Source: Escherichia phage PC3. Taken from it: DNA of 64,000 bases. A program made the position numbers and the translations under genes. The stretch is taken from sequence record ON184125; one strand, written 5' to 3'. The notes under the pieces were generated by a model, which was not told the origin of the DNA, searched no databases, and worked only from the letters and a program-made list of their open reading frames with translations. The stretch's first letter is position 1. The number at the start of each line of letters is the position of its first letter. This document shows, piece after piece, positions 1 through 64,000 of the stretch.

Positions 1-188
1 ACCGGACGATTACTGTTGCTGCCGAGAAGGTTGAGGTCACCGAAGAGATGGTGGCGACCGATGCGGTGGAAGTCCTGAAGAAGGATATCCGCGCCGGGAA
101 CAACATTCAGCGCCCCGACAACGTCTGTAAACTGGCAGAGCACTTCTATAATGCTGCCCAACAACGCCTGAACAAACTGGATGCATAA
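1..188 (+). CDS. 3' end of an upstream CDS (5' end outside window); possibly the Mre11/SbcD-like partner of the following gene
   Basis: Open frame from window edge to TAA at 186-188 (...AQQRLNKLDA*); function guessed only from its position directly upstream of the Rad50-like gene (T4 47-46 synteny). Confidence 0.35.
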   Translation, partial: RTITVAAEKVEVTEEMVATDAVEVLKKDIRAGNNIQRPDNVCKLAEHFYNAAQQRLNKLDA

Positions 189-2526
189 CATGACTCAGAG
201 CACAGATATCTTGACCAAATTTGGTAATCTTTTGAAGGAAGCCGACGCCCCGGTCGAGGTTGAAGTCCCATTTGAAGTGCGTAACGTTGTTACACACAAA
301 CTGACCTTCCGCAAAGGCCGCGCCAAGAACTTCCGCTCCATCGGCAATCAGTTCATGGAGATTGATTATCAGCGCAACCCGGCCACCCTTGTCACGTCTG
401 ATGACAACGGCGCGGGTAAATCCACGATGCTGGTATGGCTGCTGTTTTTCGTACTGTACAACGACACATACAGCAAGAAGGAGAAGAAGGCAGGCCTGGT
501 TAACTCACAGAGCCGCAAGGAATGTGTGGGTGAGGTGGAGTTTGCCTGCCGTGGTAGCGAATGGAAGGTTCGCCGGGGTATCAAGCCCGACTTTGTTGAA
601 GTCTACCAGATGGTGGACGGCAAGTGGTTGCAGATCGATAACGAAGCAGCCAAAGCCGACATGAACAAGTACATCGTGAACCTCATCGGTGTAGACCAGA
701 AGATGTTTGAGAACTCTCTGGTGTTAGGTAAAGAGAAGTTCATTCCGTTCACGGAGATGTACACAGCCGACCGCCGCGCCATGGTGGAGACTATCTGGGA
801 CTTGGGCTTCTTCAGCCTGATGAACGAAGATGTCAAGGCCGCCATCAAAAGGACAAATGCAACTCTGGACTCTATATCTAACGAATGCGCACTGAAGGTT
901 GTTGACCACACCAACAAGAAGACGCAGCTTCAGCAGATCGAGCAATCCAACGCCCTGATCCAACAGCAGTCGGCCGATATCCTTGTACAGCAACAGGAAG
1001 CCCTGAATTCCCTGGATGCTGACATTGCCGCGCAGAATGAGGAGCGCACCCGCCTCACGGCTGTGGAGTTTGAAGCCACCCAGGAAATGAAGACGGTGGA
1101 AAGCCGCCTGCATGATGAATCCATGGTAGAGATCGAGGCTGTCAAGAAAGACTTTGATGCCAAGATCCAGGCGGTGAAGGATGCCGCGCAGGACAAGGCT
1201 GACGATTATGAGCGCATCGAAGTGTCTACTGCGGAGCATGATCTTCAGGTCTTGCGTGACCGCGCCTTTACAGTGGCCGAACGCAAGAACACCCTGCTCA
1301 CCGAGCGCAACACAAACCTGGACACCCTGAACGCTGCTATTCAGCGCCGCCAGCAGGGTGAGAACTTCCGTATCAAGTTCCAGACTGAAATGGAGGGGCA
1401 TCAGTCGGCCATCAAGCGCTTCCACGACATGGGGACTTGCCCAACATGTACCCAACTGGTGTCCGACGATACCAAGGCGCGCATTGAAAGCGAGTACAAT
1501 CCTCGGATTCAGGATCTACAGGCGAAGCTGGACCAGCTGGATAAAGTCACCGCCGAAGTCACTGTGTTGATCGATGACCACAAAGCCCAGGACGACAAGC
1601 TGGTTGCTGACATTGCTGTGTTGGATGCTGAACTGGATGCAATGCGCAAGCAGGCCGACGAAATCGTTGACAACATCAAGCAGCTGCGCCGTGATATTCA
1701 AGGTTTTCATGATGCTGCCACGATTGAGTGTAATTCGCTGAACCGTGAATGCCAACAGAAGATCCTTGACATCCGTAAGGCACTGAACGTTCGTTTTGAA
1801 GACATCACTGCTTCGCTGCAACAGACGCGAGAGAACGCCGTCAGCGGGATTAAAGCCGTCGATGATAAGATCGCCGAGCTGAAAGCCCGTCGTGCTCCTC
1901 TCGTGGCGTCTATTGCCGATCTAGAGCGTAAACTGGCTGTACAGTCAACACCTACCACCGACCTAGAGAACTCTATCGCTGCGTTGGAGGGTGAACTGGA
2001 GGATCTATACCAGCGCCGCGAGGATGCCGACCAGGAACTCCAGGACTTACAACACCTGCTGTTCTTCTTGAAAGATGACCAGACCAAGGCGCGTATCATC
2101 GCCCTGTATCTGCCATTCCTCAATAGCAAGATCAACGAGTATCTTGAAGCCCTCAACATGTTCTTGGACATCGTTGTTGACGATACCTTTGAGATCACCA
2201 TGAGCGCAGCAGGCCGCAAAGGACAGAGTATCTTCTCCCTGTCTACTGGTCAGCGCAGTCGTCTGAACCTGGCTGTGACATTAGCTCTGCGCGATGTGGC
2301 TAACCTCAAGGCGTCTGTACAATGTAACCTGTTCGTGTTGGACGAGATCCTTGAGAACATGAGCGAGCGCGGGGTGCAGGAATCTGTTGAGATGTTGAAG
2401 CATAAGTTCGGTGGGAACAACCTGTTTGTCATCAGTCAGCGTGAGCAGGAGTTCCAGGAATACTTCCAACACAACATTCGCTACGGTCTGCGAAACGGCC
2501 TGACTGAAGTTATCAAGAAGGATTGA
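181..2526 (+). CDS. Rad50/SbcC-like recombination ATPase (T4 gp46-like)
   Basis: 781 aa; N-terminal Walker A (DDNGAGKST), long central coiled-coil-like region, C-terminal ABC signature/Walker B-like segment (LSTGQRSRLNLAV...FVLDEILE); start may be ATG 181 or ATG 190. Confidence 0.85.
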   Translation: MHNMTQSTDILTKFGNLLKEADAPVEVEVPFEVRNVVTHKLTFRKGRAKNFRSIGNQFMEIDYQRNPATLVTSDDNGAGKSTMLVWLLFFVLYNDTYSKKEKKAGLVNSQSRKECVGEVEFACRGSEWKVRRGIKPDFVEVYQMVDGKWLQIDNEAAKADMNKYIVNLIGVDQKMFENSLVLGKEKFIPFTEMYTADRRAMVETIWDLGFFSLMNEDVKAAIKRTNATLDSISNECALKVVDHTNKKTQLQQIEQSNALIQQQSADILVQQQEALNSLDADIAAQNEERTRLTAVEFEATQEMKTVESRLHDESMVEIEAVKKDFDAKIQAVKDAAQDKADDYERIEVSTAEHDLQVLRDRAFTVAERKNTLLTERNTNLDTLNAAIQRRQQGENFRIKFQTEMEGHQSAIKRFHDMGTCPTCTQLVSDDTKARIESEYNPRIQDLQAKLDQLDKVTAEVTVLIDDHKAQDDKLVADIAVLDAELDAMRKQADEIVDNIKQLRRDIQGFHDAATIECNSLNRECQQKILDIRKALNVRFEDITASLQQTRENAVSGIKAVDDKIAELKARRAPLVASIADLERKLAVQSTPTTDLENSIAALEGELEDLYQRREDADQELQDLQHLLFFLKDDQTKARIIALYLPFLNSKINEYLEALNMFLDIVVDDTFEITMSAAGRKGQSIFSLSTGQRSRLNLAVTLALRDVANLKASVQCNLFVLDEILENMSERGVQESVEMLKHKFGGNNLFVISQREQEFQEYFQHNIRYGLRNGLTEVIKKD

Positions 2527-2528
2527 TC

Positions 2529-2693
2529 ATGAACTACGAACAAATTAAACTCGCAATCCTGGTCTTTGCATGCATCATTGACATCGTTTCGTTTTCTCGT
2601 GAAGTCGAAAGGAAAAACTACCTGAAAGCACTGGGGTATCTCGGGTTCTCTGTCTGGTTCTGTTATCTACTTGCAGGTCAGATCCTGAAATGA
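2529..2693 (+). CDS. small hydrophobic protein (54 aa), below ORF-track cutoff
   Basis: ATG 2 nt after gp46 stop; MNYEQIKLAILVFACIIDIVSF...FSVWFCYLLAGQILK; stop overlaps ATG of next gene (ATGA), suggesting translational coupling. Confidence 0.4.
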   Translation: MNYEQIKLAILVFACIIDIVSFSREVERKNYLKALGYLGFSVWFCYLLAGQILK

Positions 2694-3019
2694 AAGTCGT
2701 CCACTTCAAGAAGGAGCCATATGACGTCTACATTGGTCGGCCTGGTAAATGGGGGAACCCGTTTGAGGTCAAAGACCATGGACGAAGCGTCTGTATCGAA
2801 CTGTTTGAGGACGACCTGTATGTGCGCCTGATTGAAGGGGATATCACTGAGGATGAACTCCTTGATCTTGACGGGAAGGTATTGGGGTGCTGGTGTAAGC
2901 CGCGCCCCTGCCACGGAGATGTTTACGTCAAAGTCGTCGGGCGTATTAAACTATTCCGCAAGCTGGGTAAATCCTTTACTGAACATCTGAGACAAACGTA
3001 TGTCAGAAAACAAAGATGA
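2690..3019 (+). CDS. DUF4326-like protein with conserved Cys/His motif
   Basis: 109 aa; YIGRPGKWGNPF ... GCWCKPRPCHGD motif that I recognise as characteristic of the DUF4326 family; function unknown. Confidence 0.6.
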   Translation: MKVVHFKKEPYDVYIGRPGKWGNPFEVKDHGRSVCIELFEDDLYVRLIEGDITEDELLDLDGKVLGCWCKPRPCHGDVYVKVVGRIKLFRKLGKSFTEHLRQTYVRKQR

Positions 3020-3284
3020 AATTCAGGAATCCTGTGACATTGCTGTGGAGATATGGAATCGCAGGAATCCTCATTACCAAGTGACCGTCACTCCGAATCG
3101 TTATCTTGAGCAGGGTGGTCTGATTGTGGTTGATGCTGTACTCGCTTTCAACAAGTACCAAGATATGCAGATCCTGGACGGCAACTTTACCGTCGCGACC
3201 AAGACGGCATGGGATGACCCTCTACAGTTTGTCTATGGCTGGCTGGAGTGTATCGAGGAATCCTACCACCTCATCTACGAATGA
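3000..3284 (+). CDS. hypothetical protein
   Basis: 94 aa ORF overlapping end of previous gene by 20 nt; no recognisable motif. Confidence 0.5.
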   Translation: MSENKDEIQESCDIAVEIWNRRNPHYQVTVTPNRYLEQGGLIVVDAVLAFNKYQDMQILDGNFTVATKTAWDDPLQFVYGWLECIEESYHLIYE

Positions 3285-3381
3285 GGCTGAAGGGCACTAA
3301 ATATCACGTGCCCTTTATCTTTTAACCCCTGTCAGGAGGCTCAAGCGAGCTGCAAGTCGACAAAACATAAGGAACGCCATC

Positions 3382-3996
3382 ATGACGATGACAACGTTGA
3401 AGGCCATGGCCTTGTCCGTGACCTTTACCATTGCCAGCGGGAATGTGCACGCTTCCCAAAGTACCACCCAATGTGATTATAATTTCTCCGAGCAACAACT
3501 TAATACGATGGCAACCGCCTATCACGTAGGCAAGACACAAGATCTTGGCTACACTCTGGCCGCCATATCTTGGCGTGAGAGCCGCGCTGGCGAAGATGTA
3601 GTGTCAATGCGATACGGCCTCAAGGCGGCCAACATGGGAGCCTTTCAGAACAAGGTGAAGACAGTTGGTGATCGCGAAGGTTGTAAGAATCGCAAGTGCT
3701 ATGCCAATGTCGCTATAAAGTTGCTGACCGACCAAGAATATGCCGCGCAAGCCGCCCTCGATGAGATGCAGTTCTGGCTGACCTATCACAATCAGAATAT
3801 CCGCAAATCCCTCTCCTCTTACAATGCTGGCTTCGCCCGTAATCCTGCATCGAACGCTTATGCTGCCGACGTCGTGAAGAAAGCTAAATATCTTCAGAAA
3901 TGTGTGTCCTTCGAAGGCCGGACCATCTCCGAGGTAGATCCTCAGGTGATCGCCATGAACAAGCACACAATAGAGAAACTGAAGAGGACAAGATAA
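3382..3996 (+). CDS. secreted lytic transglycosylase-like protein (SLT-domain-like) with signal peptide
   Basis: 204 aa; N-terminal signal-peptide-like segment (MTMTTLKAMALSVTFTIASGNVHA); SWRESRAG (catalytic Glu-Ser-like), MGAFQ, SYNAG motifs reminiscent of lytic transglycosylases; preceded by hairpin and AGGAAC...ATCATG initiation region. Confidence 0.55.
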   Translation: MTMTTLKAMALSVTFTIASGNVHASQSTTQCDYNFSEQQLNTMATAYHVGKTQDLGYTLAAISWRESRAGEDVVSMRYGLKAANMGAFQNKVKTVGDREGCKNRKCYANVAIKLLTDQEYAAQAALDEMQFWLTYHNQNIRKSLSSYNAGFARNPASNAYAADVVKKAKYLQKCVSFEGRTISEVDPQVIAMNKHTIEKLKRTR

Positions 3997-4634
3997 TGAA
4001 CATCACTCCATCTCAGGCCGGATATGAACATATCTTGGTCTTCATTGCTCTACAGGGTGCGAAGGAAGGCATCATCGTATCCGAGTACTCAGGTACGGTT
4101 CGCCTTGCTGATTATGTCGCACCGGAGGCATTTATCAAGAAGTGTATTGACGCATGGTGCCTCTATGCCCTCAGCACATACCCTGCTCCTCCTGAGGGTG
4201 AGCTGTTGTTTACTGTGCCGACTCCGGCTGTTGGCGATACAGACGCGATCTTTGCCGATATGCTGACCAAGGGGTATCTGGTGTATGACATCACCCACGA
4301 TGTCTACTCCTTTACATCACTGAACACCGTGTTTGGATTCACCATCACATCTGAAGCCAACATCCCTGACTGGGGTATCTTGGCATGGGGCGTTGACGGT
4401 CTGGGTGCAACCTACGCATCGTCTGACGTCGGTGCGGTTCTGATTGATGAGGGTGTCACCATGGAGCAGTACCTTGCCCAGTTCCCTCAGCACAATATCA
4501 CAGGCAGCGACATCATTTTGGTCCAGCCTGGCGCTATCGCTCTCCCCCGTTTGGTAAATGGCTGGAAACCGCAGCTGAAGGATATCATCGCAGGTATTCG
4601 ATCCCACATTCCGGTTGTGAATCCGACGCCGTAA
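3996..4634 (+). CDS. hypothetical protein
   Basis: 212 aa from ATG overlapping previous stop (TAATG); track ORF 3900..4634 trimmed to internal Met 33. Confidence 0.55.
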   Translation: MNITPSQAGYEHILVFIALQGAKEGIIVSEYSGTVRLADYVAPEAFIKKCIDAWCLYALSTYPAPPEGELLFTVPTPAVGDTDAIFADMLTKGYLVYDITHDVYSFTSLNTVFGFTITSEANIPDWGILAWGVDGLGATYASSDVGAVLIDEGVTMEQYLAQFPQHNITGSDIILVQPGAIALPRLVNGWKPQLKDIIAGIRSHIPVVNPTP

Positions 4635-4646
4635 AAATAATTCAAT

Positions 4647-4670
4647 AAAAGGGGCAAACGCCCCTTTACT
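4647..4670 (+). terminator. rho-independent terminator
   Basis: AAAAGGGGC-aaac-GCCCCTTT hairpin followed by T-rich tract, directly after the stop at 4634. Confidence 0.7.
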
Positions 4671-4741
4671 TCTTCAATATCCTTCCCTATACTTCATTCC
4701 ATAAGCAGTACGACACCAACTTGAATAGCAGGAACTATATC

Positions 4742-5077
4742 ATGACACAACTCAAGAACTTCACTGCCGATGACATGTTTGCCTTCCAGGGTGCTGAGCA
4801 CTTTGCTGACGGCTCTGTACCTCGCATCTACTACTTCTCCGACGAAGAAATGGAAGATTTCTTCTCCCTGATGGAAAAGGACTACGAACCAGACGACTTC
4901 GTTTATATCATCCATCACGCTGAAGGACTGACATTGGGTTGGACGGCCAACAACGAACCAGAAGAAGTAAACTTTCCTGAAGGTATCATGTCAGAGCGCG
5001 TCGAATATCTACTGGAAGCTCTGGACCCCCACACCCTCCCGCTCTGGGCGATGTCTGTAGCCCAAGTTCAAAAATAA
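4742..5077 (+). CDS. hypothetical acidic protein
   Basis: 112 aa (MTQLKNFTADDMFAFQ...); start set at ATG with AGGAAC 8 nt upstream; track ORF 4721 starts 7 codons earlier. Confidence 0.6.
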   Translation: MTQLKNFTADDMFAFQGAEHFADGSVPRIYYFSDEEMEDFFSLMEKDYEPDDFVYIIHHAEGLTLGWTANNEPEEVNFPEGIMSERVEYLLEALDPHTLPLWAMSVAQVQK

Positions 5078-5080
5078 GAT

Positions 5081-5107
5081 AAGGGGGCTGACGCTCCCTT
5101 TTGGTTT
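5081..5107 (+). terminator. rho-independent terminator
   Basis: GGGGGCTGACGCTCCC stem (one G-U pair) followed by TTTTGGTTT. Confidence 0.6.
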
Positions 5108-5152
5108 CGCTAATTAGAAGAAACCGCCATTAATTCAGTCAGGAGATATAAA

Positions 5153-7582
5153 ATGTCAAAGCTAAGTTTCCTCCAGTTCATGCAGGAAAGAGATCAGTTG
5201 GACGAAGCGTTCAACTCCGCTCCGTATGAGCTGACCATGGGTAAGAAGAACGCAGGCGATGTGTTCTTCACCTTCATCGACGAAGATGAAAAGGAATACC
5301 GTATTCAGTTCTATACCCCTCAGGGGCTGGGCAAGAGCGTTCGTCAGGTTTTCATCGGCCAGAAGCGCGGCTCCGTCTATCCTGACGCCATCGCTCGCTT
5401 CAAGAACCCAATGCGCGTTATCGCTTCCATGATCGAAGCGACCAAACAATTCATGGCGACTCCTCTGGGTAAGACCATCGATGGCTTTGCTGTCAACTTC
5501 TCTAAGAAAGCGCTGGATCGCGGTATGACCCTGATTCCTAAGATCATCCGCCAGTCCGGCCTGAAACAGAAGCTGAATGTCATGGACCTGACCTACGCGC
5601 CTGTCCCCGACCGTGGTTATGTGTGGTTGGTCCGCAAGGGTAAAGATCCGGCTCAGGTATTCGACGGTCCGAAGATGCAGGGCATCACCTGGGATGATCC
5701 AGACAAGGTCGGTGACGTTCCTGAGCAGCCAGTTGTACCAGCAGGTTCGGACAGAAATAACCCAGCCAACATTGTCGGTTCTGGAACTGCTGTTATTGAT
5801 GCCAAACGACTTGGTGCTCGGGAAGTAAACGTGGAACGATTCAAAAACGGTGTTCGCATGCGTTCTCAAAACGGTGACGTCGACATCAGTATTTCCGACC
5901 CAGACTTTTCAAATGCAGCAAGTGCGACTGATGCTGCCACAGCCTCTGTTGTGGTCAAGAACGGGCGTTACGAAGGTGCCATCAATTCAAAGCGCAAGAT
6001 TGCTCGCATCTCGAACGAGCAGGGTACTGAATGGGATATCATCGGTGTCAACGGGGAAACCCTTGTCTCTATCAAGTTGAACAAAGTGTCTAAATCCGCA
6101 TCGGATTCGACCGAGAGTACAACCAGTGTTGATCAATTACGTGACAGCGGTTTCATCGCTCGTGTTCTGGGTATCATTGATACCCACGTTGGGCTGGACA
6201 CTTCTATTCTTCCTGGTGAGAACATCCGTCGTGTGGGCGCTGGTCGTTACACGACGGCAGGCGGGTTGGTTATCGTTGTCAACTTCACAAACGTCCTCGC
6301 TGGTTTCGTTCAATACTCAGTTTTCAGCGAAATTGCTGAAGAGAAGAGCGTGGCCAAAGGTAGCGCCCGTGACGTCGCCAATGCGGTAATTGCGTCCATC
6401 TTTGAGGTTGCCAAGACCCAGTACACTGGCGAATGGGAAATCGGAGCAGTGCAAACAAGCGCTCCATACCCTATCAAGGCCATCCGTCATTCTCAGGGCT
6501 GGGGATATGTAGAAACCGCAAACTGGACTCTGAAAGTGTCCGACGCTGTCCTGAATCGTGTGAAGCCAGGGAACACTGCTCTGCTGGAACTCATCAAAGA
6601 GCCTCCGCGTGGCAAGCACCCGCTGGAAATCATCCCAGAGAAGGGCGACAAGACCCTGATGCTGAAAGATCGTATTACCGGGGCCATCTATGGTTCTATC
6701 GACCTGAATGCCCAAGGCGCTGATCTGGTCAACTCTGGAACCCTGAATATACCAAGCAACGCCATGGTGTTTGGTGAGACTGTCAACGGTATGTCCATCA
6801 CTTGGTCTGGCGTCAATTTCCCGAAAACTGGGAAGTATGATGGTGCTGTATTGACCACGAATGTGACCTATTACTACGACAAAGGCAAAGTGGCGATCAC
6901 GCCTATTGTATCCAATAAAGGTCGTACCCTGAACAATCCGAAGACATATGAACTTACTTTGAAGAAAGATATTGTTCAGGCCGTGATCGATGAAATTTCT
7001 TCTAAAATGGAAATGATATCTCGGAATATACAAACTCTGAAAAGCACGTCGTATAATCCGAAACAAGTATTTTTGGACGACATTTCTGTTGACAACAACG
7101 GTTCAGTCCTTTGGCGCGGGTACGACATGGCGGATCGCCGCACTAATGAATTTATGTTGGGTATCCTGTCCAAAGAAACCGAGAGACTGGAGAAAGAGTC
7201 GGGTACTGCGAAGAAGACTGGTGCCGACCTTGCGGCATACGCCGACTCCATCCGCGACAACGCACCAAAAGGCCGCGACCTGGATTGGCAGATCTATGCA
7301 AGCCGTGATGGTCAGACTCTGAACGTGGACTGGGATATCACCTTCCGCCGCAACACAACTGAAGGGGCATATCGCGAGTTCAAATCTCAGATTGACCGCG
7401 CCAACCAGTACCTGCAGACTCTGTACCGGGATGCGAAGTCCAAGGGTTACAACCCGACTGAACCAAACCTGATGACTCTGGATAGCGCCCAGCAGTCTGA
7501 CCAGTGGGCACGAGACTACGGGGAAGGCGCATACAGCGAGTACGAGCAGTCCCTGGGTGGCAACATGCAGATTAAGATCTGA
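5153..7582 (+). CDS. large hypothetical protein (809 aa)
   Basis: Long uninterrupted ORF with SD AGGAG 8 nt upstream of ATG; flanked by terminators on both sides; no family recognised. Confidence 0.8.
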   Translation: MSKLSFLQFMQERDQLDEAFNSAPYELTMGKKNAGDVFFTFIDEDEKEYRIQFYTPQGLGKSVRQVFIGQKRGSVYPDAIARFKNPMRVIASMIEATKQFMATPLGKTIDGFAVNFSKKALDRGMTLIPKIIRQSGLKQKLNVMDLTYAPVPDRGYVWLVRKGKDPAQVFDGPKMQGITWDDPDKVGDVPEQPVVPAGSDRNNPANIVGSGTAVIDAKRLGAREVNVERFKNGVRMRSQNGDVDISISDPDFSNAASATDAATASVVVKNGRYEGAINSKRKIARISNEQGTEWDIIGVNGETLVSIKLNKVSKSASDSTESTTSVDQLRDSGFIARVLGIIDTHVGLDTSILPGENIRRVGAGRYTTAGGLVIVVNFTNVLAGFVQYSVFSEIAEEKSVAKGSARDVANAVIASIFEVAKTQYTGEWEIGAVQTSAPYPIKAIRHSQGWGYVETANWTLKVSDAVLNRVKPGNTALLELIKEPPRGKHPLEIIPEKGDKTLMLKDRITGAIYGSIDLNAQGADLVNSGTLNIPSNAMVFGETVNGMSITWSGVNFPKTGKYDGAVLTTNVTYYYDKGKVAITPIVSNKGRTLNNPKTYELTLKKDIVQAVIDEISSKMEMISRNIQTLKSTSYNPKQVFLDDISVDNNGSVLWRGYDMADRRTNEFMLGILSKETERLEKESGTAKKTGADLAAYADSIRDNAPKGRDLDWQIYASRDGQTLNVDWDITFRRNTTEGAYREFKSQIDRANQYLQTLYRDAKSKGYNPTEPNLMTLDSAQQSDQWARDYGEGAYSEYEQSLGGNMQIKI

Positions 7583-7589
7583 TCATCGA

Positions 7590-7607
7590 AAGCCCCTTCG
7601 GGGGCTT
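7590..7607 (+). other. stable hairpin with UUCG tetraloop
   Basis: AAGCCCC-ttcg-GGGGCTT perfect 7 bp stem directly after stop of the 809 aa gene; 3' arm overlaps TATAAATA box. Confidence 0.6.
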
Positions 7608-7614
7608 ATAAATA
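7607..7614 (+). promoter_or_regulatory. T4-type late promoter box TATAAATA
   Basis: Exact TATAAATA 23 nt upstream of ATG 7638; consensus of T4 late (gp55-dependent) promoters from established knowledge. Confidence 0.5.
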
Positions 7615-7637
7615 ACTGAAATCCCGAGGAGATTAAG

Positions 7638-7943
7638 ATGAAACCGTTTATCGAATATTTTAAAGAACAAGCCGCTAAACCTCAGACCCATGCTGGTGTC
7701 CAGGGTAAGACCGTATCCATCACCAAGCAAGCTGACGGCACTCAGTGGTGCTCCGGTGCTACCGTGACCCAGATCACCCCTGACAATCAGGCGGATGTCT
7801 ACAACCTGGAGTTAACCAACGGCAACACTATCAAGGTGAAACTGACCCCAGACCAGACTCACGGTATCTCCCAAGGTCAGGAAGTCGTTGCTGTCCATGA
7901 CGGTTTCGAATTCTTCTTTGGCAAGTCTGCCGACAAAGACTAA
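7638..7943 (+). CDS. hypothetical small protein, probably late-expressed
   Basis: 101 aa; SD GAGGAG upstream; TATAAATA box upstream. Confidence 0.65.
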   Translation: MKPFIEYFKEQAAKPQTHAGVQGKTVSITKQADGTQWCSGATVTQITPDNQADVYNLELTNGNTIKVKLTPDQTHGISQGQEVVAVHDGFEFFFGKSADKD

Positions 7944-7983
7944 GTGAAACCATCAAGATGACTCTGGTCAAACAGTGATTACA

Positions 7984-8014
7984 ATCCCCCTAAATACAGG
8001 GGGATTTCTTTTTC
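7984..8014 (+). terminator. rho-independent terminator
   Basis: ATCCCCC-taaataca-GGGGGAT hairpin followed by TTCTTTTT. Confidence 0.7.
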
Positions 8015-8028
8015 TGAGGAAACAAATC

Positions 8029-8382
8029 ATGGTTAACGCGAGTATTTTCATCAACCGTGGACTGCTTGCTATAGCCCACTCTCATGCCTTGCACTTCGTT
8101 ACAACGTCCTATGCCAAGCACAAGGCACTCGGGGAGTTCTACGGGGAACTGGAGGGCTTGCTGGACACGTTTACCGAAGCATACATCGGTGCTGGTGGTC
8201 AGTATGTTCCATCATTCGAGAATATCAAATTGTACAACCCAGACCCTATCTCCTATATTAACAGTGTGGTGATAGACGTCGATGGCATCTACAAGCAGTG
8301 TGACTCCCACCTTCAGAGCACTCTTGACGATATCAAGACACTGTGTTATCAGACGATCTACAAACTGAAGCAGCTGTCGTAA
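8029..8382 (+). CDS. hypothetical protein
   Basis: 117 aa from ATG with SD GAGGAAAC upstream (track ORF 7975 would include the terminator). Confidence 0.55.
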   Translation: MVNASIFINRGLLAIAHSHALHFVTTSYAKHKALGEFYGELEGLLDTFTEAYIGAGGQYVPSFENIKLYNPDPISYINSVVIDVDGIYKQCDSHLQSTLDDIKTLCYQTIYKLKQLS

Positions 8383-8406
8383 GTCAATACGAAATAAAGG
8401 CATATA

Positions 8407-8450
8407 ATTTTGCTCATTATTCACCGAAAGGAAAGGACAATGAGCAAAAT
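8407..8450 (+). repeat. 11 bp perfect inverted repeat enclosing an SD-like sequence and start codon of a mini-ORF
   Basis: ATTTTGCTCAT ... ATGAGCAAAAT; loop contains AAAGGAAAGGA. Confidence 0.6.
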
Positions 8451-8526
8451 CTTTATCCCGTCACATGCGCAGCTACATGAATCTCTTGGACAACTTCGCC
8501 CACTTCGAGCACAACACGGCTGGTAA
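8440..8526 (+). CDS. possible mini-ORF (28 aa)
   Basis: ATG in 3' arm of the inverted repeat, MSKIFIPSHAQLHESLGQLRPLRAQHGW*; speculative. Confidence 0.2.
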   Translation: MSKIFIPSHAQLHESLGQLRPLRAQHGW

Positions 8527-8626
8527 ACAAATATTTTGTATAGAGGGCTTGTCGACCACTGTGTATAGCTCAAAGTCGTGATGTAGACTATACTGTGACC
8601 GAAGTGTTCCAGAGGCAGAAGATCTA

Positions 8627-9685
8627 ATGAAATTTCTTGATGAACAATTCATAAATTACGTTGCTCCCAGACTCGATAAATTCAAGTGGGAGCGCGTTGG
8701 TGCTGTCGCAAACTTCCGTTGTCCCCTGTGTGGAGATTCTCTCAAAAGTGCTAATAAGCGACGCGGTTATTTTTTCTTCGATCGAGATAATGACTGCTTC
8801 CGGTTTAAATGTCACAATTGCCATAACATGAATGGCTGGTCATTTGAGTTCTGGCTGAAGAAGTTCGACGAACGCCTCTCAACAGAGTACAACATGGAGA
8901 AGTTCCGTCTGCTGGGTGATACGTCGGGCAGACCACTTCCTTCCCTGAAGCCGTTGCCAAAGCTGACACAGACCGCCCGTATTGGCTCAGTGGCGGCGAA
9001 ACGCGACGAGAGCCTCCTCGGCAATATGCTACGGCTTGATCTGCTACCGCCTGACCATAAGGCTCGACAGTACGTACAGTGGCGTGGACTGCCGGAGAGC
9101 GCTTTGTCCCTCCTGTATTACACACAGCACTTCCGCCAGGATCTACTCCAGTTCGAAACGAACCCTGAGAAGCAGCTGAAAATTCCCGATGACGAGCGCC
9201 TGGTAATCCCATTCTGGACTCAGGATGGTCGCATGAAGATCGTTCAGGGGCGTGCATTCGACAAGAATGCGACACTGCGCTACGCAACAGTCAAGCCCAA
9301 GGATGAAGACACTAAGGTGTATGGTGAAGACCGGGTGAACATTCACAAGACCAAGCTGGTTGTGGAAGGTCCGATTGACAGCCTGTTCCTACCCAACTGT
9401 CTTGCATCGGCCGACGCTGATCTACTGAGCGTGAAGGGTGACATTTATATCCCTGATAATCAGTACCGGAACCCGCAGGTGTGTGACAGTATTCAGAAGA
9501 TGATAGATAAAGGTGTCAAAGTTGTACTGTTCCCACCAGACGTTCCTTGGAAGGATATCAACGACATGGTCATGCCATCAAAGGGCAACATGTCCATACA
9601 AGACCTCCTGAAACTGATCGCCAAGAACGTTTACCAAGGTATGGCTGCATCATTACAATTCGCTGAACTGAGGAAAGTGCGATGA
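8627..9685 (+). CDS. DNA primase (T4 gp61-like)
   Basis: 352 aa; zinc-ribbon CPLCGDS...CHNCHN near N-terminus, central RLVIPFW...QGRAFDK and VEGPIDSLF segments matching my recollection of T4 gp61. Confidence 0.8.
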   Translation: MKFLDEQFINYVAPRLDKFKWERVGAVANFRCPLCGDSLKSANKRRGYFFFDRDNDCFRFKCHNCHNMNGWSFEFWLKKFDERLSTEYNMEKFRLLGDTSGRPLPSLKPLPKLTQTARIGSVAAKRDESLLGNMLRLDLLPPDHKARQYVQWRGLPESALSLLYYTQHFRQDLLQFETNPEKQLKIPDDERLVIPFWTQDGRMKIVQGRAFDKNATLRYATVKPKDEDTKVYGEDRVNIHKTKLVVEGPIDSLFLPNCLASADADLLSVKGDIYIPDNQYRNPQVCDSIQKMIDKGVKVVLFPPDVPWKDINDMVMPSKGNMSIQDLLKLIAKNVYQGMAASLQFAELRKVR

Positions 9686-9888
9686 CGTTAGAAGAACTGA
9701 ACAAACTGGACGACGGAGAGATCGTGCGGGGGTACTTGAAATCTCGTGAGGGGTATGTCTTATCTGGGGAAGAATCTCCGAGTTTCATCCACGGCTGGAA
9801 GAATGGTCAGGCGGACTTCCATGGGGTTCCCATCAGTGATGAGCAAGCCGAATTGGCTCACGAGTTTGTAAGATTTCGCCCGAACTAA
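9682..9888 (+). CDS. hypothetical protein
   Basis: 68 aa, ATGA overlap with primase stop. Confidence 0.45.
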   Translation: MTLEELNKLDDGEIVRGYLKSREGYVLSGEESPSFIHGWKNGQADFHGVPISDEQAELAHEFVRFRPN

Positions 9889-9916
9889 AACTTTTTACTT
9901 CACATTACTTCCCTCC

Positions 9917-9941
9917 AGGCCTCATTCGACGAGGCCTTTTA
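9917..9941 (+). terminator. rho-independent terminator
   Basis: AGGCCTC-attcgac-GAGGCCT followed by TTTT. Confidence 0.7.
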
Positions 9942-9951
9942 AAATACTTCA

Positions 9952-9976
9952 AAAATAATTTTTTAAAAATTATTGA
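9952..9976 (+). repeat. AT-rich palindrome
   Basis: AATAATTTT tt AAAATTATT inverted repeat between terminator and promoter-like box. Confidence 0.5.
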
Positions 9977-9990
9977 AAAAGACTTTACTC

Positions 9991-10015
9991 TTCAATAATG
10001 ATGCACTATTATAGT
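9991..10015 (+). promoter_or_regulatory. promoter-like element (TTCAATAA box + TATTAT/TATAGT -10-like)
   Basis: TTCAATAA at 9991 followed 11-13 nt later by TATTATAGT; member of recurring motif class (see findings). Confidence 0.45.
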
Positions 10016-10085
10016 TCACATAGGGCGGCAACACACCGCCGAATGAAAAGTGAAACGCACCAACTACATTATGAGGAATTACATC

Positions 10086-10574
10086 ATGGCTACTACCAAA
10101 ACTCTGATCACCAACGGCACCATCTCTTTCGAACTGAACACCGAAGTTGCTAAAGTTGAAATGTTCCGCATCGCTCAGGCAGCTGGCTTCACTGGTGGTA
10201 AAACTTCCTTCATGAACCTGCTGAACGGTAAAGTGAAATCGACAAACGGCTTCACCCTGGTAGAGCAGGTTGTGGTTGATAAAGCTGTGGTTGCTAAGAC
10301 TGCCGACAAAGTTGGTATGCTGAAAAACCTGGGTCACGACATCCACATTGTCGAAGCAAACACCGAAACTTACGGCACCATCGTAGTCGGTAAAGGTCGC
10401 ATCCAGCTGAACCCGCTGAACAACGGTTCCTTCTCTGTGATGGTCTTCCCTAAGAAAGGCTACGCAAACGAAGACATCGTGAAAGCGGCTGGTGGTGAAG
10501 CAAAAGCTCAGTACGTCAAAATGGGTAAACTGAGCGCCGACGCAGTTGAAGCTCTGGTGAGCAAACTGGCCTAA
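10086..10574 (+). CDS. hypothetical protein (162 aa) with strongly biased codon usage suggesting high expression
   Basis: MATTKTLITNGT...; near-exclusive use of CTG, GGT, AAC, GAA, ATC, CGC-type codons; own promoter-like box and terminators on both sides. Confidence 0.75.
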   Translation: MATTKTLITNGTISFELNTEVAKVEMFRIAQAAGFTGGKTSFMNLLNGKVKSTNGFTLVEQVVVDKAVVAKTADKVGMLKNLGHDIHIVEANTETYGTIVVGKGRIQLNPLNNGSFSVMVFPKKGYANEDIVKAAGGEAKAQYVKMGKLSADAVEALVSKLA

Positions 10575-10588
10575 GCCAGACGCATAAC

Positions 10589-10621
10589 AGGGGAGGCAAC
10601 TCCCCTCCCATTCAGATTTTT
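10589..10621 (+). terminator. rho-independent terminator
   Basis: AGGGGAG-gcaa-CTCCCCT hairpin with downstream TTTTT. Confidence 0.6.
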
Positions 10622-10635
10622 GGTAGGAGATTACC

Positions 10636-10824
10636 ATGTCCCTCGCAGTCATCCAAGCCTCAGCAGGCACTCTCTGGGTTGCCGACCGCATTCCGAACAA
10701 AGTCTTCCCTCAGTTCCAAGAGGAACTCGAGCAGGTGATGTTGGCAGTCTTGGAAAAATACGGGTACGACGCCGAAGTTCGTACGTCCTTCAAAGAAGTT
10801 ATGCCAGTGGTGGTAGCAAGATGA
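10636..10824 (+). CDS. hypothetical protein
   Basis: 62 aa, SD GGAG upstream. Confidence 0.5.
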   Translation: MSLAVIQASAGTLWVADRIPNKVFPQFQEELEQVMLAVLEKYGYDAEVRTSFKEVMPVVVAR

Positions 10825-11162
10825 ACCAGATCGATATCAAGGTTGAATGGTTCGCGAACAAACGATCTTATTATGCGTTCATATACGCCATAGAATGTTG
10901 TCAGAAACTTCAGAATCTCGCGAATAAGGGATACACATTCATTGACCAATATTCTAATGTTCGGAAGAACTGGGAGATTGAGATCGACGGCTCAGAGTCA
11001 TGTGTACTCCTCGACAGAACATGTTTCGCTGGTGGGGAATGGGTTGAAACTCCAGAAGGGAATAAGATCTGGTGTACCAAGAAAGCCGTTGACAGCTTCT
11101 TGAGACACATCAGATGCATACCACCTTCTAATTTGAAGACTGCTTTGTCCCACGTTTCATAG
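10821..11162 (+). CDS. hypothetical protein
   Basis: 113 aa from ATG overlapping previous stop (ATGA); track ORF 10620 trimmed to Met 68. Confidence 0.5.
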   Translation: MNQIDIKVEWFANKRSYYAFIYAIECCQKLQNLANKGYTFIDQYSNVRKNWEIEIDGSESCVLLDRTCFAGGEWVETPEGNKIWCTKKAVDSFLRHIRCIPPSNLKTALSHVS

Positions 11163-11184
11163 TATAATTCTGTTCCTCGAGTAG

Positions 11185-11202
11185 TTCACTTTCACTTTCA
11201 CT
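11185..11202 (+). repeat. tandem hexamer (TTCACT)x3
   Basis: TTCACTTTCACTTTCACT directly upstream of an SD-sequestering hairpin AAATACCTC...GAGGTATTT (11205-11235). Confidence 0.6.
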
Positions 11203-11239
11203 TTAAATACCTCTGCATTCATTGTGGAGGTATTTTCTT

Positions 11240-12034
11240 ATGGCCATTCTAAAACTTGGCAACCGTGGCACTGAAGTGAAGGCACTCCAGGATAGCCTCA
11301 ACAAAATCGGCTTCACCCTCGTCGCTGATGGTATCTTTGGCAAGGCAACAGAGAACGCCGTCAAGACTGTTCAGGCGGGTGCGGGGCTTGTCATTGATGG
11401 TATCGTGGGTCCAAAGACCTCCTATGCTATTCGCAACGCCGGAGACGCCCATCAGGATCATCTAACTGAGTCAGACCTGATTGATGCTGCTAACGATCTG
11501 GGTGTTGACCTTGCCTCTGTCAAGGCGGTGAATCAGGTTGAGTCGCGCGGCACGGGCTTCACCAAGTCAGGTAAGATCAAGACATTATTTGAGCGCCACA
11601 TCATGTATAAGAAGCTGATGGCGAAGTTCGGACAGGCTCGGGCGAATGCCATGGGGCATATGTACCCGACGTTGGTCAACCCTTCTGCAGGCGGGTACAC
11701 GGGCGGCGACGCGGAGTTGGATCGACTTCATGCGGCCATCAACATCGATGAGGATTGTGCGTACGAGAGCGCCTCTTACGGTCTCTTCCAGATCATGGGA
11801 TTCAACTGCCAGGTCTGTGGATATGCCAACGCCAAGGAGATGTTCAACGACTTCCTGACAGGAGAACGTGCTCATTTGATGGCATTCGTGAAGTTCATCA
11901 AGGCCGACGCCAAGCTCTGGCAGGCTCTGAAGGACAAGAACTGGTCTGAATTTGCGCGGCGCTATAATGGTCCAGCGTATGCCAAGAACCAGTACGACAA
12001 GAAGCTCGCAGCAGCATACAAGAGTTTCAGTTAA
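11240..12034 (+). CDS. endolysin: N-terminal peptidoglycan-binding domain + DUF3380-type N-acetylmuramidase
   Basis: 264 aa from ATG (track ORF starts at TTG 11222); LKLGNRGTEVKALQDSLNKIGF...DGIFGKAT PG_binding_1-like repeat; C-terminal ESASYGLFQIMGFN motif typical of DUF3380 muramidases. Confidence 0.8.
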   Translation: MAILKLGNRGTEVKALQDSLNKIGFTLVADGIFGKATENAVKTVQAGAGLVIDGIVGPKTSYAIRNAGDAHQDHLTESDLIDAANDLGVDLASVKAVNQVESRGTGFTKSGKIKTLFERHIMYKKLMAKFGQARANAMGHMYPTLVNPSAGGYTGGDAELDRLHAAINIDEDCAYESASYGLFQIMGFNCQVCGYANAKEMFNDFLTGERAHLMAFVKFIKADAKLWQALKDKNWSEFARRYNGPAYAKNQYDKKLAAAYKSFS

Positions 12035-12037
12035 CTC

Positions 12038-12062
12038 AAAGGCCGGAAACGGCCTTTTCTTT
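12038..12062 (+). terminator. rho-independent terminator
   Basis: AGGCCG-gaaa-CGGCCT followed by TTTTCTTT. Confidence 0.7.
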
Positions 12063-12136
12063 ATCCAATCCTCAGGTATGCTGGGGTTGTCACCTTAATT
12101 AGAGGTGATGACACCCTGAGATATAGGAAGGTTCCC

Positions 12137-12979
12137 ATGCAATCTGCCACCAAAGTTGTAAGTAAGAAGCCAGCGGGCAAGACCAAGTCAGCACGTAAGA
12201 AAGAGACAATCCAGAAAGAAGATGACTGGATGAAGTTCTCTAAAGGTGACTTCAGAATCGCTCCGTTCAATGGCCTCTCAGAAAATCAGAACCTCGCGTA
12301 TCAATCTGCTCTTGAAGAAAACCTCACCATCGCAATCGGTCCGGCAGGCACAGGTAAATCGTATTGTGGTGCCTCAGCCGCCGCCAAGCTCCTGATCGAT
12401 AAAGTGGTCAGTAAGATCGTCATCACGCGCTCTCCGCTGCCAACAGGCCAGACTGCAGGCTTCCGCCCTGGCGACACATACGAAAAACTGATGCCATATC
12501 TGATGCCCCTGATTCAGACACTGAAGAAGGTGCTGAAGACTGACACAGGCAGCGACGGTTTCTTCAACTATCTGTGGGAGAAGCGGATCATTGAGATCCA
12601 GGATCTGGAGACCATCAAGGGGATGACCTTCGACGACACCTTCCTGATCATTGAAGAAGCGCAGGAATGTGATATGGAGCAGCTGAAGAACCTACTGACC
12701 CGCGCATCCGACTCGACTTACATCTTTGTCAACGGTGACATCAAACAGTCCAACAAGCGCCTGCGCGACAGCGCCCTTGAAAAGTACGTCAGTTCCTTCC
12801 GCGACTTCAACGCCAAGCTGGAGGCCGGAACCCTGAAGATCGATGGTGTTGGCGTCGGTGATGAGTACCCTGAATGGGTTCAGCCGTTCAGTATCATCGA
12901 GTTCGACAAGTCTGACCGCAACGGGCGCGGTGACTTCACCCGCCTGATGCTGGAAGTCAACGATCTGTACGACATTTAA
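12137..12979 (+). CDS. phoH: PhoH-like ATPase
   Basis: 280 aa; Walker A GPAGTGKS, typical PhoH-family organisation. Confidence 0.8.
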   Translation: MQSATKVVSKKPAGKTKSARKKETIQKEDDWMKFSKGDFRIAPFNGLSENQNLAYQSALEENLTIAIGPAGTGKSYCGASAAAKLLIDKVVSKIVITRSPLPTGQTAGFRPGDTYEKLMPYLMPLIQTLKKVLKTDTGSDGFFNYLWEKRIIEIQDLETIKGMTFDDTFLIIEEAQECDMEQLKNLLTRASDSTYIFVNGDIKQSNKRLRDSALEKYVSSFRDFNAKLEAGTLKIDGVGVGDEYPEWVQPFSIIEFDKSDRNGRGDFTRLMLEVNDLYDI

Positions 12980-13005
12980 GTAACTCGCCAACCCTCCCCG
13001 CCGCC

Positions 13006-13031
13006 TTCAATCTACGAGGGCGGCGTATAAT
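13006..13031 (+). promoter_or_regulatory. promoter-like element TTCAAT-N14-TATAAT overlapping a GC hairpin
   Basis: CGCCGCC-ttcaatctacgag-GGCGGCG then TATAAT; TTCAAT lies in the loop. Confidence 0.45.
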
Positions 13032-13062
13032 AAAACCTGCGTAAACAAACCCGAGGAACACC

Positions 13063-15345
13063 ATGATTAACGTTATAAAACGTGACGGATCTTCTGTCCC
13101 ATTTGATATTGAGAAACTACACGCAGTCGTAGACCGCGCCTGTGATGGCCTGTCTGGTGTGTCAATGTCAGAGGTGATCGCTGCATCGAAGATTCAGTTC
13201 ACCGACAACATGAGAACAGATCGCATTCAGGATATCCTCATCCAGGCTGCGGCTTCACTGATCTCTGTAGACAAACCCAATTACCAGTATGTGGCTGCTC
13301 GTCTGAAGTCGTATGATCTGCGCAAGGCTGTCTACGGTCAGTACAAGCCGCCTCACCTGCTGGACATCTTCGTCAAGAACATCAAACAGCGCGTGTATGA
13401 TCGTGAGTTCCTTGATCTCTACACGACCGAAGAGTTCAACGAGCTGAACGATGTCATCAATCACAAACGCGATAAGAACTTCACGTGGGCGGCCATGGGT
13501 CAGCTGACTGAGAAGTACCTGTTGCGCGACCGTTCCAAGAAAGACAGCAAGATCTTCTACGAAACCCCTCAGGTCATGTACATGGGCATCGCCATGGCGT
13601 TGTTCTCTAACTGGGACAAAGCCAGCCGCCTGGAGATGGTGAAAAAGTTCTATGAATATGCCAGCACAGGCAAGTTCAGTCTTCCCACCCCGATTATGGC
13701 AGGTGTTCGTACTCCTACCCGTCAGTTCAGTTCCTGTGTGTTAATCAAGACTAATGACACCCTGAACTCTATCAACGCAACAGCCAAGACCATCGTTGAC
13801 TATGTGTCCAAACGTGCGGGTATCGGCTTCGATGTCGGGGTAATCCGTGGGATTGGTAGTCCTATTCGCGGCGGAGAGATGGTTCACACAGGCCTGATCC
13901 CGTTCATCAAGTATCTCACTGGGGCACTCAAATCGTGCTCTCAGGGCGGCATTCGTGGTGGTGCAGCAACAGCGTACATCCCTCTGTGGCATTACCAGTT
14001 CGATGACGTCGTTGTTCTGAAGAACAACCGTGGTACTGAAGAAAACCGCGAACGCCGTATCGACTATGGCATTCAGATCAACCGCGTGATGTTTGAGCGC
14101 CTTGTTGCCAAGCAGCCTCTGTATCTGTTCGACCCGAAAGACAACCGCGAAATGTATGAAGCATACTTCGCTGACGTTGACAAGTTCCGTACTCTGTATG
14201 AGAACATGATCAAGGCCGCCGATGCCGGTTTGGTTCGTGCTAAAAAGTTGCAGGCAGAAGAGGTGTTCCAGATGCTGTTAGACCAGCGTTCAGACACAGG
14301 CCGCATCTACATCGCGTTTGTCGATCACATGAATGAATACAGTCCATTCAACCTAGACACGATTTATTCTTCAAATCTTTGTTTAGAAATCGCCCTGCCG
14401 ACCCGTGAGTTTGAGCAGTACAACGATGAAAACGGGCGCGTGGCTCTGTGCACCCTGGCTTCCTTCAACCTGACGGCGTTCGAAGATCCTACGGAAATGG
14501 AAGACGTGGCGTTCGTGTTGGTATCTGCGCTGGACATGCTGTTGGAATATCAGGACTATCCAGCGATTCAGGCTCGTAAAGCTGTTGAAGACTATCGTCC
14601 TCTGGGTGTTGGTATCGTGAACGTGGCTCACTTCTTGGCCAAGAACTTCACGGGCTATGGCTCACCAGCTGGTCTTGAAATGCTGGATGCGTGGATGGCA
14701 CACCTACACTTCTATCTGGTCAAGGCTTCCAACCGCCTGGCTATGAAGTTCGGGGCGTGTAAACGCGGAACCATCCACAATAATGGGCAGGTCACCGCCG
14801 ACCTTCAGCCGCTTCCACTTGATATCCTACCAAATGGCAAGAAGCCAGAAGGGATGGCATACGGGCTGGATTGGGATGGGTTGAAGGATAATCTGAAGAC
14901 CTATGGTATCCGCAACGCCACCCTGCTGGCCGTAGCCCCTACCGAAAGCTCCTCACAGGTCCTCAACGCAACGAACGGTATTGAGCCACCGAAGGGCTTG
15001 GTGAGCATCAAGGGTAGCAAGGACGGCACTTATAAGCAGGTCGTCCCGGACGTTGAGACCCTTGGACCGATGTATGACCTCAAGTGGGACCTGGACTGTA
15101 TTGAGTACCTGAAGACCGCTGCTGTCATCCAGCGCTGGGTTGACCAGTCCATCAGTACCAACACGTGGTATGACCCAGAGAAGTACCCTGACAGCAAGAT
15201 CCCTCGCGCCAAGATGATGCAGGATATCCTGTCGTTCTATATGTGGGGTGGCAAGACTCTGTATTACAACACAAACAAGGACGCCAAGGAAGACGAAGAG
15301 CTGAAACAGGCTGAGGAAACTCAGTGCGACAGCTGTGTTGTATAA
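13063..15345 (+). CDS. nrdA: ribonucleotide reductase large subunit (class Ia NrdA)
   Basis: 760 aa; ATP-cone-like N-terminus (VIKRDGSSVPFDIEKL), conserved NLCLEI active-site segment, C-terminal CDSCVV redox tail. Confidence 0.95.
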   Translation: MINVIKRDGSSVPFDIEKLHAVVDRACDGLSGVSMSEVIAASKIQFTDNMRTDRIQDILIQAAASLISVDKPNYQYVAARLKSYDLRKAVYGQYKPPHLLDIFVKNIKQRVYDREFLDLYTTEEFNELNDVINHKRDKNFTWAAMGQLTEKYLLRDRSKKDSKIFYETPQVMYMGIAMALFSNWDKASRLEMVKKFYEYASTGKFSLPTPIMAGVRTPTRQFSSCVLIKTNDTLNSINATAKTIVDYVSKRAGIGFDVGVIRGIGSPIRGGEMVHTGLIPFIKYLTGALKSCSQGGIRGGAATAYIPLWHYQFDDVVVLKNNRGTEENRERRIDYGIQINRVMFERLVAKQPLYLFDPKDNREMYEAYFADVDKFRTLYENMIKAADAGLVRAKKLQAEEVFQMLLDQRSDTGRIYIAFVDHMNEYSPFNLDTIYSSNLCLEIALPTREFEQYNDENGRVALCTLASFNLTAFEDPTEMEDVAFVLVSALDMLLEYQDYPAIQARKAVEDYRPLGVGIVNVAHFLAKNFTGYGSPAGLEMLDAWMAHLHFYLVKASNRLAMKFGACKRGTIHNNGQVTADLQPLPLDILPNGKKPEGMAYGLDWDGLKDNLKTYGIRNATLLAVAPTESSSQVLNATNGIEPPKGLVSIKGSKDGTYKQVVPDVETLGPMYDLKWDLDCIEYLKTAAVIQRWVDQSISTNTWYDPEKYPDSKIPRAKMMQDILSFYMWGGKTLYYNTNKDAKEDEELKQAEETQCDSCVV

Positions 15346-15376
15346 ATTGGTCTAAACCTACTACCGTTATATCATC

Positions 15377-15396
15377 AGGGGTGAGAGATCACCCCT
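15377..15396 (+). other. intergenic hairpin flanked by direct repeat ATCATCAGG
   Basis: AGGGGTGA-gaga-TCACCCCT perfect 8 bp stem between nrdA and the next ORF; no T-run. Confidence 0.6.
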
Positions 15397-15414
15397 ATTC
15401 ATCAGGAGTTCTAT

Positions 15415-15708
15415 ATGTTCCAAACGTTATTGTTAGTCCCTGGCCAACCAGGTATCTTGCTCGAACACAACAGCAAAATGGAAGCGGAGAATGTTCTCCG
15501 CAACGTGAAGGTGGCCACTGCTTGGCACAACGGCGGCGAAGTCACGGCTATCCCGTTGAATTACACGGATCCAATGGATACTGTGAACCGTACTCACATC
15601 CTTCTAGACCTTAGCAAATTACCTGCAGACAAACGCCAGGATTTTGTTGTTAACATCAAGAATTACATCACCACTGAACAGATCAAACTCCACGAAGGCA
15701 AGGCATAA
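15415..15708 (+). CDS. hypothetical protein
   Basis: 97 aa between nrdA and nrdB. Confidence 0.5.
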   Translation: MFQTLLLVPGQPGILLEHNSKMEAENVLRNVKVATAWHNGGEVTAIPLNYTDPMDTVNRTHILLDLSKLPADKRQDFVVNIKNYITTEQIKLHEGKA

Positions 15709-15709
15709 C

Positions 15710-16813
15710 ATGAGCGAACAGAAACAATTCTCCGTATTCGACCCAAGCTCGGACAACACTGGTCTACCGTTCTTCGGTGACCCAGTGAGCATCCAGCGTT
15801 ACGATGTCGTGGCCTGGCCATTCGTACAGAAGTGGTATGAGAAAGGTCTCAGCCAGTTCTGGCGCCCTGAAGAGGTGGACATCACCAAGGACAAGGCAGA
15901 CTTCGCTACTCTGAACGAAGCAGAGAAACATGTCTACTTCAGCAACCTGAAGCGCCAGACCATGCTGGACTCTATCCAGGGTGCGGCACCGTTCGAGGCG
16001 TTTGGTCCATGGGCGTCTACCCCTGAAATGCAGTTTGCTGTCCTTGAATGGACGCGCCAGGAAGCCATTCACTCTTTATCATACACCCACATTTTGCGCA
16101 ACACTGTGAACGATCCAGGTATCGTGTTTGACCACGTACTGGATGTTGTGGAGATCGTGGACTGTGCTCACCAGATCAGTGTGTACTACGATGACATGGT
16201 ACAGTACAGTGGCATGCGTATGGCCGGACGCATCTTCACCCGAGAAGATCTGATGAATGCCAAACGCGCATTCTGGCGTGCTCTGTTTGCTGCCAACACA
16301 CTGGAAGGTATCCGCTTCTACGTGTCCTTTGCATGCTCTTGGGCATTCACACAGTTCCAGAAGAAAATGGAAGGCAATGCCAAAATCATTCGACAGATCG
16401 CCCGTGATGAGCAGGATCACCTGATCCTGACCCAGACGCTGCTAAACCGCCTGCCTGGTATGGACCCCGACTTTGCAATCATCCGTGAGGAACTGCGTGG
16501 TGAGATGACCCAGATGTTCCTGGACGTGGTCCATCAGGAGAAGGAGTGGGCGAACTACCTATTCAAAGACGGTTCCATCCTGGGGCTGAACGCCAAGATC
16601 CTTCATCAGATGGTAGACTGGCTGGCAACCCACCGGATGGGCGCTATCGGGCACCCATATCCCGGTGAACCTCGCAAGGAGAACCCAGTCCCATGGATTA
16701 ATGACTGGCTAGATAATAAGGCAATGCAGTACGCGTTGCAGGAAGCGGAAGCTCCTGATTATCTGATGGGTGTACTGACTGGTTCGGTATCCGATGGCCT
16801 CAAATTCGCTTAA
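15710..16813 (+). CDS. nrdB: ribonucleotide reductase small subunit (NrdB)
   Basis: 367 aa from Met 23 of track ORF 15644; diiron-ligand-like EEAIHS and E...H motifs; directly downstream of nrdA. Confidence 0.9.
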   Translation: MSEQKQFSVFDPSSDNTGLPFFGDPVSIQRYDVVAWPFVQKWYEKGLSQFWRPEEVDITKDKADFATLNEAEKHVYFSNLKRQTMLDSIQGAAPFEAFGPWASTPEMQFAVLEWTRQEAIHSLSYTHILRNTVNDPGIVFDHVLDVVEIVDCAHQISVYYDDMVQYSGMRMAGRIFTREDLMNAKRAFWRALFAANTLEGIRFYVSFACSWAFTQFQKKMEGNAKIIRQIARDEQDHLILTQTLLNRLPGMDPDFAIIREELRGEMTQMFLDVVHQEKEWANYLFKDGSILGLNAKILHQMVDWLATHRMGAIGHPYPGEPRKENPVPWINDWLDNKAMQYALQEAEAPDYLMGVLTGSVSDGLKFA

Positions 16814-16822
16814 AGGTGAGAA

Positions 16823-17047
16823 ATGATTACGATCTATTCCAAACAAGGTTGCGCTCAGTGTGTAACAGCCGAAAATCTGTGCAAAATGAAAGGGCTGGAG
16901 CACAAGATCCTCAAGCTGGACAAAGATTACCGGCTGGAAGAACTTCAGCAGTTGACGGGTAAGCCGCGCGTGTCGATGCCTGTAATCGTCCTCGCTGACC
17001 AGACCGTGACCGACGTTAATGGACTCGCCGCCAGCCTTAAACGCTGA
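16823..17047 (+). CDS. glutaredoxin-like redoxin (NrdH/NrdC-type)
   Basis: 74 aa with CAQC active-site-like motif immediately after nrdB. Confidence 0.7.
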   Translation: MITIYSKQGCAQCVTAENLCKMKGLEHKILKLDKDYRLEELQQLTGKPRVSMPVIVLADQTVTDVNGLAASLKR

Positions 17048-17055
17048 CAAGCCAA

Positions 17056-17080
17056 AGCCCCTCAATGAGGGGCTTTACTT
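17056..17080 (+). terminator. rho-independent terminator
   Basis: AGCCCCTC-aat-GAGGGGCT followed by TTACTTTT. Confidence 0.7.
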
Positions 17081-17152
17081 TTGAAACACCCTCCACTATA
17101 CTTCCCAGTAATTCATTGGCATTCGCCACAAATTGAAAGCGGGAACTATATC

Positions 17153-17614
17153 ATGACAAACAAAGTACTCACCAACCCACTGCACAACTTCGGTTACATT
17201 CAACTCCCTCTGGTGATCGACACCCTGTACGCCGACGACAAAGAAGAGATCTGCTGGTCACCCACCGCACTGATTGAACGCGAAATCTTCAAGTCTGTTG
17301 TTGATGTCATGTTCCGTATCGGTCGCAATGGACCTCTGGTCTACCTCGGCAAGGTGACTGAGTTGAAGACAAGCCACAACGAACGCTTCCTTCGTATCGA
17401 TACAACGGGGTGCTCTCATCAGGACTTCAACACATTGCGCAATTATGTTCTGGTCAACCGCCCGGTCAGTCAACACCGCCCGTATCTGACTTCAATGCAC
17501 ATCGACAATTTCATCACCGACGTGCACCTCCGCGCCGAAACCCTCCATGAAGAGGAAACAGGCCGAGCTATCGACACAGTCTTAAATATGGTTGTGATCA
17601 CCCTGGCGGAGTAG
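17153..17614 (+). CDS. hypothetical protein
   Basis: 153 aa from ATG preceded by GGGAACTATATC (track ORF 17081 trimmed to Met 25). Confidence 0.6.
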   Translation: MTNKVLTNPLHNFGYIQLPLVIDTLYADDKEEICWSPTALIEREIFKSVVDVMFRIGRNGPLVYLGKVTELKTSHNERFLRIDTTGCSHQDFNTLRNYVLVNRPVSQHRPYLTSMHIDNFITDVHLRAETLHEEETGRAIDTVLNMVVITLAE

Positions 17615-17619
17615 TCCTC

Positions 17620-17970
17620 ATGCAAGATTACAAAGAGTTGAGAATGCAGCTGACAGTCCCCATACCAGACAAAGGTTTATACCAAAACCTGCATCATCTG
17701 ATGTCTGAAGGGCATATGCTGCCTTTGCGGTCTGAGGATGGATCTCAAATCGGTTATGCCACCAGTTGCGTGGTCTACGACAAACCAGGAGACGAAGAGC
17801 GCGGACAGGTCAGTGTGGGTTCCAGATTTGTGTTGAACAAGAAGCTGGAGGGATCAGTGGTTGACGTCAGGCCGATGATTATCCTCTACCAATTCAACGG
17901 TAAAGAGATGTTCAGGTTATTGAGCCACTTCATGTTAGTCGTGGCTCCGGCATTCAGGACGAAATTCTAA
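17620..17970 (+). CDS. hypothetical protein
   Basis: 116 aa, SD GGAG upstream. Confidence 0.5.
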   Translation: MQDYKELRMQLTVPIPDKGLYQNLHHLMSEGHMLPLRSEDGSQIGYATSCVVYDKPGDEERGQVSVGSRFVLNKKLEGSVVDVRPMIILYQFNGKEMFRLLSHFMLVVAPAFRTKF

Positions 17971-26975: not shown

Positions 26976-27725
26976 ATGTCACAAATTTATCGTATGTTCG
27001 GGTTAGAGTTTACCCCAGCTCGCCTTGATATGAAACTCCCAAATTTTGAAAAGAGTGGATTCGAAGTCGGTTGTGTTCTGGGTTTCGATCGAAACGGCAG
27101 ATCCGTTCGTGAACAAAATATTTTCGATGTTCTGGGTGTGAAACCGGACAGTGAAACAGCAATCCGCTTCGAAGAGGACATCCGTTTTGGTCATTCCGAC
27201 CTGTACGATTATGTCCGTGATGTGATCGCTGGTTATGAACACGCTAAAGCACACATGAAGATGGCCACCGATGCATGCCTGAAACTGGCGCATTGTCTAT
27301 ACTTCTTTGGTCGCAAGCGTCAGAATCTCGATATGGTATTCCCATCAGAACTGCTTGAACGCTTCTCTGAAACCGAATTTCTGCTGAAGCAAGCCGACGG
27401 AGTTGCTGTCAAATCTAGTGAAGTATTCAAATACCCGATAAATCTGGTTTCTGGACATCTGCTGGTAGGGCGTGATCAGGTCGACCTGGCGATTCATCCG
27501 GATATGGAGTATGATCAGAACTCCTGTCGTGCCATCCACAACTACGTAGGTGTCATTCTAGAAAACTTGTACTCAGCCATGGAAGAAGTGATGGCAGCAG
27601 AACAACAGGAAGAAGTGATTCGTCGTATCCGCGAAGATATCGAAGGGAAGGTGAAACAGGATGTTCTAGGGGAATATCCACCAGAGTATTTCCCTGAAGT
27701 TCCAAACTTCTACTTGTCCAAATAA
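26976..27725 (+). CDS. hypothetical protein
   Basis: 249 aa. Confidence 0.65.
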   Translation: MSQIYRMFGLEFTPARLDMKLPNFEKSGFEVGCVLGFDRNGRSVREQNIFDVLGVKPDSETAIRFEEDIRFGHSDLYDYVRDVIAGYEHAKAHMKMATDACLKLAHCLYFFGRKRQNLDMVFPSELLERFSETEFLLKQADGVAVKSSEVFKYPINLVSGHLLVGRDQVDLAIHPDMEYDQNSCRAIHNYVGVILENLYSAMEEVMAAEQQEEVIRRIREDIEGKVKQDVLGEYPPEYFPEVPNFYLSK

Positions 27726-27739
27726 CTCCACTGTGAGAG

Positions 27740-28021
27740 GTGTGTATGAAACGTTATCTGAAGCTGACGACTGTCCTTGAGTCGATCATAGAGTATTTCA
27801 TCATGCAACACCTCCGCGCCGACAACATGCATTTAGACGGTTGCCTGACGTATGACCACAAGATCATTGTCCATTCTGTTGAAGTGGTGGATGATGATCT
27901 GATGATTGCAAATGTAGAACACTGTCTGTTTGATGAGTCGGTTGATGCGTACTGCCAACCACGGTTCGCAAAAGTCGAGCTAACAAATTGTTGGCCGCCG
28001 GAAATGGTTTTTCTATATTGA
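27740..28021 (+). CDS. hypothetical protein
   Basis: 93 aa, SD GAGAGG. Confidence 0.5.
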   Translation: MCMKRYLKLTTVLESIIEYFIMQHLRADNMHLDGCLTYDHKIIVHSVEVVDDDLMIANVEHCLFDESVDAYCQPRFAKVELTNCWPPEMVFLY

Positions 28022-28025
28022 CGTA

Positions 28026-28096
28026 GAAAGTTAATATTCACGCAAGTTCGCGCTCCGCTTGGTCGCGCACCTTATAACACTAAGGTGTTAACTTTC
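28026..28096 (+). repeat. nested inverted repeats (structured intergenic element)
   Basis: Outer GAAAGTTAA ... TTAACTTTC; inner CACCTTA-taacac-TAAGGTG; GC-rich core between. Confidence 0.6.
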
Positions 28097-28210
28097 TTTT
28101 CAATAAAAAGTAGTTTACATCTATGAAAATGCAGTATATTATGTTCTCACTACACAGTCAGAACAACAATATGCCGCGGATACGGTCTTAATAACGAAAG
28201 GGTTTTTATT

Positions 28211-29047
28211 ATGTCATATATTCTTCATGTGGAATCTGGAACCAAAATTGAAATTGAAGGCAAAGACGTTGCTGCTATTCAGGCTGAAATCAAAGAAGCA
28301 GGTCTGATCATCGGAAACGTTACCCTGCGCCGTATGGTTGAAGGTGTTCTTCAGGCTGCCAACGGCTTCGAACTGATTGAAGGTCTGAGCGCCGAAGAGA
28401 AGGAAGAAACCCAGCAGGCTCTGGCGCAAGCCCAAGAGCAAGCCCAAGCTGAAGTATCCCTGAAAGTCGCTGAAACCGTCGATGCTGAAGCACCGATCTC
28501 TGCCGATGCATGTGAAGTCCCAGTGTCCGACGCCCCGGTAGACGCGGTTGAAGATGCCGTCAACGCGGCGCTGGAAGAAGGCAATCAGCCGTCCGACGCG
28601 AAAATCGGTTCCTTGGCGTCTTCGATGCTGAAAGAAGCATCGAAGGGTAAGACCCTGACCCCGCAGGCAGCGCTGGTAGAGCGTAAACGCCGTCACACCA
28701 AACGTGAGGAAATGGTTGACTTGGCTCGCGCTTCTAATCACGGTCCGGTCTTGGCGGCGATTGAAGCTGGTGTTGTCCCCGGCGTGTTCCTGAGCTACGT
28801 GAACCCAGACATGCGTTGGTTCCAGTTCCCGGTCACCGAACTGGCTAACCCTGAAAACCTTCACGCTCGCACCAATACGTATGTCGACGTTGCGCCTATC
28901 GTTTCCGGTGGCTGGGGCTTCAGTCTGTACGTGAACGGCAAGTCCTTCACCAAACGTCAGAAGATCAAAGAGTCTGATGCTGAGTCTCTGGTTAAGGCGA
29001 TCAATGAATGGCTTCCACAGGCTCTGGCTGAAGCGAAAGCTGTGTAA
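28211..29047 (+). CDS. hypothetical protein with acidic Ala/Glu/Gln-rich central region
   Basis: 278 aa. Confidence 0.65.
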   Translation: MSYILHVESGTKIEIEGKDVAAIQAEIKEAGLIIGNVTLRRMVEGVLQAANGFELIEGLSAEEKEETQQALAQAQEQAQAEVSLKVAETVDAEAPISADACEVPVSDAPVDAVEDAVNAALEEGNQPSDAKIGSLASSMLKEASKGKTLTPQAALVERKRRHTKREEMVDLARASNHGPVLAAIEAGVVPGVFLSYVNPDMRWFQFPVTELANPENLHARTNTYVDVAPIVSGGWGFSLYVNGKSFTKRQKIKESDAESLVKAINEWLPQALAEAKAV

Positions 29048-29065
29048 ATTTAAGTTCAGAAACTG

Positions 29066-29100
29066 TTCAATAGATGAAGGGGTTGCTATAATAGCAGCTC
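29066..29100 (+). promoter_or_regulatory. promoter-like element TTCAAT-N15-TATAAT within hairpin, upstream of nucleotide-modification operon
   Basis: TTCAATAG...GGGGTTGC-TATAATA-GCAGCTCC (stem with G-U pairs) then TTTTGTTT. Confidence 0.5.
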
Positions 29101-29122
29101 CTTTTGTTTATCGGAGCAGTTT

Positions 29123-29782
29123 ATGTCCTACTCCCTGAAGGGGCTGATGAAGCGCCCCGTCCACACATTCTTTAAACCACCCGTCGTAAAGGGGATCTAC
29201 CCAGCACGAGGGCAAATCTACTACGTCAAAGGCTCCAATGGTAGCGGTAAATCCACTGTGCCGTCTCAGCTGGCGGAGAGGGATCCTCAGGCGTATGTCG
29301 TGACCCATAACGGCAAGGTAATGCTGACTGTCTGTCCTTCGTTCAACGTGGTCTGTATCGGTAAATATGACAAGTCGAAGTCCAAGGGGGTTGATTCCCT
29401 GAAGGACACTGAGCAGATGTTGTTCGCGTTGTCTATTGCTGACCAACCAGAATACTTGAAATATGATGTGATTTTCGAAGGTATCATTCCATCCACATTA
29501 TTGAGTTCTTGGATCCCCCGCCTGACACGCCCACCACGTGAATTGGTTGTGCTCTTTATGGACACTCCCCTTGAAACGTGTATCTCCCGCGTTAAATCAC
29601 GTAACGGCGGTGTGGACTTCAATGAAAGTCTGGTGGTCGAGAAGTGGGAGAGAGTTCATGACCATCGTCAACGACATAAAGACTTGTTCCCTACGGTAGC
29701 TGCGGGTATGATGAAGTCTCACGGCCTAACGGTAGACCAGGCTGTGATGGCATTCCTCTGTCGTGATTTTGGGAGTATCTGA
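29123..29782 (+). CDS. P-loop kinase, candidate 5-hydroxymethyl-dU DNA kinase-like
   Basis: 219 aa; Walker A GSNGSGKST near N-terminus; sits directly upstream of and overlapping the ThyA homolog. Confidence 0.55.
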   Translation: MSYSLKGLMKRPVHTFFKPPVVKGIYPARGQIYYVKGSNGSGKSTVPSQLAERDPQAYVVTHNGKVMLTVCPSFNVVCIGKYDKSKSKGVDSLKDTEQMLFALSIADQPEYLKYDVIFEGIIPSTLLSSWIPRLTRPPRELVVLFMDTPLETCISRVKSRNGGVDFNESLVVEKWERVHDHRQRHKDLFPTVAAGMMKSHGLTVDQAVMAFLCRDFGSI

Positions 29783-30828
29783 TGGAAATCAAAGCAATTA
29801 ACAACAATGACATGCTGAAGCAGGCTGTCTTGGCTATCCGTGAATTCGGGATCGAATCTGATCCTGGTAATGCTGAAATAAATACTGATAGCACCCGCTT
29901 CCTTGATGGCGTGACCATAACCGTCGCCGACATCCGTGACCGCTGGCTATCCGTTGAAGGTCGTAACTCATCGGCTATCGCTGCCATCGGCGAGACCTTC
30001 TGGGTTCTGTCCGGGCGCGATGACGTTCGCTTCCTGTCCCGCGTATTACCTCGCGCTGCTAACTTTTCGGATGATGGGGTAACATGGCGAGCTGCTTATG
30101 GTCCGCGTCTGTACGCCCATGGCCAGCTGGATAGCGTTATCAACCGCCTGCGCAAGAACCCAAACACTCGCCAGGCGTACCTCACCATCTATGACCCGGC
30201 TCTAGATTCGGATGCTGGTCTGGCGAAGTTCAGCGAGAGCGGCGAAGCAAAGACTAAGGACATGGTGTGTAACCTGGCTCTGTTGTTCGCCATCGTTGAA
30301 GGTCGTCTGAACCTGACGGTCATCAACCGCTCACAGGATGTTCTGTGGGGGATGAGTTCAATCAACTTCATTGAGTTCTCTATTCTTCAGGAAGTGATTG
30401 CTCGGGTGCTGGACGTTGACGTCGGTCAGTACAAGCTATTCTCTAACAATCTTCATTACTACAACAATGAAGTCAGCCAGAAGCAGCTTGGCAAGATTAC
30501 CAAAGACACAAAAGTCACTGGTGGTTTCATCAACTCCATGATTCACTTCACGAACGTGACCAACCAGAACCATATCCGCAATCTGTTCACTGGTGTGCTT
30601 CATCACTGTGATATCGGCAGCCCGTGGGAAACTGTGGTCGCCCACCTGAAGGAATATGATGCTGATCGTGGCCTGATTGTACAGATGGCGTACTGTCTGC
30701 ACTGCAAACTGAACGAAAAGCTCATTAACCTGGACCTGATTCAGGATCATGGCTTGAACACCGCGCTCACCCATTCTCCGGTTGACCGCAAGATCGTTGA
30801 TCCTAAGTTCCTGGAAGGTGTAGTATGA
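29782..30828 (+). CDS. thymidylate synthase family protein (possible pyrimidine hydroxymethylase)
   Basis: 348 aa with ThyA-like segments (YGPRLYAHGQLDSVINRLRKNPNTRQAYLTIYDP); longer than canonical ThyA. Confidence 0.7.
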   Translation: MEIKAINNNDMLKQAVLAIREFGIESDPGNAEINTDSTRFLDGVTITVADIRDRWLSVEGRNSSAIAAIGETFWVLSGRDDVRFLSRVLPRAANFSDDGVTWRAAYGPRLYAHGQLDSVINRLRKNPNTRQAYLTIYDPALDSDAGLAKFSESGEAKTKDMVCNLALLFAIVEGRLNLTVINRSQDVLWGMSSINFIEFSILQEVIARVLDVDVGQYKLFSNNLHYYNNEVSQKQLGKITKDTKVTGGFINSMIHFTNVTNQNHIRNLFTGVLHHCDIGSPWETVVAHLKEYDADRGLIVQMAYCLHCKLNEKLINLDLIQDHGLNTALTHSPVDRKIVDPKFLEGVV

Positions 30829-31394
30829 TGTACCCAAATCTTGAATTCTTTACGGGGCGCAAACGCTCCGGCAAGGACTTCTGTTTGGAGTCCCTGATCA
30901 GTTACCACCACTTACAGGGTGATATGGACATACAGCGCCTTTCTTTCTCTGATGAACTGCGCCGTGTAGCCAACTACATCTACCCATGGCTCCCAGCGGA
31001 GGTAGAGGATGCCGTGAAGGACGTTCCTTACGTGCACCCTGATAACCCCAAGGGCTTAACTCCACGGCAGATCTGGCTTCATCTAGGCAGCGATACGGGC
31101 TTGCGTTATGTACAGCCTGATCTGTTCCTGGCATTCTTCAAGCGCTTCCAGCTTCCTCTGGTAGAGCAGAACCCCCACGTCCATTATATCGTGAGCGATC
31201 TGCGTACCCCTCAGGAATATGAATGGGCGCTGAGTACGAAATGTCCTATCACCCGTATTTCAAAGGCCGACCGTGCTGGTATCATAGAGGACGATATAGA
31301 GGCTTTCATTGACCAAATGAAAGTGGACTACGAATTCCTCAATCCATTTGATGGTTGGGAACCGTTCGTTAAATTCTACGGAGAACGTAAATGA
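30825..31394 (+). CDS. deoxynucleoside monophosphate kinase (T4 gp1-like)
   Basis: 189 aa; GRKRSGKDF resembles T4 dNMP kinase P-loop. Confidence 0.7.
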   Translation: MMYPNLEFFTGRKRSGKDFCLESLISYHHLQGDMDIQRLSFSDELRRVANYIYPWLPAEVEDAVKDVPYVHPDNPKGLTPRQIWLHLGSDTGLRYVQPDLFLAFFKRFQLPLVEQNPHVHYIVSDLRTPQEYEWALSTKCPITRISKADRAGIIEDDIEAFIDQMKVDYEFLNPFDGWEPFVKFYGERK

Positions 31395-31945
31395 TCACAG
31401 CAGGGCATATCAAAAGCCTGCTCGAACTCCAAAAGGCCACCAACGTGGCCTACTTTGGGGAAGAGTGGAAGAATGTATGGAGTCAGAACGCAGTCATCAA
31501 CTCTATCTATCGTGAGTGGGCAGAGTTCCTTGATGAAACCACCCGTGACTGGAAGGTCTATGGCAACGACATCGGGTTTGACCATACGAACGCAGTTTAT
31601 GAACTGGTGGACGTGGTACACTTCATGTTGTGCTTCATCCTTGTGGACCGCACCAAAGGTGAGATCGAAGAAGAATTTGAAGTCCTTAGTAATCGCGAAT
31701 TCACCCCATCTGCTTTGGGTGTTGTAGGGCATCACAATGTTACGTACCGCCTTGGGCAATTCATGAACGATCCTTGCGTTGAGACTCTCATGTTCTTCCT
31801 GTCGTCTGCGTGTTCTTATATGGAGATCGACATTGAGACTTACATACTGGCACACAAACGCAAGAACGATCGCAATCGCCTGCGTGCTGCTGGTGGCGCG
31901 GATTACGATAAGTCTGCAGAAACCCCTCTGACCCTGGAGTTCTAA
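31391..31945 (+). CDS. dCTPase/dUTPase-like nucleotide pyrophosphatase (T4 gp56-like)
   Basis: 184 aa; ELVDVVHFMLCFIL resembles recalled gp56 ELVDIFHFVLNMF. Confidence 0.6.
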   Translation: MITAGHIKSLLELQKATNVAYFGEEWKNVWSQNAVINSIYREWAEFLDETTRDWKVYGNDIGFDHTNAVYELVDVVHFMLCFILVDRTKGEIEEEFEVLSNREFTPSALGVVGHHNVTYRLGQFMNDPCVETLMFFLSSACSYMEIDIETYILAHKRKNDRNRLRAAGGADYDKSAETPLTLEF

Positions 31946-32487
31946 TGTTTACAGTCGTCGTTTCATATCATGCAGACAACGCGGCGAACGCATCCGCTAA
32001 TTTCGCCGAGCACATCATCGGCGGCGGTCATAATGTATTCCTTACTGAATACACCAGGCCTGTTAAACCGGGCGACGGTCTTTCGGCGACTGTTACGCAT
32101 AAGATCGCCAGCGAGCAACCAGAGTCTCTGTTCAGGATGATCGAAGAGTATGCCGGTGGTGGCATCAAGATACCAGATGAACTGGTAGACGTCTATTTTG
32201 AAGGCTCGATCTATTACATCCACGCTATGCCAAAGGATGTAACCATTGAACAGATGATGTATATCCTGAATATAGCACTGAACACTGCGTGCATCAACCG
32301 CACGAACTACAACAATCTGCGCAATATGTACCTAACCGACCGGCATAATGACGATGCGTCACTTGTTGAGACAATGTCCCTGAAGAGCATCCAAGAGGCG
32401 GTTAACATTTTGTCCCAGAAGGTTATGGGTGTAGACTTACTAACGACGATTAACAACAAAGAGGAAGTGAAATGGCCAGTTCATTAA
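31945..32487 (+). CDS. hypothetical protein
   Basis: 180 aa, TAATG overlap with preceding gene, inside the nucleotide operon. Confidence 0.55.
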   Translation: MFTVVVSYHADNAANASANFAEHIIGGGHNVFLTEYTRPVKPGDGLSATVTHKIASEQPESLFRMIEEYAGGGIKIPDELVDVYFEGSIYYIHAMPKDVTIEQMMYILNIALNTACINRTNYNNLRNMYLTDRHNDDASLVETMSLKSIQEAVNILSQKVMGVDLLTTINNKEEVKWPVH

Positions 32488-33557
32488 TGGACCGCATGCT
32501 GAAGGTTGCTAAGAAACACGATGACCAGGCTTCAGTGCTGTCCAAATCCGACGCTCTGGAACCGTCTATCATCTGTTCTACTGGTATTCCCCTGATCGAT
32601 ATCGCATGGTCTGGGCGTATTGACGGTGGTCTGATCTCCGGTATCAAGATGATGGTGGGTGATTCCCGTACCTTCAAAACGATGTTCGGTCTGGTGGACG
32701 TCAAGGCGTACATGGACAAGTTCCCTGATGCTATCTGCGTCTTTGCGGACTCAGAAAAGGGTGCCAACGCCGATTACTGGACCTCTATGGGCATTGACAT
32801 GGACCGCGTCCTGTACGTACCGATCGACAACGTTGAACAGACCAAGATCCGCTTGCTGCAGATCCTCCAGGAAGTCAAGAAAGGCGACCATGTTATAATC
32901 TTCATCGACTCTATCAGCCAACTACCCTCCACCAAGGAAGTTGAAGATGCGATCAAAGGGAACGACACTCAAGACATGACCCGCGCCCGTGCCCTTAACA
33001 GCTTCTGGCGTGTCATGACTCCCGAAATCAACAGCAAAAATCTCGTGTGTGTTTGGATCAACTCCTATTACGATGAGATCGGCAACCAATATGCCGAGCC
33101 TAACATCAAAGGCGGCAAACAGGGCTTCTTATCCTCCAACTTGATCTGGTTTATCACCCGTTCTCAGGTGAAGGAAGACAAAGATCTGCTGGGTTGGAAC
33201 TTCAACATAAGCATCATGAAAGGTCGCCATGTCAAAGAGAAAGCCAAGCTCCCTGTGACGGTACTGTACAACGGTGGTATTGATCGCTGGAGCGGCCTGC
33301 TTGAGATCGCTCGTGCTCTGGGTTATGTTGATATGCCGTCTTCCGGTTGGTATGTGCGTACAGCCAAGGGTGGTTTCGATCCTGAGAAGGAAAAGAAATA
33401 TCAGAAGCGTCAGATGGATGATGATTTCTGGTATCCGCTGCTGGAGAATGTCAACTTCGCCGATGACGTGAAGAAAATGTTCGGTGTTTCTAACGGTACT
33501 GTTATGCCTGCTAACATGCTGGAGCAAATGGACCATGTTATCAACACAAGCGAATAA
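32472..33557 (+). CDS. uvsX: RecA-like recombinase UvsX
   Basis: 361 aa; N-terminus and core (ISGIKMMVGDSRTFKTMFGL, VIIFIDSISQLPSTKEVEDA, TRARALNSFWRVMTP) align by eye with T4 UvsX. Confidence 0.9.
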   Translation: MASSLMDRMLKVAKKHDDQASVLSKSDALEPSIICSTGIPLIDIAWSGRIDGGLISGIKMMVGDSRTFKTMFGLVDVKAYMDKFPDAICVFADSEKGANADYWTSMGIDMDRVLYVPIDNVEQTKIRLLQILQEVKKGDHVIIFIDSISQLPSTKEVEDAIKGNDTQDMTRARALNSFWRVMTPEINSKNLVCVWINSYYDEIGNQYAEPNIKGGKQGFLSSNLIWFITRSQVKEDKDLLGWNFNISIMKGRHVKEKAKLPVTVLYNGGIDRWSGLLEIARALGYVDMPSSGWYVRTAKGGFDPEKEKKYQKRQMDDDFWYPLLENVNFADDVKKMFGVSNGTVMPANMLEQMDHVINTSE

Positions 33558-33864
33558 CAGTGGAGGGGGAGGAGACTCCCCCAATAACTACACAATCATC
33601 GACCCTGGTGCTGATCAGCTGGCGATCATCAAGATCACTTCTGGCAAATTCCGTGGTGTTCAATTCCGGTTCGGCAAGGTGGCCATCAACGAAGTGGACT
33701 GCGAACCCCGCCTGTCTTTCGTGACTGATATATTGAAGAAACCATTGCGTCTGATGTTTGTGAATTTGAAAGAAAATGACTTGTTCACTGAGGTGTCAGG
33801 GGATATCCTTGTAGACCTCATGCAGCGTAATGCTCAGGAATATAATAAATTTTTGGTGGGGTAA
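33535..33864 (+). CDS. possible small protein between uvsX and helicase (start uncertain)
   Basis: Open frame continuous to 33864; only upstream ATG (33535) overlaps uvsX and the hairpin would lie inside its 5' coding region. Confidence 0.3.
   Translation: MLSTQANNSGGGGDSPNNYTIIDPGADQLAIIKITSGKFRGVQFRFGKVAINEVDCEPRLSFVTDILKKPLRLMFVNLKENDLFTEVSGDILVDLMQRNAQEYNKFLVG
33565..33582 (+). other. hairpin immediately after uvsX stop
   Basis: GGGGGAG-gaga-CTCCCCC perfect 7 bp stem. Confidence 0.6.
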
Positions 33865-33871
33865 GTGGCCA

Positions 33872-35296
33872 ATGTTACTCGAATCTGTCGTGCTTTCACA
33901 GTTGATTTACAATGAAGATTACCAAAGAAAGATCCTGCCGTACCTGAAAGCCGATTATTTTGACAACGAAGGCGAAAAGGTCATCTTTGGTCTGATTGAC
34001 AGTTATACCTCAGAGTACAATGCCCGCCCGTCTGTCGAAGCACTATCTATAATTCTTGAACGGACAAAGCTGAACGAATATGTGTTTGACCAGGCGGTAT
34101 CTGCCCTGGAGAACATCAACGACAACACCTTCAATGAAGAGTGGCTGGCGAAGGAAACCGAGGCTTGGGCGCGACAAAAGGCCGTACACAACGCAATCAA
34201 GACCGCCGTTAACATCTACGGTGACGAGAAGCGCAAGGACGAGATGAACAACATCCCGACCATGTTGCAGGAAGCCCTGGCTATCCGGTTTGATTCATAT
34301 CTCGGTCACATCTATTGGGAGATGGCGGCAGAGCAGTATGACCACATGAACTCCAACGAGGCCAAGATCCCGTTCGCAGTTGAGATCTTCAATAAGGCGA
34401 CACGTGGTGGCGTTGGTAAGAAGACACTGAACATCGTAACAGGTGCGATCAACGCAGGTAAGACCACAACGCTGATTGACCTGACCGCAGGGTACTCGGA
34501 GCAGGGGCTGAACGTCTTTGTCTTCACCCTTGAAGTGGCCGAGAACGTCTGGCGACACCGTCTTGATGCCCGTATCATGCGTCGCGACTTTGAGTCTTTA
34601 GAGAAACTCACAAGGCACGAGTATATTGCAACGATAGAGAAGCTCCGCAGTCGCCAAGATGGTGCGCCCAAGGGTGATATCGTCATCAAGGAATATCCTT
34701 CCGGTACTGGACACACAGGTTTATTCCGCCGCGATATCCTTGAGTACATCCAGGCAACTGGTCGTGCTCCTGATGTTATCGTTATTGACTATCTTGGCGA
34801 AGCTGCTTCCTCGCGCCTGCCTGCCCACCTGATGCAGAACACGAACGTCTATTACACGTCTGTGGCTCGTGAGTTTCGTGCGCTGGGATTTGAGTTTGAT
34901 GTCCCTGTATGGACTGGTATGCAGTTCAATCGTGAGAATCAGAATAGCACTGATGGTGGAATCAGTGATTTGGCAGATGCTATCGGTATTCCGAAGGTGG
35001 CCGACTTCATCATGGCATTCTATGCTCCTGACGAACTGGCGGCGGTCAAGAAAGCCCGAGCCTCAATACTCAAGAACCGTTATGCCAACAAGCAGAAGCT
35101 GAAATCATTCCTGTTTGGTATGGACCAAGACAAACAGATCCTGTTTGACCTGGACTGGAATGAAGTTAAGAAGGACCTGACTGAGGCTGAGGCCAAATAT
35201 GTCGAAAACGTACACATCAAACATGACCTCAACAAGTCCGGAGCTGCTGCCAGCGATGAGCAGAAAGCCCAAACGGTCAATAATTGGAAATTCTAG
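33872..35296 (+). CDS. replicative DNA helicase (T4 gp41/DnaB-like)
   Basis: 474 aa from Met 15 of track ORF; Walker A GAINAGKTT, DnaB-like layout. Confidence 0.85.
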   Translation: MLLESVVLSQLIYNEDYQRKILPYLKADYFDNEGEKVIFGLIDSYTSEYNARPSVEALSIILERTKLNEYVFDQAVSALENINDNTFNEEWLAKETEAWARQKAVHNAIKTAVNIYGDEKRKDEMNNIPTMLQEALAIRFDSYLGHIYWEMAAEQYDHMNSNEAKIPFAVEIFNKATRGGVGKKTLNIVTGAINAGKTTTLIDLTAGYSEQGLNVFVFTLEVAENVWRHRLDARIMRRDFESLEKLTRHEYIATIEKLRSRQDGAPKGDIVIKEYPSGTGHTGLFRRDILEYIQATGRAPDVIVIDYLGEAASSRLPAHLMQNTNVYYTSVAREFRALGFEFDVPVWTGMQFNRENQNSTDGGISDLADAIGIPKVADFIMAFYAPDELAAVKKARASILKNRYANKQKLKSFLFGMDQDKQILFDLDWNEVKKDLTEAEAKYVENVHIKHDLNKSGAAASDEQKAQTVNNWKF

Positions 35297-35300
35297 GCAA

Positions 35301-35335
35301 TTCAATAAAGCGGGTCATAGGGTATAATTCTATGA
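35301..35335 (+). promoter_or_regulatory. promoter-like element TTCAAT-N16-TATAAT with TATAAT in palindrome TCATAG...CTATGA
   Basis: TTCAATAAAGCGGGTCATAGGGTATAATTCTATGA. Confidence 0.45.
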
Positions 35336-35360
35336 TCTGAATGTAAACCAGGAGCACATC

Positions 35361-35696
35361 ATGTCACACAATGATTTTATGGCTGGCCTGGTGCAGGCCG
35401 CCAAACAGGTGTGCCACACCAAACAAGCGATTGAGCTGAGTCCGGAGCAGACTCTGGAGTTCTTCAACAATCGTAAAATCTGGGAGGAATATGGAATTGG
35501 TATGATATGCCAAGAGGGTGAACTCGTACAGCTGGATCTACCGTCATTTCCCCTTCCAGTGCGCACCAACACAGTGGAATGGTATACGACGGAAGATGGT
35601 GTAGAGATCATCCCGAAGTTCCAGTATCACTCAATCGTAAACTTCTTTTTACGCCGTTGCGGGACTAATCTGATCCCACAAGGTATGAGATCTTAA
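35361..35696 (+). CDS. hypothetical protein
   Basis: 111 aa; AGGAGCACATCATG initiation region. Confidence 0.55.
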   Translation: MSHNDFMAGLVQAAKQVCHTKQAIELSPEQTLEFFNNRKIWEEYGIGMICQEGELVQLDLPSFPLPVRTNTVEWYTTEDGVEIIPKFQYHSIVNFFLRRCGTNLIPQGMRS

Positions 35697-35711
35697 CAAG
35701 AGGAACACCAA

Positions 35712-36026
35712 ATGTCTGTAGAACAAATCGGCTTTTATGTACTACCATCTGATCCTGAATCCCGTCGCAAGCTGATAGGTGCAATTGAAAACTGTCGTGC
35801 CGCCCAGGTCCGCATCAAGTCGGAACAGACTTTCATTACTGAGACTCTGGCCGAGCTGGCGAAAGACACGGGTATCAAGGCCAGCGACTTGCGCAAGGTT
35901 GTATCCGACCGCGCCAATGGAACTTACCATAAGACGATCGAAACGAGCGAGAAATATCAAGACTTATACGAGTCTCTATTCCCGAACGCCAAGCCCGATC
36001 GAGACCCGAATGTCAGTGGCGAATAA
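35712..36026 (+). CDS. hypothetical protein
   Basis: 104 aa, SD GAGGAA. Confidence 0.55.
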   Translation: MSVEQIGFYVLPSDPESRRKLIGAIENCRAAQVRIKSEQTFITETLAELAKDTGIKASDLRKVVSDRANGTYHKTIETSEKYQDLYESLFPNAKPDRDPNVSGE

Positions 36027-36044
36027 GTCAATCGAACACCAAGA

Positions 36045-36070
36045 AGCCCAGTCAAGTACTGGGCTTTTTA
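36045..36070 (+). terminator. rho-independent terminator
   Basis: AGCCCAGT-caagt-ACTGGGCT followed by TTTTTACTT. Confidence 0.7.
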
Positions 36071-36152
36071 CTTCAATAACTTTACTTTCAAGAAATAATC
36101 GCCTAATATTTAATCTGTATTGAAGAGTTACAACTACATCATGAGGCTGGAA

Positions 36153-37346
36153 ATGAACGTCAAAACATTCAATATTCCGATCGACAATGAAGGGTTGGTA
36201 GTTGAGCGACTGAAGAAGCTCGAGCGCACTGCCGAAAGGTTGGGTGTTCCGTTTCCGACTGTGACTTATGGTGAACCCTTCAAAACCCACACCCGCGACT
36301 TCACTGGTGAGATCATTACTCACTGGTGGAAACCTGTTACTCTTGAAGGCGAAGGCATTGACCGCCCCGTCTCTTATGGTGGCTGGAAGATCATCGGTCA
36401 GTTCAATCACGAATATCCAAAGGTTATTCTTAACCGCCTGTCCGACAACATCAATCCTGACTTCATCCGTCGCTTCGAGACAGAGAACGTCTCTTGGTGT
36501 CAGCATTGCAATCTAGCCATCCGTCGCAAGAACACGTATGTGATTGAAAATGAGGAAACGCATACCCAGATGCTGATTGGTAGCACCTGTATGCATCATT
36601 ATGTACCTCATCAGAAATCGCTTGACGCGATTATGTCTTACTATCTGGGGATCCAAGAGTTCTTCATGCCAGAAGAGGACGACCCAGAGGGTATATATCG
36701 CGTCCAAAATGAGCGCTTCACCGATACCCACAGTTACCTGCGCGCATGCTTCCAGGTGATGCTGGCAGGCGTGGATATCAAGTCTGAACTGTTTGACAAA
36801 GTACTGGGCTATGTCCGGTCTCACCAGAAACCAAAAGCAGGTTCCGATGAAGAGTATTTCGTAAACAAGGCACACGAATACCGTGAAGATGCCGAGTCGG
36901 AAATGTACCATATGAAGCTCTTCATCAGTGCGCTGTCCGAATCTAATGAGTTCAATGTTCGCCTGAAACGCATGTGTGAACCCGGCTATCACCTCATCAA
37001 GGATAACAACACAGTCCGCTGGGGTGCCAAGAAGTATTACGATTACATCCATCGTCCTCGTACTGACCGCAAGGCGGAGAACAAATGGGTGGGTGAAGTC
37101 GGTGAAATGCTGGAAGTGCAAGTCAGGTTCGACAAGCGCACCTTTCTCTTCTCCAATGAATATGGTGATAGTTACCTGTTTACTTTCAAAACAGCAGAAG
37201 GCAATACAATTACCTGGAAGACCTCTTATATGGATACAGAGTTCTTGCAGGGCGATATGATCATCCGTGGTCGTGTCAAAGAACTGACTGAGTACAACGG
37301 CGTTAAACAAACTCAGGTCACTAGAGCCAAATTGAGGAAATTATGA
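36153..37346 (+). CDS. hypothetical protein (about 398 aa)
   Basis: Start at ATG with GAGG 5 nt upstream (alternative ATG 36141); contains WCQHCN...STCMHH Cys/His cluster. Confidence 0.7.
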   Translation: MNVKTFNIPIDNEGLVVERLKKLERTAERLGVPFPTVTYGEPFKTHTRDFTGEIITHWWKPVTLEGEGIDRPVSYGGWKIIGQFNHEYPKVILNRLSDNINPDFIRRFETENVSWCQHCNLAIRRKNTYVIENEETHTQMLIGSTCMHHYVPHQKSLDAIMSYYLGIQEFFMPEEDDPEGIYRVQNERFTDTHSYLRACFQVMLAGVDIKSELFDKVLGYVRSHQKPKAGSDEEYFVNKAHEYREDAESEMYHMKLFISALSESNEFNVRLKRMCEPGYHLIKDNNTVRWGAKKYYDYIHRPRTDRKAENKWVGEVGEMLEVQVRFDKRTFLFSNEYGDSYLFTFKTAEGNTITWKTSYMDTEFLQGDMIIRGRVKELTEYNGVKQTQVTRAKLRKL

Positions 37347-37459
37347 ATTTGATTGAGTTTGTTCTGAAGTCGTTCGCCTTTGGTCTGATAGCATGTGGGA
37401 TGATTACAGCTATGCTTCTCATCATAGCCCTGGTCATCCCCTTTAAGAGGAAACGCTGA
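37343..37459 (+). CDS. possible small membrane peptide (38 aa)
   Basis: MNLIEFVLKSFAFGLIACGMITAMLLIIALVIPFKRKR*, ATGA overlap with upstream stop and TGATG overlap with downstream start. Confidence 0.35.
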   Translation: MNLIEFVLKSFAFGLIACGMITAMLLIIALVIPFKRKR

Positions 37460-37671
37460 TGGAATGTTCATGCGGAGGGCAGGGCACAAGTGCTTACCTG
37501 CCATTCACCACTGTGAAGGAAGCCGAAGCCGCCGGATTTGCCGTAAGCAAGGCTCCCTGTGTAATCGCCACGAAGGATTGCCCGTGCTGTAAGAGGCACT
37601 CTCAGGACGTCTTCTACGCCCCTGATGCGCGTCCGGCTACGGTCAACCTACTCTCACTGATGAGGAAGTGA
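37459..37671 (+). CDS. small Cys-rich protein
   Basis: 70 aa with CSCGG and CPCC clusters. Confidence 0.45.
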   Translation: MECSCGGQGTSAYLPFTTVKEAEAAGFAVSKAPCVIATKDCPCCKRHSQDVFYAPDARPATVNLLSLMRK

Positions 37672-37672
37672 C

Positions 37673-37894
37673 ATGCGCAAGTATTTCAATTGGCTGTTGG
37701 CAAGCCCCTGATGCGCTGAGATCCGTTGTCTAATCGATGCCATTGACGCCAAGGCTGTTTACAAAGCCCTCTCCCGACATCACAAGCGCTAGATTAATCG
37801 CACAGAGGCTCAGGCCGAAATTAAAAATCGTGAAGAAGTCCACAAGGCTCTGGGTTTCATAACAAATAATTCAATAAACTATTCACCCATATAA
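37673..37894 (+). pseudogene. possible decayed ORF: single reading frame interrupted by two in-frame stops
   Basis: Frame from ATG 37673 reads MRKYFNWLLASP-TGA-CAEIRCLIDAIDAKAVYKALSRHHKR-TAG-INRTEAQAEIKNREEVHKALGF... Confidence 0.25.
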
Positions 37895-37895
37895 T
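37870..37895 (+). promoter_or_regulatory. promoter-like element TTCAAT-N14-TATAAT
   Basis: TTCAATAAACTATTCACCCATATAAT about 28 nt upstream of ATG 37924. Confidence 0.5.
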
Positions 37896-37923
37896 ACATG
37901 GGAACTTACAGAAGGAACAGACC

Positions 37924-38265
37924 ATGACTACACTCGTAGAAACATTATTCCCAGGCTGCGTGCTTGGGCGCGGCGGATCCGAAGCCAACGGGCTACCGAT
38001 TGACGTCGAACCTCAGAACTGTGTTATTGTTGACAAGTTTCACGACAACCATTATGTCCTGAACAATCGTCGTGACCACTATCTTGTTTCCGTAGGAGAT
38101 TCTTTGGTCAGTCTGCGCATCTGCAAGGCTATGCCAGGATCCGGCTATGGAGCATTCGCCTATATTCACAGCGTGTCAAATGACGAGCTGGGTAAAGAAG
38201 CTCTGGTTGAAAAATTCAAGAGTTGGAAGGATTCTTTCACCTCAATTGAACCTCCGAAGAAATAA
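37924..38265 (+). CDS. hypothetical protein
   Basis: 113 aa, AAGGAAC SD-like sequence upstream. Confidence 0.6.
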   Translation: MTTLVETLFPGCVLGRGGSEANGLPIDVEPQNCVIVDKFHDNHYVLNNRRDHYLVSVGDSLVSLRICKAMPGSGYGAFAYIHSVSNDELGKEALVEKFKSWKDSFTSIEPPKK

Positions 38266-38336
38266 CTGAGGACTACACACTGACCTCATTATCGGTCAGG
38301 CAAAATCTCACACCCGCCAATAATCTATTGAAGTCC

Positions 38337-38369
38337 CCAGGGTTATAATAGCAGCACATATAACCCTGG
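38337..38369 (+). repeat. 11 bp perfect inverted repeat containing TATAAT
   Basis: CCAGGGTTATA-atagcagcaca-TATAACCCTGG ending 9 nt before ligase ATG. Confidence 0.8.
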
Positions 38370-38378
38370 AGACACCAC

Positions 38379-39803
38379 ATGATCCCTATCCTTGAAATAG
38401 TCCACCGACTTCGCGAAACCAAAGGCAGCAATGCGAAGAAAGCTGTGCTGACCGAAGCATTCAAGAACAACCCAGACTTGGCAGACTTCCTGCAATATGT
38501 CTATGACCCAATGACGTCGTTCTATCGGACTGAGTTGAAGCTCAGCGCGTACCCTCGCATGCTCGTCCGTGAGAAGACTGATGACATCAGCGAAGTCTAT
38601 GACGTCCTCGACCAGATGGCACAGCGCCTTGTCGGTGGCCAAAAGGCTGATGCCCTGTTGGCCTCTGTCGCCCTGAAGATGGATCCCCAATACCACGAAC
38701 TCATTCAGATGATCCTAGACCGTGATATCAAGGCGGGTATCGCAGAGAAGGGCATCAACGCTGCATTCAACGCCGCCGGAGGCACTGGACGCCTGATCAA
38801 CATTCTTCCGTATCATCGTTATGACAACATGACGATTGACCTGCTGAAGAAGATGGACTTCAAGCGCGGCGTCTACAGCCAGCTGAAGTCAGACGGTATG
38901 TTCGCCAACATCATATGTCGGTACAATAAAGAGCCTGAGATTCGCTCTCGCTCCGGTTCCCTTATCGCAGGTGGTTCGGTTGATAACCTTTCACTGGTGT
39001 TCAAAGACCTGATCTACGATGCGGGGATTGGTGAGAGTGTGTTCCATGGTGAACTTCTCGTTGTTGACCTCAAGTCTAATACCATCCTGCCTCGTGCTGT
39101 CGGTAACGGTAAACTCAACAGCGTGATTCAGACAGGAGAACCCCTAGAAGATCGTTATCGGGTGATCTACCGGGTGTGGGATGTTGTGCCGTATGAACAA
39201 TGGTTCAACGCCCAGCGCGTGGATACCCCGTATGAGCGCCGCTTCGATATTATCCAGCAACTGTTTGATGAAGACGACGGTCTGGTTCAGGTTCAAGAAA
39301 CCCGCGTTGTTCACTCATTTGCCGAAGCCGTCGACCACTTCAAAGACGCGCTGGCTCGCAAAGAAGAAGGCACGATATGTAAGGCCGCCGACATGCCTTG
39401 GGAAGATGGGACTTCTTCTGAAGGTCTGAAGCTGAAGATGGAGGTTGAGTGTGACCTTGAAATCGTGGGCTTCAACGAGGCCGACAAGAAGGGTAAACAC
39501 GCCAAGACTTTTGGCTCACTGATTTGTAAAACTTCCGATGGCTTGCTTGTTGTTGGTGTATCAGGGATCTCAGATGAGCTGAGACGCCATATGTGGGAGA
39601 ACCAGGGCGACTACATTGGCAAGATCGCCGCAGTGCTCTCCAATGGCGTACAGGATAAGACAGATGATGCGATGAAGTCTTTGTTCCTACCTCGCCTTGT
39701 AGAAGTCCGCATTGACAAGAAAGTGGCCAACACACTGGATGAAGTCTATGCGATACAGAAAGCGTACATTGAAAACATCGCATTCCTGTTGGAGTCTGCA
39801 TAA
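38379..39803 (+). CDS. ATP-dependent DNA ligase
   Basis: 474 aa; adenylation motif I KSDG in SQLKSDGMF. Confidence 0.85.
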   Translation: MIPILEIVHRLRETKGSNAKKAVLTEAFKNNPDLADFLQYVYDPMTSFYRTELKLSAYPRMLVREKTDDISEVYDVLDQMAQRLVGGQKADALLASVALKMDPQYHELIQMILDRDIKAGIAEKGINAAFNAAGGTGRLINILPYHRYDNMTIDLLKKMDFKRGVYSQLKSDGMFANIICRYNKEPEIRSRSGSLIAGGSVDNLSLVFKDLIYDAGIGESVFHGELLVVDLKSNTILPRAVGNGKLNSVIQTGEPLEDRYRVIYRVWDVVPYEQWFNAQRVDTPYERRFDIIQQLFDEDDGLVQVQETRVVHSFAEAVDHFKDALARKEEGTICKAADMPWEDGTSSEGLKLKMEVECDLEIVGFNEADKKGKHAKTFGSLICKTSDGLLVVGVSGISDELRRHMWENQGDYIGKIAAVLSNGVQDKTDDAMKSLFLPRLVEVRIDKKVANTLDEVYAIQKAYIENIAFLLESA

Positions 39804-40018
39804 TGAAAGTGTATTTGCTGCAGTATCATGATGGGTGTGACGGTCTACAGGTTCAATCCGTGTCCGGGACGCCAGAGGACGCCCAAAACTCCTTTCTTGA
39901 GAAAGCAGAGGCCTGGGGATTTACCCCAAAAGTGGCGACCCAGCATTTCAGTATTGAGATCTGGGACACAGAGACGGGTTGTTATGTTGATGACCTGAAA
40001 ATCGAACTGAAGGGGTGA
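39803..40018 (+). CDS. hypothetical protein
   Basis: 71 aa, TAATG overlap with ligase stop. Confidence 0.5.
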   Translation: MKVYLLQYHDGCDGLQVQSVSGTPEDAQNSFLEKAEAWGFTPKVATQHFSIEIWDTETGCYVDDLKIELKG

Positions 40019-40022
40019 TCTG

Positions 40023-40280
40023 ATGGACGAGCTATTCGCATTGGTGATTGCATTAACGTTCTTACTGTCCTTGATTATCAGCTCGCTTGTGTTGTTGCTG
40101 GTGTGGATAGCTATTCCCGAGATCAATAACCACAAGGCGCTCGTTGTCGTGATTATCCTAGGTCTGAGTGCTTCCCTTACTCTTCACTATTCCAAACAGG
40201 AGTATAATCCTAACAAATATTACAAGACATTAGCGGACAAGTATCATGAGTTTAAGAATGAAAGAACTTCCGGTAAATGA
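40023..40280 (+). CDS. small membrane protein
   Basis: 85 aa, two hydrophobic segments. Confidence 0.5.
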   Translation: MDELFALVIALTFLLSLIISSLVLLLVWIAIPEINNHKALVVVIILGLSASLTLHYSKQEYNPNKYYKTLADKYHEFKNERTSGK

Positions 40281-40497
40281 CAAGAAGTACATGTACAAGG
40301 TTCTGCTGAGCCTCGGGGTGTCACAATCTGGGCTGGCTCGTTTATTGGATTGTTCTAATGTTGTGAACTACTGGGCGAAGGGTTATCGTGTTGTCCCCCG
40401 CTCCTTCCGTCGCTTCATCCTGGTGTTACAGTTCATCAAGAAGAAAGGGCTGATGGAAGAGTTATTGCAATTTATTAAAGAAGAGGAACGCAAATGA
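40246..40497 (+). CDS. helix-turn-helix DNA-binding protein
   Basis: 83 aa; LSLGVSQSGLARLLDCSNVVNYWAKG resembles XRE-type HTH. Confidence 0.5.
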   Translation: MSLRMKELPVNDKKYMYKVLLSLGVSQSGLARLLDCSNVVNYWAKGYRVVPRSFRRFILVLQFIKKKGLMEELLQFIKEEERK

Positions 40498-41189
40498 ACT
40501 ATACCCGAGCGTTGGTTTCTATCCTTGAAAGGTCTTATTCTCGCAATCTGATTGGGTATTCAGAAAGACACCATAAAGAACCCAGGAGCTTGGGAGGGAC
40601 TGATACTGCGGAGAATATTGCTGTTCTAACTGCTCGGGAACATTTCATAGTTCACAAACTTTTGGCCAAGATATTCAGTATGTCTCCTGCATACGTGAAA
40701 ATCTTTTCTTTGATGAGAAATATATCAAAATCACAAACTTCACGCCAATACGAAGAGTTCGCTCTCAGAAAATGGGAAAGGGTGAAGACAGCTAACAGCA
40801 CTCCAGAGTTTAAACAAAAATGCAGTGAAAGATTCAAGGGGGTGGCGTTATCCCGTGAACACAGATCGAAAATTTCCGATTCGCTGATGGGCAGACCCAA
40901 ATCAGATTCACAACGTTCCAAATTAAAACAAATCCATTCAAAGCCTTGGGAAAGTCCAAATGCGACACATACCCGCAAATATTGGGCTTTGGCAGGAATA
41001 TTCTATGATTGGTGGGTAGCCGATGGTGCCAGGTTAGGCATATGTCGAAATGTAACGATGGTCAAGGAATTGGGGGTGGATCGCGCCGAAATGACCGCCA
41101 AAAGTTGCATACAAAGATTTCAAAAAGGATGGGTGCCGTACAATGATGAGAATTGGGTTAAGTTTTTCGAGGAAATGAAAAATGCGTGA
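40494..41189 (+). CDS. HNH homing endonuclease
   Basis: 231 aa; ERHHKEPRSLGGTDTAENIAVLTAREHFIVH HNH motif; region looks more AT-rich than surrounding genes. Confidence 0.7.
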   Translation: MNYTRALVSILERSYSRNLIGYSERHHKEPRSLGGTDTAENIAVLTAREHFIVHKLLAKIFSMSPAYVKIFSLMRNISKSQTSRQYEEFALRKWERVKTANSTPEFKQKCSERFKGVALSREHRSKISDSLMGRPKSDSQRSKLKQIHSKPWESPNATHTRKYWALAGIFYDWWVADGARLGICRNVTMVKELGVDRAEMTAKSCIQRFQKGWVPYNDENWVKFFEEMKNA

Positions 41190-41847
41190 GTATACCGATT
41201 GGGAAAAAATGCAGTTCGAGCGGGCGTTCAACGTTTACTGTGTCTTCATGGCGATCAAGCTGCACTTCACCACTAAGGACTTCGATTACAGCTTGTATGG
41301 ACCGATGAATTACAAGTTCGAGACGTTCTTGGCGAAGGAGGCTGTGTGCAAACAGTTTGCTCGCCTTGCCCGTCGGTTCGAGTCATCACAGGGTGAAGTG
41401 GTAGAGAACTACATCATCGCCAACTTCATCAAATCACCCAAGACCTGGGTGACGACATTGCTTACACGCCAGGCTCAGGCCAATTATGATGAATACCGTA
41501 AGCTGTACGAGAACTTCACATATAACTTCCTTGAGGAGTTCGAGCGGGAGATGATCCCTGCCATAAGGGAGCGCAACTGCACCTTCATTGAGTACATCAA
41601 GGGGACGGGTACAGGTCATCCACCGTTGCTGACAGACATCATCATCAAGAAGTTCCCGATTTGGTTCCTTGTCGGTCTGAACAAGATCGTTGGTTTCATT
41701 CATCTATACGATACGATTCTGCGTGATGACATCTACTGGAACTCAGAGGCGTTCTTGCTCAGGAAGACGAATGCTGTGGTTCCGGATGAGGATACCACAT
41801 ATTCAAAACAGAGACTCCGTGAGCTAATACAAGCCCACGGAATCTGA
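41182..41847 (+). CDS. hypothetical protein, possibly gp59-like helicase loader
   Basis: 221 aa; N-terminal region weakly resembles my recollection of T4 gp59; low confidence. Confidence 0.35.
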   Translation: MREYTDWEKMQFERAFNVYCVFMAIKLHFTTKDFDYSLYGPMNYKFETFLAKEAVCKQFARLARRFESSQGEVVENYIIANFIKSPKTWVTTLLTRQAQANYDEYRKLYENFTYNFLEEFEREMIPAIRERNCTFIEYIKGTGTGHPPLLTDIIIKKFPIWFLVGLNKIVGFIHLYDTILRDDIYWNSEAFLLRKTNAVVPDEDTTYSKQRLRELIQAHGI

Positions 41848-43794
41848 TTACCATTCCCACAGGATGCGGGAATTATCTGTTTTGTTCTCAGGCTCAAGAT
41901 ATGAGCTGTTGAAGTTATTGGTCGTGTTGATCCTCTTAGAAGCATCCACATTCTGCTGTACTGGCATCACGACGCTGGCCGGAGGCGGTGAATAGCCGCC
42001 TTGTACTTGCTCAATATTAGACAGCGCCCTCCCTTGTGATGGCATGGCCCCGCCCAGAGTACCACCCCCGATAGAACCATACGCAGCTTTCAGCTGAGAG
42101 GTGCGGTCATTAGTCATATTCTTGTAATCTGAAGACGCACCAGAAGGTATTGGAGTCAGCGTTTGTGGATCGATGTTCGGTTGTGCTGGCGTCTGTGGCT
42201 GCTGGGTCTCTGTCACATCAGGAGACGGATTCTCATCAGTGTCAATCAGCATAGACTGGCGAGCCTCATCCATCTTCTGCTTCGCAGCCTGTCCACCCAG
42301 AGCGTCAGGGATGATGCTGACGAACTTGTCAACGATATCGAACATCGCATTGGTGATTGTGTTCAGCATGTTGAAGAAAGGTTTCTTCACATTTTCGGCA
42401 AATCCCTTCTTGATTTCGTCAATAACCTTGTTGGCCACACCCATGCCCTCGTCGATCACACTACTGATACCCCCTGTGATCCAGTCTACCAGCTTCATCA
42501 ACTCGGACTGTAGGTTGTCTGCTAACTTGCCAGGGATATCCGTAAGAGACGTGTCTCTCCCGATCCCTGCAAACAAGTCGTTGCTAATCCAGTCGATAAT
42601 ACCATTCAGCCAACGAGCGGGAGCCTCAGTGATCATGAGGGTGTATTTGCGCAGGGTTTCACCCGCCTCGGTATCAAAGCCAAAGATCTTGGACACCCAG
42701 TCAAATAGATCACCAAATCCACCAACCAGTTCTGATATCCCCGCCCGTACTCGGTCAACTATCGTGACAGCACCTTTACCCAGGATCTCCTTCGCATCAA
42801 TGAAGCCTTTACCGAAGTCCCAGATCATAGACAGGAGAGCCAGTGGGCCGACTTTCAGGAACTTGAACACCTTCCCAAATGGGCCCAGAAGTTTGGTGAT
42901 ACCTTCTCCCAGCTTGGAGAACATGCCGAGGAAAGTCCCGACAACACCACCGATGATCTTGAACGGCTTGAGCAAGAAGCCCTTCAGTGCATTCAGGCCA
43001 AGCATGGCCGCCACCGCCGCCCCGATACCGGAGGAATCGTCTTTCTGGTCATCGTCTTTGGGTATAACAGAACCCGCCTGAGGATGACCACCCGTTTCTT
43101 TGTCGGTTTCCCCACGGCGCATCTCGTCCTTCTCACGCCACTTCTGGTCTTCATCAAAGATGCGTGTCAACACTCCAACGATATGACCGCCCGTGCGCCC
43201 AATCTTGTTTTCAATGCTATACAAGCGAGTAAGGGTGTCATCGGAGTTCTTTTTCAGTTCAGCAACATCGTCACGAACCTCGATCATCACTCCGTCGATC
43301 ATGTTCAAGAATGATCCCACGCGGACCAGAGACACACTCTGCTCGTCCATGCGCTTGAGGGTGTCATCATTGGCAGACTTCAGCTGGTCTGAGATCAGGT
43401 TAAGATACTCCAGGGACGTGTCATCTGTTGGCATGCGGGTGATCTCACCGAGGCGGTCAATCTTGCCTGCGATATTCTCCAGTTCCCGATTGCCTTCGTT
43501 ACCCACATCGACAGTATCCTTCATCCATACGCTGAAGTCGCGGGTGAAGATCGGAGACATGCGAGCGAATCCCATGACGATCTCATTGACTGTCGGGATA
43601 CGGATTTCAAATGGCTTGGACTCGGCCTTGGTGCCCTGTTTAGTGGCAGATTCCAGCTTGGCCAGATTCTTGTTCATCCGGTCAAGCTGTCTGTTGGTTT
43701 CATTCTGAGCGCGGAGTTGTTTGCGCTGCATCATCTCCGCCTTGATCTTGTCTAGAACTTTGACAACATCATTGTTCGTTGCTTCCTGTGCCAT
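41848..43794 (-). CDS. tail tape measure / baseplate hub protein (gp29-like)
   Basis: 648 aa; N-terminal coiled-coil-like region, central Gly-rich hydrophobic repeats (GIGAAVAAMLGLNALKGFLLKPFKIIGGVVG), typical of tape measure proteins. Confidence 0.7.
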   Translation of the reverse strand: MAQEATNNDVVKVLDKIKAEMMQRKQLRAQNETNRQLDRMNKNLAKLESATKQGTKAESKPFEIRIPTVNEIVMGFARMSPIFTRDFSVWMKDTVDVGNEGNRELENIAGKIDRLGEITRMPTDDTSLEYLNLISDQLKSANDDTLKRMDEQSVSLVRVGSFLNMIDGVMIEVRDDVAELKKNSDDTLTRLYSIENKIGRTGGHIVGVLTRIFDEDQKWREKDEMRRGETDKETGGHPQAGSVIPKDDDQKDDSSGIGAAVAAMLGLNALKGFLLKPFKIIGGVVGTFLGMFSKLGEGITKLLGPFGKVFKFLKVGPLALLSMIWDFGKGFIDAKEILGKGAVTIVDRVRAGISELVGGFGDLFDWVSKIFGFDTEAGETLRKYTLMITEAPARWLNGIIDWISNDLFAGIGRDTSLTDIPGKLADNLQSELMKLVDWITGGISSVIDEGMGVANKVIDEIKKGFAENVKKPFFNMLNTITNAMFDIVDKFVSIIPDALGGQAAKQKMDEARQSMLIDTDENPSPDVTETQQPQTPAQPNIDPQTLTPIPSGASSDYKNMTNDRTSQLKAAYGSIGGGTLGGAMPSQGRALSNIEQVQGGYSPPPASVVMPVQQNVDASKRINTTNNFNSSYLEPENKTDNSRILWEW

Positions 43795-43805
43795 GGGTCA
43801 CCTCG

Positions 43806-45194
43806 TTAAACCTTCTGTGCTTGGCCTTTCTCAATCGCCTGAGGAGTAGTGGTGGAAGCAGTTGTCTGATTGGTCTGAGGTGGAAGCACCTGCTCCAGCA
43901 AACTGTCCTTGGCAATCTCAGCGATGCACTGATAATCTTTGGTCAGGCGGGAAATCTTGTGACGCACTTTGGTCACGATATAGTGGCCTGTCGATAGCTT
44001 ACTTAACTCTGCCAGCTTTTCGTTCTTCTTAGGACGGTTGGACTGGTCTTCGACGTAGAACACCTGACCGACGTTCAGGCGGTTATCACCAACGAGCAAC
44101 ACGCGCATCACAGTGCTGGCAAGACTGAAGTTGATAACACGACGAGCATAATCAATCTGCTCTGCTCCATCCGGCTGGGCTTCAATGTAACGGACGTTCT
44201 GACGATTGAATTCATCTGAGAACATCGGGAACGGATCAAGGTGAGCCGTCTCTGCAAACCACTCAGTATAGATGCGCTGTGTTGGGGTGACTGTCTTGGT
44301 CTCAAAGTCGTAGACGCGCTCGTTCACCGCCAGGACATCGCGGTAGTTTGCCATGAACTGGTCACGCGCCAGCTTCTTCTCTGCCTTGATGATCGTGCGC
44401 ATAAAGCGCTCAGAGTTGAAGTTGTTATCCTGCATGAGCGGCGCGTCCTGAGGATCACGGAACAACTTGTTCTGCTGAGCTAGTTCCTGCTTCTCTTCTG
44501 CTGTCAATGACTGGCTACCCTGGTTGAACAACGTCGTCAGGCTCTTGAAGTGATAGCCATTGAAGTCTTCATAGAAAACGAATGGCATGAACAATTCGTC
44601 ATAAGAACGGCTCGCCATATAATCAATAGATCGCAGCACAGGCCAGAGCGGGGTGGCGAACCGCTCTTGAATTCCATATGACGGGTCGATGTCTTCGAAC
44701 TTGGTGCGCGACTCCAGCTGATTGAAGATTGTCTTCGCCATGTCAGAATACGAACCGTCAAGACCGAGGGAGCATCGGATCATGCTGTCCTTATAGGCAT
44801 CGGTGGTCACCATGTGCAACCAGAATGCTTTCTTGGACGAGCTGTTGGACTCATCAGCTACGCGCCCAACACGCGCTACGCGCAGGGAGAGAGTGGTGTA
44901 TTCCGAGGCCGCCGGACTCTTGAATGACACCACAACTTCTTCACCACCCAAGATAGGCATTGTGTCAAGAATGTCCCACCCTTCTTTTATCAAGACATTG
45001 GCTGTAAGTGATGGAGATGACTTCCCTTCAAGACCCAGATCCTGGAAGACGTTGAACTCCTCAAACAACGCCGTCAGGTCATATGGCGTTGGTGATCCAC
45101 CCTGGGGTGTATGAGGGAGGATCGCCATATACTTCAGGTCAAATGTTGTTGACGGTGTTACAATACCGTCTTGGGTCTCTCTGTTTTCGATCAT
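43806..45194 (-). CDS. baseplate structural protein (family uncertain)
   Basis: 462 aa, translationally coupled within the baseplate/tape-measure cluster. Confidence 0.45.
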   Translation of the reverse strand: MIENRETQDGIVTPSTTFDLKYMAILPHTPQGGSPTPYDLTALFEEFNVFQDLGLEGKSSPSLTANVLIKEGWDILDTMPILGGEEVVVSFKSPAASEYTTLSLRVARVGRVADESNSSSKKAFWLHMVTTDAYKDSMIRCSLGLDGSYSDMAKTIFNQLESRTKFEDIDPSYGIQERFATPLWPVLRSIDYMASRSYDELFMPFVFYEDFNGYHFKSLTTLFNQGSQSLTAEEKQELAQQNKLFRDPQDAPLMQDNNFNSERFMRTIIKAEKKLARDQFMANYRDVLAVNERVYDFETKTVTPTQRIYTEWFAETAHLDPFPMFSDEFNRQNVRYIEAQPDGAEQIDYARRVINFSLASTVMRVLLVGDNRLNVGQVFYVEDQSNRPKKNEKLAELSKLSTGHYIVTKVRHKISRLTKDYQCIAEIAKDSLLEQVLPPQTNQTTASTTTPQAIEKGQAQKV

Positions 45195-45745
45195 TTCGCC
45201 AACTCCTGCTCCAGCTGATTGACAAACGAAGACACATAATCTGGGTCGAGTACTTGGATGTTCCGTTTGGCTTCATTCTTACTGATTGCATCATCATGGT
45301 ATGAAACTGCCGTCAGACCATAGTTAGCAATTATGGACGGCTCATCTAGGTCTAGGTTATATGCAAATTTGATAGCACGGGCGTCGGTCACATTGTTGAA
45401 CTGGTCGACATAATAGGCTGTATCCCACATACCATCGATGCCGTAATCTGCAGTCAGTTCTTCAATAATACGGCGTTCCGGTTTCGGCCAGTCCTTATTG
45501 ATGTCCATGATGCCGTTTATCAGACAAGGTATCCAAAACAACTCGAAGGATCCGTAAACGCGTTCTGCGAAAGACCTTGGGGTTTCCCCCTCTTGGATCG
45601 TATACGGCAGGAGAAGCCCTTCGATGTCCTTAATTTTCTGTAAGATCATCACCCGGCGCGTTAAGTTCTGTAACAACACCTGATCATTCTCTTGGACATC
45701 TTGCAATTGATGCCAAACAAGTGGAAACTTCTCAAAATATTTCAT
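45191..45745 (-). CDS. baseplate wedge protein (gp53-like, tentative)
   Basis: 184 aa; ERVYGSFELFWIPCLINGIMD resembles recalled T4 gp53 segment AIYGNPQLYWVLLMCND. Confidence 0.45.
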   Translation of the reverse strand: MKYFEKFPLVWHQLQDVQENDQVLLQNLTRRVMILQKIKDIEGLLLPYTIQEGETPRSFAERVYGSFELFWIPCLINGIMDINKDWPKPERRIIEELTADYGIDGMWDTAYYVDQFNNVTDARAIKFAYNLDLDEPSIIANYGLTAVSYHDDAISKNEAKRNIQVLDPDYVSSFVNQLEQELAK

Positions 45746-45756
45746 GGCATCCTCTC

Positions 45757-46725
45757 TTAGAAGCTATCGCCTTCGGTTTCAAAGCGCCCTTTGTGTAGAG
45801 GCTCCAGTTCGATGAAGGTCATGTCAACCTGCGTGGACACGATACCATCATCTTTGTGAACCGCGTATGAACTGTCCGGCGTCTCGTTGACGAACATGTT
45901 GGAAAGTACACAAGTGGAGATGCGGTGCAGCCACTGGTTACGCTCCCCATTGACCATGAACGTAATGTCGAATGTTGAAGGATGCAAGTAAAACGCGCTG
46001 GAATTCTTGTTGTACTTGTACTCTGGGTACATGTGCATCTTGAACATGCGGATGATCTCACGGACCATCTTGGCTTCCTTCTGAGATCGCGGCGTGAATT
46101 TGAATGTAAATGGAATCTCACGGTTGCGAACACCCTGGAAGATCATCTCCACATATGGGTTGGTCATGGTGCCTGTGAACAACTCAAGGGTGTCATGGGC
46201 GTTAATGCTCGGCAGGAATGGAATAGCCTCCGACGCAGATTGGATAGCCTTGGTGGCAGCGAATCGCCCCATCTCCTTCCCGACGTTGAGCGCATCACCC
46301 AGTTTAAACTGAGTCATGTCTTGGGCGGCGCGGGAAAGGAACTGTGCTCCCATACCAGCCAACCCCAGCTCGCTACCGTTCCAGCCAACACCATAGTTGG
46401 TTGTAATGTACTCGGGCATACAAAGTACGATAGACTCGTTTGAACGAACGTGACGCGCCCATGCATATTTGGTGATGGAACCAGACTTGGACCCATAGAC
46501 CACAGGAGTATTCCCCAGAGGGTTCTGTATTGGGTTCTCGATAGTCTGAGTAGCCGTGTTGCCATAAGATGAACCGGAGATACGGTTGATGTTGAATAGG
46601 ACATAGTGTCCTAAAGTCTTACCCCCAGTAACGTCTAGGGGATAAGACAATTGCTTCTGAGCCTGGGACAATCCCTTCGTGTTCAGAACCTTGATCTTAT
46701 CGATTGTCTTCTTGAAGTCGGCCAT
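45757..46725 (-). CDS. baseplate/tail-tube associated protein (gp48/gp54-like, tentative)
   Basis: 322 aa, first gene of the minus-strand structural operon. Confidence 0.45.
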   Translation of the reverse strand: MADFKKTIDKIKVLNTKGLSQAQKQLSYPLDVTGGKTLGHYVLFNINRISGSSYGNTATQTIENPIQNPLGNTPVVYGSKSGSITKYAWARHVRSNESIVLCMPEYITTNYGVGWNGSELGLAGMGAQFLSRAAQDMTQFKLGDALNVGKEMGRFAATKAIQSASEAIPFLPSINAHDTLELFTGTMTNPYVEMIFQGVRNREIPFTFKFTPRSQKEAKMVREIIRMFKMHMYPEYKYNKNSSAFYLHPSTFDITFMVNGERNQWLHRISTCVLSNMFVNETPDSSYAVHKDDGIVSTQVDMTFIELEPLHKGRFETEGDSF

Positions 46726-46775
46726 GGTCTCAGCCCTTAAATAGATAGAGTGTTATGGCTATTTAGGACTAGATT

Positions 46776-47390
46776 ATGAGCAACTATCTTCAGGGGAAGT
46801 ACACCCCAGTTAATCCCAAGAAGTATCAGGGGAATGTGAATAACATCATCTTCCGCTCTTCGCTGGAGTTGGTGGCTTTCAAGTTCTGTGATATGAACTC
46901 CGCGATAGTGAAGTGGTCTAGTGAGGAGACCGTAATCCCTTACATTTCCCCAGTCGACGGGCGCACCCATCGTTACTTCATGGACCTCAAAGTCTGGACG
47001 CGCCGTGAAGGGCAAGAGGAACTACAGGTCACCCTCATTGAGATCAAGCCCAAAGACCAGATCAAGCAGCCGAAGAAGACTCCGAACATGAAGGAGTCGA
47101 CATTCAACAATGCGATGCGAACCTGGTTGGTCAATTCTGCCAAGTGGGAGGCCACCCGCGAACTGTGTGCCAAGAAGAACTGGAAGTTCATTATATGGAC
47201 TGAAGAGCATCTTGTTCCGGGTGAAGATCCGGATGTTCGTAAACAGTTTGAGCTGAAGTCGAAAAAGAAACGGGATATGGAGATGCAAGATCGCCGACAT
47301 GCCGAACGTGTCAGGGTGCTGAAGGAACAGATGCGGAAGGAGATTAAACCCGCCCCAACGGAGCGGGATGATGGACTGCTCTTACCTTAA
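46776..47390 (+). CDS. hypothetical protein with highly charged C-terminus
   Basis: 204 aa, divergent from the baseplate operon; upstream imperfect palindrome related to the one at 22400. Confidence 0.6.
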   Translation: MSNYLQGKYTPVNPKKYQGNVNNIIFRSSLELVAFKFCDMNSAIVKWSSEETVIPYISPVDGRTHRYFMDLKVWTRREGQEELQVTLIEIKPKDQIKQPKKTPNMKESTFNNAMRTWLVNSAKWEATRELCAKKNWKFIIWTEEHLVPGEDPDVRKQFELKSKKKRDMEMQDRRHAERVRVLKEQMRKEIKPAPTERDDGLLLP

Positions 47391-47599
47391 CTTCTCTTGT
47401 GGCCAGGGGCGTAACAGGTATGCCTGTCGCGCCCAATTTGCCAGCCGTCTGATCGCGCCTGTTTGACACACTCACCCCAAGTCTCACCAGTGTATTGTTT
47501 GAACCCGCACTTGGGGTGATGCTCTTCCCAAGCCCAACTGCATGCCTTGCAATCTGAGCATTCACAATAAAGATCGATGGTGTAACCTGAAATGATCAT
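47387..47599 (-). CDS. small Cys-rich protein
   Basis: 70 aa; CECSDCKAC ... HPKCG ... HTCYAPGH. Confidence 0.5.
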   Translation of the reverse strand: MIISGYTIDLYCECSDCKACSWAWEEHHPKCGFKQYTGETWGECVKQARSDGWQIGRDRHTCYAPGHKRS

Positions 47600-47601
47600 G
47601 A

Positions 47602-48009
47602 TCAGTCTTCTAGGTGATCGTAGATCTTCTGGCGGAACGCATTACCACCAGCACAACCCTTGGCCAGCAGGTGGGTGCCGCCCGTACCGATCACGCTGAT
47701 TGTTGAGAAGCCCAGGATGCGACCTGTGATGGACTGATCAACCTTCACTGTCTCCACCTTACCGATGCGCAACTCATCAGCATCACGACGGATGAAACCA
47801 CGTTTGACGATGACGCGCTTGTTAGTCACAGCGAATTCAGTTGTCAATACATTTAAAATTGTTGGTATCAGAAATAACAAGCTGAATCCAAATGTTGGGA
47901 TAAACGTTAAAATAACCAGAACGTAAATCCAAAAACCGCTCCACCAAGTCGGGCGGGTGAAGGCAATAACGTGCTCGTCTTTGCCGAGCATACGATCTAC
48001 ATAACGCAT
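47602..48009 (-). CDS. membrane protein with bacterial PH-like (YdbT/DUF304-like) fold
   Basis: 135 aa; two N-terminal TM segments followed by a segment resembling bPH_2 domains. Confidence 0.5.
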   Translation of the reverse strand: MRYVDRMLGKDEHVIAFTRPTWWSGFWIYVLVILTFIPTFGFSLLFLIPTILNVLTTEFAVTNKRVIVKRGFIRRDADELRIGKVETVKVDQSITGRILGFSTISVIGTGGTHLLAKGCAGGNAFRQKIYDHLED

Positions 48010-48019
48010 GATAAATTCC

Positions 48020-48529
48020 TTATTTGTCAGGGTTCACTAAAACAGGGGTGGATACCAGTTCGCCGCTCTTCACAGAATGCTGGACTACAACAATCTGATC
48101 GACCATGCGATATACTTCAATCCCAGCAGCCAGCATTTCAATAATGCCGTCTATGATACGATATGGTCGGTCATAGAACACTTTAGCGATCTTGCCACTG
48201 TCGATAATACGACGGGTGCACTCTGGGCATGGACTATGAGTGACAAACATCACCAGGCCACAACAGTCTTCAGTGTGCTGGGGGAGTTTGCTCAGAGCAT
48301 TCTCCTCGGCGTGGATAACACCCACCGATACCAGTTGACCGTCTACTTCCTTCTCACAGACATTAGGAGCGCCAGGAGCAGTCCCGTTCCAACCGATAGA
48401 CAGGGGCTGGTCAACACGCGGGTCAACGATAACACAGCCGACCTTCAGGCGCTGGGCATAGCTGGACAGAGCGTATGCATGAGCCGATCGCATATGCGCA
48501 AACAACATACGGGGTTTGATAGTCATCAC
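48020..48529 (-). CDS. dCMP deaminase
   Basis: 169 aa; zinc-binding HAEENAL and PCPEC motifs of cytidine/dCMP deaminases. Confidence 0.8.
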   Translation of the reverse strand: MMTIKPRMLFAHMRSAHAYALSSYAQRLKVGCVIVDPRVDQPLSIGWNGTAPGAPNVCEKEVDGQLVSVGVIHAEENALSKLPQHTEDCCGLVMFVTHSPCPECTRRIIDSGKIAKVFYDRPYRIIDGIIEMLAAGIEVYRMVDQIVVVQHSVKSGELVSTPVLVNPDK

Positions 48530-48840
48530 ATCACCAGTTTCTTTTCAAGGAGGAAGATCATGTCGTCTTGGTCTGCACGACCAAAGATCTGACCCATGGC
48601 GACCATCTGGTGGACTTCCCTGACAATGATTTCTTTGCCAGGAGTAACTTCATCCAGGTCCATGATAGTGCTGACGCGGTCTACCATGCGCGGCGGGTGA
48701 TTAATGTAGCGCTGCAGGTACTTCTCGCGAGTGGCAATCAGGTTGTTCAGCTCGGCGATTTCAGACTCTTCTTCTGAGAAGCGCTTTTCCTTCGCCTGTA
48801 GTTCAGCCAGACGCTCATACATTTCTTTTAATGGGGTCAT
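48526..48840 (-). CDS. hypothetical protein
   Basis: 104 aa. Confidence 0.5.
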   Translation of the reverse strand: MTPLKEMYERLAELQAKEKRFSEEESEIAELNNLIATREKYLQRYINHPPRMVDRVSTIMDLDEVTPGKEIIVREVHQMVAMGQIFGRADQDDMIFLLEKKLVM

Positions 48841-48909
48841 TTCCGGTTCCTCTTAATAAACGAAGGGAAGTATATACTCCCCCTTCTTCAATAACCGCTG
48901 AATCTTTAT

Positions 48910-49248
48910 TCAGAGATAAGATTTACCGAGTTCGGTCAGGCGATAGAACGTCACCTCAGTGTTCGGCCAGTTCACGTAAGAACCGTCATGAACCATTGAG
49001 CCAGCTGGTTCGATCAACCCCTTGGCGAGCAGGGAAGCCCCTGTGCGGGTGTCCCATGGGTCGCCTTTGACGGAGGTGAAACCACCAGTGTTCGGGCATA
49101 CCTGGAACGTCCAGGCGGTGTTGCCCTTGTCATTGGTCCAGGATTTGGGATGCAAGTACCATTCACCATAACGGCAATGACCTTTCTCAAAGTTCTCCAT
49201 CCCGTAGAGAACCAAGAGTTGGTGTCCTGTAATACGCGGCTTTTTCAT
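48910..49248 (-). CDS. hypothetical protein
   Basis: 112 aa from internal Met 18 (ATGA overlap with upstream stop). Confidence 0.5.
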   Translation of the reverse strand: MKKPRITGHQLLVLYGMENFEKGHCRYGEWYLHPKSWTNDKGNTAWTFQVCPNTGGFTSVKGDPWDTRTGASLLAKGLIEPAGSMVHDGSYVNWPNTEVTFYRLTELGKSYL

Positions 49249-49562
49249 GACAATACTCCTTTCAGAGCTAAAACGGAAAGCACACCAATAATCAACCATG
49301 TCGGGATAATCGGCTTGCAGTTCATGTGGGTTTCTCCACCTTCGATGTTTGGACTTCCTTGTATAAGAACGTGTTCACAGGAAGCTCTGAACGTCATTAC
49401 ACAGCCCATCAACACAATCGGCCTGATATAATAACCCGTTTTAGTTTGCTTCACGATACATGGAGAGGAGAAGCGCAGATATGGATCCCCTTTCCGGTAG
49501 CCTGTGATTGTGACCTTCTGCACTTCAGAAGGCACCTTTTGGCCAGGAAAATAAATTTTCAT
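49245..49562 (-). CDS. hypothetical protein
   Basis: 105 aa, ATGA-coupled. Confidence 0.5.
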
Positions 49563-50119
49563 ATTTCAATCCCCAGATTGGTGTATAACAACTCAGACAG
49601 GGTTACAGGACGCTTGAATTGTTCCCAACTACAGTTCAGGTATTCACGTTCTTCACGCATTTCACTGTGAAGATGACCATGGATATTATACGCCCAGCGG
49701 TCCAATTGATAAGGAACGTGAGTGGTCAGCACACGACCAACCGGAGTATCACGCTCATACATCGCACCAAAGGAGCTAATCCATCCCTCTTGATACAGCT
49801 GCATCAACATCTTGAATCTGTCATGGTTGCCTTGCGCCACCCTGATGATAAAGTTCGGTCGCCAGTCATCGGGAACCGGGCGGCGCTTGAACTCATCAAT
49901 ATTCCTCTTGGCACCCTCGCGCATCAGGCGAATGAACCCCTCAGCCCCGATGAAGCAGATGTCCCCAGCCAGTTCAAGGACGTCTCGGGACTTCAGCCCC
50001 TGAAAGATACTGTCGATAACTGCAGCATCATGCGCCTCTTGGGTATCGAACCCACGGGGCTTGAAGACCTTCTTGTGTCCGAGGTGGGTGTCGCCCAGAT
50101 ATTTTACAATTCCTGCCAT
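49559..50119 (-). CDS. calcineurin-like metallophosphoesterase
   Basis: About 186 aa; GDTHLG, GNHD and HGHLH metal-binding motifs; start at Met 7 (TAATG coupling) or 50137. Confidence 0.7.
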
Positions 50120-50547
50120 TATGGTCTCCTCAACCATTCTAAAATCGATACGTTCACAAACCCCTTATGCCAGCGATGGGGTTTATGGCCTCTGTTGTGT
50201 TCGAGCAAACACGTGTCCGGTGGGACACTGAAGTGGATGCCGTCGATGTCGTAGTAATGCCCATCAATCAGAGTATACACATGACCTTCGGTCTGACTGT
50301 AATGGATCTCTGCTTGGGGATACACGTGCTTCAGAAGTAGAGCAACCTGGTAACACTTCCCGTTCTTCCCCACGTACTCGACATCCACCTGTTGTGGAAA
50401 CACATCTTTGACAAGGTTTATCAATCTCGTGATGTCATTTACAACAACCGAACGTTTCATATCGCCTCTCCCGAGGATTCGTTGGTGAACCAATGATACT
50501 CTATCCCGGATATAGAAAAGCCCCTCACGGGGCTTGATCGTCTTCAT
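50119..50547 (-). CDS. hypothetical protein
   Basis: 142 aa. Confidence 0.5.
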
Positions 50548-50827
50548 CAGGGAATATACGCCATCGACTTATTCCATACCACTCACCGATAGAGTTCCAT
50601 GTCCTTTCCCCAGGCCAGCCACCGACCGTGTAGTAATGCGCTACCAGCCGCCAGTAAGGAAGAGAGGCCATGTTCACGCCGCCGTCGGCCTTTAGGCAGG
50701 CCAAGTACCAATTCGTGAGACTGAACGCCTGAAATAACGGATGAAGGAACATGAAGTATAGGTAGCCCAATATGGCTGCGAACACCCCAGCTATTACGAT
50801 AGCGCCAATAACTGTGAAGAATATCAT
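50525..50827 (-). CDS. small membrane protein
   Basis: 100 aa with N-terminal TM segments. Confidence 0.5.
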   Translation of the reverse strand: MIFFTVIGAIVIAGVFAAILGYLYFMFLHPLFQAFSLTNWYLACLKADGGVNMASLPYWRLVAHYYTVGGWPGERTWNSIGEWYGISRWRIFPDEDDQAP

Positions 50828-51456
50828 TCTTTCACCTCCAGCCCCATCAGATCTTCCATGGTCTTCTGAATACGCAGCCAGTCAAGCGCAGCGTCATAAC
50901 GAGGGTCATGATAGACCATACCTTCCAGTTCCCAAGCCTTGATGCCAGCGTAGCGATCCTGTTGACCAACACCCTTCAGCCAGCTCACGATGTCGAAGGT
51001 GTGGTGGTAGTCCCAAGGTTCGTTGGAGTCCTGCTTACATGTCACCTCAATGATGTGCTGAGCCTTGCGCAGATCGAACAAGTTACGGTCACACCAGTCA
51101 ACCGAGCGCGGGTCTACCCCAAGACGATGACAACCCTTGCGGATTTCATCGGCCAGCTGGAAGATAGAGATGTCCTGCTCAGTCGGGTACAGACTGACGG
51201 CGCGAGCCGCATCACACGGGTTGCGCTTGCCCGTGCCCAGCCACCATTCAACTGTCCCAGCGTCCTTCACGCGACCAAGTTCGAGCTGCTCTTTGACATT
51301 CAGCTTAATGAACGTCGTGCGCTCCTCAACCAGCTGCTGAAGAGTATAACGCTTGGTCAGGTCAGCGATGGTGTGCGCCCAGGACAACATGACTGCATCA
51401 TCCCAGCGCCCCAGGGTTTCGCTGTCGGCAACTGCAAGGAAATTAGACTTGTACAT
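50824..51456 (-). CDS. 3'-5' exonuclease (DexA-like, tentative)
   Basis: 210 aa; N-terminal AVADSETLG resembles DEDD exonuclease motif I. Confidence 0.45.
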   Translation of the reverse strand: MYKSNFLAVADSETLGRWDDAVMLSWAHTIADLTKRYTLQQLVEERTTFIKLNVKEQLELGRVKDAGTVEWWLGTGKRNPCDAARAVSLYPTEQDISIFQLADEIRKGCHRLGVDPRSVDWCDRNLFDLRKAQHIIEVTCKQDSNEPWDYHHTFDIVSWLKGVGQQDRYAGIKAWELEGMVYHDPRYDAALDWLRIQKTMEDLMGLEVKE

Positions 51457-52056
51457 TTACGCCTCCTCGTCGATGATTTCTTGCTCATCTTCGACAATCA
51501 TGATACCTTCTGTGTCCAGATGAGAAAGTTCCATCAGATCATCATCGAATCCGTCTCCTTCCCTGATATAGAAGACTGGGACGACACGACGGCGGGTCTC
51601 TTCATACACGCTTTCAGAGATTCGATTGATATGGCGCACTACACTGTAGAGGTTCAGGCCACCAATGCCACAGCCGATAGCAGGCAGGCCGACATAGACA
51701 GTTTCGTCTTTAGTTGCTTCCACAATTTCATGCACCTGCTCAAACAGGGTCTGAACAGAACTGATGACTGACGGCATTCGAGCGTTCGGACCTGGATAAA
51801 ACTGAGTGTAGAGGTTCGCGCCCCAAACGCCCTTGCTGTGGTCAAATGCATAGGACATACCACCCAGGCGTTGCTCTGGACCACGAGGGTCGTTAGCATC
51901 GACTTCACGCAGGGCTGGGAAGTTGTTACCGATGTGCAGGGCAATACCCGCGCCCATGGTAGACCAACAGTTGGCACCGTGGGCAAAGATGTCGATCAGA
52001 TTGAAGCTACAGGCGGCTTTCAGTAGATCGCCACCATTGATTACATATGTGGTCAT
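51457..52056 (-). CDS. macro domain protein (ADP-ribose binding/hydrolase fold)
   Basis: About 199 aa from Met 6 (ATGA coupling); YVINGGDLLKAA...IDIFAHGANCWSTMGAGIA matches the macro-domain N-terminal signature. Confidence 0.65.
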   Translation of the reverse strand: MTTYVINGGDLLKAACSFNLIDIFAHGANCWSTMGAGIALHIGNNFPALREVDANDPRGPEQRLGGMSYAFDHSKGVWGANLYTQFYPGPNARMPSVISSVQTLFEQVHEIVEATKDETVYVGLPAIGCGIGGLNLYSVVRHINRISESVYEETRRRVVPVFYIREGDGFDDDLMELSHLDTEGIMIVEDEQEIIDEEA

Positions 52057-52295
52057 GCGTACTGTCTCCATTCAATAATGCTGTTGTCAACACATGACAC
52101 CTGGATGATGCCTGTGCGGTGGTGATAATCAGTCATCTGCATGATAAAGTTGTTCCCATTGCGGATAATGGTGTTGACAACGATACCCTTGGCAGCAAGG
52201 CGTATTACAATGGCAGTGCAAAGGCGGTCCATGTAACCGGACACAGAACCTGGTTCGAAGCATCGCTCGAACAGATTTTCAAATTCTGGGCTCAT
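52053..52295 (-). CDS. hypothetical protein
   Basis: 80 aa. Confidence 0.45.
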   Translation of the reverse strand: MSPEFENLFERCFEPGSVSGYMDRLCTAIVIRLAAKGIVVNTIIRNGNNFIMQMTDYHHRTGIIQVSCVDNSIIEWRQYA

Positions 52296-52320
52296 TTGAT
52301 GTTACCAAACAAGAGGTCGA

Positions 52321-52343
52321 GGCGGTAATAATACCGCCTTTTT
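52321..52343. other. hairpin followed by T-run on plus strand inside a minus-strand operon
   Basis: GGCGGTA-ataa-TACCGCC then TTTTTCTTC. Confidence 0.5.
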
Positions 52344-52345
52344 CT

Positions 52346-52756
52346 TCAATAGAGGTCTTCGGAAAAGAGTTCGCGGAAAGGGGTTGTCTTCAGGCGCACC
52401 TGATTGATCTGTCCAGCTTCACGGGCTACGATGCACGCCTCTTCACGAGTGAGGAAGTTGCCCTGGTTGTCGATGAATCCCTGTTCGCGGGTATGGGTGG
52501 ATTTAATGACGCCTGCTTCTTTCAGGATCTTGAGCTGGCTGTTCATGAATCGGCTGTGGTGACGGTCAGCAACGACGATTACATCACCATATTTGTTGGC
52601 GGCAGCGACCACACGGCGCTCCCAGGCACCTTCGACAGGAAGGTCACGGGTGTACAATGGAATCATCGTATCACCGATGTCATCCCCCTTCACCTGTGAG
52701 AACAACTTGCCTTCAGTGCCCGTTGGGAGTTCACGAAAATATCCCAGTAATTTCAT
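52346..52756 (-). CDS. hypothetical protein
   Basis: 136 aa, first complete gene of the minus-strand accessory operon. Confidence 0.6.
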   Translation of the reverse strand: MKLLGYFRELPTGTEGKLFSQVKGDDIGDTMIPLYTRDLPVEGAWERRVVAAANKYGDVIVVADRHHSRFMNSQLKILKEAGVIKSTHTREQGFIDNQGNFLTREEACIVAREAGQINQVRLKTTPFRELFSEDLY

Positions 52757-53072
52757 AATCTATTCAATCCAAATTTCAGGTTCAGAGATGTCGACCATAT
52801 CCACTGTCTGGTTCTTCAGATCACGGAAACAGTCGCCGAGGAATTGTATTTTGCCGTCGGTCAGGAACAGATGGCAAATGATGCTGGATCAGTTTCATTC
52901 ACCAGCAGGCTCGGTGTGAACGTAGGCTCAATAACATTGTTGTTCCACGACCACATCGGACCTTGGGCATCACCCTTTACGCGATATGGGTGAAGTATAT
53001 CACACCCAGGACAATGAAAATACAAGGAATCATCCGTAGACAGAAGTTTAGGGCTCAGAAGCTATGTTATGA
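52757..53072 (-). pseudogene. possible frameshifted coding remnant
   Basis: Three consecutive coding-like segments in three frames on the minus strand; last segment ends with TAG 3 nt upstream of ATG 52756. Confidence 0.25.
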
Positions 53073-53360
53073 TCAACCATCTACAGTGGCTTCAGGAACG
53101 TAGGGGCGCAGTTCACCAACCAGTTTCGGAAAGAGTGCAAGCCCAAACAGATTGAAAGAACGCATGGTGCCTACCATTGCAACATCTTCCCCTTCCTCGA
53201 TATCTTTCAGGGCGCACATTGGGTAATATTCATCGACCTCTGGGTCTTCCGTCTCACCATAGAGACCAAACGCTACCTCTTCTTTGATAAAGCGAGGAAC
53301 CAGGAAATCAAATAGGAAAATGATGAATACCACAGGTGCTGCAGAACGGAGATAGAACAT
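53073..53360 (-). CDS. hypothetical protein
   Basis: 95 aa. Confidence 0.45.
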   Translation of the reverse strand: MFYLRSAAPVVFIIFLFDFLVPRFIKEEVAFGLYGETEDPEVDEYYPMCALKDIEEGEDVAMVGTMRSFNLFGLALFPKLVGELRPYVPEATVDG

Positions 53361-53380
53361 AGCACAACCCTCGCAGGTGA

Positions 53381-53398
53381 GGAGGGGCGAACCCCTCC
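53381..53398. other. GC hairpin between topoisomerase medium subunit and downstream gene
   Basis: GGAGGGG-cgaa-CCCCTCC perfect 7 bp stem, no T-run. Confidence 0.55.
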
Positions 53399-53402
53399 GA
53401 TG

Positions 53403-54734
53403 TTATAGGCCAAGAGCCTTTTCAAGGTCATCAAGGTCTTCAGTGTAAAGATCGATGTCCTCTTTCTTACTTAATTCCTTATATTGTGCTTCAAGGTTCT
53501 CAATCTGCTTGAGTAGGCGCTCACGGGCGTCCAGAGTAATAGACGACAGAGGCATCTTGAACAACTCGTCAAGATCACCACCAAAGTCCGGGTAGTCCTG
53601 CATGAACAGAGACTTCAGCACGTCAATCTTTTGGCGGAGATCAACACGCGTCGCCCATTCAATGAACACCGCCCGGTCACCCAGCTTGCGGATCCTGTCT
53701 GCCATGTCCTTCAACAGATACTGGCGACGGTCTTCGTACCGTGACAGGCGATAATTGAAGAACGGCAGCAACATGTCCCGCCAACCAGAATAACGATGAA
53801 TAACACCGTCTTCATCCCAGGCTGTCCAAACAGGCTTGGTGGCTGAATACAGTTTGAACATCTGCTCAACCTGCTCGTCACTCAGCTTAGAGAGTTCGCC
53901 GCGCTTAAACACAACCGTGATATCCCAGCCATCTTCGGTCGTGTCGTTGGCGTACTCGGTGAGGATACCTGCCTTGTACAGAGGCAGCAACACCTTGGTC
54001 TCATAGGTTTTGGCAAACCAGCCCACTGGGACTTCGGTGATATGCAGGGTCGTGGCATTGACCCGACGGAAGATACCACGACTGTATGCTCTTCCTTCCT
54101 CAGTATAGCCTGTCTCTCCTTTGAAGCCGTTCCAGTACGGTTTTAAGTCTTTCGGGTCTTCGCCACGGAGAAGCGCTCTCAGGGCATTCAGCACGGACTT
54201 AACGCAATGACACGGGGTGTCGGTGGAATATCCGGTGCCGATACCATTGATCCCATTCACCAGGAACATGGGTAGGATGGGCAGAAAGAACTTCGGCTCC
54301 AGCCTTTCTTCACCAAGGTAGTTGTATTCCAAGATACCCTCATCCTCCTTGCGGAAGATCTTGCGGATAACGTCAGATACAGCGACGGATATGTATCGGG
54401 CAGATGAAGCATCACGCCCCATGATAGAACCAAACTGGCCATCGCGGTCAAAGTACGGGATGTTGTTCGTGCCTGGGAACCCCTGAGCCATGTTCACGAT
54501 AGTGCCGCTCATGTTCTCACCACCAGACTTGTAGTTGGTGCGAGCGGCGGCGAACATACCAAGGCGGTCAACAATCTCCTCCTTGTTGTACTCAAGAGCA
54601 GCGAAAAGGATCTTGCGCTGGCTTGGCTTGAGGCTGTCAATCAGCTGAGGGATTTGACGGATGCTGTTGACCACAGAAAACTGTTTATGGTCAGTGTTGA
54701 CAAAGTCCGTTACAGTAATGCTCTTAGCAACCAT
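53403..54734 (-). CDS. DNA topoisomerase II medium subunit (T4 gp52-like, GyrA-type)
   Basis: About 443 aa from internal Met 28 placed just after the large-subunit stop; GyrA-like breakage-reunion features. Confidence 0.8.
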   Translation of the reverse strand: MVAKSITVTDFVNTDHKQFSVVNSIRQIPQLIDSLKPSQRKILFAALEYNKEEIVDRLGMFAAARTNYKSGGENMSGTIVNMAQGFPGTNNIPYFDRDGQFGSIMGRDASSARYISVAVSDVIRKIFRKEDEGILEYNYLGEERLEPKFFLPILPMFLVNGINGIGTGYSTDTPCHCVKSVLNALRALLRGEDPKDLKPYWNGFKGETGYTEEGRAYSRGIFRRVNATTLHITEVPVGWFAKTYETKVLLPLYKAGILTEYANDTTEDGWDITVVFKRGELSKLSDEQVEQMFKLYSATKPVWTAWDEDGVIHRYSGWRDMLLPFFNYRLSRYEDRRQYLLKDMADRIRKLGDRAVFIEWATRVDLRQKIDVLKSLFMQDYPDFGGDLDELFKMPLSSITLDARERLLKQIENLEAQYKELSKKEDIDLYTEDLDDLEKALGL

Positions 54735-54735
54735 C

Positions 54736-56634
54736 TTATTCATCCTCAGTTTCAAATAGGCAAACATCGCTAAACCAGGTTTTGCGGTAATCGGCGGCCT
54801 CGTCACCGAAGCCATTCTTCAGTGACTGTTGATAGCCATCGTCCAGCGTGACCGTCGTAGTATACGCATCCAGGTTGTTTAGAATACGTTTGAAGTCTTC
54901 AGTGCTGTTACCACCCAGACCTTTCAGATATTTCTTCTTCGTGATCTTCTTGGCATCAGGCGTCTTCAGGAACTCCTCATACTCTGCGTTGTTCATGAAC
55001 TCATGCATCACCTTGCCACACCACACACGCATGTAAGGGGTGCGCAGGAGCTTCAGCCTGCCCTGACGGACGTACTCCGGCCAGTAGGTGCAATACAGGG
55101 TGATCAACAACCCACGGATGTGAATGCCGTCATCGTCCGCATCGGTAGCCACAACAGTCTGTGGGTAACGGGTGATGTCAAGGGGCTGGCCTGGTACTGC
55201 ACCGCCGTGGATCGTACACAGGTTCTTGAACTCTTCATTGTTCATCACCTTTGAGCGCGGGGCGTTCAGGCAGTTGATGAACTTACCACGAAGCGGGAAC
55301 AACCCGATCTTCTTGGTGTCGCGGGCGTTCAGGATAGGATTGGAGGCACTATCACCCTCTGTCAGCAACAGGGAGCATCCGCTGCGGTCACCACGGGCGG
55401 TCGCCGGGTAATACTTCTCAATCTCACGATAATCCCGCTTGCTGATGTCCTTCTTGGCCTTTTCAAACTCAGCATCATCCTGCTCATTGCGCAGGGAAGC
55501 CAGTTCTTTGCTCAGACCAGCCGTAACGAACTCAAGCGCCTTGCGGATCAGTTTATCGCTGGGCTTGTACGACGTACCGAACTGGCTTACAGGAGTGGTC
55601 ATGCGCTCCTTGGTCTGGCTGTCAAAGCGCGGGTTGTTGATGTCGGCGGCGATGAACAAGGACATGTGGTTCTTGATCATTGCTGGCTTCAGTTCGGTCT
55701 TGAACTTCTTCACCAGCTGGGGACGAATCGCTGCCACGATCTGGTCAGCAACATAATCAACGTGAGGACCACCGATGTGGGTGGCAATAGAGTTCACGTA
55801 TGATGCGTGCATGAACGTACCGGATGAAGGGGCTACAGCAACAGACCAATCCCCGGTTTCGTCAACAGCCGAACCAGCATGGAAGTAATCAACGAAGTGG
55901 CCAAAGCGGTCAATCCGGATTTGCTTCCCATTGAGAACAATCTTCAGGCGCGGGTTACACGCAGCCACTTCAAACGCGCGGCGATAGATCATCAGCAGGT
56001 TGTTCTGGTCAAGTCCTTTGACGCCCAGACGAGCATAGTCAGGGATCCAGGCGATGGATGTGCCGGGACTGTTCACGTTGCTGATGACTGGGTTAGATTT
56101 CTTGCTCATGTTGTCTTCAAACGTCTGAGTATAAGACTTCTTGCCGTCATTAGTCGTGACGCGGAACCATTTGGAGAACACGTTGACGAGGGACGCCCCT
56201 TCGCCATTCTGACCACCGGACTTCTGGTTGTTGTACTCTTCGTCTTCGTCGTTGAAGTTCGATCCTGCAAACAATTCTGAAAATAACATTTCTGGCAACC
56301 ACATACCAGATTCATGCTTGACCACAGGGATACCCCCGTTGTCAGCAACGATGATTTGACCGTTCATCGGGGAAACTGTGACGGTGATTTCCGTCAGGGA
56401 TTTACCCTCAGGGGTCTTGCTGTGGTCAACACAGTTGGTGATGATTTCATCAAACTGTTTGATAAGAGCGGGGTTATATTCAAAATTGTCTTTAAACACA
56501 ACTTTGTCTTTGCTGAGATCATATACCCAAGCCATCCCGACAGAAGAACGGATACTCCCTAGATGGCGCTCTGGGCGAAGGAGTATATGCTCGATGTGTG
56601 AGAGCTTTTTGTATTTTCTGTTTACATCAACCAT
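54736..56634 (-). CDS. DNA topoisomerase II large subunit (fused T4 gp39+gp60-like, GyrB-type ATPase)
   Basis: 632 aa; GHKL ATPase N-terminus, TOPRIM region, longer than T4 gp39 alone. Confidence 0.85.
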   Translation of the reverse strand: MVDVNRKYKKLSHIEHILLRPERHLGSIRSSVGMAWVYDLSKDKVVFKDNFEYNPALIKQFDEIITNCVDHSKTPEGKSLTEITVTVSPMNGQIIVADNGGIPVVKHESGMWLPEMLFSELFAGSNFNDEDEEYNNQKSGGQNGEGASLVNVFSKWFRVTTNDGKKSYTQTFEDNMSKKSNPVISNVNSPGTSIAWIPDYARLGVKGLDQNNLLMIYRRAFEVAACNPRLKIVLNGKQIRIDRFGHFVDYFHAGSAVDETGDWSVAVAPSSGTFMHASYVNSIATHIGGPHVDYVADQIVAAIRPQLVKKFKTELKPAMIKNHMSLFIAADINNPRFDSQTKERMTTPVSQFGTSYKPSDKLIRKALEFVTAGLSKELASLRNEQDDAEFEKAKKDISKRDYREIEKYYPATARGDRSGCSLLLTEGDSASNPILNARDTKKIGLFPLRGKFINCLNAPRSKVMNNEEFKNLCTIHGGAVPGQPLDITRYPQTVVATDADDDGIHIRGLLITLYCTYWPEYVRQGRLKLLRTPYMRVWCGKVMHEFMNNAEYEEFLKTPDAKKITKKKYLKGLGGNSTEDFKRILNNLDAYTTTVTLDDGYQQSLKNGFGDEAADYRKTWFSDVCLFETEDE

Positions 56635-57457
56635 TATTATCTCCGTAAAATTTCAACCAGGCGGGATCTTCTTTTGGTATCCAACCTTTCTGAAATTTAG
56701 ATATACAAGTTTGAGCTGTGGCCTTAGAACAAACAGAGCTTAACCCGGTTTCTTTCAACATTAAACAATAACGGTTCTTCACTTTGTCTTCACCGTTACT
56801 ATACCACCATTCAAAGAATTCACCAGCCAAGAGCCATTGTCGGGATTTACCCGTCTTTACGACAGTCGGGTGTTCCCAAGGTTGTATGTTATTCATGGGA
56901 TTGTTCTGGCGCCACATAGCAGAATACCTCTCCCTTTCTTCTGGTCGCCTCATCCGTTCGGTGACTGATTTGGTAAGATTGGCTTTGTGTGCTTCGGAGT
57001 GTGGTATCCCTTTCCTGGATTTTGACAACCTGCGCCTTGATTCGTCATTCCAAGTGTAACCTCTCAAACTATCCGCACGTTTCTTCTGTACTTCTGGGTT
57101 CAATGAGTTTTTCTTGGATTGCTTACGACAACGTTCCTTTTGTTCATCAGATGACATCACTTCTTTCATTCTGGTGGAATTATTTCTCCTCAATTCCCCA
57201 AACTCTTTGTTGTTCCTAGACATGTTGTTCATCCCAGTCCATGCCTTCCTGATACCGGGGTTGAGTGGTTTTGTTCTCCAAAGTAAGTGATGTACGACAT
57301 AATGTTCTTCTGGTGTCAACCATACAAGATTAGAGAAGTGGTTAGTGCCACCCAAGCACACAGGGATTATATGGTGGCGTTCTTGATAAACGCCATCCAT
57401 TTTACCTCTCTGTATTGCTCTCTGTATGAGAGCGTCTAAGATGATTTCGTATTTCAT
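56627..57457 (-). CDS. HNH homing endonuclease
   Basis: 276 aa; ERHHIIPVCLGGTNHFSNLVWLTPEEHYVVH HNH motif; basic C-terminal half; abuts the topoisomerase start. Confidence 0.75.
   Translation of the reverse strand: MKYEIILDALIQRAIQRGKMDGVYQERHHIIPVCLGGTNHFSNLVWLTPEEHYVVHHLLWRTKPLNPGIRKAWTGMNNMSRNNKEFGELRRNNSTRMKEVMSSDEQKERCRKQSKKNSLNPEVQKKRADSLRGYTWNDESRRRLSKSRKGIPHSEAHKANLTKSVTERMRRPEERERYSAMWRQNNPMNNIQPWEHPTVVKTGKSRQWLLAGEFFEWWYSNGEDKVKNRYCLMLKETGLSSVCSKATAQTCISKFQKGWIPKEDPAWLKFYGDNNG
56627..57457 (-). mobile_element. putative homing endonuclease insertion upstream of topoisomerase II
   Basis: Free-standing HNH gene overlapping the 5' end of the topoisomerase large-subunit gene. Confidence 0.35.
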
Positions 57458-58035
57458 AAGCCAAATTTGCTACGCCACTTTTCAACCTTGTGTTCAATAG
57501 CGTGCTCCACTTTAATGCGAGTGGCCATCAAAGAGGATCCACGGATCGCCCCTTCCCCACACCCCATGCGCGCAACATGCTTGATTAGGTCATTGACGAG
57601 TTGATCCAATCTGTCTTGACTGCGATAAGGCTGGTTACACAATCGGATAATCCGGCCATGATAATGATGGATAAGATTCAGATGCTTTTGAGGATCACGA
57701 TCAATCAGACGGAACCAGTCTTCTTCCAACAGATTAGAAGAAATATCGTTCACTATCGCCATGTGGTTGATGACAGAGTCGATCATTTCGGCCTTGTTCA
57801 TAGAGCCGCGCATTTGGACGTCGTCATAATCCATGACGTACAGAAGGTCAATAGCAGAGATAATGACATCAGCAACTTCGCCATTCAACGGCTCGGAAGA
57901 TACTATGCCATGAAACACATCAGACAGTTCACAGATCTCTTCACCTAGTTTGTTCAGAACAAACACAGGCGAACGGTCTGGGGTATGAGCAGTGCAGTCA
58001 TAAGAAGTGTCGACGATAGTGTGTAGAAATTTCAT
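57454..58035 (-). CDS. MazG-like nucleotide pyrophosphohydrolase (tentative)
   Basis: 193 aa; LGEEICELSDVF ... EVADVIISAIDL resembles the EExxE...D pattern of all-alpha NTP pyrophosphatases. Confidence 0.4.
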   Translation of the reverse strand: MKFLHTIVDTSYDCTAHTPDRSPVFVLNKLGEEICELSDVFHGIVSSEPLNGEVADVIISAIDLLYVMDYDDVQMRGSMNKAEMIDSVINHMAIVNDISSNLLEEDWFRLIDRDPQKHLNLIHHYHGRIIRLCNQPYRSQDRLDQLVNDLIKHVARMGCGEGAIRGSSLMATRIKVEHAIEHKVEKWRSKFGL

Positions 58036-58520
58036 TTCAAAGTTCCTTGTATGCGGAGACGATTAATGTGGGCAATGATATAGTCCATAGAGTTTTGAAA
58101 ACTGTATTTCCCGTTCTGAACATATGCATGGATCAGGGGTAGGCGACTGTACGCCAATCTGATTTTCAGACGTTCAGGCATTGTCTGGAGTTTCATACTA
58201 GTTGCAAATAGGATATCGCGCTTGAATTCTTCGGTGGACGGGTCCAGGACAATGACGCGAGAAGCCGCCAATCCCTGTCCATATTGCTTGGCCTCATAAC
58301 CGTCGAGCAGGCGCAGGTTGTCATCCCTATACTTCAGCCAATACCAGTACCCCTCCATGGAGTTGAACACACCATGTTCATGGGTAGTCATTGGATGATG
58401 GGTAAAATGCGAGAGGAAGCGCCCGAGTTCCGTCTGGCTCCGGCTATAGATGTTGAAGTGATTCTTACCCTCTGTTGCAGGGGTCATCTTGTTCTGTGGA
58501 ACGTTCATTAACAGCATCAT
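58032..58520 (-). CDS. hypothetical protein
   Basis: About 162 aa; start region ACTACATCATGATGCTGTTAATGAACGT parallels the start of 36153. Confidence 0.5.
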   Translation of the reverse strand: MMLLMNVPQNKMTPATEGKNHFNIYSRSQTELGRFLSHFTHHPMTTHEHGVFNSMEGYWYWLKYRDDNLRLLDGYEAKQYGQGLAASRVIVLDPSTEEFKRDILFATSMKLQTMPERLKIRLAYSRLPLIHAYVQNGKYSFQNSMDYIIAHINRLRIQGTLK

Positions 58521-58562
58521 GATGTAGTTTCTCAAATCAAAGTATTGCTGTGTGTAGTGAAA

Positions 58563-58760
58563 TTACTTCTTCATGCAGCCCATATAACTACAGGCCAAGC
58601 CGATAGCGGCGAATACGATAGCCAGGACAAATCGGGTTATCTGCATTTGTGGTATTGTGAGCAGCCCGATCACGTTTTCGATCGTCAGGAAGAAACACAC
58701 CCCAGCGACGACACCGAATTTGAACGAGTTTCGTTCTTTGTAGATCTTGAACCTGAACAT
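58563..58760 (-). CDS. small membrane protein
   Basis: 65 aa, AGGAGG SD, two hydrophobic segments. Confidence 0.45.
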   Translation of the reverse strand: MFRFKIYKERNSFKFGVVAGVCFFLTIENVIGLLTIPQMQITRFVLAIVFAAIGLACSYMGCMKK

Positions 58761-58805
58761 ATGCGCCTCCTGATTGAAGCGGGGAGTTTCCTCCCCTGTA
58801 ACTAT

Positions 58806-59306
58806 CTAGCCCAGAAACACTACTAAAGTCAAATTAGTGAGGGCGCTGCGACCTTCCCGCAGCATTTCATGCGCAGATGCAAGGCGCTTGGGGTCATGCA
58901 ACGTATCAGAGAACACGATGATGTTTGCTTTATCGATGTCCGTGCCCATGTAATGGGAGATGGTTGTCGTGTGCTGTTTCTTGTCTACATCGGGCAATGA
59001 TACATCCGCGCCTGCTCGGGAGCGGAAGAAAGAATCGCGTTCACTAACGCTATGGAAGACACCCATGATGTTGAGGTTGTTCTCTGTCTGGAAATCATAG
59101 GACAGAATCTTCTTCAGCGCGGCGGTGTGCCCAGTCTGGCGCAGCATGCGATAGTACAGTATGTTTCCAGGACAGGTGGGGTCCGTCACACCTCCCCTCG
59201 ATTGGCGATCTTTCTGGATTTCATACGCATCCAGGATAAGTTGTTGGACCATTTCAATATGGGCAGTCAGGGAGATTTCGACTTTACGTTTGACCATGGA
59301 TTTCAT
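58806..59306 (-). CDS. hypothetical protein
   Basis: 166 aa. Confidence 0.55.
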   Translation of the reverse strand: MKSMVKRKVEISLTAHIEMVQQLILDAYEIQKDRQSRGGVTDPTCPGNILYYRMLRQTGHTAALKKILSYDFQTENNLNIMGVFHSVSERDSFFRSRAGADVSLPDVDKKQHTTTISHYMGTDIDKANIIVFSDTLHDPKRLASAHEMLREGRSALTNLTLVVFLG

Positions 59307-59371
59307 TTGGTGTATCCTCAGTTAGGTTCCGCTCATGGGGAACGGGTCCATTATACACCAAATGCTGGAAA

Positions 59372-59396
59372 TGAAAAAGAGGCCGGAGCCTCTTTT
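59372..59396 (-). terminator. rho-independent terminator (minus strand)
   Basis: AGAGGC-cgga-GCCTCT hairpin flanked by A-run and T-run; nearly identical hairpin at 61456. Confidence 0.65.
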
Positions 59397-59625
59397 AGTC
59401 TTCATATTTGCCTGTCCTGAAGTTCCACTTTCGCGCATTCTTCAGGTCCAGGTCTTTGAAGATGTTTCCAAAGATCTTTTGGAAGGAGGTCTGCTCTTGT
59501 TCTTCCTCAAGATCCTTGGGCTTCTTGACAGGCTCTTTCACCATACCGCCTTCGGGTTTCCCCACATCGGCGGTCGTGGTTCCAGGGGCTGTCGAGTCTT
59601 CAAGGAAGTCCTGGAAGCCTTTCAT
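59395..59625 (-). CDS. hypothetical acidic/lysine-rich protein
   Basis: About 76 aa from Met 9 of track ORF. Confidence 0.45.
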   Translation of the reverse strand: MKGFQDFLEDSTAPGTTTADVGKPEGGMVKEPVKKPKDLEEEQEQTSFQKIFGNIFKDLDLKNARKWNFRTGKYED

Positions 59626-59627
59626 GA

Positions 59628-60449
59628 TTAGATCGCAGCCATTTCGCAACGAGTAGAGGTCACAGAGTGGCCGTCAGCGTCTTCAACAACACACCAGTAC
59701 TCACCCTCGTTTTCGGCAGCAACTGCAGTGATAACCAGGCTCGCAGTTGCAGCAGTGGGGTTAGTGCCAGCATCGATCACCTCACCTTCACCACCAGGGA
59801 CATCAGAGAAGTACCAAGTATGTGTGTATGGGGTAGTGCCGCCTGTAGCAGCGATGGTGAAGGTTGCGGATTCACCTGTTGTTACATCCTGAGAAGCGGC
59901 CAGATCGGTAGATAGAGACAGAGCGCCAGCCACTGTGATGACGGTAGAGTCGGTGTGGTCACCTTCGATGGTTACACCGTAAACAGTCACTGAACCCGGC
60001 GCCAGCAGCTTGAATTTACCACCACCGATGTGCACAGCTTTGGTCAGATCGCCAGAGTACCAGTTGACACCCTGGTAGGTCGCGTTCTCCGGAGCGACGA
60101 CCGCCTTCAGTTCAACAACCTGACCGACTTCACCATTAGCAGTTTCAGGGGTGATGGTCAGGCCAGTGGTCAGCACAGCGCTTGGGTCGTGGATTTCATA
60201 AGACAGCTGGAAGCCAACGGGCTTGGTTGGATCCACTTTGGTGACGCCATCGGCCTGCAAATTGCTCTTGGTCAGCAGTGCATCCAGACCTTTACACTCA
60301 GTCAGGATCTCGTCTGGGTCTTGGTTAAGACTGGTCTTTTCCCAACCCCGAGCAGTACCTGTTACAGTGTGAAGACGCTCAGTTTCCGGTTTGTTGCGAA
60401 CAACTTCCGGTGCTACTAATACAGTGATCGTTGGCATGGTTTCCTCCAC
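59628..60449 (-). CDS. Ig-like domain protein, possibly Hoc-like capsid decoration
   Basis: 273 aa; Big_2-like segment (YQGVNWYSGDLTKAV...GSVTVYGV) and Ig-like segment (GESATFTIAATGG...EYWCVVEDADGHSVTS). Confidence 0.55.
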   Translation of the reverse strand: MEETMPTITVLVAPEVVRNKPETERLHTVTGTARGWEKTSLNQDPDEILTECKGLDALLTKSNLQADGVTKVDPTKPVGFQLSYEIHDPSAVLTTGLTITPETANGEVGQVVELKAVVAPENATYQGVNWYSGDLTKAVHIGGGKFKLLAPGSVTVYGVTIEGDHTDSTVITVAGALSLSTDLAASQDVTTGESATFTIAATGGTTPYTHTWYFSDVPGGEGEVIDAGTNPTAATASLVITAVAAENEGEYWCVVEDADGHSVTSTRCEMAAI

Positions 60450-60808
60450 TCATCCAAATCGTTGTTCAGAGCCATCATCAGCTCATTATCTGGTTCGTAT
60501 GAACCGGAACATAAATCATCGCGCCATACGCCTAATGTCAACAAAGCAGCCTTGAGGCGTGGCAACTGGGGCTTATCCACCTTCAAAACGAGCATGTGGC
60601 AAGCGGCCTCTGTTTCGAACGTATTGAAGACAGTAATCAATTGATTGAGAATCAACCGAGGACTCTTACCAGGGACAAATCTCTTCAATGATTGATTAAT
60701 TAGCGAAATCCGCTGAATGTCTACCAGCAGTTCATCCCACGAGACAGAATCTACAATATAATGCCTCAGTGCATAATCCATCAAGTTGCTTTCGTCAACG
60801 ATAGGCAT
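60416..60808 (-). CDS. hypothetical protein
   Basis: 130 aa. Confidence 0.5.
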   Translation of the reverse strand: MPIVDESNLMDYALRHYIVDSVSWDELLVDIQRISLINQSLKRFVPGKSPRLILNQLITVFNTFETEAACHMLVLKVDKPQLPRLKAALLTLGVWRDDLCSGSYEPDNELMMALNNDLDEWRKPCQRSLY

Positions 60809-60838
60809 ATTGAATAAGTTCAGCTGTTGTACACCGGC

Positions 60839-61264
60839 TTATTTAATCTGCAATTTTTCGATCAGCTTCGCAATCAGCTGAATGCGATCTTCTTCTGTGA
60901 TACCCAGCGGCGCAGCCAACAACTTGAGATCGTCAACCCCCAACAGGTTCAGAGTCTCGACTGTGATGTTGGTTTCAATCACAGCCCCGGTTTCAAACGG
61001 CTTGCCGAACTTGTCGCGACCATAACGCTTGAGGGTCGCAGCCAGCCCTGGAAGCTCCTGGAGGAGTTCCTTCGTGCCGTCTTGGTATTCGCACACCCAA
61101 CCGTACCCGCCAGCGTAGACGACGCCTCCGTCTCCCCCTGGAGGGATGTTATCGATGGCGCGTTGTAGGTAGGTAGGCAACACACCTTCCTCCTTCGCCT
61201 GGATGTCATCGACTGGGGCTTCAGTTTTAATTTCAACTTTCTTGACTTCAGGTTTCTTCGCCAT
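60839..61264 (-). CDS. hypothetical protein
   Basis: 141 aa. Confidence 0.55.
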   Translation of the reverse strand: MAKKPEVKKVEIKTEAPVDDIQAKEEGVLPTYLQRAIDNIPPGGDGGVVYAGGYGWVCEYQDGTKELLQELPGLAATLKRYGRDKFGKPFETGAVIETNITVETLNLLGVDDLKLLAAPLGITEEDRIQLIAKLIEKLQIK

Positions 61265-61449
61265 GTTTGGTTCTCCTATAGACTGTTACGTATTTACCAC
61301 AGCAATTGCAGCAGTATACGTGCATCGCGTATCCTTCGTCTGTGAAGTCGCAACCACCACAGCGACAGAACAATTTCACGAACTGTTGGTCATGAACTTC
61401 ACGGGGAGGAAAGTTCTTGTGGGAGTATTCCCTGGTCTCGCCTTCGAAC

Positions 61450-61472
61450 TGAAAAGGAGGCCGGAGCCTCCT
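61450..61472 (-). terminator. rho-independent terminator (minus strand)
   Basis: GGAGGC-cgga-GCCTCC hairpin with A-run on plus (T-run on minus) downstream of gene ending at 61489. Confidence 0.65.
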
Positions 61473-61488
61473 TGGTGGATGGGTTTGG

Positions 61489-63051
61489 TTACTTGTACAG
61501 ACCTGTCACGTCAATAGACTTGTGCTGGCGGTTGTACTCAGCAGTGTAGTCATCCAACACCAGGTATTCACAGCAGCGGATCTTGCTGGAGCCATAGTCG
61601 TTGGTAATAGACACGATGTCTTTCGGGTTCAGCTTACAGCGAACAACGCGCTGGCCAACAGAACCGAAGCACTGTTTCAGATAGGCCAGGGAGCAAACGT
61701 GCAAACCGTATGAACACAGGTCAGAGTTGTTGTCGTTCACGAATGAGCGAGCCATCCGCACGATAGTGCCTGGGGCGTTGCTGATCGTGTTGCTGTGCTT
61801 GTCCATGTAGTTGCCGCGCACCGATTTGTAGAGGATGATGTCACCATCGTCGTCAATTTCGATGTCAGAGTACGCCATGAACTCATAGATGCGCCCAGAC
61901 TGAACCAGAGAAGCTGACGGGTTCTGGAACATTTTGTCCATAAACTTCGCCATGCGGTCCAGGTTGTGGAAGTCACCCTTCAGCATCAGCGCCAGTACAC
62001 GCTTGGCGATGGATGTGCCTGTGATGTCATGACCGGACCAGCGGACACGGTTGTCAGACACGTCTACCAGACCAGCAGCGTACTTCGCGATGGCTTCACG
62101 AGGGCGCATCAGCGAGTATGCCAGCTTCACGTCTTTGTCTTTGATCGCCTGTACGATGCGGTCATAGGCCGGGTGTGAAGTGGTGATCGTTTCCGGCTTG
62201 CCGTCAATCGCGATAACAACGCTGTCAGGCAGAATCAGGATCTGGTGTTCGTTCAGGAACACGTCCAGGTCTTTCGCTCCGAAGTCCTGCTTGGTCTTCT
62301 TGTCATCAGCCACTTCTTCAACATCTTTGATGGCGACGGTGAATTCTACAGAAGACAGAGCCAGACGCAGGGTGCGACCGAGGATGCCATCAAAGTAACC
62401 AACACGGCGACGGGCATCCAAGGATCCACGAATAGGATAGGTTTCCCCGTCAACCACAACGCTGATTTCAACGTTGCTCGGAACTTTGTCCGCACCTTCT
62501 GACAACGCCACAGAAATTTCTGCCATCTTGCCGATATCTTCAACATCGAAAGCGCGACTATCACCTTCCACAGGAGTCAATTCAGACTTTTCAAAGAAAG
62601 CCCCTTTGAAATTGTCGTCGTTAGTGAGACACAGATACTTGTTGTGGTTCGGCAGATATGCCCCAACATACCATTCTGTGCCATCTTTGTCTTTGGCCGT
62701 GCCGCCCGGTTGGACCTCGAACACTTCTTGTTCTTCCGGCTTGATAGGAGAGATCACAGTTACCTTGTTTTTCTCCTCGGTAATCCGGACCAACAGGGCA
62801 CGGGCGATCGTCTTGGCGCTTACAGCAAAGAACTCAGCCAGGGCACGGTTGCTTTCACCAGCCTTGCTCTTCATCTGAATCTGCTGAATCTCTTCAGTGG
62901 TAAGAGATTTCAGCGATAACGGGTTGACACCGAGTTCCGTGTCTGCAACACGTTGTACAGTCGAGCGGGGTATGCCCAACAGAGTAGCAATTGCGCTCTG
63001 GCTTTTGCCTTCCTTCAAATGCTTCAGGATCTTTTCTTCAATCTTGTTCAT
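61489..63051 (-). CDS. HTH-containing protein, possibly rIIB-like
   Basis: About 520 aa from Met 30; two N-terminal HTH-like segments; C-terminal segment resembles my recollection of T4 rIIB; near topoisomerase genes as in T4. Confidence 0.45.
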   Translation of the reverse strand: MNKIEEKILKHLKEGKSQSAIATLLGIPRSTVQRVADTELGVNPLSLKSLTTEEIQQIQMKSKAGESNRALAEFFAVSAKTIARALLVRITEEKNKVTVISPIKPEEQEVFEVQPGGTAKDKDGTEWYVGAYLPNHNKYLCLTNDDNFKGAFFEKSELTPVEGDSRAFDVEDIGKMAEISVALSEGADKVPSNVEISVVVDGETYPIRGSLDARRRVGYFDGILGRTLRLALSSVEFTVAIKDVEEVADDKKTKQDFGAKDLDVFLNEHQILILPDSVVIAIDGKPETITTSHPAYDRIVQAIKDKDVKLAYSLMRPREAIAKYAAGLVDVSDNRVRWSGHDITGTSIAKRVLALMLKGDFHNLDRMAKFMDKMFQNPSASLVQSGRIYEFMAYSDIEIDDDGDIILYKSVRGNYMDKHSNTISNAPGTIVRMARSFVNDNNSDLCSYGLHVCSLAYLKQCFGSVGQRVVRCKLNPKDIVSITNDYGSSKIRCCEYLVLDDYTAEYNRQHKSIDVTGLYK

Positions 63052-63082
63052 CTTGTAGTTCCCACGTTGGTTAACAGGACTA

Positions 63083-64000
63083 TTATGCCCTGATAATGGA
63101 ATTTGAAATAACGTCCAAGTAATCCGAAGAATTTTCAATCGGGTTCAGGGCGCTTGGTTTGTAATTCTCTTTCAAGAACCGGACAACACGATGACGTTCT
63201 ACGGTCATGCGGTTCGCCTTTTTCGCGTTCCGTGTTGGCGTCTTCAGTAAATCAAACGGCACGAATCCATGAATCCTCAGAACTTCCGATGCGTGACTGA
63301 AGATTTGCAACATGCGTTGTTCAGCGCGGAACACCCTTTCATCCCGCTCATTGGTGTACAGATTCAGATTCAGAGTGCTGATCGTATCCTGGAAATGTTT
63401 GAAGCGGCGAACCTCATGAAGGGAAACACTACGCTTCGACATCGCCTGATAATGGCGGATAGTTTGTTCGTCCAAGATATCGTCAACATAATCCAGCATT
63501 TGGTTATACCGATTAACCAGCTGATTATAACGCCCGTCTTCCCCTTCACCGAACGCCTGTTTTACCAGATGACACCCGTATTTCAGGCGATTAGAACCAA
63601 GGTGAAGTCTCTGATGAGATTTCAGCAACCGTATCGCGTTGTGGCGTTCCAGCATCGGCCTGGCATTCTCCAACATAATCTTCAGAATCTCATCAATCGG
63701 TATGAAGACCTCTGGGAACTTCTTCATCATTGGCACGGATTTACGGCGAGCCAGGAAGATCCTCTTGTGAACGTTCAGCATGTCGCTGATATACACTGGC
63801 TTGCCATCTTCATCCGCGTGAACGGCATGTTTGTAGAGAGACTCGCGAATACCCCGCGCCGCATCTGTGGTCAACGTTCTGCCCATCACCTGGTGGATAC
63901 ACTCATAGCCAGACACCTCAATATAGACGATGCGCTCGCCCTTGTTGATGATATCTGAGATCTGGTCGCCCGTCAGTTCTTCTTGCAGGCAGATATCGAA
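63083..64000 (-). CDS. 3' part of a larger CDS continuing beyond the window (possibly rIIA-like)
   Basis: Minus-strand frame is open from the window edge (64000) down to the stop at 63083; track ORF starts at an internal GTG; rIIA guess from synteny only. Confidence 0.4.
   Translation of the reverse strand, partial: FDICLQEELTGDQISDIINKGERIVYIEVSGYECIHQVMGRTLTTDAARGIRESLYKHAVHADEDGKPVYISDMLNVHKRIFLARRKSVPMMKKFPEVFIPIDEILKIMLENARPMLERHNAIRLLKSHQRLHLGSNRLKYGCHLVKQAFGEGEDGRYNQLVNRYNQMLDYVDDILDEQTIRHYQAMSKRSVSLHEVRRFKHFQDTISTLNLNLYTNERDERVFRAEQRMLQIFSHASEVLRIHGFVPFDLLKTPTRNAKKANRMTVERHRVVRFLKENYKPSALNPIENSSDYLDVISNSIIRA

Follow-up and report, generated by a model that had tools for sequence, protein, structure and literature searches.

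Thirteen accessory genes of mixed predicted function at the distal end of a non-structural gene run in an Ackermannviridae phage

The DNA analysed here, a stretch of 64,000 nucleotides from Escherichia phage PC3 (record ON184125; the window), is a 100% match to bases 64001-128000 of Escherichia phage PH4. A preliminary description of this DNA had drawn a parallel to T4-like phages. The phage belongs to the Ackermannviridae and is not a true T4-like phage; this family is devoid of MotA, AsiA, Alt, and ModA, and its early and middle promoters and their regulators are unknown (PMC3184105). A same-strand run of ~31 kb leads from the DNA polymerase gene via rIIA/rIIB and topoisomerase II to a block of 13 minus-strand open reading frames (ORFs) at 47387-52756, which forms the distal 5.4 kb of the run. 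The block is part of a replication and nucleotide-metabolism region, apart from the virion genes, and a thymidylate-synthase homologue and a dUTPase are encoded elsewhere in the window. The genes and associated elements are listed below in the direction of transcription.

Degraded DUF6527 gene, 52760..53037, minus strand: PF20137 match on the N-terminal fragment; 3 nt upstream of gene 1
Gene 1, 52346..52756, minus strand: 136 aa, Arn.3-like family (phrog_839); homologues carry PF26092
Stem-loop SL1, 52320..52340, minus strand: between genes 1 and 2 (50-nt gap), with TATTGAAGAA before it (-16.5 kcal/mol, z=-3.6)
Gene 2, 52053..52295, minus strand: 80 aa, DUF7234 (PF23881, E=7.7e-41; phrog_5593)
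Gene 3, 51457..52056, minus strand: 199-aa macrodomain protein, homologue of T4 Tk.4/AdfM (phrog_335, E=7.9e-63)
Gene 4, 50824..51456, minus strand: 210-aa DexA-type 3'-5' exonuclease (phrog_255, E=1.8e-53)
Gene 5, 50525..50827, minus strand: 100 aa, N-terminal transmembrane helix at residues 2-20 (phrog_2531)
Stem-loop SL2, 50518..50536, minus strand: terminator-like, AAGCCCC GTGA GGGGCTT followed by TTTCTAT; overlaps the end of gene 5
Gene 6, 50119..50460, minus strand: 113 aa, Phage_YunG-like (PF24591, E=1.6e-42)
Gene 7, 49559..50119, minus strand: 186-aa small calcineurin-type metallophosphoesterase (phrog_547, phosphoesterase, E=4e-43)
Gene 8, 49245..49562, minus strand: 105 aa, DUF7618 (PF24594, E=1.3e-49)
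Gene 9, 48910..49248, minus strand: 112 aa (phrog_4677)
Stem-loop SL3, 48863..48884, minus strand: between genes 9 and 10, which are 69 nt apart (-18.4 kcal/mol, z=-2.3)
Gene 10, 48526..48840, minus strand: 104 aa (phrog_4059)
Gene 11, 48020..48526, minus strand: 168-aa dCMP deaminase, Cd (phrog_174, E=2.2e-52)
Gene 12, 47602..48009, minus strand: 135-aa membrane-flanked bacterial PH domain protein, bPH_2 (PF03703, E=1.9e-12)
Gene 13, 47387..47599, minus strand: 70-aa protein with seven cysteines (phrog_926, E=4.8e-26)
Hairpin, 47349..47367, minus strand: GC-rich and terminator-like, CCCGCTCC GTT GGGGCGGG followed by TTTAATCT

Judged from sequence comparison, all 13 ORFs are genuine genes, as had been proposed: each has a PHROG family match with an E-value of 2e-22 or better, and tblastn recovered all 13 in conserved order from three Agtrevirus-type phages and one Kuttervirus, and 11 of them from a Taipeivirus, the gene order being common to these three genera. 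Plus-strand ORFs of the region yielded no matches, and no family was matched in an Rfam search of the region. Five of the listed ORF starts were too long and are better placed at 52056, 50460, 50119, 49248, and 48526, based on the annotation of relatives and the start of the PHROG profile. For gene 6, the true start is 50460 rather than 50547, since in the long ORF the profile opens at residue 30; a GGGAGAGG Shine-Dalgarno sequence precedes this start and the protein is annotated with 113-114 aa in relatives. The gene content listed earlier (macrodomain, DexA, membrane protein, metallophosphoesterase, dCMP deaminase, bPH_2, and Cys-rich protein) was recovered except for its three leading unknowns, as only two such genes precede the macrodomain gene within 47387-52756 and that list held 14 items.

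The assignments of the individual proteins differ in their detail. Gene 1 shows an enzyme-like conservation pattern, and a search for a structural relative of its protein returned none. The DexA-type exonuclease of gene 4, which starts directly after the gene 3 stop (TAAATG), matches the exodeoxyribonuclease PDB 8kel over its full length (E=1.9e-4), carries the motifs DSE and HDPRYD, and is 91-99% identical across genera. Gene 5, overlapping gene 4 (ATGA), is hyper-divergent: phages with a 91-98% identical DexA have, in its place between the highly conserved DexA gene and SL2, an allele of only 35-44% identity. Gene 7 (TAATG overlap with gene 6) possesses the motifs GDTHL, GDICF, GNHD, and GHLH, is weakly matched by PdeM, and has homologues in T5-like phages (~27% identity); in Pfam it gave no Metallophos match. 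Genes 8 and 9 both start in an ATGA overlap; the former has a C-terminal transmembrane helix (residues 85-103), and the latter has an AAGGAG Shine-Dalgarno sequence, is kept in Limestonevirus (93% identity), and found no match among PDB sequences. No significant match was obtained for gene 10 in Pfam or the PDB. Gene 11 overlaps gene 10 (TGATG) and matches PF00383 above the cutoff (E=4.3e-16) with HAE and PCPEC zinc motifs, while gene 12, which follows after a 10-nt gap, matches phrog_3707 (E=9e-75) and has transmembrane segments at residues 30-62. Gene 13, 2 nt further on and with a weak Shine-Dalgarno sequence, is missing from the annotations of PH4 and LHE287; it is present in all seven relatives (7/7) at 50-98% identity.

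Our results are in line with the earlier view that these genes are accessory and non-structural, given their position outside the virion genes, the whole-gene insertions and deletions that distinguish relatives in this block, and the losses in Dickeya phage RC-2014. In the latter, tblastn detected no genes 2-6, and genes 1 and 7 only as fragments, which indicates that this part is dispensable. The Cd-proximal genes 9-13 are kept in every genus, including Limestonevirus. The proposed limit of the block at 52756 does not hold: no promoter was found there and, instead, the degraded DUF6527 gene, which compared to the intact 105-aa gene of ChubbyThor has suffered a 1-nt deletion and lost its start, ends 3 nt before gene 1 begins, so that the block goes on upstream, with same-strand genes continuing for ~26 kb to the DNA polymerase gene. 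At the other end, gene 13 shares its last 4 nt with the end of the convergent gp4. The hairpin at 47349..47367, 20 nt downstream of gene 13 and within the 3' end of gp4, is probably the end of the minus-strand transcription unit; the record of Maynard has a terminator annotated at the equivalent place. The ~31 kb non-structural block would thus end where it meets this head-completion gene.

It had been stated that nearly every gene start overlaps the preceding stop. With the five corrected starts, the junctions, counted from gene 13 towards gene 1, measure +2, +10, -1, +69, -4, -4, -1, +64, -4, 0, -4, and +50 nt; 7 of the 12 overlap or abut, 9 are <=10 nt (the +2 and +10 spacings included), and three are real gaps of 50-69 nt. 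In the same genome 31 of 88 junctions overlap and 42 of 88 are <=10 nt (Fisher p = 0.11 and 0.07, respectively, for the block against this background), and the packing of the block is, therefore, not special. Within the four sub-blocks that SL1-SL3 would delimit (gene 1, genes 2-5, genes 6-9, and genes 10-13), starts overlap the preceding stop, as for gene 3 (ATGA at 52056), or stand <=10 nt away, and ribosomes could consequently pass from gene to gene, which would matter most for genes with a weak Shine-Dalgarno sequence such as gene 13. We infer translational coupling in the sub-blocks from this geometry, which does not differ significantly from that of the rest of the genome.

The stem-loops are stable and conserved in Agtre-, Kutter-, and Taipeivirus, where changes in the stems compensate each other; this covariation comprises only three sequence types. 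SL1 recurs in Kutter- and Taipeivirus, with TATTAT in and around its loop (TTGAAG-N10-TATTAT); SL2, conserved in four genera and carrying a terminator annotation in Maynard and Menlow, is followed by TTTTCT-N15-TATCAT; and SL3, whose conservation extends to three genera and 14 IMG/VR contigs, again with compensatory stem changes, has TATTGAAGAA before it, TATATACT in the loop, and a T-rich tail. The T-tails of SL1 and SL3 are only moderate on the coding strand. All three have a -10-like hexamer without a canonical -35, at 25-30 nt (SL1, SL3) or ~45 nt (SL2) from the next start codon. SL1-SL3 probably serve as leaky terminators or RNA-stabilising ends and, with such a hexamer at each, may each add an internal transcription start. 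Sigma-70-like matches in the region show no excess (14 against 14.8 expected by chance). In ChubbyThor and Maynard an additional 74-aa gene stands directly after SL1, and in ChubbyThor, fGh-Ecl02, Maynard, and Menlow a QueC-like gene and a small gene are inserted after SL2. These additions resemble the promoter/stem-loop cassettes (PeSLs) described for T4-type phages (PMC2839356; PMC4122927).

These observations leave little room for the organisation proposed previously, i.e., a single promoter upstream of 52756, one 13-gene mRNA coupled from end to end, and a dedicated early operon for host takeover and anti-defence, which we consider very unlikely. All 13 genes do lie on one strand with no gap above 69 nt, 9 of 12 junctions are short, RNA polymerase could read through the stem-loops, and one member is an anti-defence homologue. 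However, three conserved stem-loops, one of them a terminator in the annotation of other genomes, split the block into 1+4+4+4 genes and interrupt coupling at three junctions, the strand run has no promoter at 52756, the packing is not tighter than the genome average, and Cd and DexA are metabolic enzymes. A more serious possibility, though one that we favour less than internal starts, is that SL1-SL3 are mere intrinsic, partly bidirectional terminators or mRNA-stabilising hairpins, that the hexamers and the TATTGAA flank are incidental, and that the adjacent insertions and deletions result from selection for intact genes instead of recombination at cassettes. Read on the plus strand, SL1 makes a good terminator (hairpin and TTTTCTTCAAT), TATTGA at SL1 coincides in part with the conserved ...LY-stop of gene 1, homology at the SL2 insertion breaks off at the ribosome-binding site, ~10 nt ahead of the start codon and ~45 nt past the hairpin but not within it, and 40 intergenic rho-independent terminators were reported for AG3 (PMC3121705). 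This would not account for the TATTGAAGAA-stem-TAT(A/T)AT layout shared by SL1 and SL3 in three genera, for the 8-fold enrichment of TTGAA[AG]-N9-11-TATNNT (8 sites, SL1 and SL3 among them, against 1.05 expected), or for the homology between PH4 and ChubbyThor that stops exactly at the 3' edge of SL1.

With respect to function, the anti-defence idea holds for one gene, gene 3, through its homology to T4 Tk.4/AdfM (33% identity over 115 aa, E=1e-15, motifs in common), but not for the dCMP deaminase and DexA, both of which are nucleotide-pool enzymes and neither host-takeover nor anti-defence genes. The predicted structure of gene 3 (AF2 pLDDT 96.8) is closest in fold to the TARG1, Poa1p, and DarG macrodomains (E ~1e-9 to 1e-8), and its best match among curated families is DarG. 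In T4, tk.4, since renamed adfM, is needed against DarTG2, and its knockout is DarTG2-sensitive (2025); removal of ADP-ribose by the enzyme activity of T4 AdfM is an inference of its authors, and the AdfM of a chimallivirus takes DarT2-attached ADP-ribose off DNA. Gene 3 most likely removes the ADP-ribose that DarT2 would put on phage DNA. The FPTK(K/R)HW motif of DarG holds the catalytic lysine. Gene 3 reads YPGPN at this place of the HMMER alignment and shares NLYTQFxPGPN with Tk.4, so its chemistry may differ from that of DarG.

This lysine position, not conserved in gene 3, could also indicate that gene 3 is an ADP-ribose-1''-phosphate phosphatase of the Poa1p/Adpp type, acting on soluble ADP-ribose derivatives such as products of RES-type NAD+ depletion instead of on DNA. 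Its best fold matches include Poa1p (6lfq, E=7e-9), T4-type phages have homologues that bear the label 'Poa1p-like' or 'phosphatase', and a phage macro protein with Poa1p as its nearest characterised homologue was shown to dephosphorylate ADPR-1''P. That phosphatase, however, acts jointly with NARP1 genes of the same operon, none of which flank gene 3, the fold distance to TARG1 and DarG is equal, and the direct homologue Tk.4 has a DarTG2-specific phenotype, which makes this activity unlikely. Slightly less so, though still doubtful, is that the block serves above all to supply nucleotides for phage DNA synthesis and base modification, with its genes of unassigned function encoding partners of Cd and DexA and not host-interaction proteins. 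Cd and DexA are indeed present and intact, genes 9-13 are retained in every genus, and the thymidylate-synthase homologue and dUTPase are encoded elsewhere in the window; yet Dickeya phages can do without genes 1-7, DexA among them, small membrane proteins make up three of the members, the homologue of gene 3 is defence-related, and nothing ties the genes without assigned function to nucleotide metabolism.

The block is thus real but ordinary, and largely known. We regard it, with a probability of about 0.7, as a plastic accessory region of mixed functions at the distal end of the ~31 kb run, divided into four sub-blocks at SL1-SL3. In T4, dexA, cd, tk.4, and arn.3 all belong to prereplicative (early/middle) transcription units; T4 arn.3 lies near gene 52, and gene 1 is placed alike. 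From position and these homologues we infer expression before or during replication; our literature searches returned no transcriptome for any Ackermannviridae phage. The enzymes encoded in the block have intact motifs. DexA would turn DNA fragments into mononucleotides and the dCMP deaminase would make dUMP, feeding the thymidylate-synthase-like enzyme of the phage. Alongside these two nucleotide-pool enzymes, the region would supply one counter-defence enzyme (gene 3), one metallophosphoesterase, three small membrane proteins, and six conserved proteins of unknown function (genes 1, 2, 6, 9, 10, and the Cys-rich 13).

The 13 ORFs that fill positions 47387-52756 on the minus strand, numbered here from gene 1 (52346-52756, upstream-most) to gene 13 (47387-47599), are all real genes. 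Each matches a PHROG family (E-values from 1.7e-22 to 9e-75), and tblastn recovered all 13 in unchanged order in the related phages LHE287, ChubbyThor, EspM4VN, fGh-Ecl02, and Maynard (Kuttervirus), and 11 out of 13 in Menlow (Taipeivirus). Gene 13 is unannotated in the GenBank records of Escherichia phage PH4 and LHE287, and it shares its final 4 nt with the end of the convergent gp4; since it belongs to phrog_926 and is 50-98% identical in seven out of seven relatives, it should be considered a real gene. The long plus-strand ORFs of the block (e.g., 50908-51771, 287 aa) had no PHROG match and are taken as spurious, and an Rfam search of the block gave no match at E≤1. The identities proposed in the preliminary description (macrodomain, DexA, membrane protein, metallophosphoesterase, dCMP deaminase, bPH_2, and Cys-rich protein) are borne out by PHROG and Pfam matches and by motifs. 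Its list, however, counts 14 items with three unknowns before the macrodomain gene, whereas within the coordinates only two precede it.

Features of the block and its borders (window positions)
47387-47599, minus strand: gene 13, 70 aa with 7 Cys, phrog_926
47367-47349, minus strand: GC-rich hairpin at the end of the block, within the 3' end of the convergent head-completion gene gp4
48863-48884, minus strand: stem-loop SL3, after gene 9, TATTGAAGAA, G-rich stem, TAT(A/T)AT in or around the loop
50518-50536, minus strand: stem-loop SL2, overlapping the end of gene 5, classical terminator shape AAGCCCC-GTGA-GGGGCTT-TTTCTAT, followed by TTTTCT-N15-TATCAT
52320-52340, minus strand: stem-loop SL1, after gene 1, TATTGAAGAA, G-rich stem, TAT(A/T)AT in or around the loop
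52760-53037, minus strand: degraded DUF6527 gene, ending three bases upstream of gene 1

The block (5,370 bases) is 100% identical to positions 111387-116756 of PH4 (ON184126.1), and the window accordingly corresponds to PH4 64001-128000. PH4 is classified in the Ackermannviridae, subfamily Aglimvirinae, i.e., the former ViI-like phages. Although these share some 50-60 genes with T4 (PMC3121705), they are not T4-like phages in the strict sense. The block DNA matches 299 phage records, in 186 of which the match spans 80% or more of the block. The matching phages are mainly those of Salmonella (Kuttervirus), Klebsiella (Taipeivirus), Escherichia/Shigella (Agtrevirus), and Dickeya (Limestonevirus). 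The gene order between topoisomerase II (gp52-like) and gp4 is identical in other Ackermannviridae (ViI, CBA120, AG3, PhiSH19, Maynard, Menlow). PH4 differs from these in lacking a QueC-like gene with its small neighbor and a 74-aa gene after gene 1, in carrying a degraded DUF6527 gene and its own allele of gene 5, and in its annotation. The macro, DexA, dCMP deaminase (Cd), and membrane-flanked proteins of the homologous region were already listed in 2011 (PMC3220722). The block is, thus, an ordinary accessory region of the Ackermannviridae, widely conserved and sequenced before, and nothing in it will surprise a specialist; the most useful new points are the assignment of gene 3 to AdfM and a set of candidate transcription/exchange cassettes. 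The practical gain is improved annotation: the PH4 record labels every block gene it contains as hypothetical and omits gene 13, whereas at least five genes can be named (AdfM-like macrodomain, DexA, metallophosphoesterase, dCMP deaminase, and bPH_2 membrane protein).

The packing of the genes was examined with corrected starts, since the longest-ORF starts are wrong for five genes (3, 6, 7, 9, and 11). Genes 3, 7, 9, and 11 each have, precisely where the upstream gene stops, an internal ATG with a good Shine-Dalgarno sequence, and the depositors' annotations concur. The true start of gene 6 is at 50460, where both the PHROG and Pfam profiles begin; it is preceded by GGGAGAGG, and relatives annotate a product of 113-114 aa. 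From gene 13 to gene 1 the junctions then measure +2, +10, -1, +69, -4, -4, -1, +64, -4, 0, -4, and +50 nt. Seven out of 12 thus overlap or abut, and three are gaps of 50, 64, and 69 nt, so that the claim that nearly every start overlaps the preceding stop was overstated. Elsewhere in PH4, 31 of 88 same-strand junctions overlap and 42 measure ≤10 nt, and the block does not deviate significantly from this background (Fisher p = 0.11 for overlapping junctions, p = 0.07 for those of ≤10 nt). We therefore reject junction tightness as a special property of the block; PH4 genes are tightly packed throughout the genome.

Position 52756 is not a border either. No promoter was found there, and the strand run continues upstream with the DUF6527 gene, which ends three bases upstream of gene 1. 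This is a pseudogene in PH4 and LHE287 (start ATG changed to ATA, an in-frame TAG, and a 1-nt deletion), whereas ChubbyThor has the intact gene (105 aa) and both fGh-Ecl02 and EspM4VN have a shortened one. Further upstream, all on the minus strand, follow genes for a 95-aa membrane protein, the topoisomerase II medium and large subunits, an HNH endonuclease, rIIB, a 2757-nt gene adjoining rIIB that is labeled hypothetical in the PH4 record and is probably rIIA, and DNA polymerase, with which the run reaches record position 142594. The block thus makes up the final 5.4 kb of a one-directional run of ca. 31 kb. The DNA polymerase gene (record 139130-142594, outside the window) is annotated as two pieces with a 402-nt gap. 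The HNH homing-endonuclease gene (56627-57457, minus strand) lies directly upstream of the topoisomerase II large-subunit gene; LHE287, 97.5% identical to PH4 over the block region, lacks it at this site. Between the genes for the topoisomerase II medium subunit and the 95-aa membrane protein lies a GC stem-loop, GGAGGGG TTCG CCCCTCC (53381-53399, minus strand). As it lacks a T-tail, a role in RNA processing or stability is more likely than one in termination.

A stable stem-loop is present in each of the three gaps within the block (-16.5 kcal/mol for SL1 and -18.4 kcal/mol for SL3), and SL2 combines a 7-bp GC stem with a T-tail; the small genes are separated by stem-loops that could probably terminate transcription. 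SL1, SL2, and SL3 are all conserved in Kuttervirus and Taipeivirus, the stem changes of SL3 are compensatory (among three sequence types only), and SL2 was annotated as a terminator by the depositors of Maynard and Menlow. They divide the genes into sub-blocks of 1, 4, 4, and 4, within each of which every junction is ≤10 nt. Rather than the single coupled 13-gene operon that had been proposed, there are probably four coupled sub-blocks; start and stop neither overlap nor abut at five out of 12 junctions, three of which are the gaps of 50-69 nt.

MotA, AsiA, Alt, and ModA, all of them T4 regulators, are missing from the ViI-like phages according to the CBA120 paper (Kutter et al., PMC3184105), in which no more than eight sigma-70-like promoters could be found and informatics failed to identify early promoters of the family. 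A sigma-70 consensus scan was uninformative here (14 matches vs. 14.8 expected). A sigma-70-like site, TTTTCA-16-TATAAT, occurs upstream of the block at 59377-59350, and the strong-looking TTATCA-16-TATAAT inside gene 7 (49712-49685) was rejected as a promoter because it is indistinguishable from chance. The T4 late promoter TATAAATA had two matches in 64 kb, which is no enrichment, and none in the block. The block interior does contain -10-like hexamers at its three conserved stem-loops, and the sequence TTGAA[AG]-N9-11-TATNNT occurs eight times in 86 kb of PH4 vs. 1.05 expected, two of these occurrences being SL1 and SL3. A second sequence, TTCAAT-N12-16-TATNNT, occurs 14 times in the same 86 kb vs. 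0.8 expected, mostly in intergenic positions and co-oriented with the next gene, and never in the block; with its unusually short spacer, it may represent a class of phage promoters. TTCAAT(A)-N12-16-TATAAT-like sites were noted at window positions 13006, 24064, 29066, 35301, and 37870 (plus strand) and, in another sequence stretch (L003), at 13917, 15194, 18030, and 23130 (minus strand), the first of which is also the place of a perfect palindrome, TTCAATTGAA. An AT-rich intergenic region at 9940-10060, with inverted TATTGAA/TTCAATA copies (TATTGAAAAAGACTTTACTCTTCAATAATG) beside a GC hairpin, may be a regulatory or origin-like site. With respect to timing and virion roles, we found no Ackermannviridae transcriptomes in the literature and the PhageExpressionAtlas paper never names the family, and the virion proteomics of AG3 covered six bands, none from the block, which has no bearing on a structural role.

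SL1 and SL2 lie close to the places where relatives differ in gene content. In ChubbyThor and Maynard an extra 74-aa gene directly follows SL1, and homology to PH4 is lost at the hairpin's 3' edge; in ChubbyThor, fGh-Ecl02, Maynard, and Menlow a QueC-like gene and a small gene follow SL2. The insertions among relatives thus sit just downstream of SL1 and SL2, with the breakpoint on the SL2 side ca. 45 nt beyond the hairpin. The loss of the two genes in PH4 is clean, from ribosome-binding site to ribosome-binding site, with homology resuming at that of gene 6. Compared with two other stretches (L004, 4599-5515; L006, 4571-5490), the QueC-like gene ("alpha hydrolase") and a 77-aa gene are missing between genes 5 and 6 at PH4 50461-50524. 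Gene 5 (50525-50827, minus strand), located between DexA and SL2 and encoding a protein with an N-terminal transmembrane segment, has alleles that are only 35-44% identical in phages whose flanking DexA is 91-98% identical (91-99% among all relatives compared). The pattern suggests that the allele was replaced or underwent diversifying change, as would be expected of a host-interaction or exclusion protein. A reduced version of the block occurs in Dickeya phage RC-2014 (Limestonevirus; L009, 7614-7834), where a gene 1 fragment of 54 residues and a gene 7 fragment of 24 residues have nothing between them, so that the macro/AdfM-like gene, DexA, gene 5, and gene 6 are lacking, and genes 9-13 are kept. 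As only fragments of genes 1 and 7 are retained, genes 1-7 are therefore dispensable for the family.

In the hyperplastic regions of T4-type phages exchangeable genes are flanked by promoter-early/stem-loop cassettes, PeSLs (Arbiol, Comeau, and Krisch; Arbiol 2010, Comeau 2014; PMC2839356, PMC4122927). The block resembles these regions in its runs of small non-essential, presumably early genes split by short conserved stem-loop/promoter-like motifs, and in the whole-gene indels adjoining the cassettes by which close relatives differ. However, PeSLs pair a strong sigma-70-like promoter with a terminator, whereas the block has the -10-like hexamer only, preceded at SL1 and SL3 by an unusual TTGAAG box 9-10 nt upstream; the sequence of SL2 is unlike that of SL1 and SL3, and PeSLs have been described in Straboviridae, not Ackermannviridae. 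Because the block has no canonical -35, the match is partial. A joint reading, to which we assign a probability of only about 0.3, is that the cassettes are early/middle transcription signals of the ViI-like phages (the TTGAA[AG] class in the block, the TTCAAT class elsewhere), that their short spacing implies a phage factor redirecting host RNA polymerase, that they also serve as exchange points, and, separately, that gene 1 encodes an enzyme whose fold has no counterpart in the PDB. The stem-loop motifs are concrete candidates for the promoters that eluded the informatics of the CBA120 authors.

Gene 3 belongs to phrog_335 (E = 7.9e-63), which also contains T4 Tk.4, and its Pfam Macro match is sub-threshold. 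With BLASTP it is 33% identical to Tk.4 over 115 aa (E = 1e-15), and both possess the motifs AHGxNC..TMGxGxA, NLYTQFxPGPN, and PxIGxGIG. The AF2 model (pLDDT 96.8) has the macrodomains of TARG1, Poa1p, and DarG as nearest folds in Foldseek, and the MGAGIA and IGCGIGG loops are largely or nearly invariant. The best curated family match is DarG; among genes 1-10, which were covered by PADLOC and NCBIfam, only this DarG-type match and a weak PdeM match of gene 7 were obtained. Gene 3 is not a true DarG, however. The NCBIfam DarG score is 33.7 bits vs. a cutoff of 250 and concerns the macro part only, the protein is 199 aa without a second DarG-like (C-terminal DarT-binding) domain, and the segment YPGPNAR is aligned at the position of the DarG motif FPTK(K/R)HW. 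That motif holds the catalytic lysine, which is missing here. Another phage macro protein, with Poa1p as its closest characterized homolog, is an ADPR-1''-phosphate phosphatase within NARP1 operons, a context that is absent around gene 3. In a 2025 preprint, depletion on a DarTG2 host was seen for a single T4 gene, tk.4, whose clean knockout becomes DarTG2-sensitive; its authors named the gene adfM. A 2026 paper reports that chimallivirus AdfM removes DarT2 ADP-ribose from DNA. Because of the homology with Tk.4, the predicted fold in the TARG1/DarG/Poa1p group, the DarG family match, the T4 knockout phenotype, and the chimallivirus activity, gene 3 is very probably an anti-DarTG2 factor. It differs from Tk.4/AdfM in an extra acidic C-terminal segment of ca. 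45 residues, which is confidently modeled.

Gene 4 is a DnaQ-like 3'-5' exonuclease homologous to T4 DexA (phrog_255, E = 1.8e-53), with DSE and H-x4-D motifs and PDB 8kel ("exodeoxyribonuclease," 227 aa) aligned over residues 9-207 (E = 1.9e-4); its Pfam Rv2179c-like match is below cutoff. Gene 11 (Cd) scores 59.1 bits against PF00383 (cutoff 25), the zinc-binding cytidine/deoxycytidylate deaminase domain, whose H(A/V)E and PCxxC motifs are present as HAE (residue 72) and PCPEC (residue 99). In phages that modify thymidine, Cd supplies dUMP to the thymidylate-synthase-like hydroxymethylase, and a TS homolog and a dUTPase are encoded at 29782-31945. Gene 12 is a bPH_2 membrane protein (PF03703). 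Gene 7 has the calcineurin-like motifs GDTHL(G), GDICF, GNHD, and GHLH in the right order, belongs to phrog_547 ("phosphoesterase"), and has homologs in T5-like phages; as it did not match the Pfam Metallophos model, its assignment rests on the motifs and the PHROG. PDB sequence searches with genes 1, 6, 7, 9, 10, and 13 gave nothing significant.

Gene 1, an Arn.3-like protein with family members in 1557 phage records, T4-type arn.3 among them, has enzyme-like invariant residues, among which are four of its last seven (...LFSEDLY). It had no PDB sequence match at E≤1, and its confident model has no fold match to any solved structure. Some T4-type records label its homologs "anti-restriction nuclease," while better-annotated ones say arn.3; since gene 1 matches no solved structure in sequence or fold, the former label is probably a mix-up of arn and arn.3. 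An identity with T4 Arn, a DNA mimic, is rejected, as there is no homology to the solved Arn protein. In PH4 gene 1 lies directly downstream of the gene 52 homolog, as arn.3 does in T4. Homologs of the T4 prereplicative dexA, cd, and arn.3 products are found within one 5.4-kb stretch, whereas in T4 their genes are scattered over several regions.

The preliminary description of the block consequently stands in part. The 13 genes, their identities, and their accessory nature are retained, but not the border, the nearly universal overlap, the single operon, the T4-like family, or a content devoted purely to host takeover and anti-defense: gene 3 is an AdfM homolog, but dCMP deaminase and DexA are nucleotide-pool enzymes. 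The block probably consists of four coupled sub-blocks, extends upstream of 52756, and has a mixed metabolic and counter-defense content. Given the AdfM link, Ackermannviridae phages, in wide use for the biocontrol of Salmonella and E. coli O157, are predicted to be resistant to DarTG2, and the Dickeya Limestonevirus phages without the gene may be DarTG2-sensitive.

Follow-up and report, generated by a model that had tools for sequence, protein, structure and literature searches.

An orphan macrodomain gene of the Tk.4/AdfM family, with a glutamine-type active site, in an Ackermannviridae coliphage

Proteins of the Tk.4/AdfM family have been annotated for years as Tk.4, A1pp phosphatase, or macro domain, and their anti-DarTG2 role was published in 2025-2026 (preprint 10.1101/2025.11.20.689424; PMC13309987). 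In T4, tk.4 was the single significant hit of a HIDEN-SEQ screen on a DarTG2 host, and its knock-out rendered the phage DarTG2-sensitive; the gene was named adfM (anti-DarT factor Macrodomain) on purely genetic evidence from a preprint (preprint 10.1101/2025.11.20.689424). Biochemical data exist for the AdfM of PhiKZ (gp104), which strips ADP-ribose from DarT2-modified DNA in vitro and rescues DarT2 toxicity, and whose N23A mutant is impaired (PMC13309987). [quoted passage not shown] Our literature search returned no paper tying Ackermannviridae to DarTG or macro domains.

We analyzed a 64,000-nucleotide stretch of DNA (the window) from an Ackermannviridae coliphage, Escherichia phage PH4. An earlier note, made from the sequence alone, had placed a macro-domain protein at positions 51457..52056, and exactly this interval is occupied by one minus-strand CDS, with 199 codons and a TAA stop. 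The peptide quoted there, YVINGGDLLKAA...IDIFAHGANCWSTMGAGIA, corresponds to residues 4-39 of the 199-aa protein. The gene and its immediate surroundings are laid out as follows.

51457..52056, minus strand: Tk.4/AdfM-type macrodomain CDS, 199 aa plus TAA stop (ORF, phrog_335, T4 Tk.4 match, AlphaFold2)
52053..52295, minus strand: upstream DUF7234 gene, 80 aa, function unassigned (PF23881, E 7.7e-41)
52053..52056, minus strand: ATGA overlap of the macrodomain start codon and the upstream DUF7234 stop codon (sequence)
51454..51468, minus strand: GAGGAGG-CG-TAA-ATG junction (sequence)
50824..51456, minus strand: downstream DexA-like 3'-5' exonuclease gene, 210 aa (phrog_255, E 1.8e-53)

The mechanical ORF of the macrodomain gene starts 15 nt further upstream, at 52071. 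We prefer the ATG at 52056, because it overlaps the upstream TGA (ATGA, 52053-52056), has GGAG 9 nt ahead of it, and yields the 199 aa and 600 nt found in close homologues and in the annotated Ag3 orthologue. At the other end of the gene, the macrodomain stop directly abuts the exonuclease ATG (TAAATG, 51454-51459), and a Shine-Dalgarno-like GAGGAGG lies at 51462-51468, within the 3' end of the macrodomain gene. The junction thus has the layout that suggests translational coupling to a DexA-like exonuclease, as had been claimed; the coupling itself is a reading of this layout. T4 DexA matches the exonuclease gene with a tblastn E value of 3e-7 over 217 aa, and the adjacency of the macrodomain and exonuclease genes is kept in Agtrevirus Ag3 and Taipeivirus FKP14, where the DUF7234 position upstream is also occupied. 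We treat the exonuclease as a neighbor, a position that does not imply joint action with the macrodomain protein.

Besides DUF7234 and the exonuclease, the neighborhood comprises an Arn.3-like gene and topoisomerase II. Hairpins at 52319-52340 and 50518-50535 flank the four-gene block, neither of them convincing as a coding-strand terminator. A promoter scan gave 11 promoter-like sites against 11.7 expected, which is the chance level and leaves the proposed assignment to an early operon neither strengthened nor weakened. The suggested positional equivalence to the T4 mod genes did not hold and was rejected on T4 gene positions: modA and modB lie about 3 kb, or five genes, upstream of dexA, and tk.4 is about 52 kb from that place, between tk and vs. 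A PADLOC scan of six neighboring genes gave zero matches, and no DarT was found in the flanks of the macrodomain gene. Being phage-borne and having no DarT partner among its neighbors, the gene is an orphan.

Membership in the Tk.4/AdfM family was assessed by several comparisons. BLASTP aligned the 199-aa protein with T4 Tk.4 at 33% identity (E 1e-15), and hhalign covered Tk.4 residues 2-153 with a probability of 99.9% (E 3.6e-34). The window protein (E 1e-63) and T4 Tk.4 (E 1e-65) both fall into phrog_335, of which PhiKZ gp104 is also a member. When Tk.4 was searched by tblastn against the 155,895-bp PH4 genome, the macrodomain gene was the sole match, and the Ag3 orthologue is annotated as "Tk.4 protein". 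Homologues are present in 2,679 of 50,697 phage records (about 5%). Distant homologues are found in phage gene arrays of replication or early type, without an adjacent DarT. An antitoxin origin was considered by checking three distant homologue contexts for a linked DarT; none was found, and all were phage-like. By sequence, then, the protein is a Tk.4/AdfM family macrodomain, a new member of a known anti-defense family and no new system. The counter-defense idea put forward earlier is supported by what has been found for T4 Tk.4 and PhiKZ gp104, yet it is already known for the family; given the long-standing annotation and the 2025-2026 publications, its novelty had been overrated.

Sequence profiles and a structure model place the protein in the TARG1/DarG class of macrodomains, and divide it as follows.

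51559..52056, minus strand: macrodomain core, residues 1-166 (alignments with Tk.4, DarG, TARG1 and SCO6735; Foldseek)
51457..51558, minus strand: acidic C-terminal extension, residues 167-199 plus stop (beyond the end of Tk.4 in hhalign)

The core can be aligned from end to end with residues 2-153 of T4 Tk.4 and with the macrodomains of DarG, TARG1, and SCO6735. The macro-domain signature that had been read in the N-terminus is weak from the single sequence and unambiguous by profile, by PHROG 335, and by structure. As a single sequence, the protein scored 16.4 bits against the Pfam Macro model PF01661 (cut-off 22, E 0.009), with a match confined to the model's C-terminal third. PF01661 is present in more distant homologues, and the family profile matches solved macrodomains strongly; we therefore attribute the miss to divergence rather than to a missing domain. 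A single-sequence phmmer search of the PDB was likewise marginal (E 0.027), with an alignment shifted at the catalytic position. Single-sequence searches being too weak, profile searches were needed for PDB matches. The family profile found the DarG macrodomains 5m3i (E 1.5e-16) and 5m31 (E 1.8e-15), followed by SCO6735 (5e3b, E 5.2e-13), TARG1 (E 1.7e-12), and Poa1p (E 3.6e-10), with MacroD/Af1521-type and viral nsP3 macrodomains at E values of at least 0.05. Matches to curated families were to DarG models only (NCBIfam NF048014, E 2.4e-8; PADLOC DarG, E 2.4e-7), both confined to the macrodomain part.

The AlphaFold2 model of the 199-aa protein (pLDDT 96.1, pTM 0.92) has the alpha/beta/alpha three-layer architecture of a macro fold and agrees with this placement. 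Foldseek returned 202 PDB matches with E values of 0.001 or below, the best being TARG1 (E 8e-9, TM 0.80 on target), Poa1p (E 1.3e-8), and DarG, all with a probability of 1.00, a value that nsP3 macrodomains also reached. The comparison with DarG, MacroD, and Af1521 that the earlier note had called for thus gives a predicted macrodomain of the TARG1/DarG class, with MacroD/Af1521 a poor match to the family profile.

The presence of Poa1p, the yeast ADP-ribose-1''-phosphate phosphatase, among the best structural matches and in the profile search bears on another reading, in which the protein would be a small-molecule enzyme, either an ADP-ribose-1''-phosphate phosphatase or an O-acetyl-ADP-ribose deacetylase, acting on NAD-derived metabolites or signals. 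T4 tk.4 is indeed annotated as "phosphatase; contains A1pp phosphatase motif", PHROG 335 is labeled "phosphatase", and some metagenomic homologues are auto-named O-acetyl-ADP-ribose deacetylase, but such labels are transferred domain annotations. The poor match to MacroD/Af1521 types and the missing Asp of the MacroD motif (N29-x6-AGIA) also argue against a metabolite substrate, as does the DarTG2-specific phenotype of the T4 homologue (preprint 10.1101/2025.11.20.689424). Nothing links the family to Thoeris or to other NAD-derived signals, and the degradation of such signals, offered earlier as an alternative, finds no support. Taken together, we regard a small-molecule enzyme as quite improbable.

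The active site was compared residue by residue with those of characterized macrodomains, and two motifs were mapped onto the DNA.

51970..51981, minus strand: HGANC motif codons, His26-Gly27-Ala28-Asn29 (alignment, conservation)
51802..51807, minus strand: NLYTQ motif codons, Thr84-Gln85 (codons read; invariant in 44 of 44)

His26, Gly27, and Asn29 are invariant in 44 homologues with identities down to 28%, as are Thr84 and Gln85 (44/44). Two glycine-rich loops, MGAGIA (34-39) and PAIGCGIGG (125-133), are predicted to bind the ADP-ribose and its diphosphate; they correspond to the loops of DarG, TARG1, and SCO6735 in the alignments and are nearly invariant in the same set of homologues. His26 and Asn29 are the equivalents of SCO6735 His24 and Asn27, and Asn29 also corresponds to Asn23 of PhiKZ AdfM. 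In HMMER, MAFFT, and hhalign alignments, the TQ pair falls on the TK of DarG, TARG1, and PhiKZ gp104 and on the GQ of SCO6735, so that Gln85 aligns with DarG Lys80, TARG1 Lys84, and SCO6735 Gln85. Compared with DarG and TARG1, the loop after Gln85 has 4-5 additional residues. The protein therefore carries the features of the SCO6735 type, namely the equivalents of His24, Asn27, and Gln85 together with the extended loop. It has Gln85 in place of the catalytic lysine of DarG (Lys80 in Taq DarG), and Gln85/Gly132 in place of the TARG1 dyad Lys84/Asp125. Macrodomains of the MacroD/YmdB/Af1521 type have the catalytic motif Asn-x6-Gly-Gly-[VLI]-Asp; the corresponding segment here, N29-CWSTMG-AGIA, has no Asp. 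As far as residues can tell, the active site has the SCO6735 configuration, not the lysine type of DarG and TARG1. By the same alignments, the phage AdfM proteins comprise two active-site types: T4 Tk.4 and the members from Ackermannviridae have, like SCO6735, the Gln type, and PhiKZ gp104 has, like DarG, the Lys type.

We consider it likely that the product of this orphan gene is an ADP-ribosyl glycohydrolase, a macrodomain enzyme of the Tk.4/AdfM family that undoes the DNA modification made by DarT2. In the mechanism we propose, DarT2 of a host DarTG2 system would ADP-ribosylate thymidines in single-stranded phage DNA and block its replication. The macrodomain enzyme would grip the ADP-ribose with its two glycine-rich loops, and the distal ribose would be held in place by Gln85. 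An activated water molecule would then hydrolyze the ribose-thymine bond, restoring replicable DNA. Catalysis is favored by the family-wide invariance of the active-site residues; like the fold, the family membership, and the lack of a DarT partner and of a DarG C-terminal domain, this conservation was shown by the present analysis. We infer the substrate, dT-ADP-ribose in DNA, and the anti-DarTG2 phenotype from the homologues. The earlier proposal of a macrodomain ADP-ribosyl hydrolase as a candidate counter-defense factor against DarTG is supported by the fold class and the Tk.4/AdfM homology. Other observations weigh in the opposite direction: the identity to T4 Tk.4 is only 33%, and PhiKZ AdfM, the biochemically tested member, is of the lysine type and distant (hhalign E 3.7e-13).

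SCO6735 and TARG1 act on proteins as well, so that sequence does not reveal the range of substrates. The enzyme might be a broader ADP-ribose eraser, acting on proteins or RNA modified by other host toxins or defenses, or on marks set by phage enzymes, with DNA as one substrate among others or a minor one. Its closest structural match, TARG1, is a protein and DNA ADP-ribosyl hydrolase; SCO6735, with the same His/Asn/Gln set, hydrolyzes both as well (PMC9411070); and the wide distribution of the family in unrelated large phages would fit a general role. However, tk.4 was the sole significant HIDEN-SEQ hit on the DarTG2 host (preprint 10.1101/2025.11.20.689424). Moreover, T4 Alt, ModA, ModB, 30.3/AdfN, and 61.2/AdfA gave nothing at E < 0.1 against the whole PH4 genome (tblastn, which is insensitive for divergent families), and the lack of an Alt, ModA, or ModB homologue at this threshold leaves no evident phage ADP-ribosyltransferase to reverse. 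We judge a broader eraser to be rather unlikely and retain DarT2-modified DNA as the probable substrate.

The C-terminal extension is strongly acidic, with 15 Asp/Glu and a single Arg in residues 165-199. It was modeled by AlphaFold2 as helix-strand-helix (H171-177, E185-188, H191-198) with a pLDDT of 94-96. Acidic tails of 31-43 residues occur in the 12 homologues that are closest in the alignment (window protein, P0001-P0029) and belong to the Ackermannviridae group, and the model of the Serratia phage phiMAM1 protein aligns over its full length (TMq 0.85). The pI of the full-length protein is 4.5, which is unusual for a DNA-directed enzyme and counts against such a function; that of the core alone is 5.9, equal to that of T4 Tk.4. 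A conserved hydrophobic pattern in the tail suggests that it packs against the core as part of the structure and is not a free mimic.

Such a tail, conserved in the Ackermannviridae and confidently modeled, raises the question of whether DarT is neutralized mainly without catalysis, through toxin binding and use of the extension as an ssDNA mimic. There are precedents: the DarG C-terminal domain and ICP1 Gp145 (AdfB) bind the DNA site of DarT and inhibit it (PMC11481870), and the macrodomains of SCO6735, DarG, and TARG1 keep their ability to inhibit DarT, by interaction, when they are catalytically inactive (PMC9411070). On the other hand, the active site is invariant family-wide, which argues for catalysis, T4 Tk.4 protects against DarTG2 without any tail, and the hydrophobic pattern suggests a core-packed element. 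A mainly noncatalytic mode of action therefore appears highly improbable. An unlikely but less remote variant is that the Ackermannviridae proteins are two-function AdfMs, combining a Gln-type macrodomain eraser of thymidine-linked and possibly also protein-linked ADP-ribose with a tail that has a second role. The tail might inhibit DarT via ssDNA mimicry, as do the DarG C-terminal domain and ICP1 AdfB, or it might dock onto replisome or single-strand-binding proteins of the phage and so let the enzyme act at the fork.

Ackermannviridae are widely considered for biocontrol or therapy of E. coli, Salmonella, Klebsiella, and Dickeya. The proposed function would extend the AdfM anti-DarTG2 family to these phages and predicts that they resist DarTG2; it would also supply a name based on function for a gene listed in most records as "hypothetical protein" or "phosphatase". 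The division into Gln and Lys types bears on the mechanism and on the choice of inactivating mutations, and opens no new question.

Among known systems, human TARG1 (C6orf130; 4J5R/4J5S) is the top Foldseek match and has the AH...MGAGIA and PRIGCG motifs in common with the window protein, but differs from it in having Lys84/Asp125 where Gln85/Gly132 are found here. SCO6735 (5E3B) is a free-standing ALC1/TARG1-like macrodomain with the matching residue set (H24/N27/Q85 there, H26/N29/Q85 here) and, like the phage protein, a longer loop after the Gln. In contrast, it is a cellular actinobacterial protein without an acidic tail, it has Val25 in place of Gly27, and its similarity (E 5.2e-13) is below that of DarG. 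DarG of DarTG2 (Thermus aquaticus 5M31/5M3E; M. tuberculosis 5M3I) belongs to the same macrodomain class, gives the best PDB profile matches, and presumably has the same substrate, thymidine-linked ADP-ribose on ssDNA. It differs in that the phage protein reaches only 33.7 bits against the NF048014 equivalog cut-off of 250 (model positions 6-135 of 338), lacks the C-terminal DarT-binding domain and an adjoining darT, and has Gln85 for Lys80. The "antitoxin mimic" ICP1 Gp145 was set aside as a relative, as it mimics the DarG C-terminal domain and not the macrodomain (PMC11481870).

The two phage systems are orphan genes, like the one described here. PhiKZ gp104, the AdfM of chimalliviruses, is an orphan anti-DarT2 factor of phrog_335 and has the Asn of xxNxxxxMGxG (N23 there, N29 here), but it is distant (hhalign E 3.7e-13, tblastn E 0.002). 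Like DarG, it has the lysine-type active site (FPTK), and it has neither His26 nor the extended loop that follows the catalytic position. It is imported into the phage nucleus, a structure not known from Ackermannviridae. T4 Tk.4 differs from the window protein in length (155 aa against 199 aa), in lacking the structured acidic extension of about 33 residues, and in position, lying between tk and vs rather than beside the dexA and topoisomerase genes. The two nevertheless have in common the motifs HGxNC, MGxG[IV]A, NLYTQFxPGPN, and PxIGxGIG, with Gln at the position of the DarG lysine, and both are orphan genes of large lytic coliphages of the order Pantevenvirales.

The coordinates that the earlier note had assigned to a macrodomain gene, 51457..52056, coincide precisely with one minus-strand CDS. 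Over the surrounding 2.5 kb the sequence matches Escherichia phage PH4 (ON184126.1; Ackermannviridae, subfamily Aglimvirinae) at 100% identity, and other members of the Agtrevirus group of Ackermannviridae at 89-98%. The mechanical ORF begins 15 nt farther upstream than the ATG at 52056. Three features make this ATG the better start: its overlap with the preceding gene's stop codon (ATGA), a GGAG lying 9 nt ahead, and a product of 199 aa, in agreement with close homologues and with the phage Ag3 annotation of a 600-nt CDS. The gene is part of an extended run of minus-strand genes. Ahead of it in the direction of transcription are topoisomerase II subunits, small ORFs, an Arn.3-like gene and a DUF7234 gene; after it come genes for a DexA-like exonuclease, a small membrane protein, a YunG-like protein, a phosphoesterase and, farther on, a dCMP deaminase.

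Features around the macrodomain gene
52346..52756, minus strand, T4 Arn.3 homologue (phrog_839, E 1e-50; Ag3 orthologue annotated Arn.3), two genes upstream of the macrodomain gene
52319..52340, GC-rich hairpin
52053..52295, minus strand, DUF7234 protein (PF23881, E 8e-41), ATGA overlap with the macrodomain gene
51457..52056, minus strand, macrodomain gene, 199 codons plus TAA
50518..50535, GC-rich hairpin
50119..50547, minus strand, Phage_YunG-like protein (PF24591, E 2e-42), downstream of the macrodomain gene
49559..50137, minus strand, calcineurin-like phosphoesterase (phrog_547, E 6e-44; weak PdeM-like NCBIfam match), four genes downstream of the macrodomain gene

The exonuclease neighbour was borne out by tblastn against the PH4 genome, where T4 DexA matched the gene directly downstream (E 3e-7). 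The macrodomain stop abuts the ATG of that gene (TAAATG), and a GAGGAGG lies within the macrodomain gene's 3' end; the arrangement termed translational coupling is thus present in the sequence, and from it we infer the coupling itself. The suggestion that the gene sits where T4 carries its mod genes failed as a statement of equivalent position: in T4, modA and modB are upstream of dexA but beyond five other genes (dexA.1, dexA.2, dda, dda.1 and srd), and tk.4 is about 52 kb from that region. Using tblastn, we detected no homologues of T4-type Alt, ModA, ModB, AdfN or AdfA in PH4. Promoter-like sites occurred only at chance frequency.

The order DUF7234-macrodomain-exonuclease recurs in Agtrevirus Ag3 and Taipeivirus FKP14. 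Neither this order nor the DUF7234-macrodomain pairing was found around distant homologues, whose neighbours are DNA polymerase, ligase, helicase, homing endonuclease and rIIB genes, and no DarT was present in the contexts inspected. With the Arn.3 homologue and the macrodomain gene, several homologues of T4 accessory genes cluster between the topoisomerase and dCMP deaminase genes. A conserved phage phosphoesterase has been reported to enable evasion of bacterial immunity (PMC12287305, 2025). The two hairpins flank the block running from DUF7234 to the small membrane protein; the one at 52319..52340 occupies the sole sizeable intergenic gap (50 nt) and is followed on the coding strand by only a weak T-rich stretch.

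Elsewhere in PH4, the DNA polymerase is annotated as two CDS:

PH4 record 139130-140758 (L012 11130..12758), DNA polymerase, first CDS
PH4 record 141161-142594 (L012 13161..14594), DNA polymerase, second CDS

The gap of about 400 nt between them, compared with the single 3,180-nt CDS of Taipeivirus FKP14 (L009 41022..44201), suggests an intron- or intein-type interruption, or a frameshift.

Taken from the single protein sequence, the macrodomain assignment would be borderline: Pfam Macro scored 16.4 bits (cut-off 22), and the best PDB match was the M. tuberculosis DarG macrodomain (E 0.027). A family profile built on an alignment of 44 homologues matched DarG macrodomains (E 1.5e-16 and 1.8e-15), SCO6735 (E 5.2e-13), TARG1 (E 1.7e-12) and Poa1p (E 3.6e-10), and reached E values of at least 0.05 at best with MacroD/Af1521-type and viral nsP3 macrodomains. 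The AlphaFold2 model had a mean pLDDT of 96.1 and a pTM of 0.92, and its best Foldseek matches in the PDB were TARG1, Poa1p and DarG (each probability 1.00). Profile and structure, together with the exact CDS, therefore confirm the macrodomain observation. The only curated-family matches were DarG models (NCBIfam NF048014, E 2.4e-8; PADLOC DarG, E 2.4e-7), both confined to the macrodomain part. With 33.7 bits, far short of the 250 bits required of an equivalog, the protein is not itself a DarG, although its macrodomain belongs to the ALC1/TARG1/DarG class.

Within PHROGs, the protein falls in phrog_335 (E 1e-63), as do T4 Tk.4 (E 1e-65) and PhiKZ gp104 (E 8e-43). It shares 33% identity with Tk.4 in direct comparison (E 1e-15); hhalign of the family alignment against Tk.4 covered Tk.4 residues 2-153 (probability 99.9%, E 3.6e-34), and in tblastn of Tk.4 against the reassembled PH4 genome (155,895 bp) the macrodomain gene was the sole match (E 1e-12). 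The Ag3 orthologue is annotated "Tk.4 protein", and "Macro domain-containing protein" is the UniProt name of the relatives in two Ackermannviridae, Erwinia phage phiEa2809 and Serratia phage phiMAM1. Homologues were found by tblastn in 2,679 of 50,697 phage records, including T4-like, rV5-like, Felixounavirus, Pseudomonas and Vibrio phages. phrog_335 is labelled "phosphatase", and T4 tk.4 is annotated "phosphatase; contains A1pp phosphatase motif"; we regard a small-molecule phosphatase or deacetylase as very unlikely. In Salmonella phage bering (Kuttervirus), the only matching protein is 103 aa long (BFVD A0A6G9LAL9) and covers half of the macrodomain protein at 74% identity (100 columns); some members of the family may carry a truncated or split gene. 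On the phage-like metagenomic contig of another homologue, P0052, a Tad2-like gene (PF11195, anti-Thoeris sponge family) follows the macrodomain gene about 2 kb downstream, so anti-defence genes may co-localise there.

DarT2 targets thymidine, and the DarG2 macrodomain undoes the modification; T4 lacking AdfA and AdfN remains DarTG2-resistant (PMC11825919). In a 2025 preprint, T4 was subjected to transposon sequencing with a DarTG2 host; tk.4 was the only significant hit, a clean tk.4 deletion rendered T4 sensitive to DarTG2, and the gene was named adfM, for anti-DarT factor Macrodomain (10.1101/2025.11.20.689424). A 2026 paper independently gave the name AdfM to PhiKZ gp104, which removed ADP-ribose from a DarT2-modified oligonucleotide and rescued DarT2 toxicity, the N23A mutant being impaired (PMC13309987). 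Homology to these experimentally characterised proteins supports the counter-defence idea with DarTG as target and, for the same reason, the idea is not new. The core of the earlier interpretation is supported; its peripheral claims, the mod position among them, are weak. We found no paper linking Ackermannviridae with DarTG or macro domains in the literature searched, and a 2024 review of the family mentions neither. The protein is probably a Tk.4/AdfM-family ADP-ribosyl glycohydrolase, an orphan macrodomain that would take off the ADP-ribose added by DarT2 to thymidines of phage DNA. A broader eraser, acting on protein or RNA, seems rather unlikely.

The hhalign match to Tk.4 stops at residue 166, leaving residues 167-199 as an extension, for which the model (pLDDT 94-96) predicts a helix at 171-177, a strand at 185-188 and a second helix at 191-198. 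From residue 165 onward there are 15 Asp/Glu and one Arg; the pI is 4.5 for the full-length protein and 5.9 for both the core alone (residues 1-166) and Tk.4. In the alignment, the 12 closest homologues, all of the Ackermannviridae group, carry acidic tails of 31-43 residues with a common hydrophobic pattern, F-x2-[DE]-[LIV]-x2-L ... [IV]-x-[IV]-[VL], and the model of the phiMAM1 protein can be superposed from end to end (TMq 0.85). Homologues divide by charge: most of the short ones (145-165 aa), which come from other phage-like contigs, have a basic pI of 8.4-9.5, some with Lys-rich C-termini, whereas Ackermannviridae versions are acidic (pI 4.3-4.8) owing to the added tail. The DarG C-terminal domain and ICP1 Gp145 bind DarT by DNA mimicry (PMC11481870), and by analogy the tail could possibly do likewise. 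Macrodomains with dead catalysis still inhibit DarT through interaction (PMC9411070); DarT binding without catalysis as the main mode here strikes us as very improbable. This Ackermannviridae-specific extension is perhaps useful to specialists.

For the preferred glycohydrolase, HMMER profile alignments, MAFFT and hhalign concurred on the catalytic position. N81-L-Y-T-Q85, with NLYTQ also present in Tk.4, aligns with NFPTK of DarG (Lys80), YLITK of TARG1 (Lys84), MFPTK of PhiKZ gp104 and NMIGQ of SCO6735. Gln85 thus replaces the catalytic lysine of DarG and TARG1, and Gly132 stands at TARG1 Asp125, whereas His26 and Asn29 correspond to His24 and Asn27 of SCO6735, with which the protein also shares a loop after the Gln that exceeds those of DarG and TARG1 by 4-5 residues. 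All 44 homologues, down to 28% identity, keep H26, G27, N29, T84, Q85 and the glycine loops unchanged. SCO6735 has been shown to release ADP-ribose from thymidine in DNA and to rescue DarT toxicity. Its activity is lost in the Q85A and Q85E mutants and almost lost in N27S, and in the proposed mechanism Gln85 positions the distal ribose while a backbone-held water is the proton donor (PMC9411070). The aligned Gln85, His26/Asn29 and longer loop suggest that the best mechanistic model for this protein and Tk.4 would be SCO6735-like, not DarG-like. PhiKZ gp104, which also bears the AdfM name, belongs to the lysine type, and the division of AdfM proteins into Gln-type and Lys-type may be of use to specialists.
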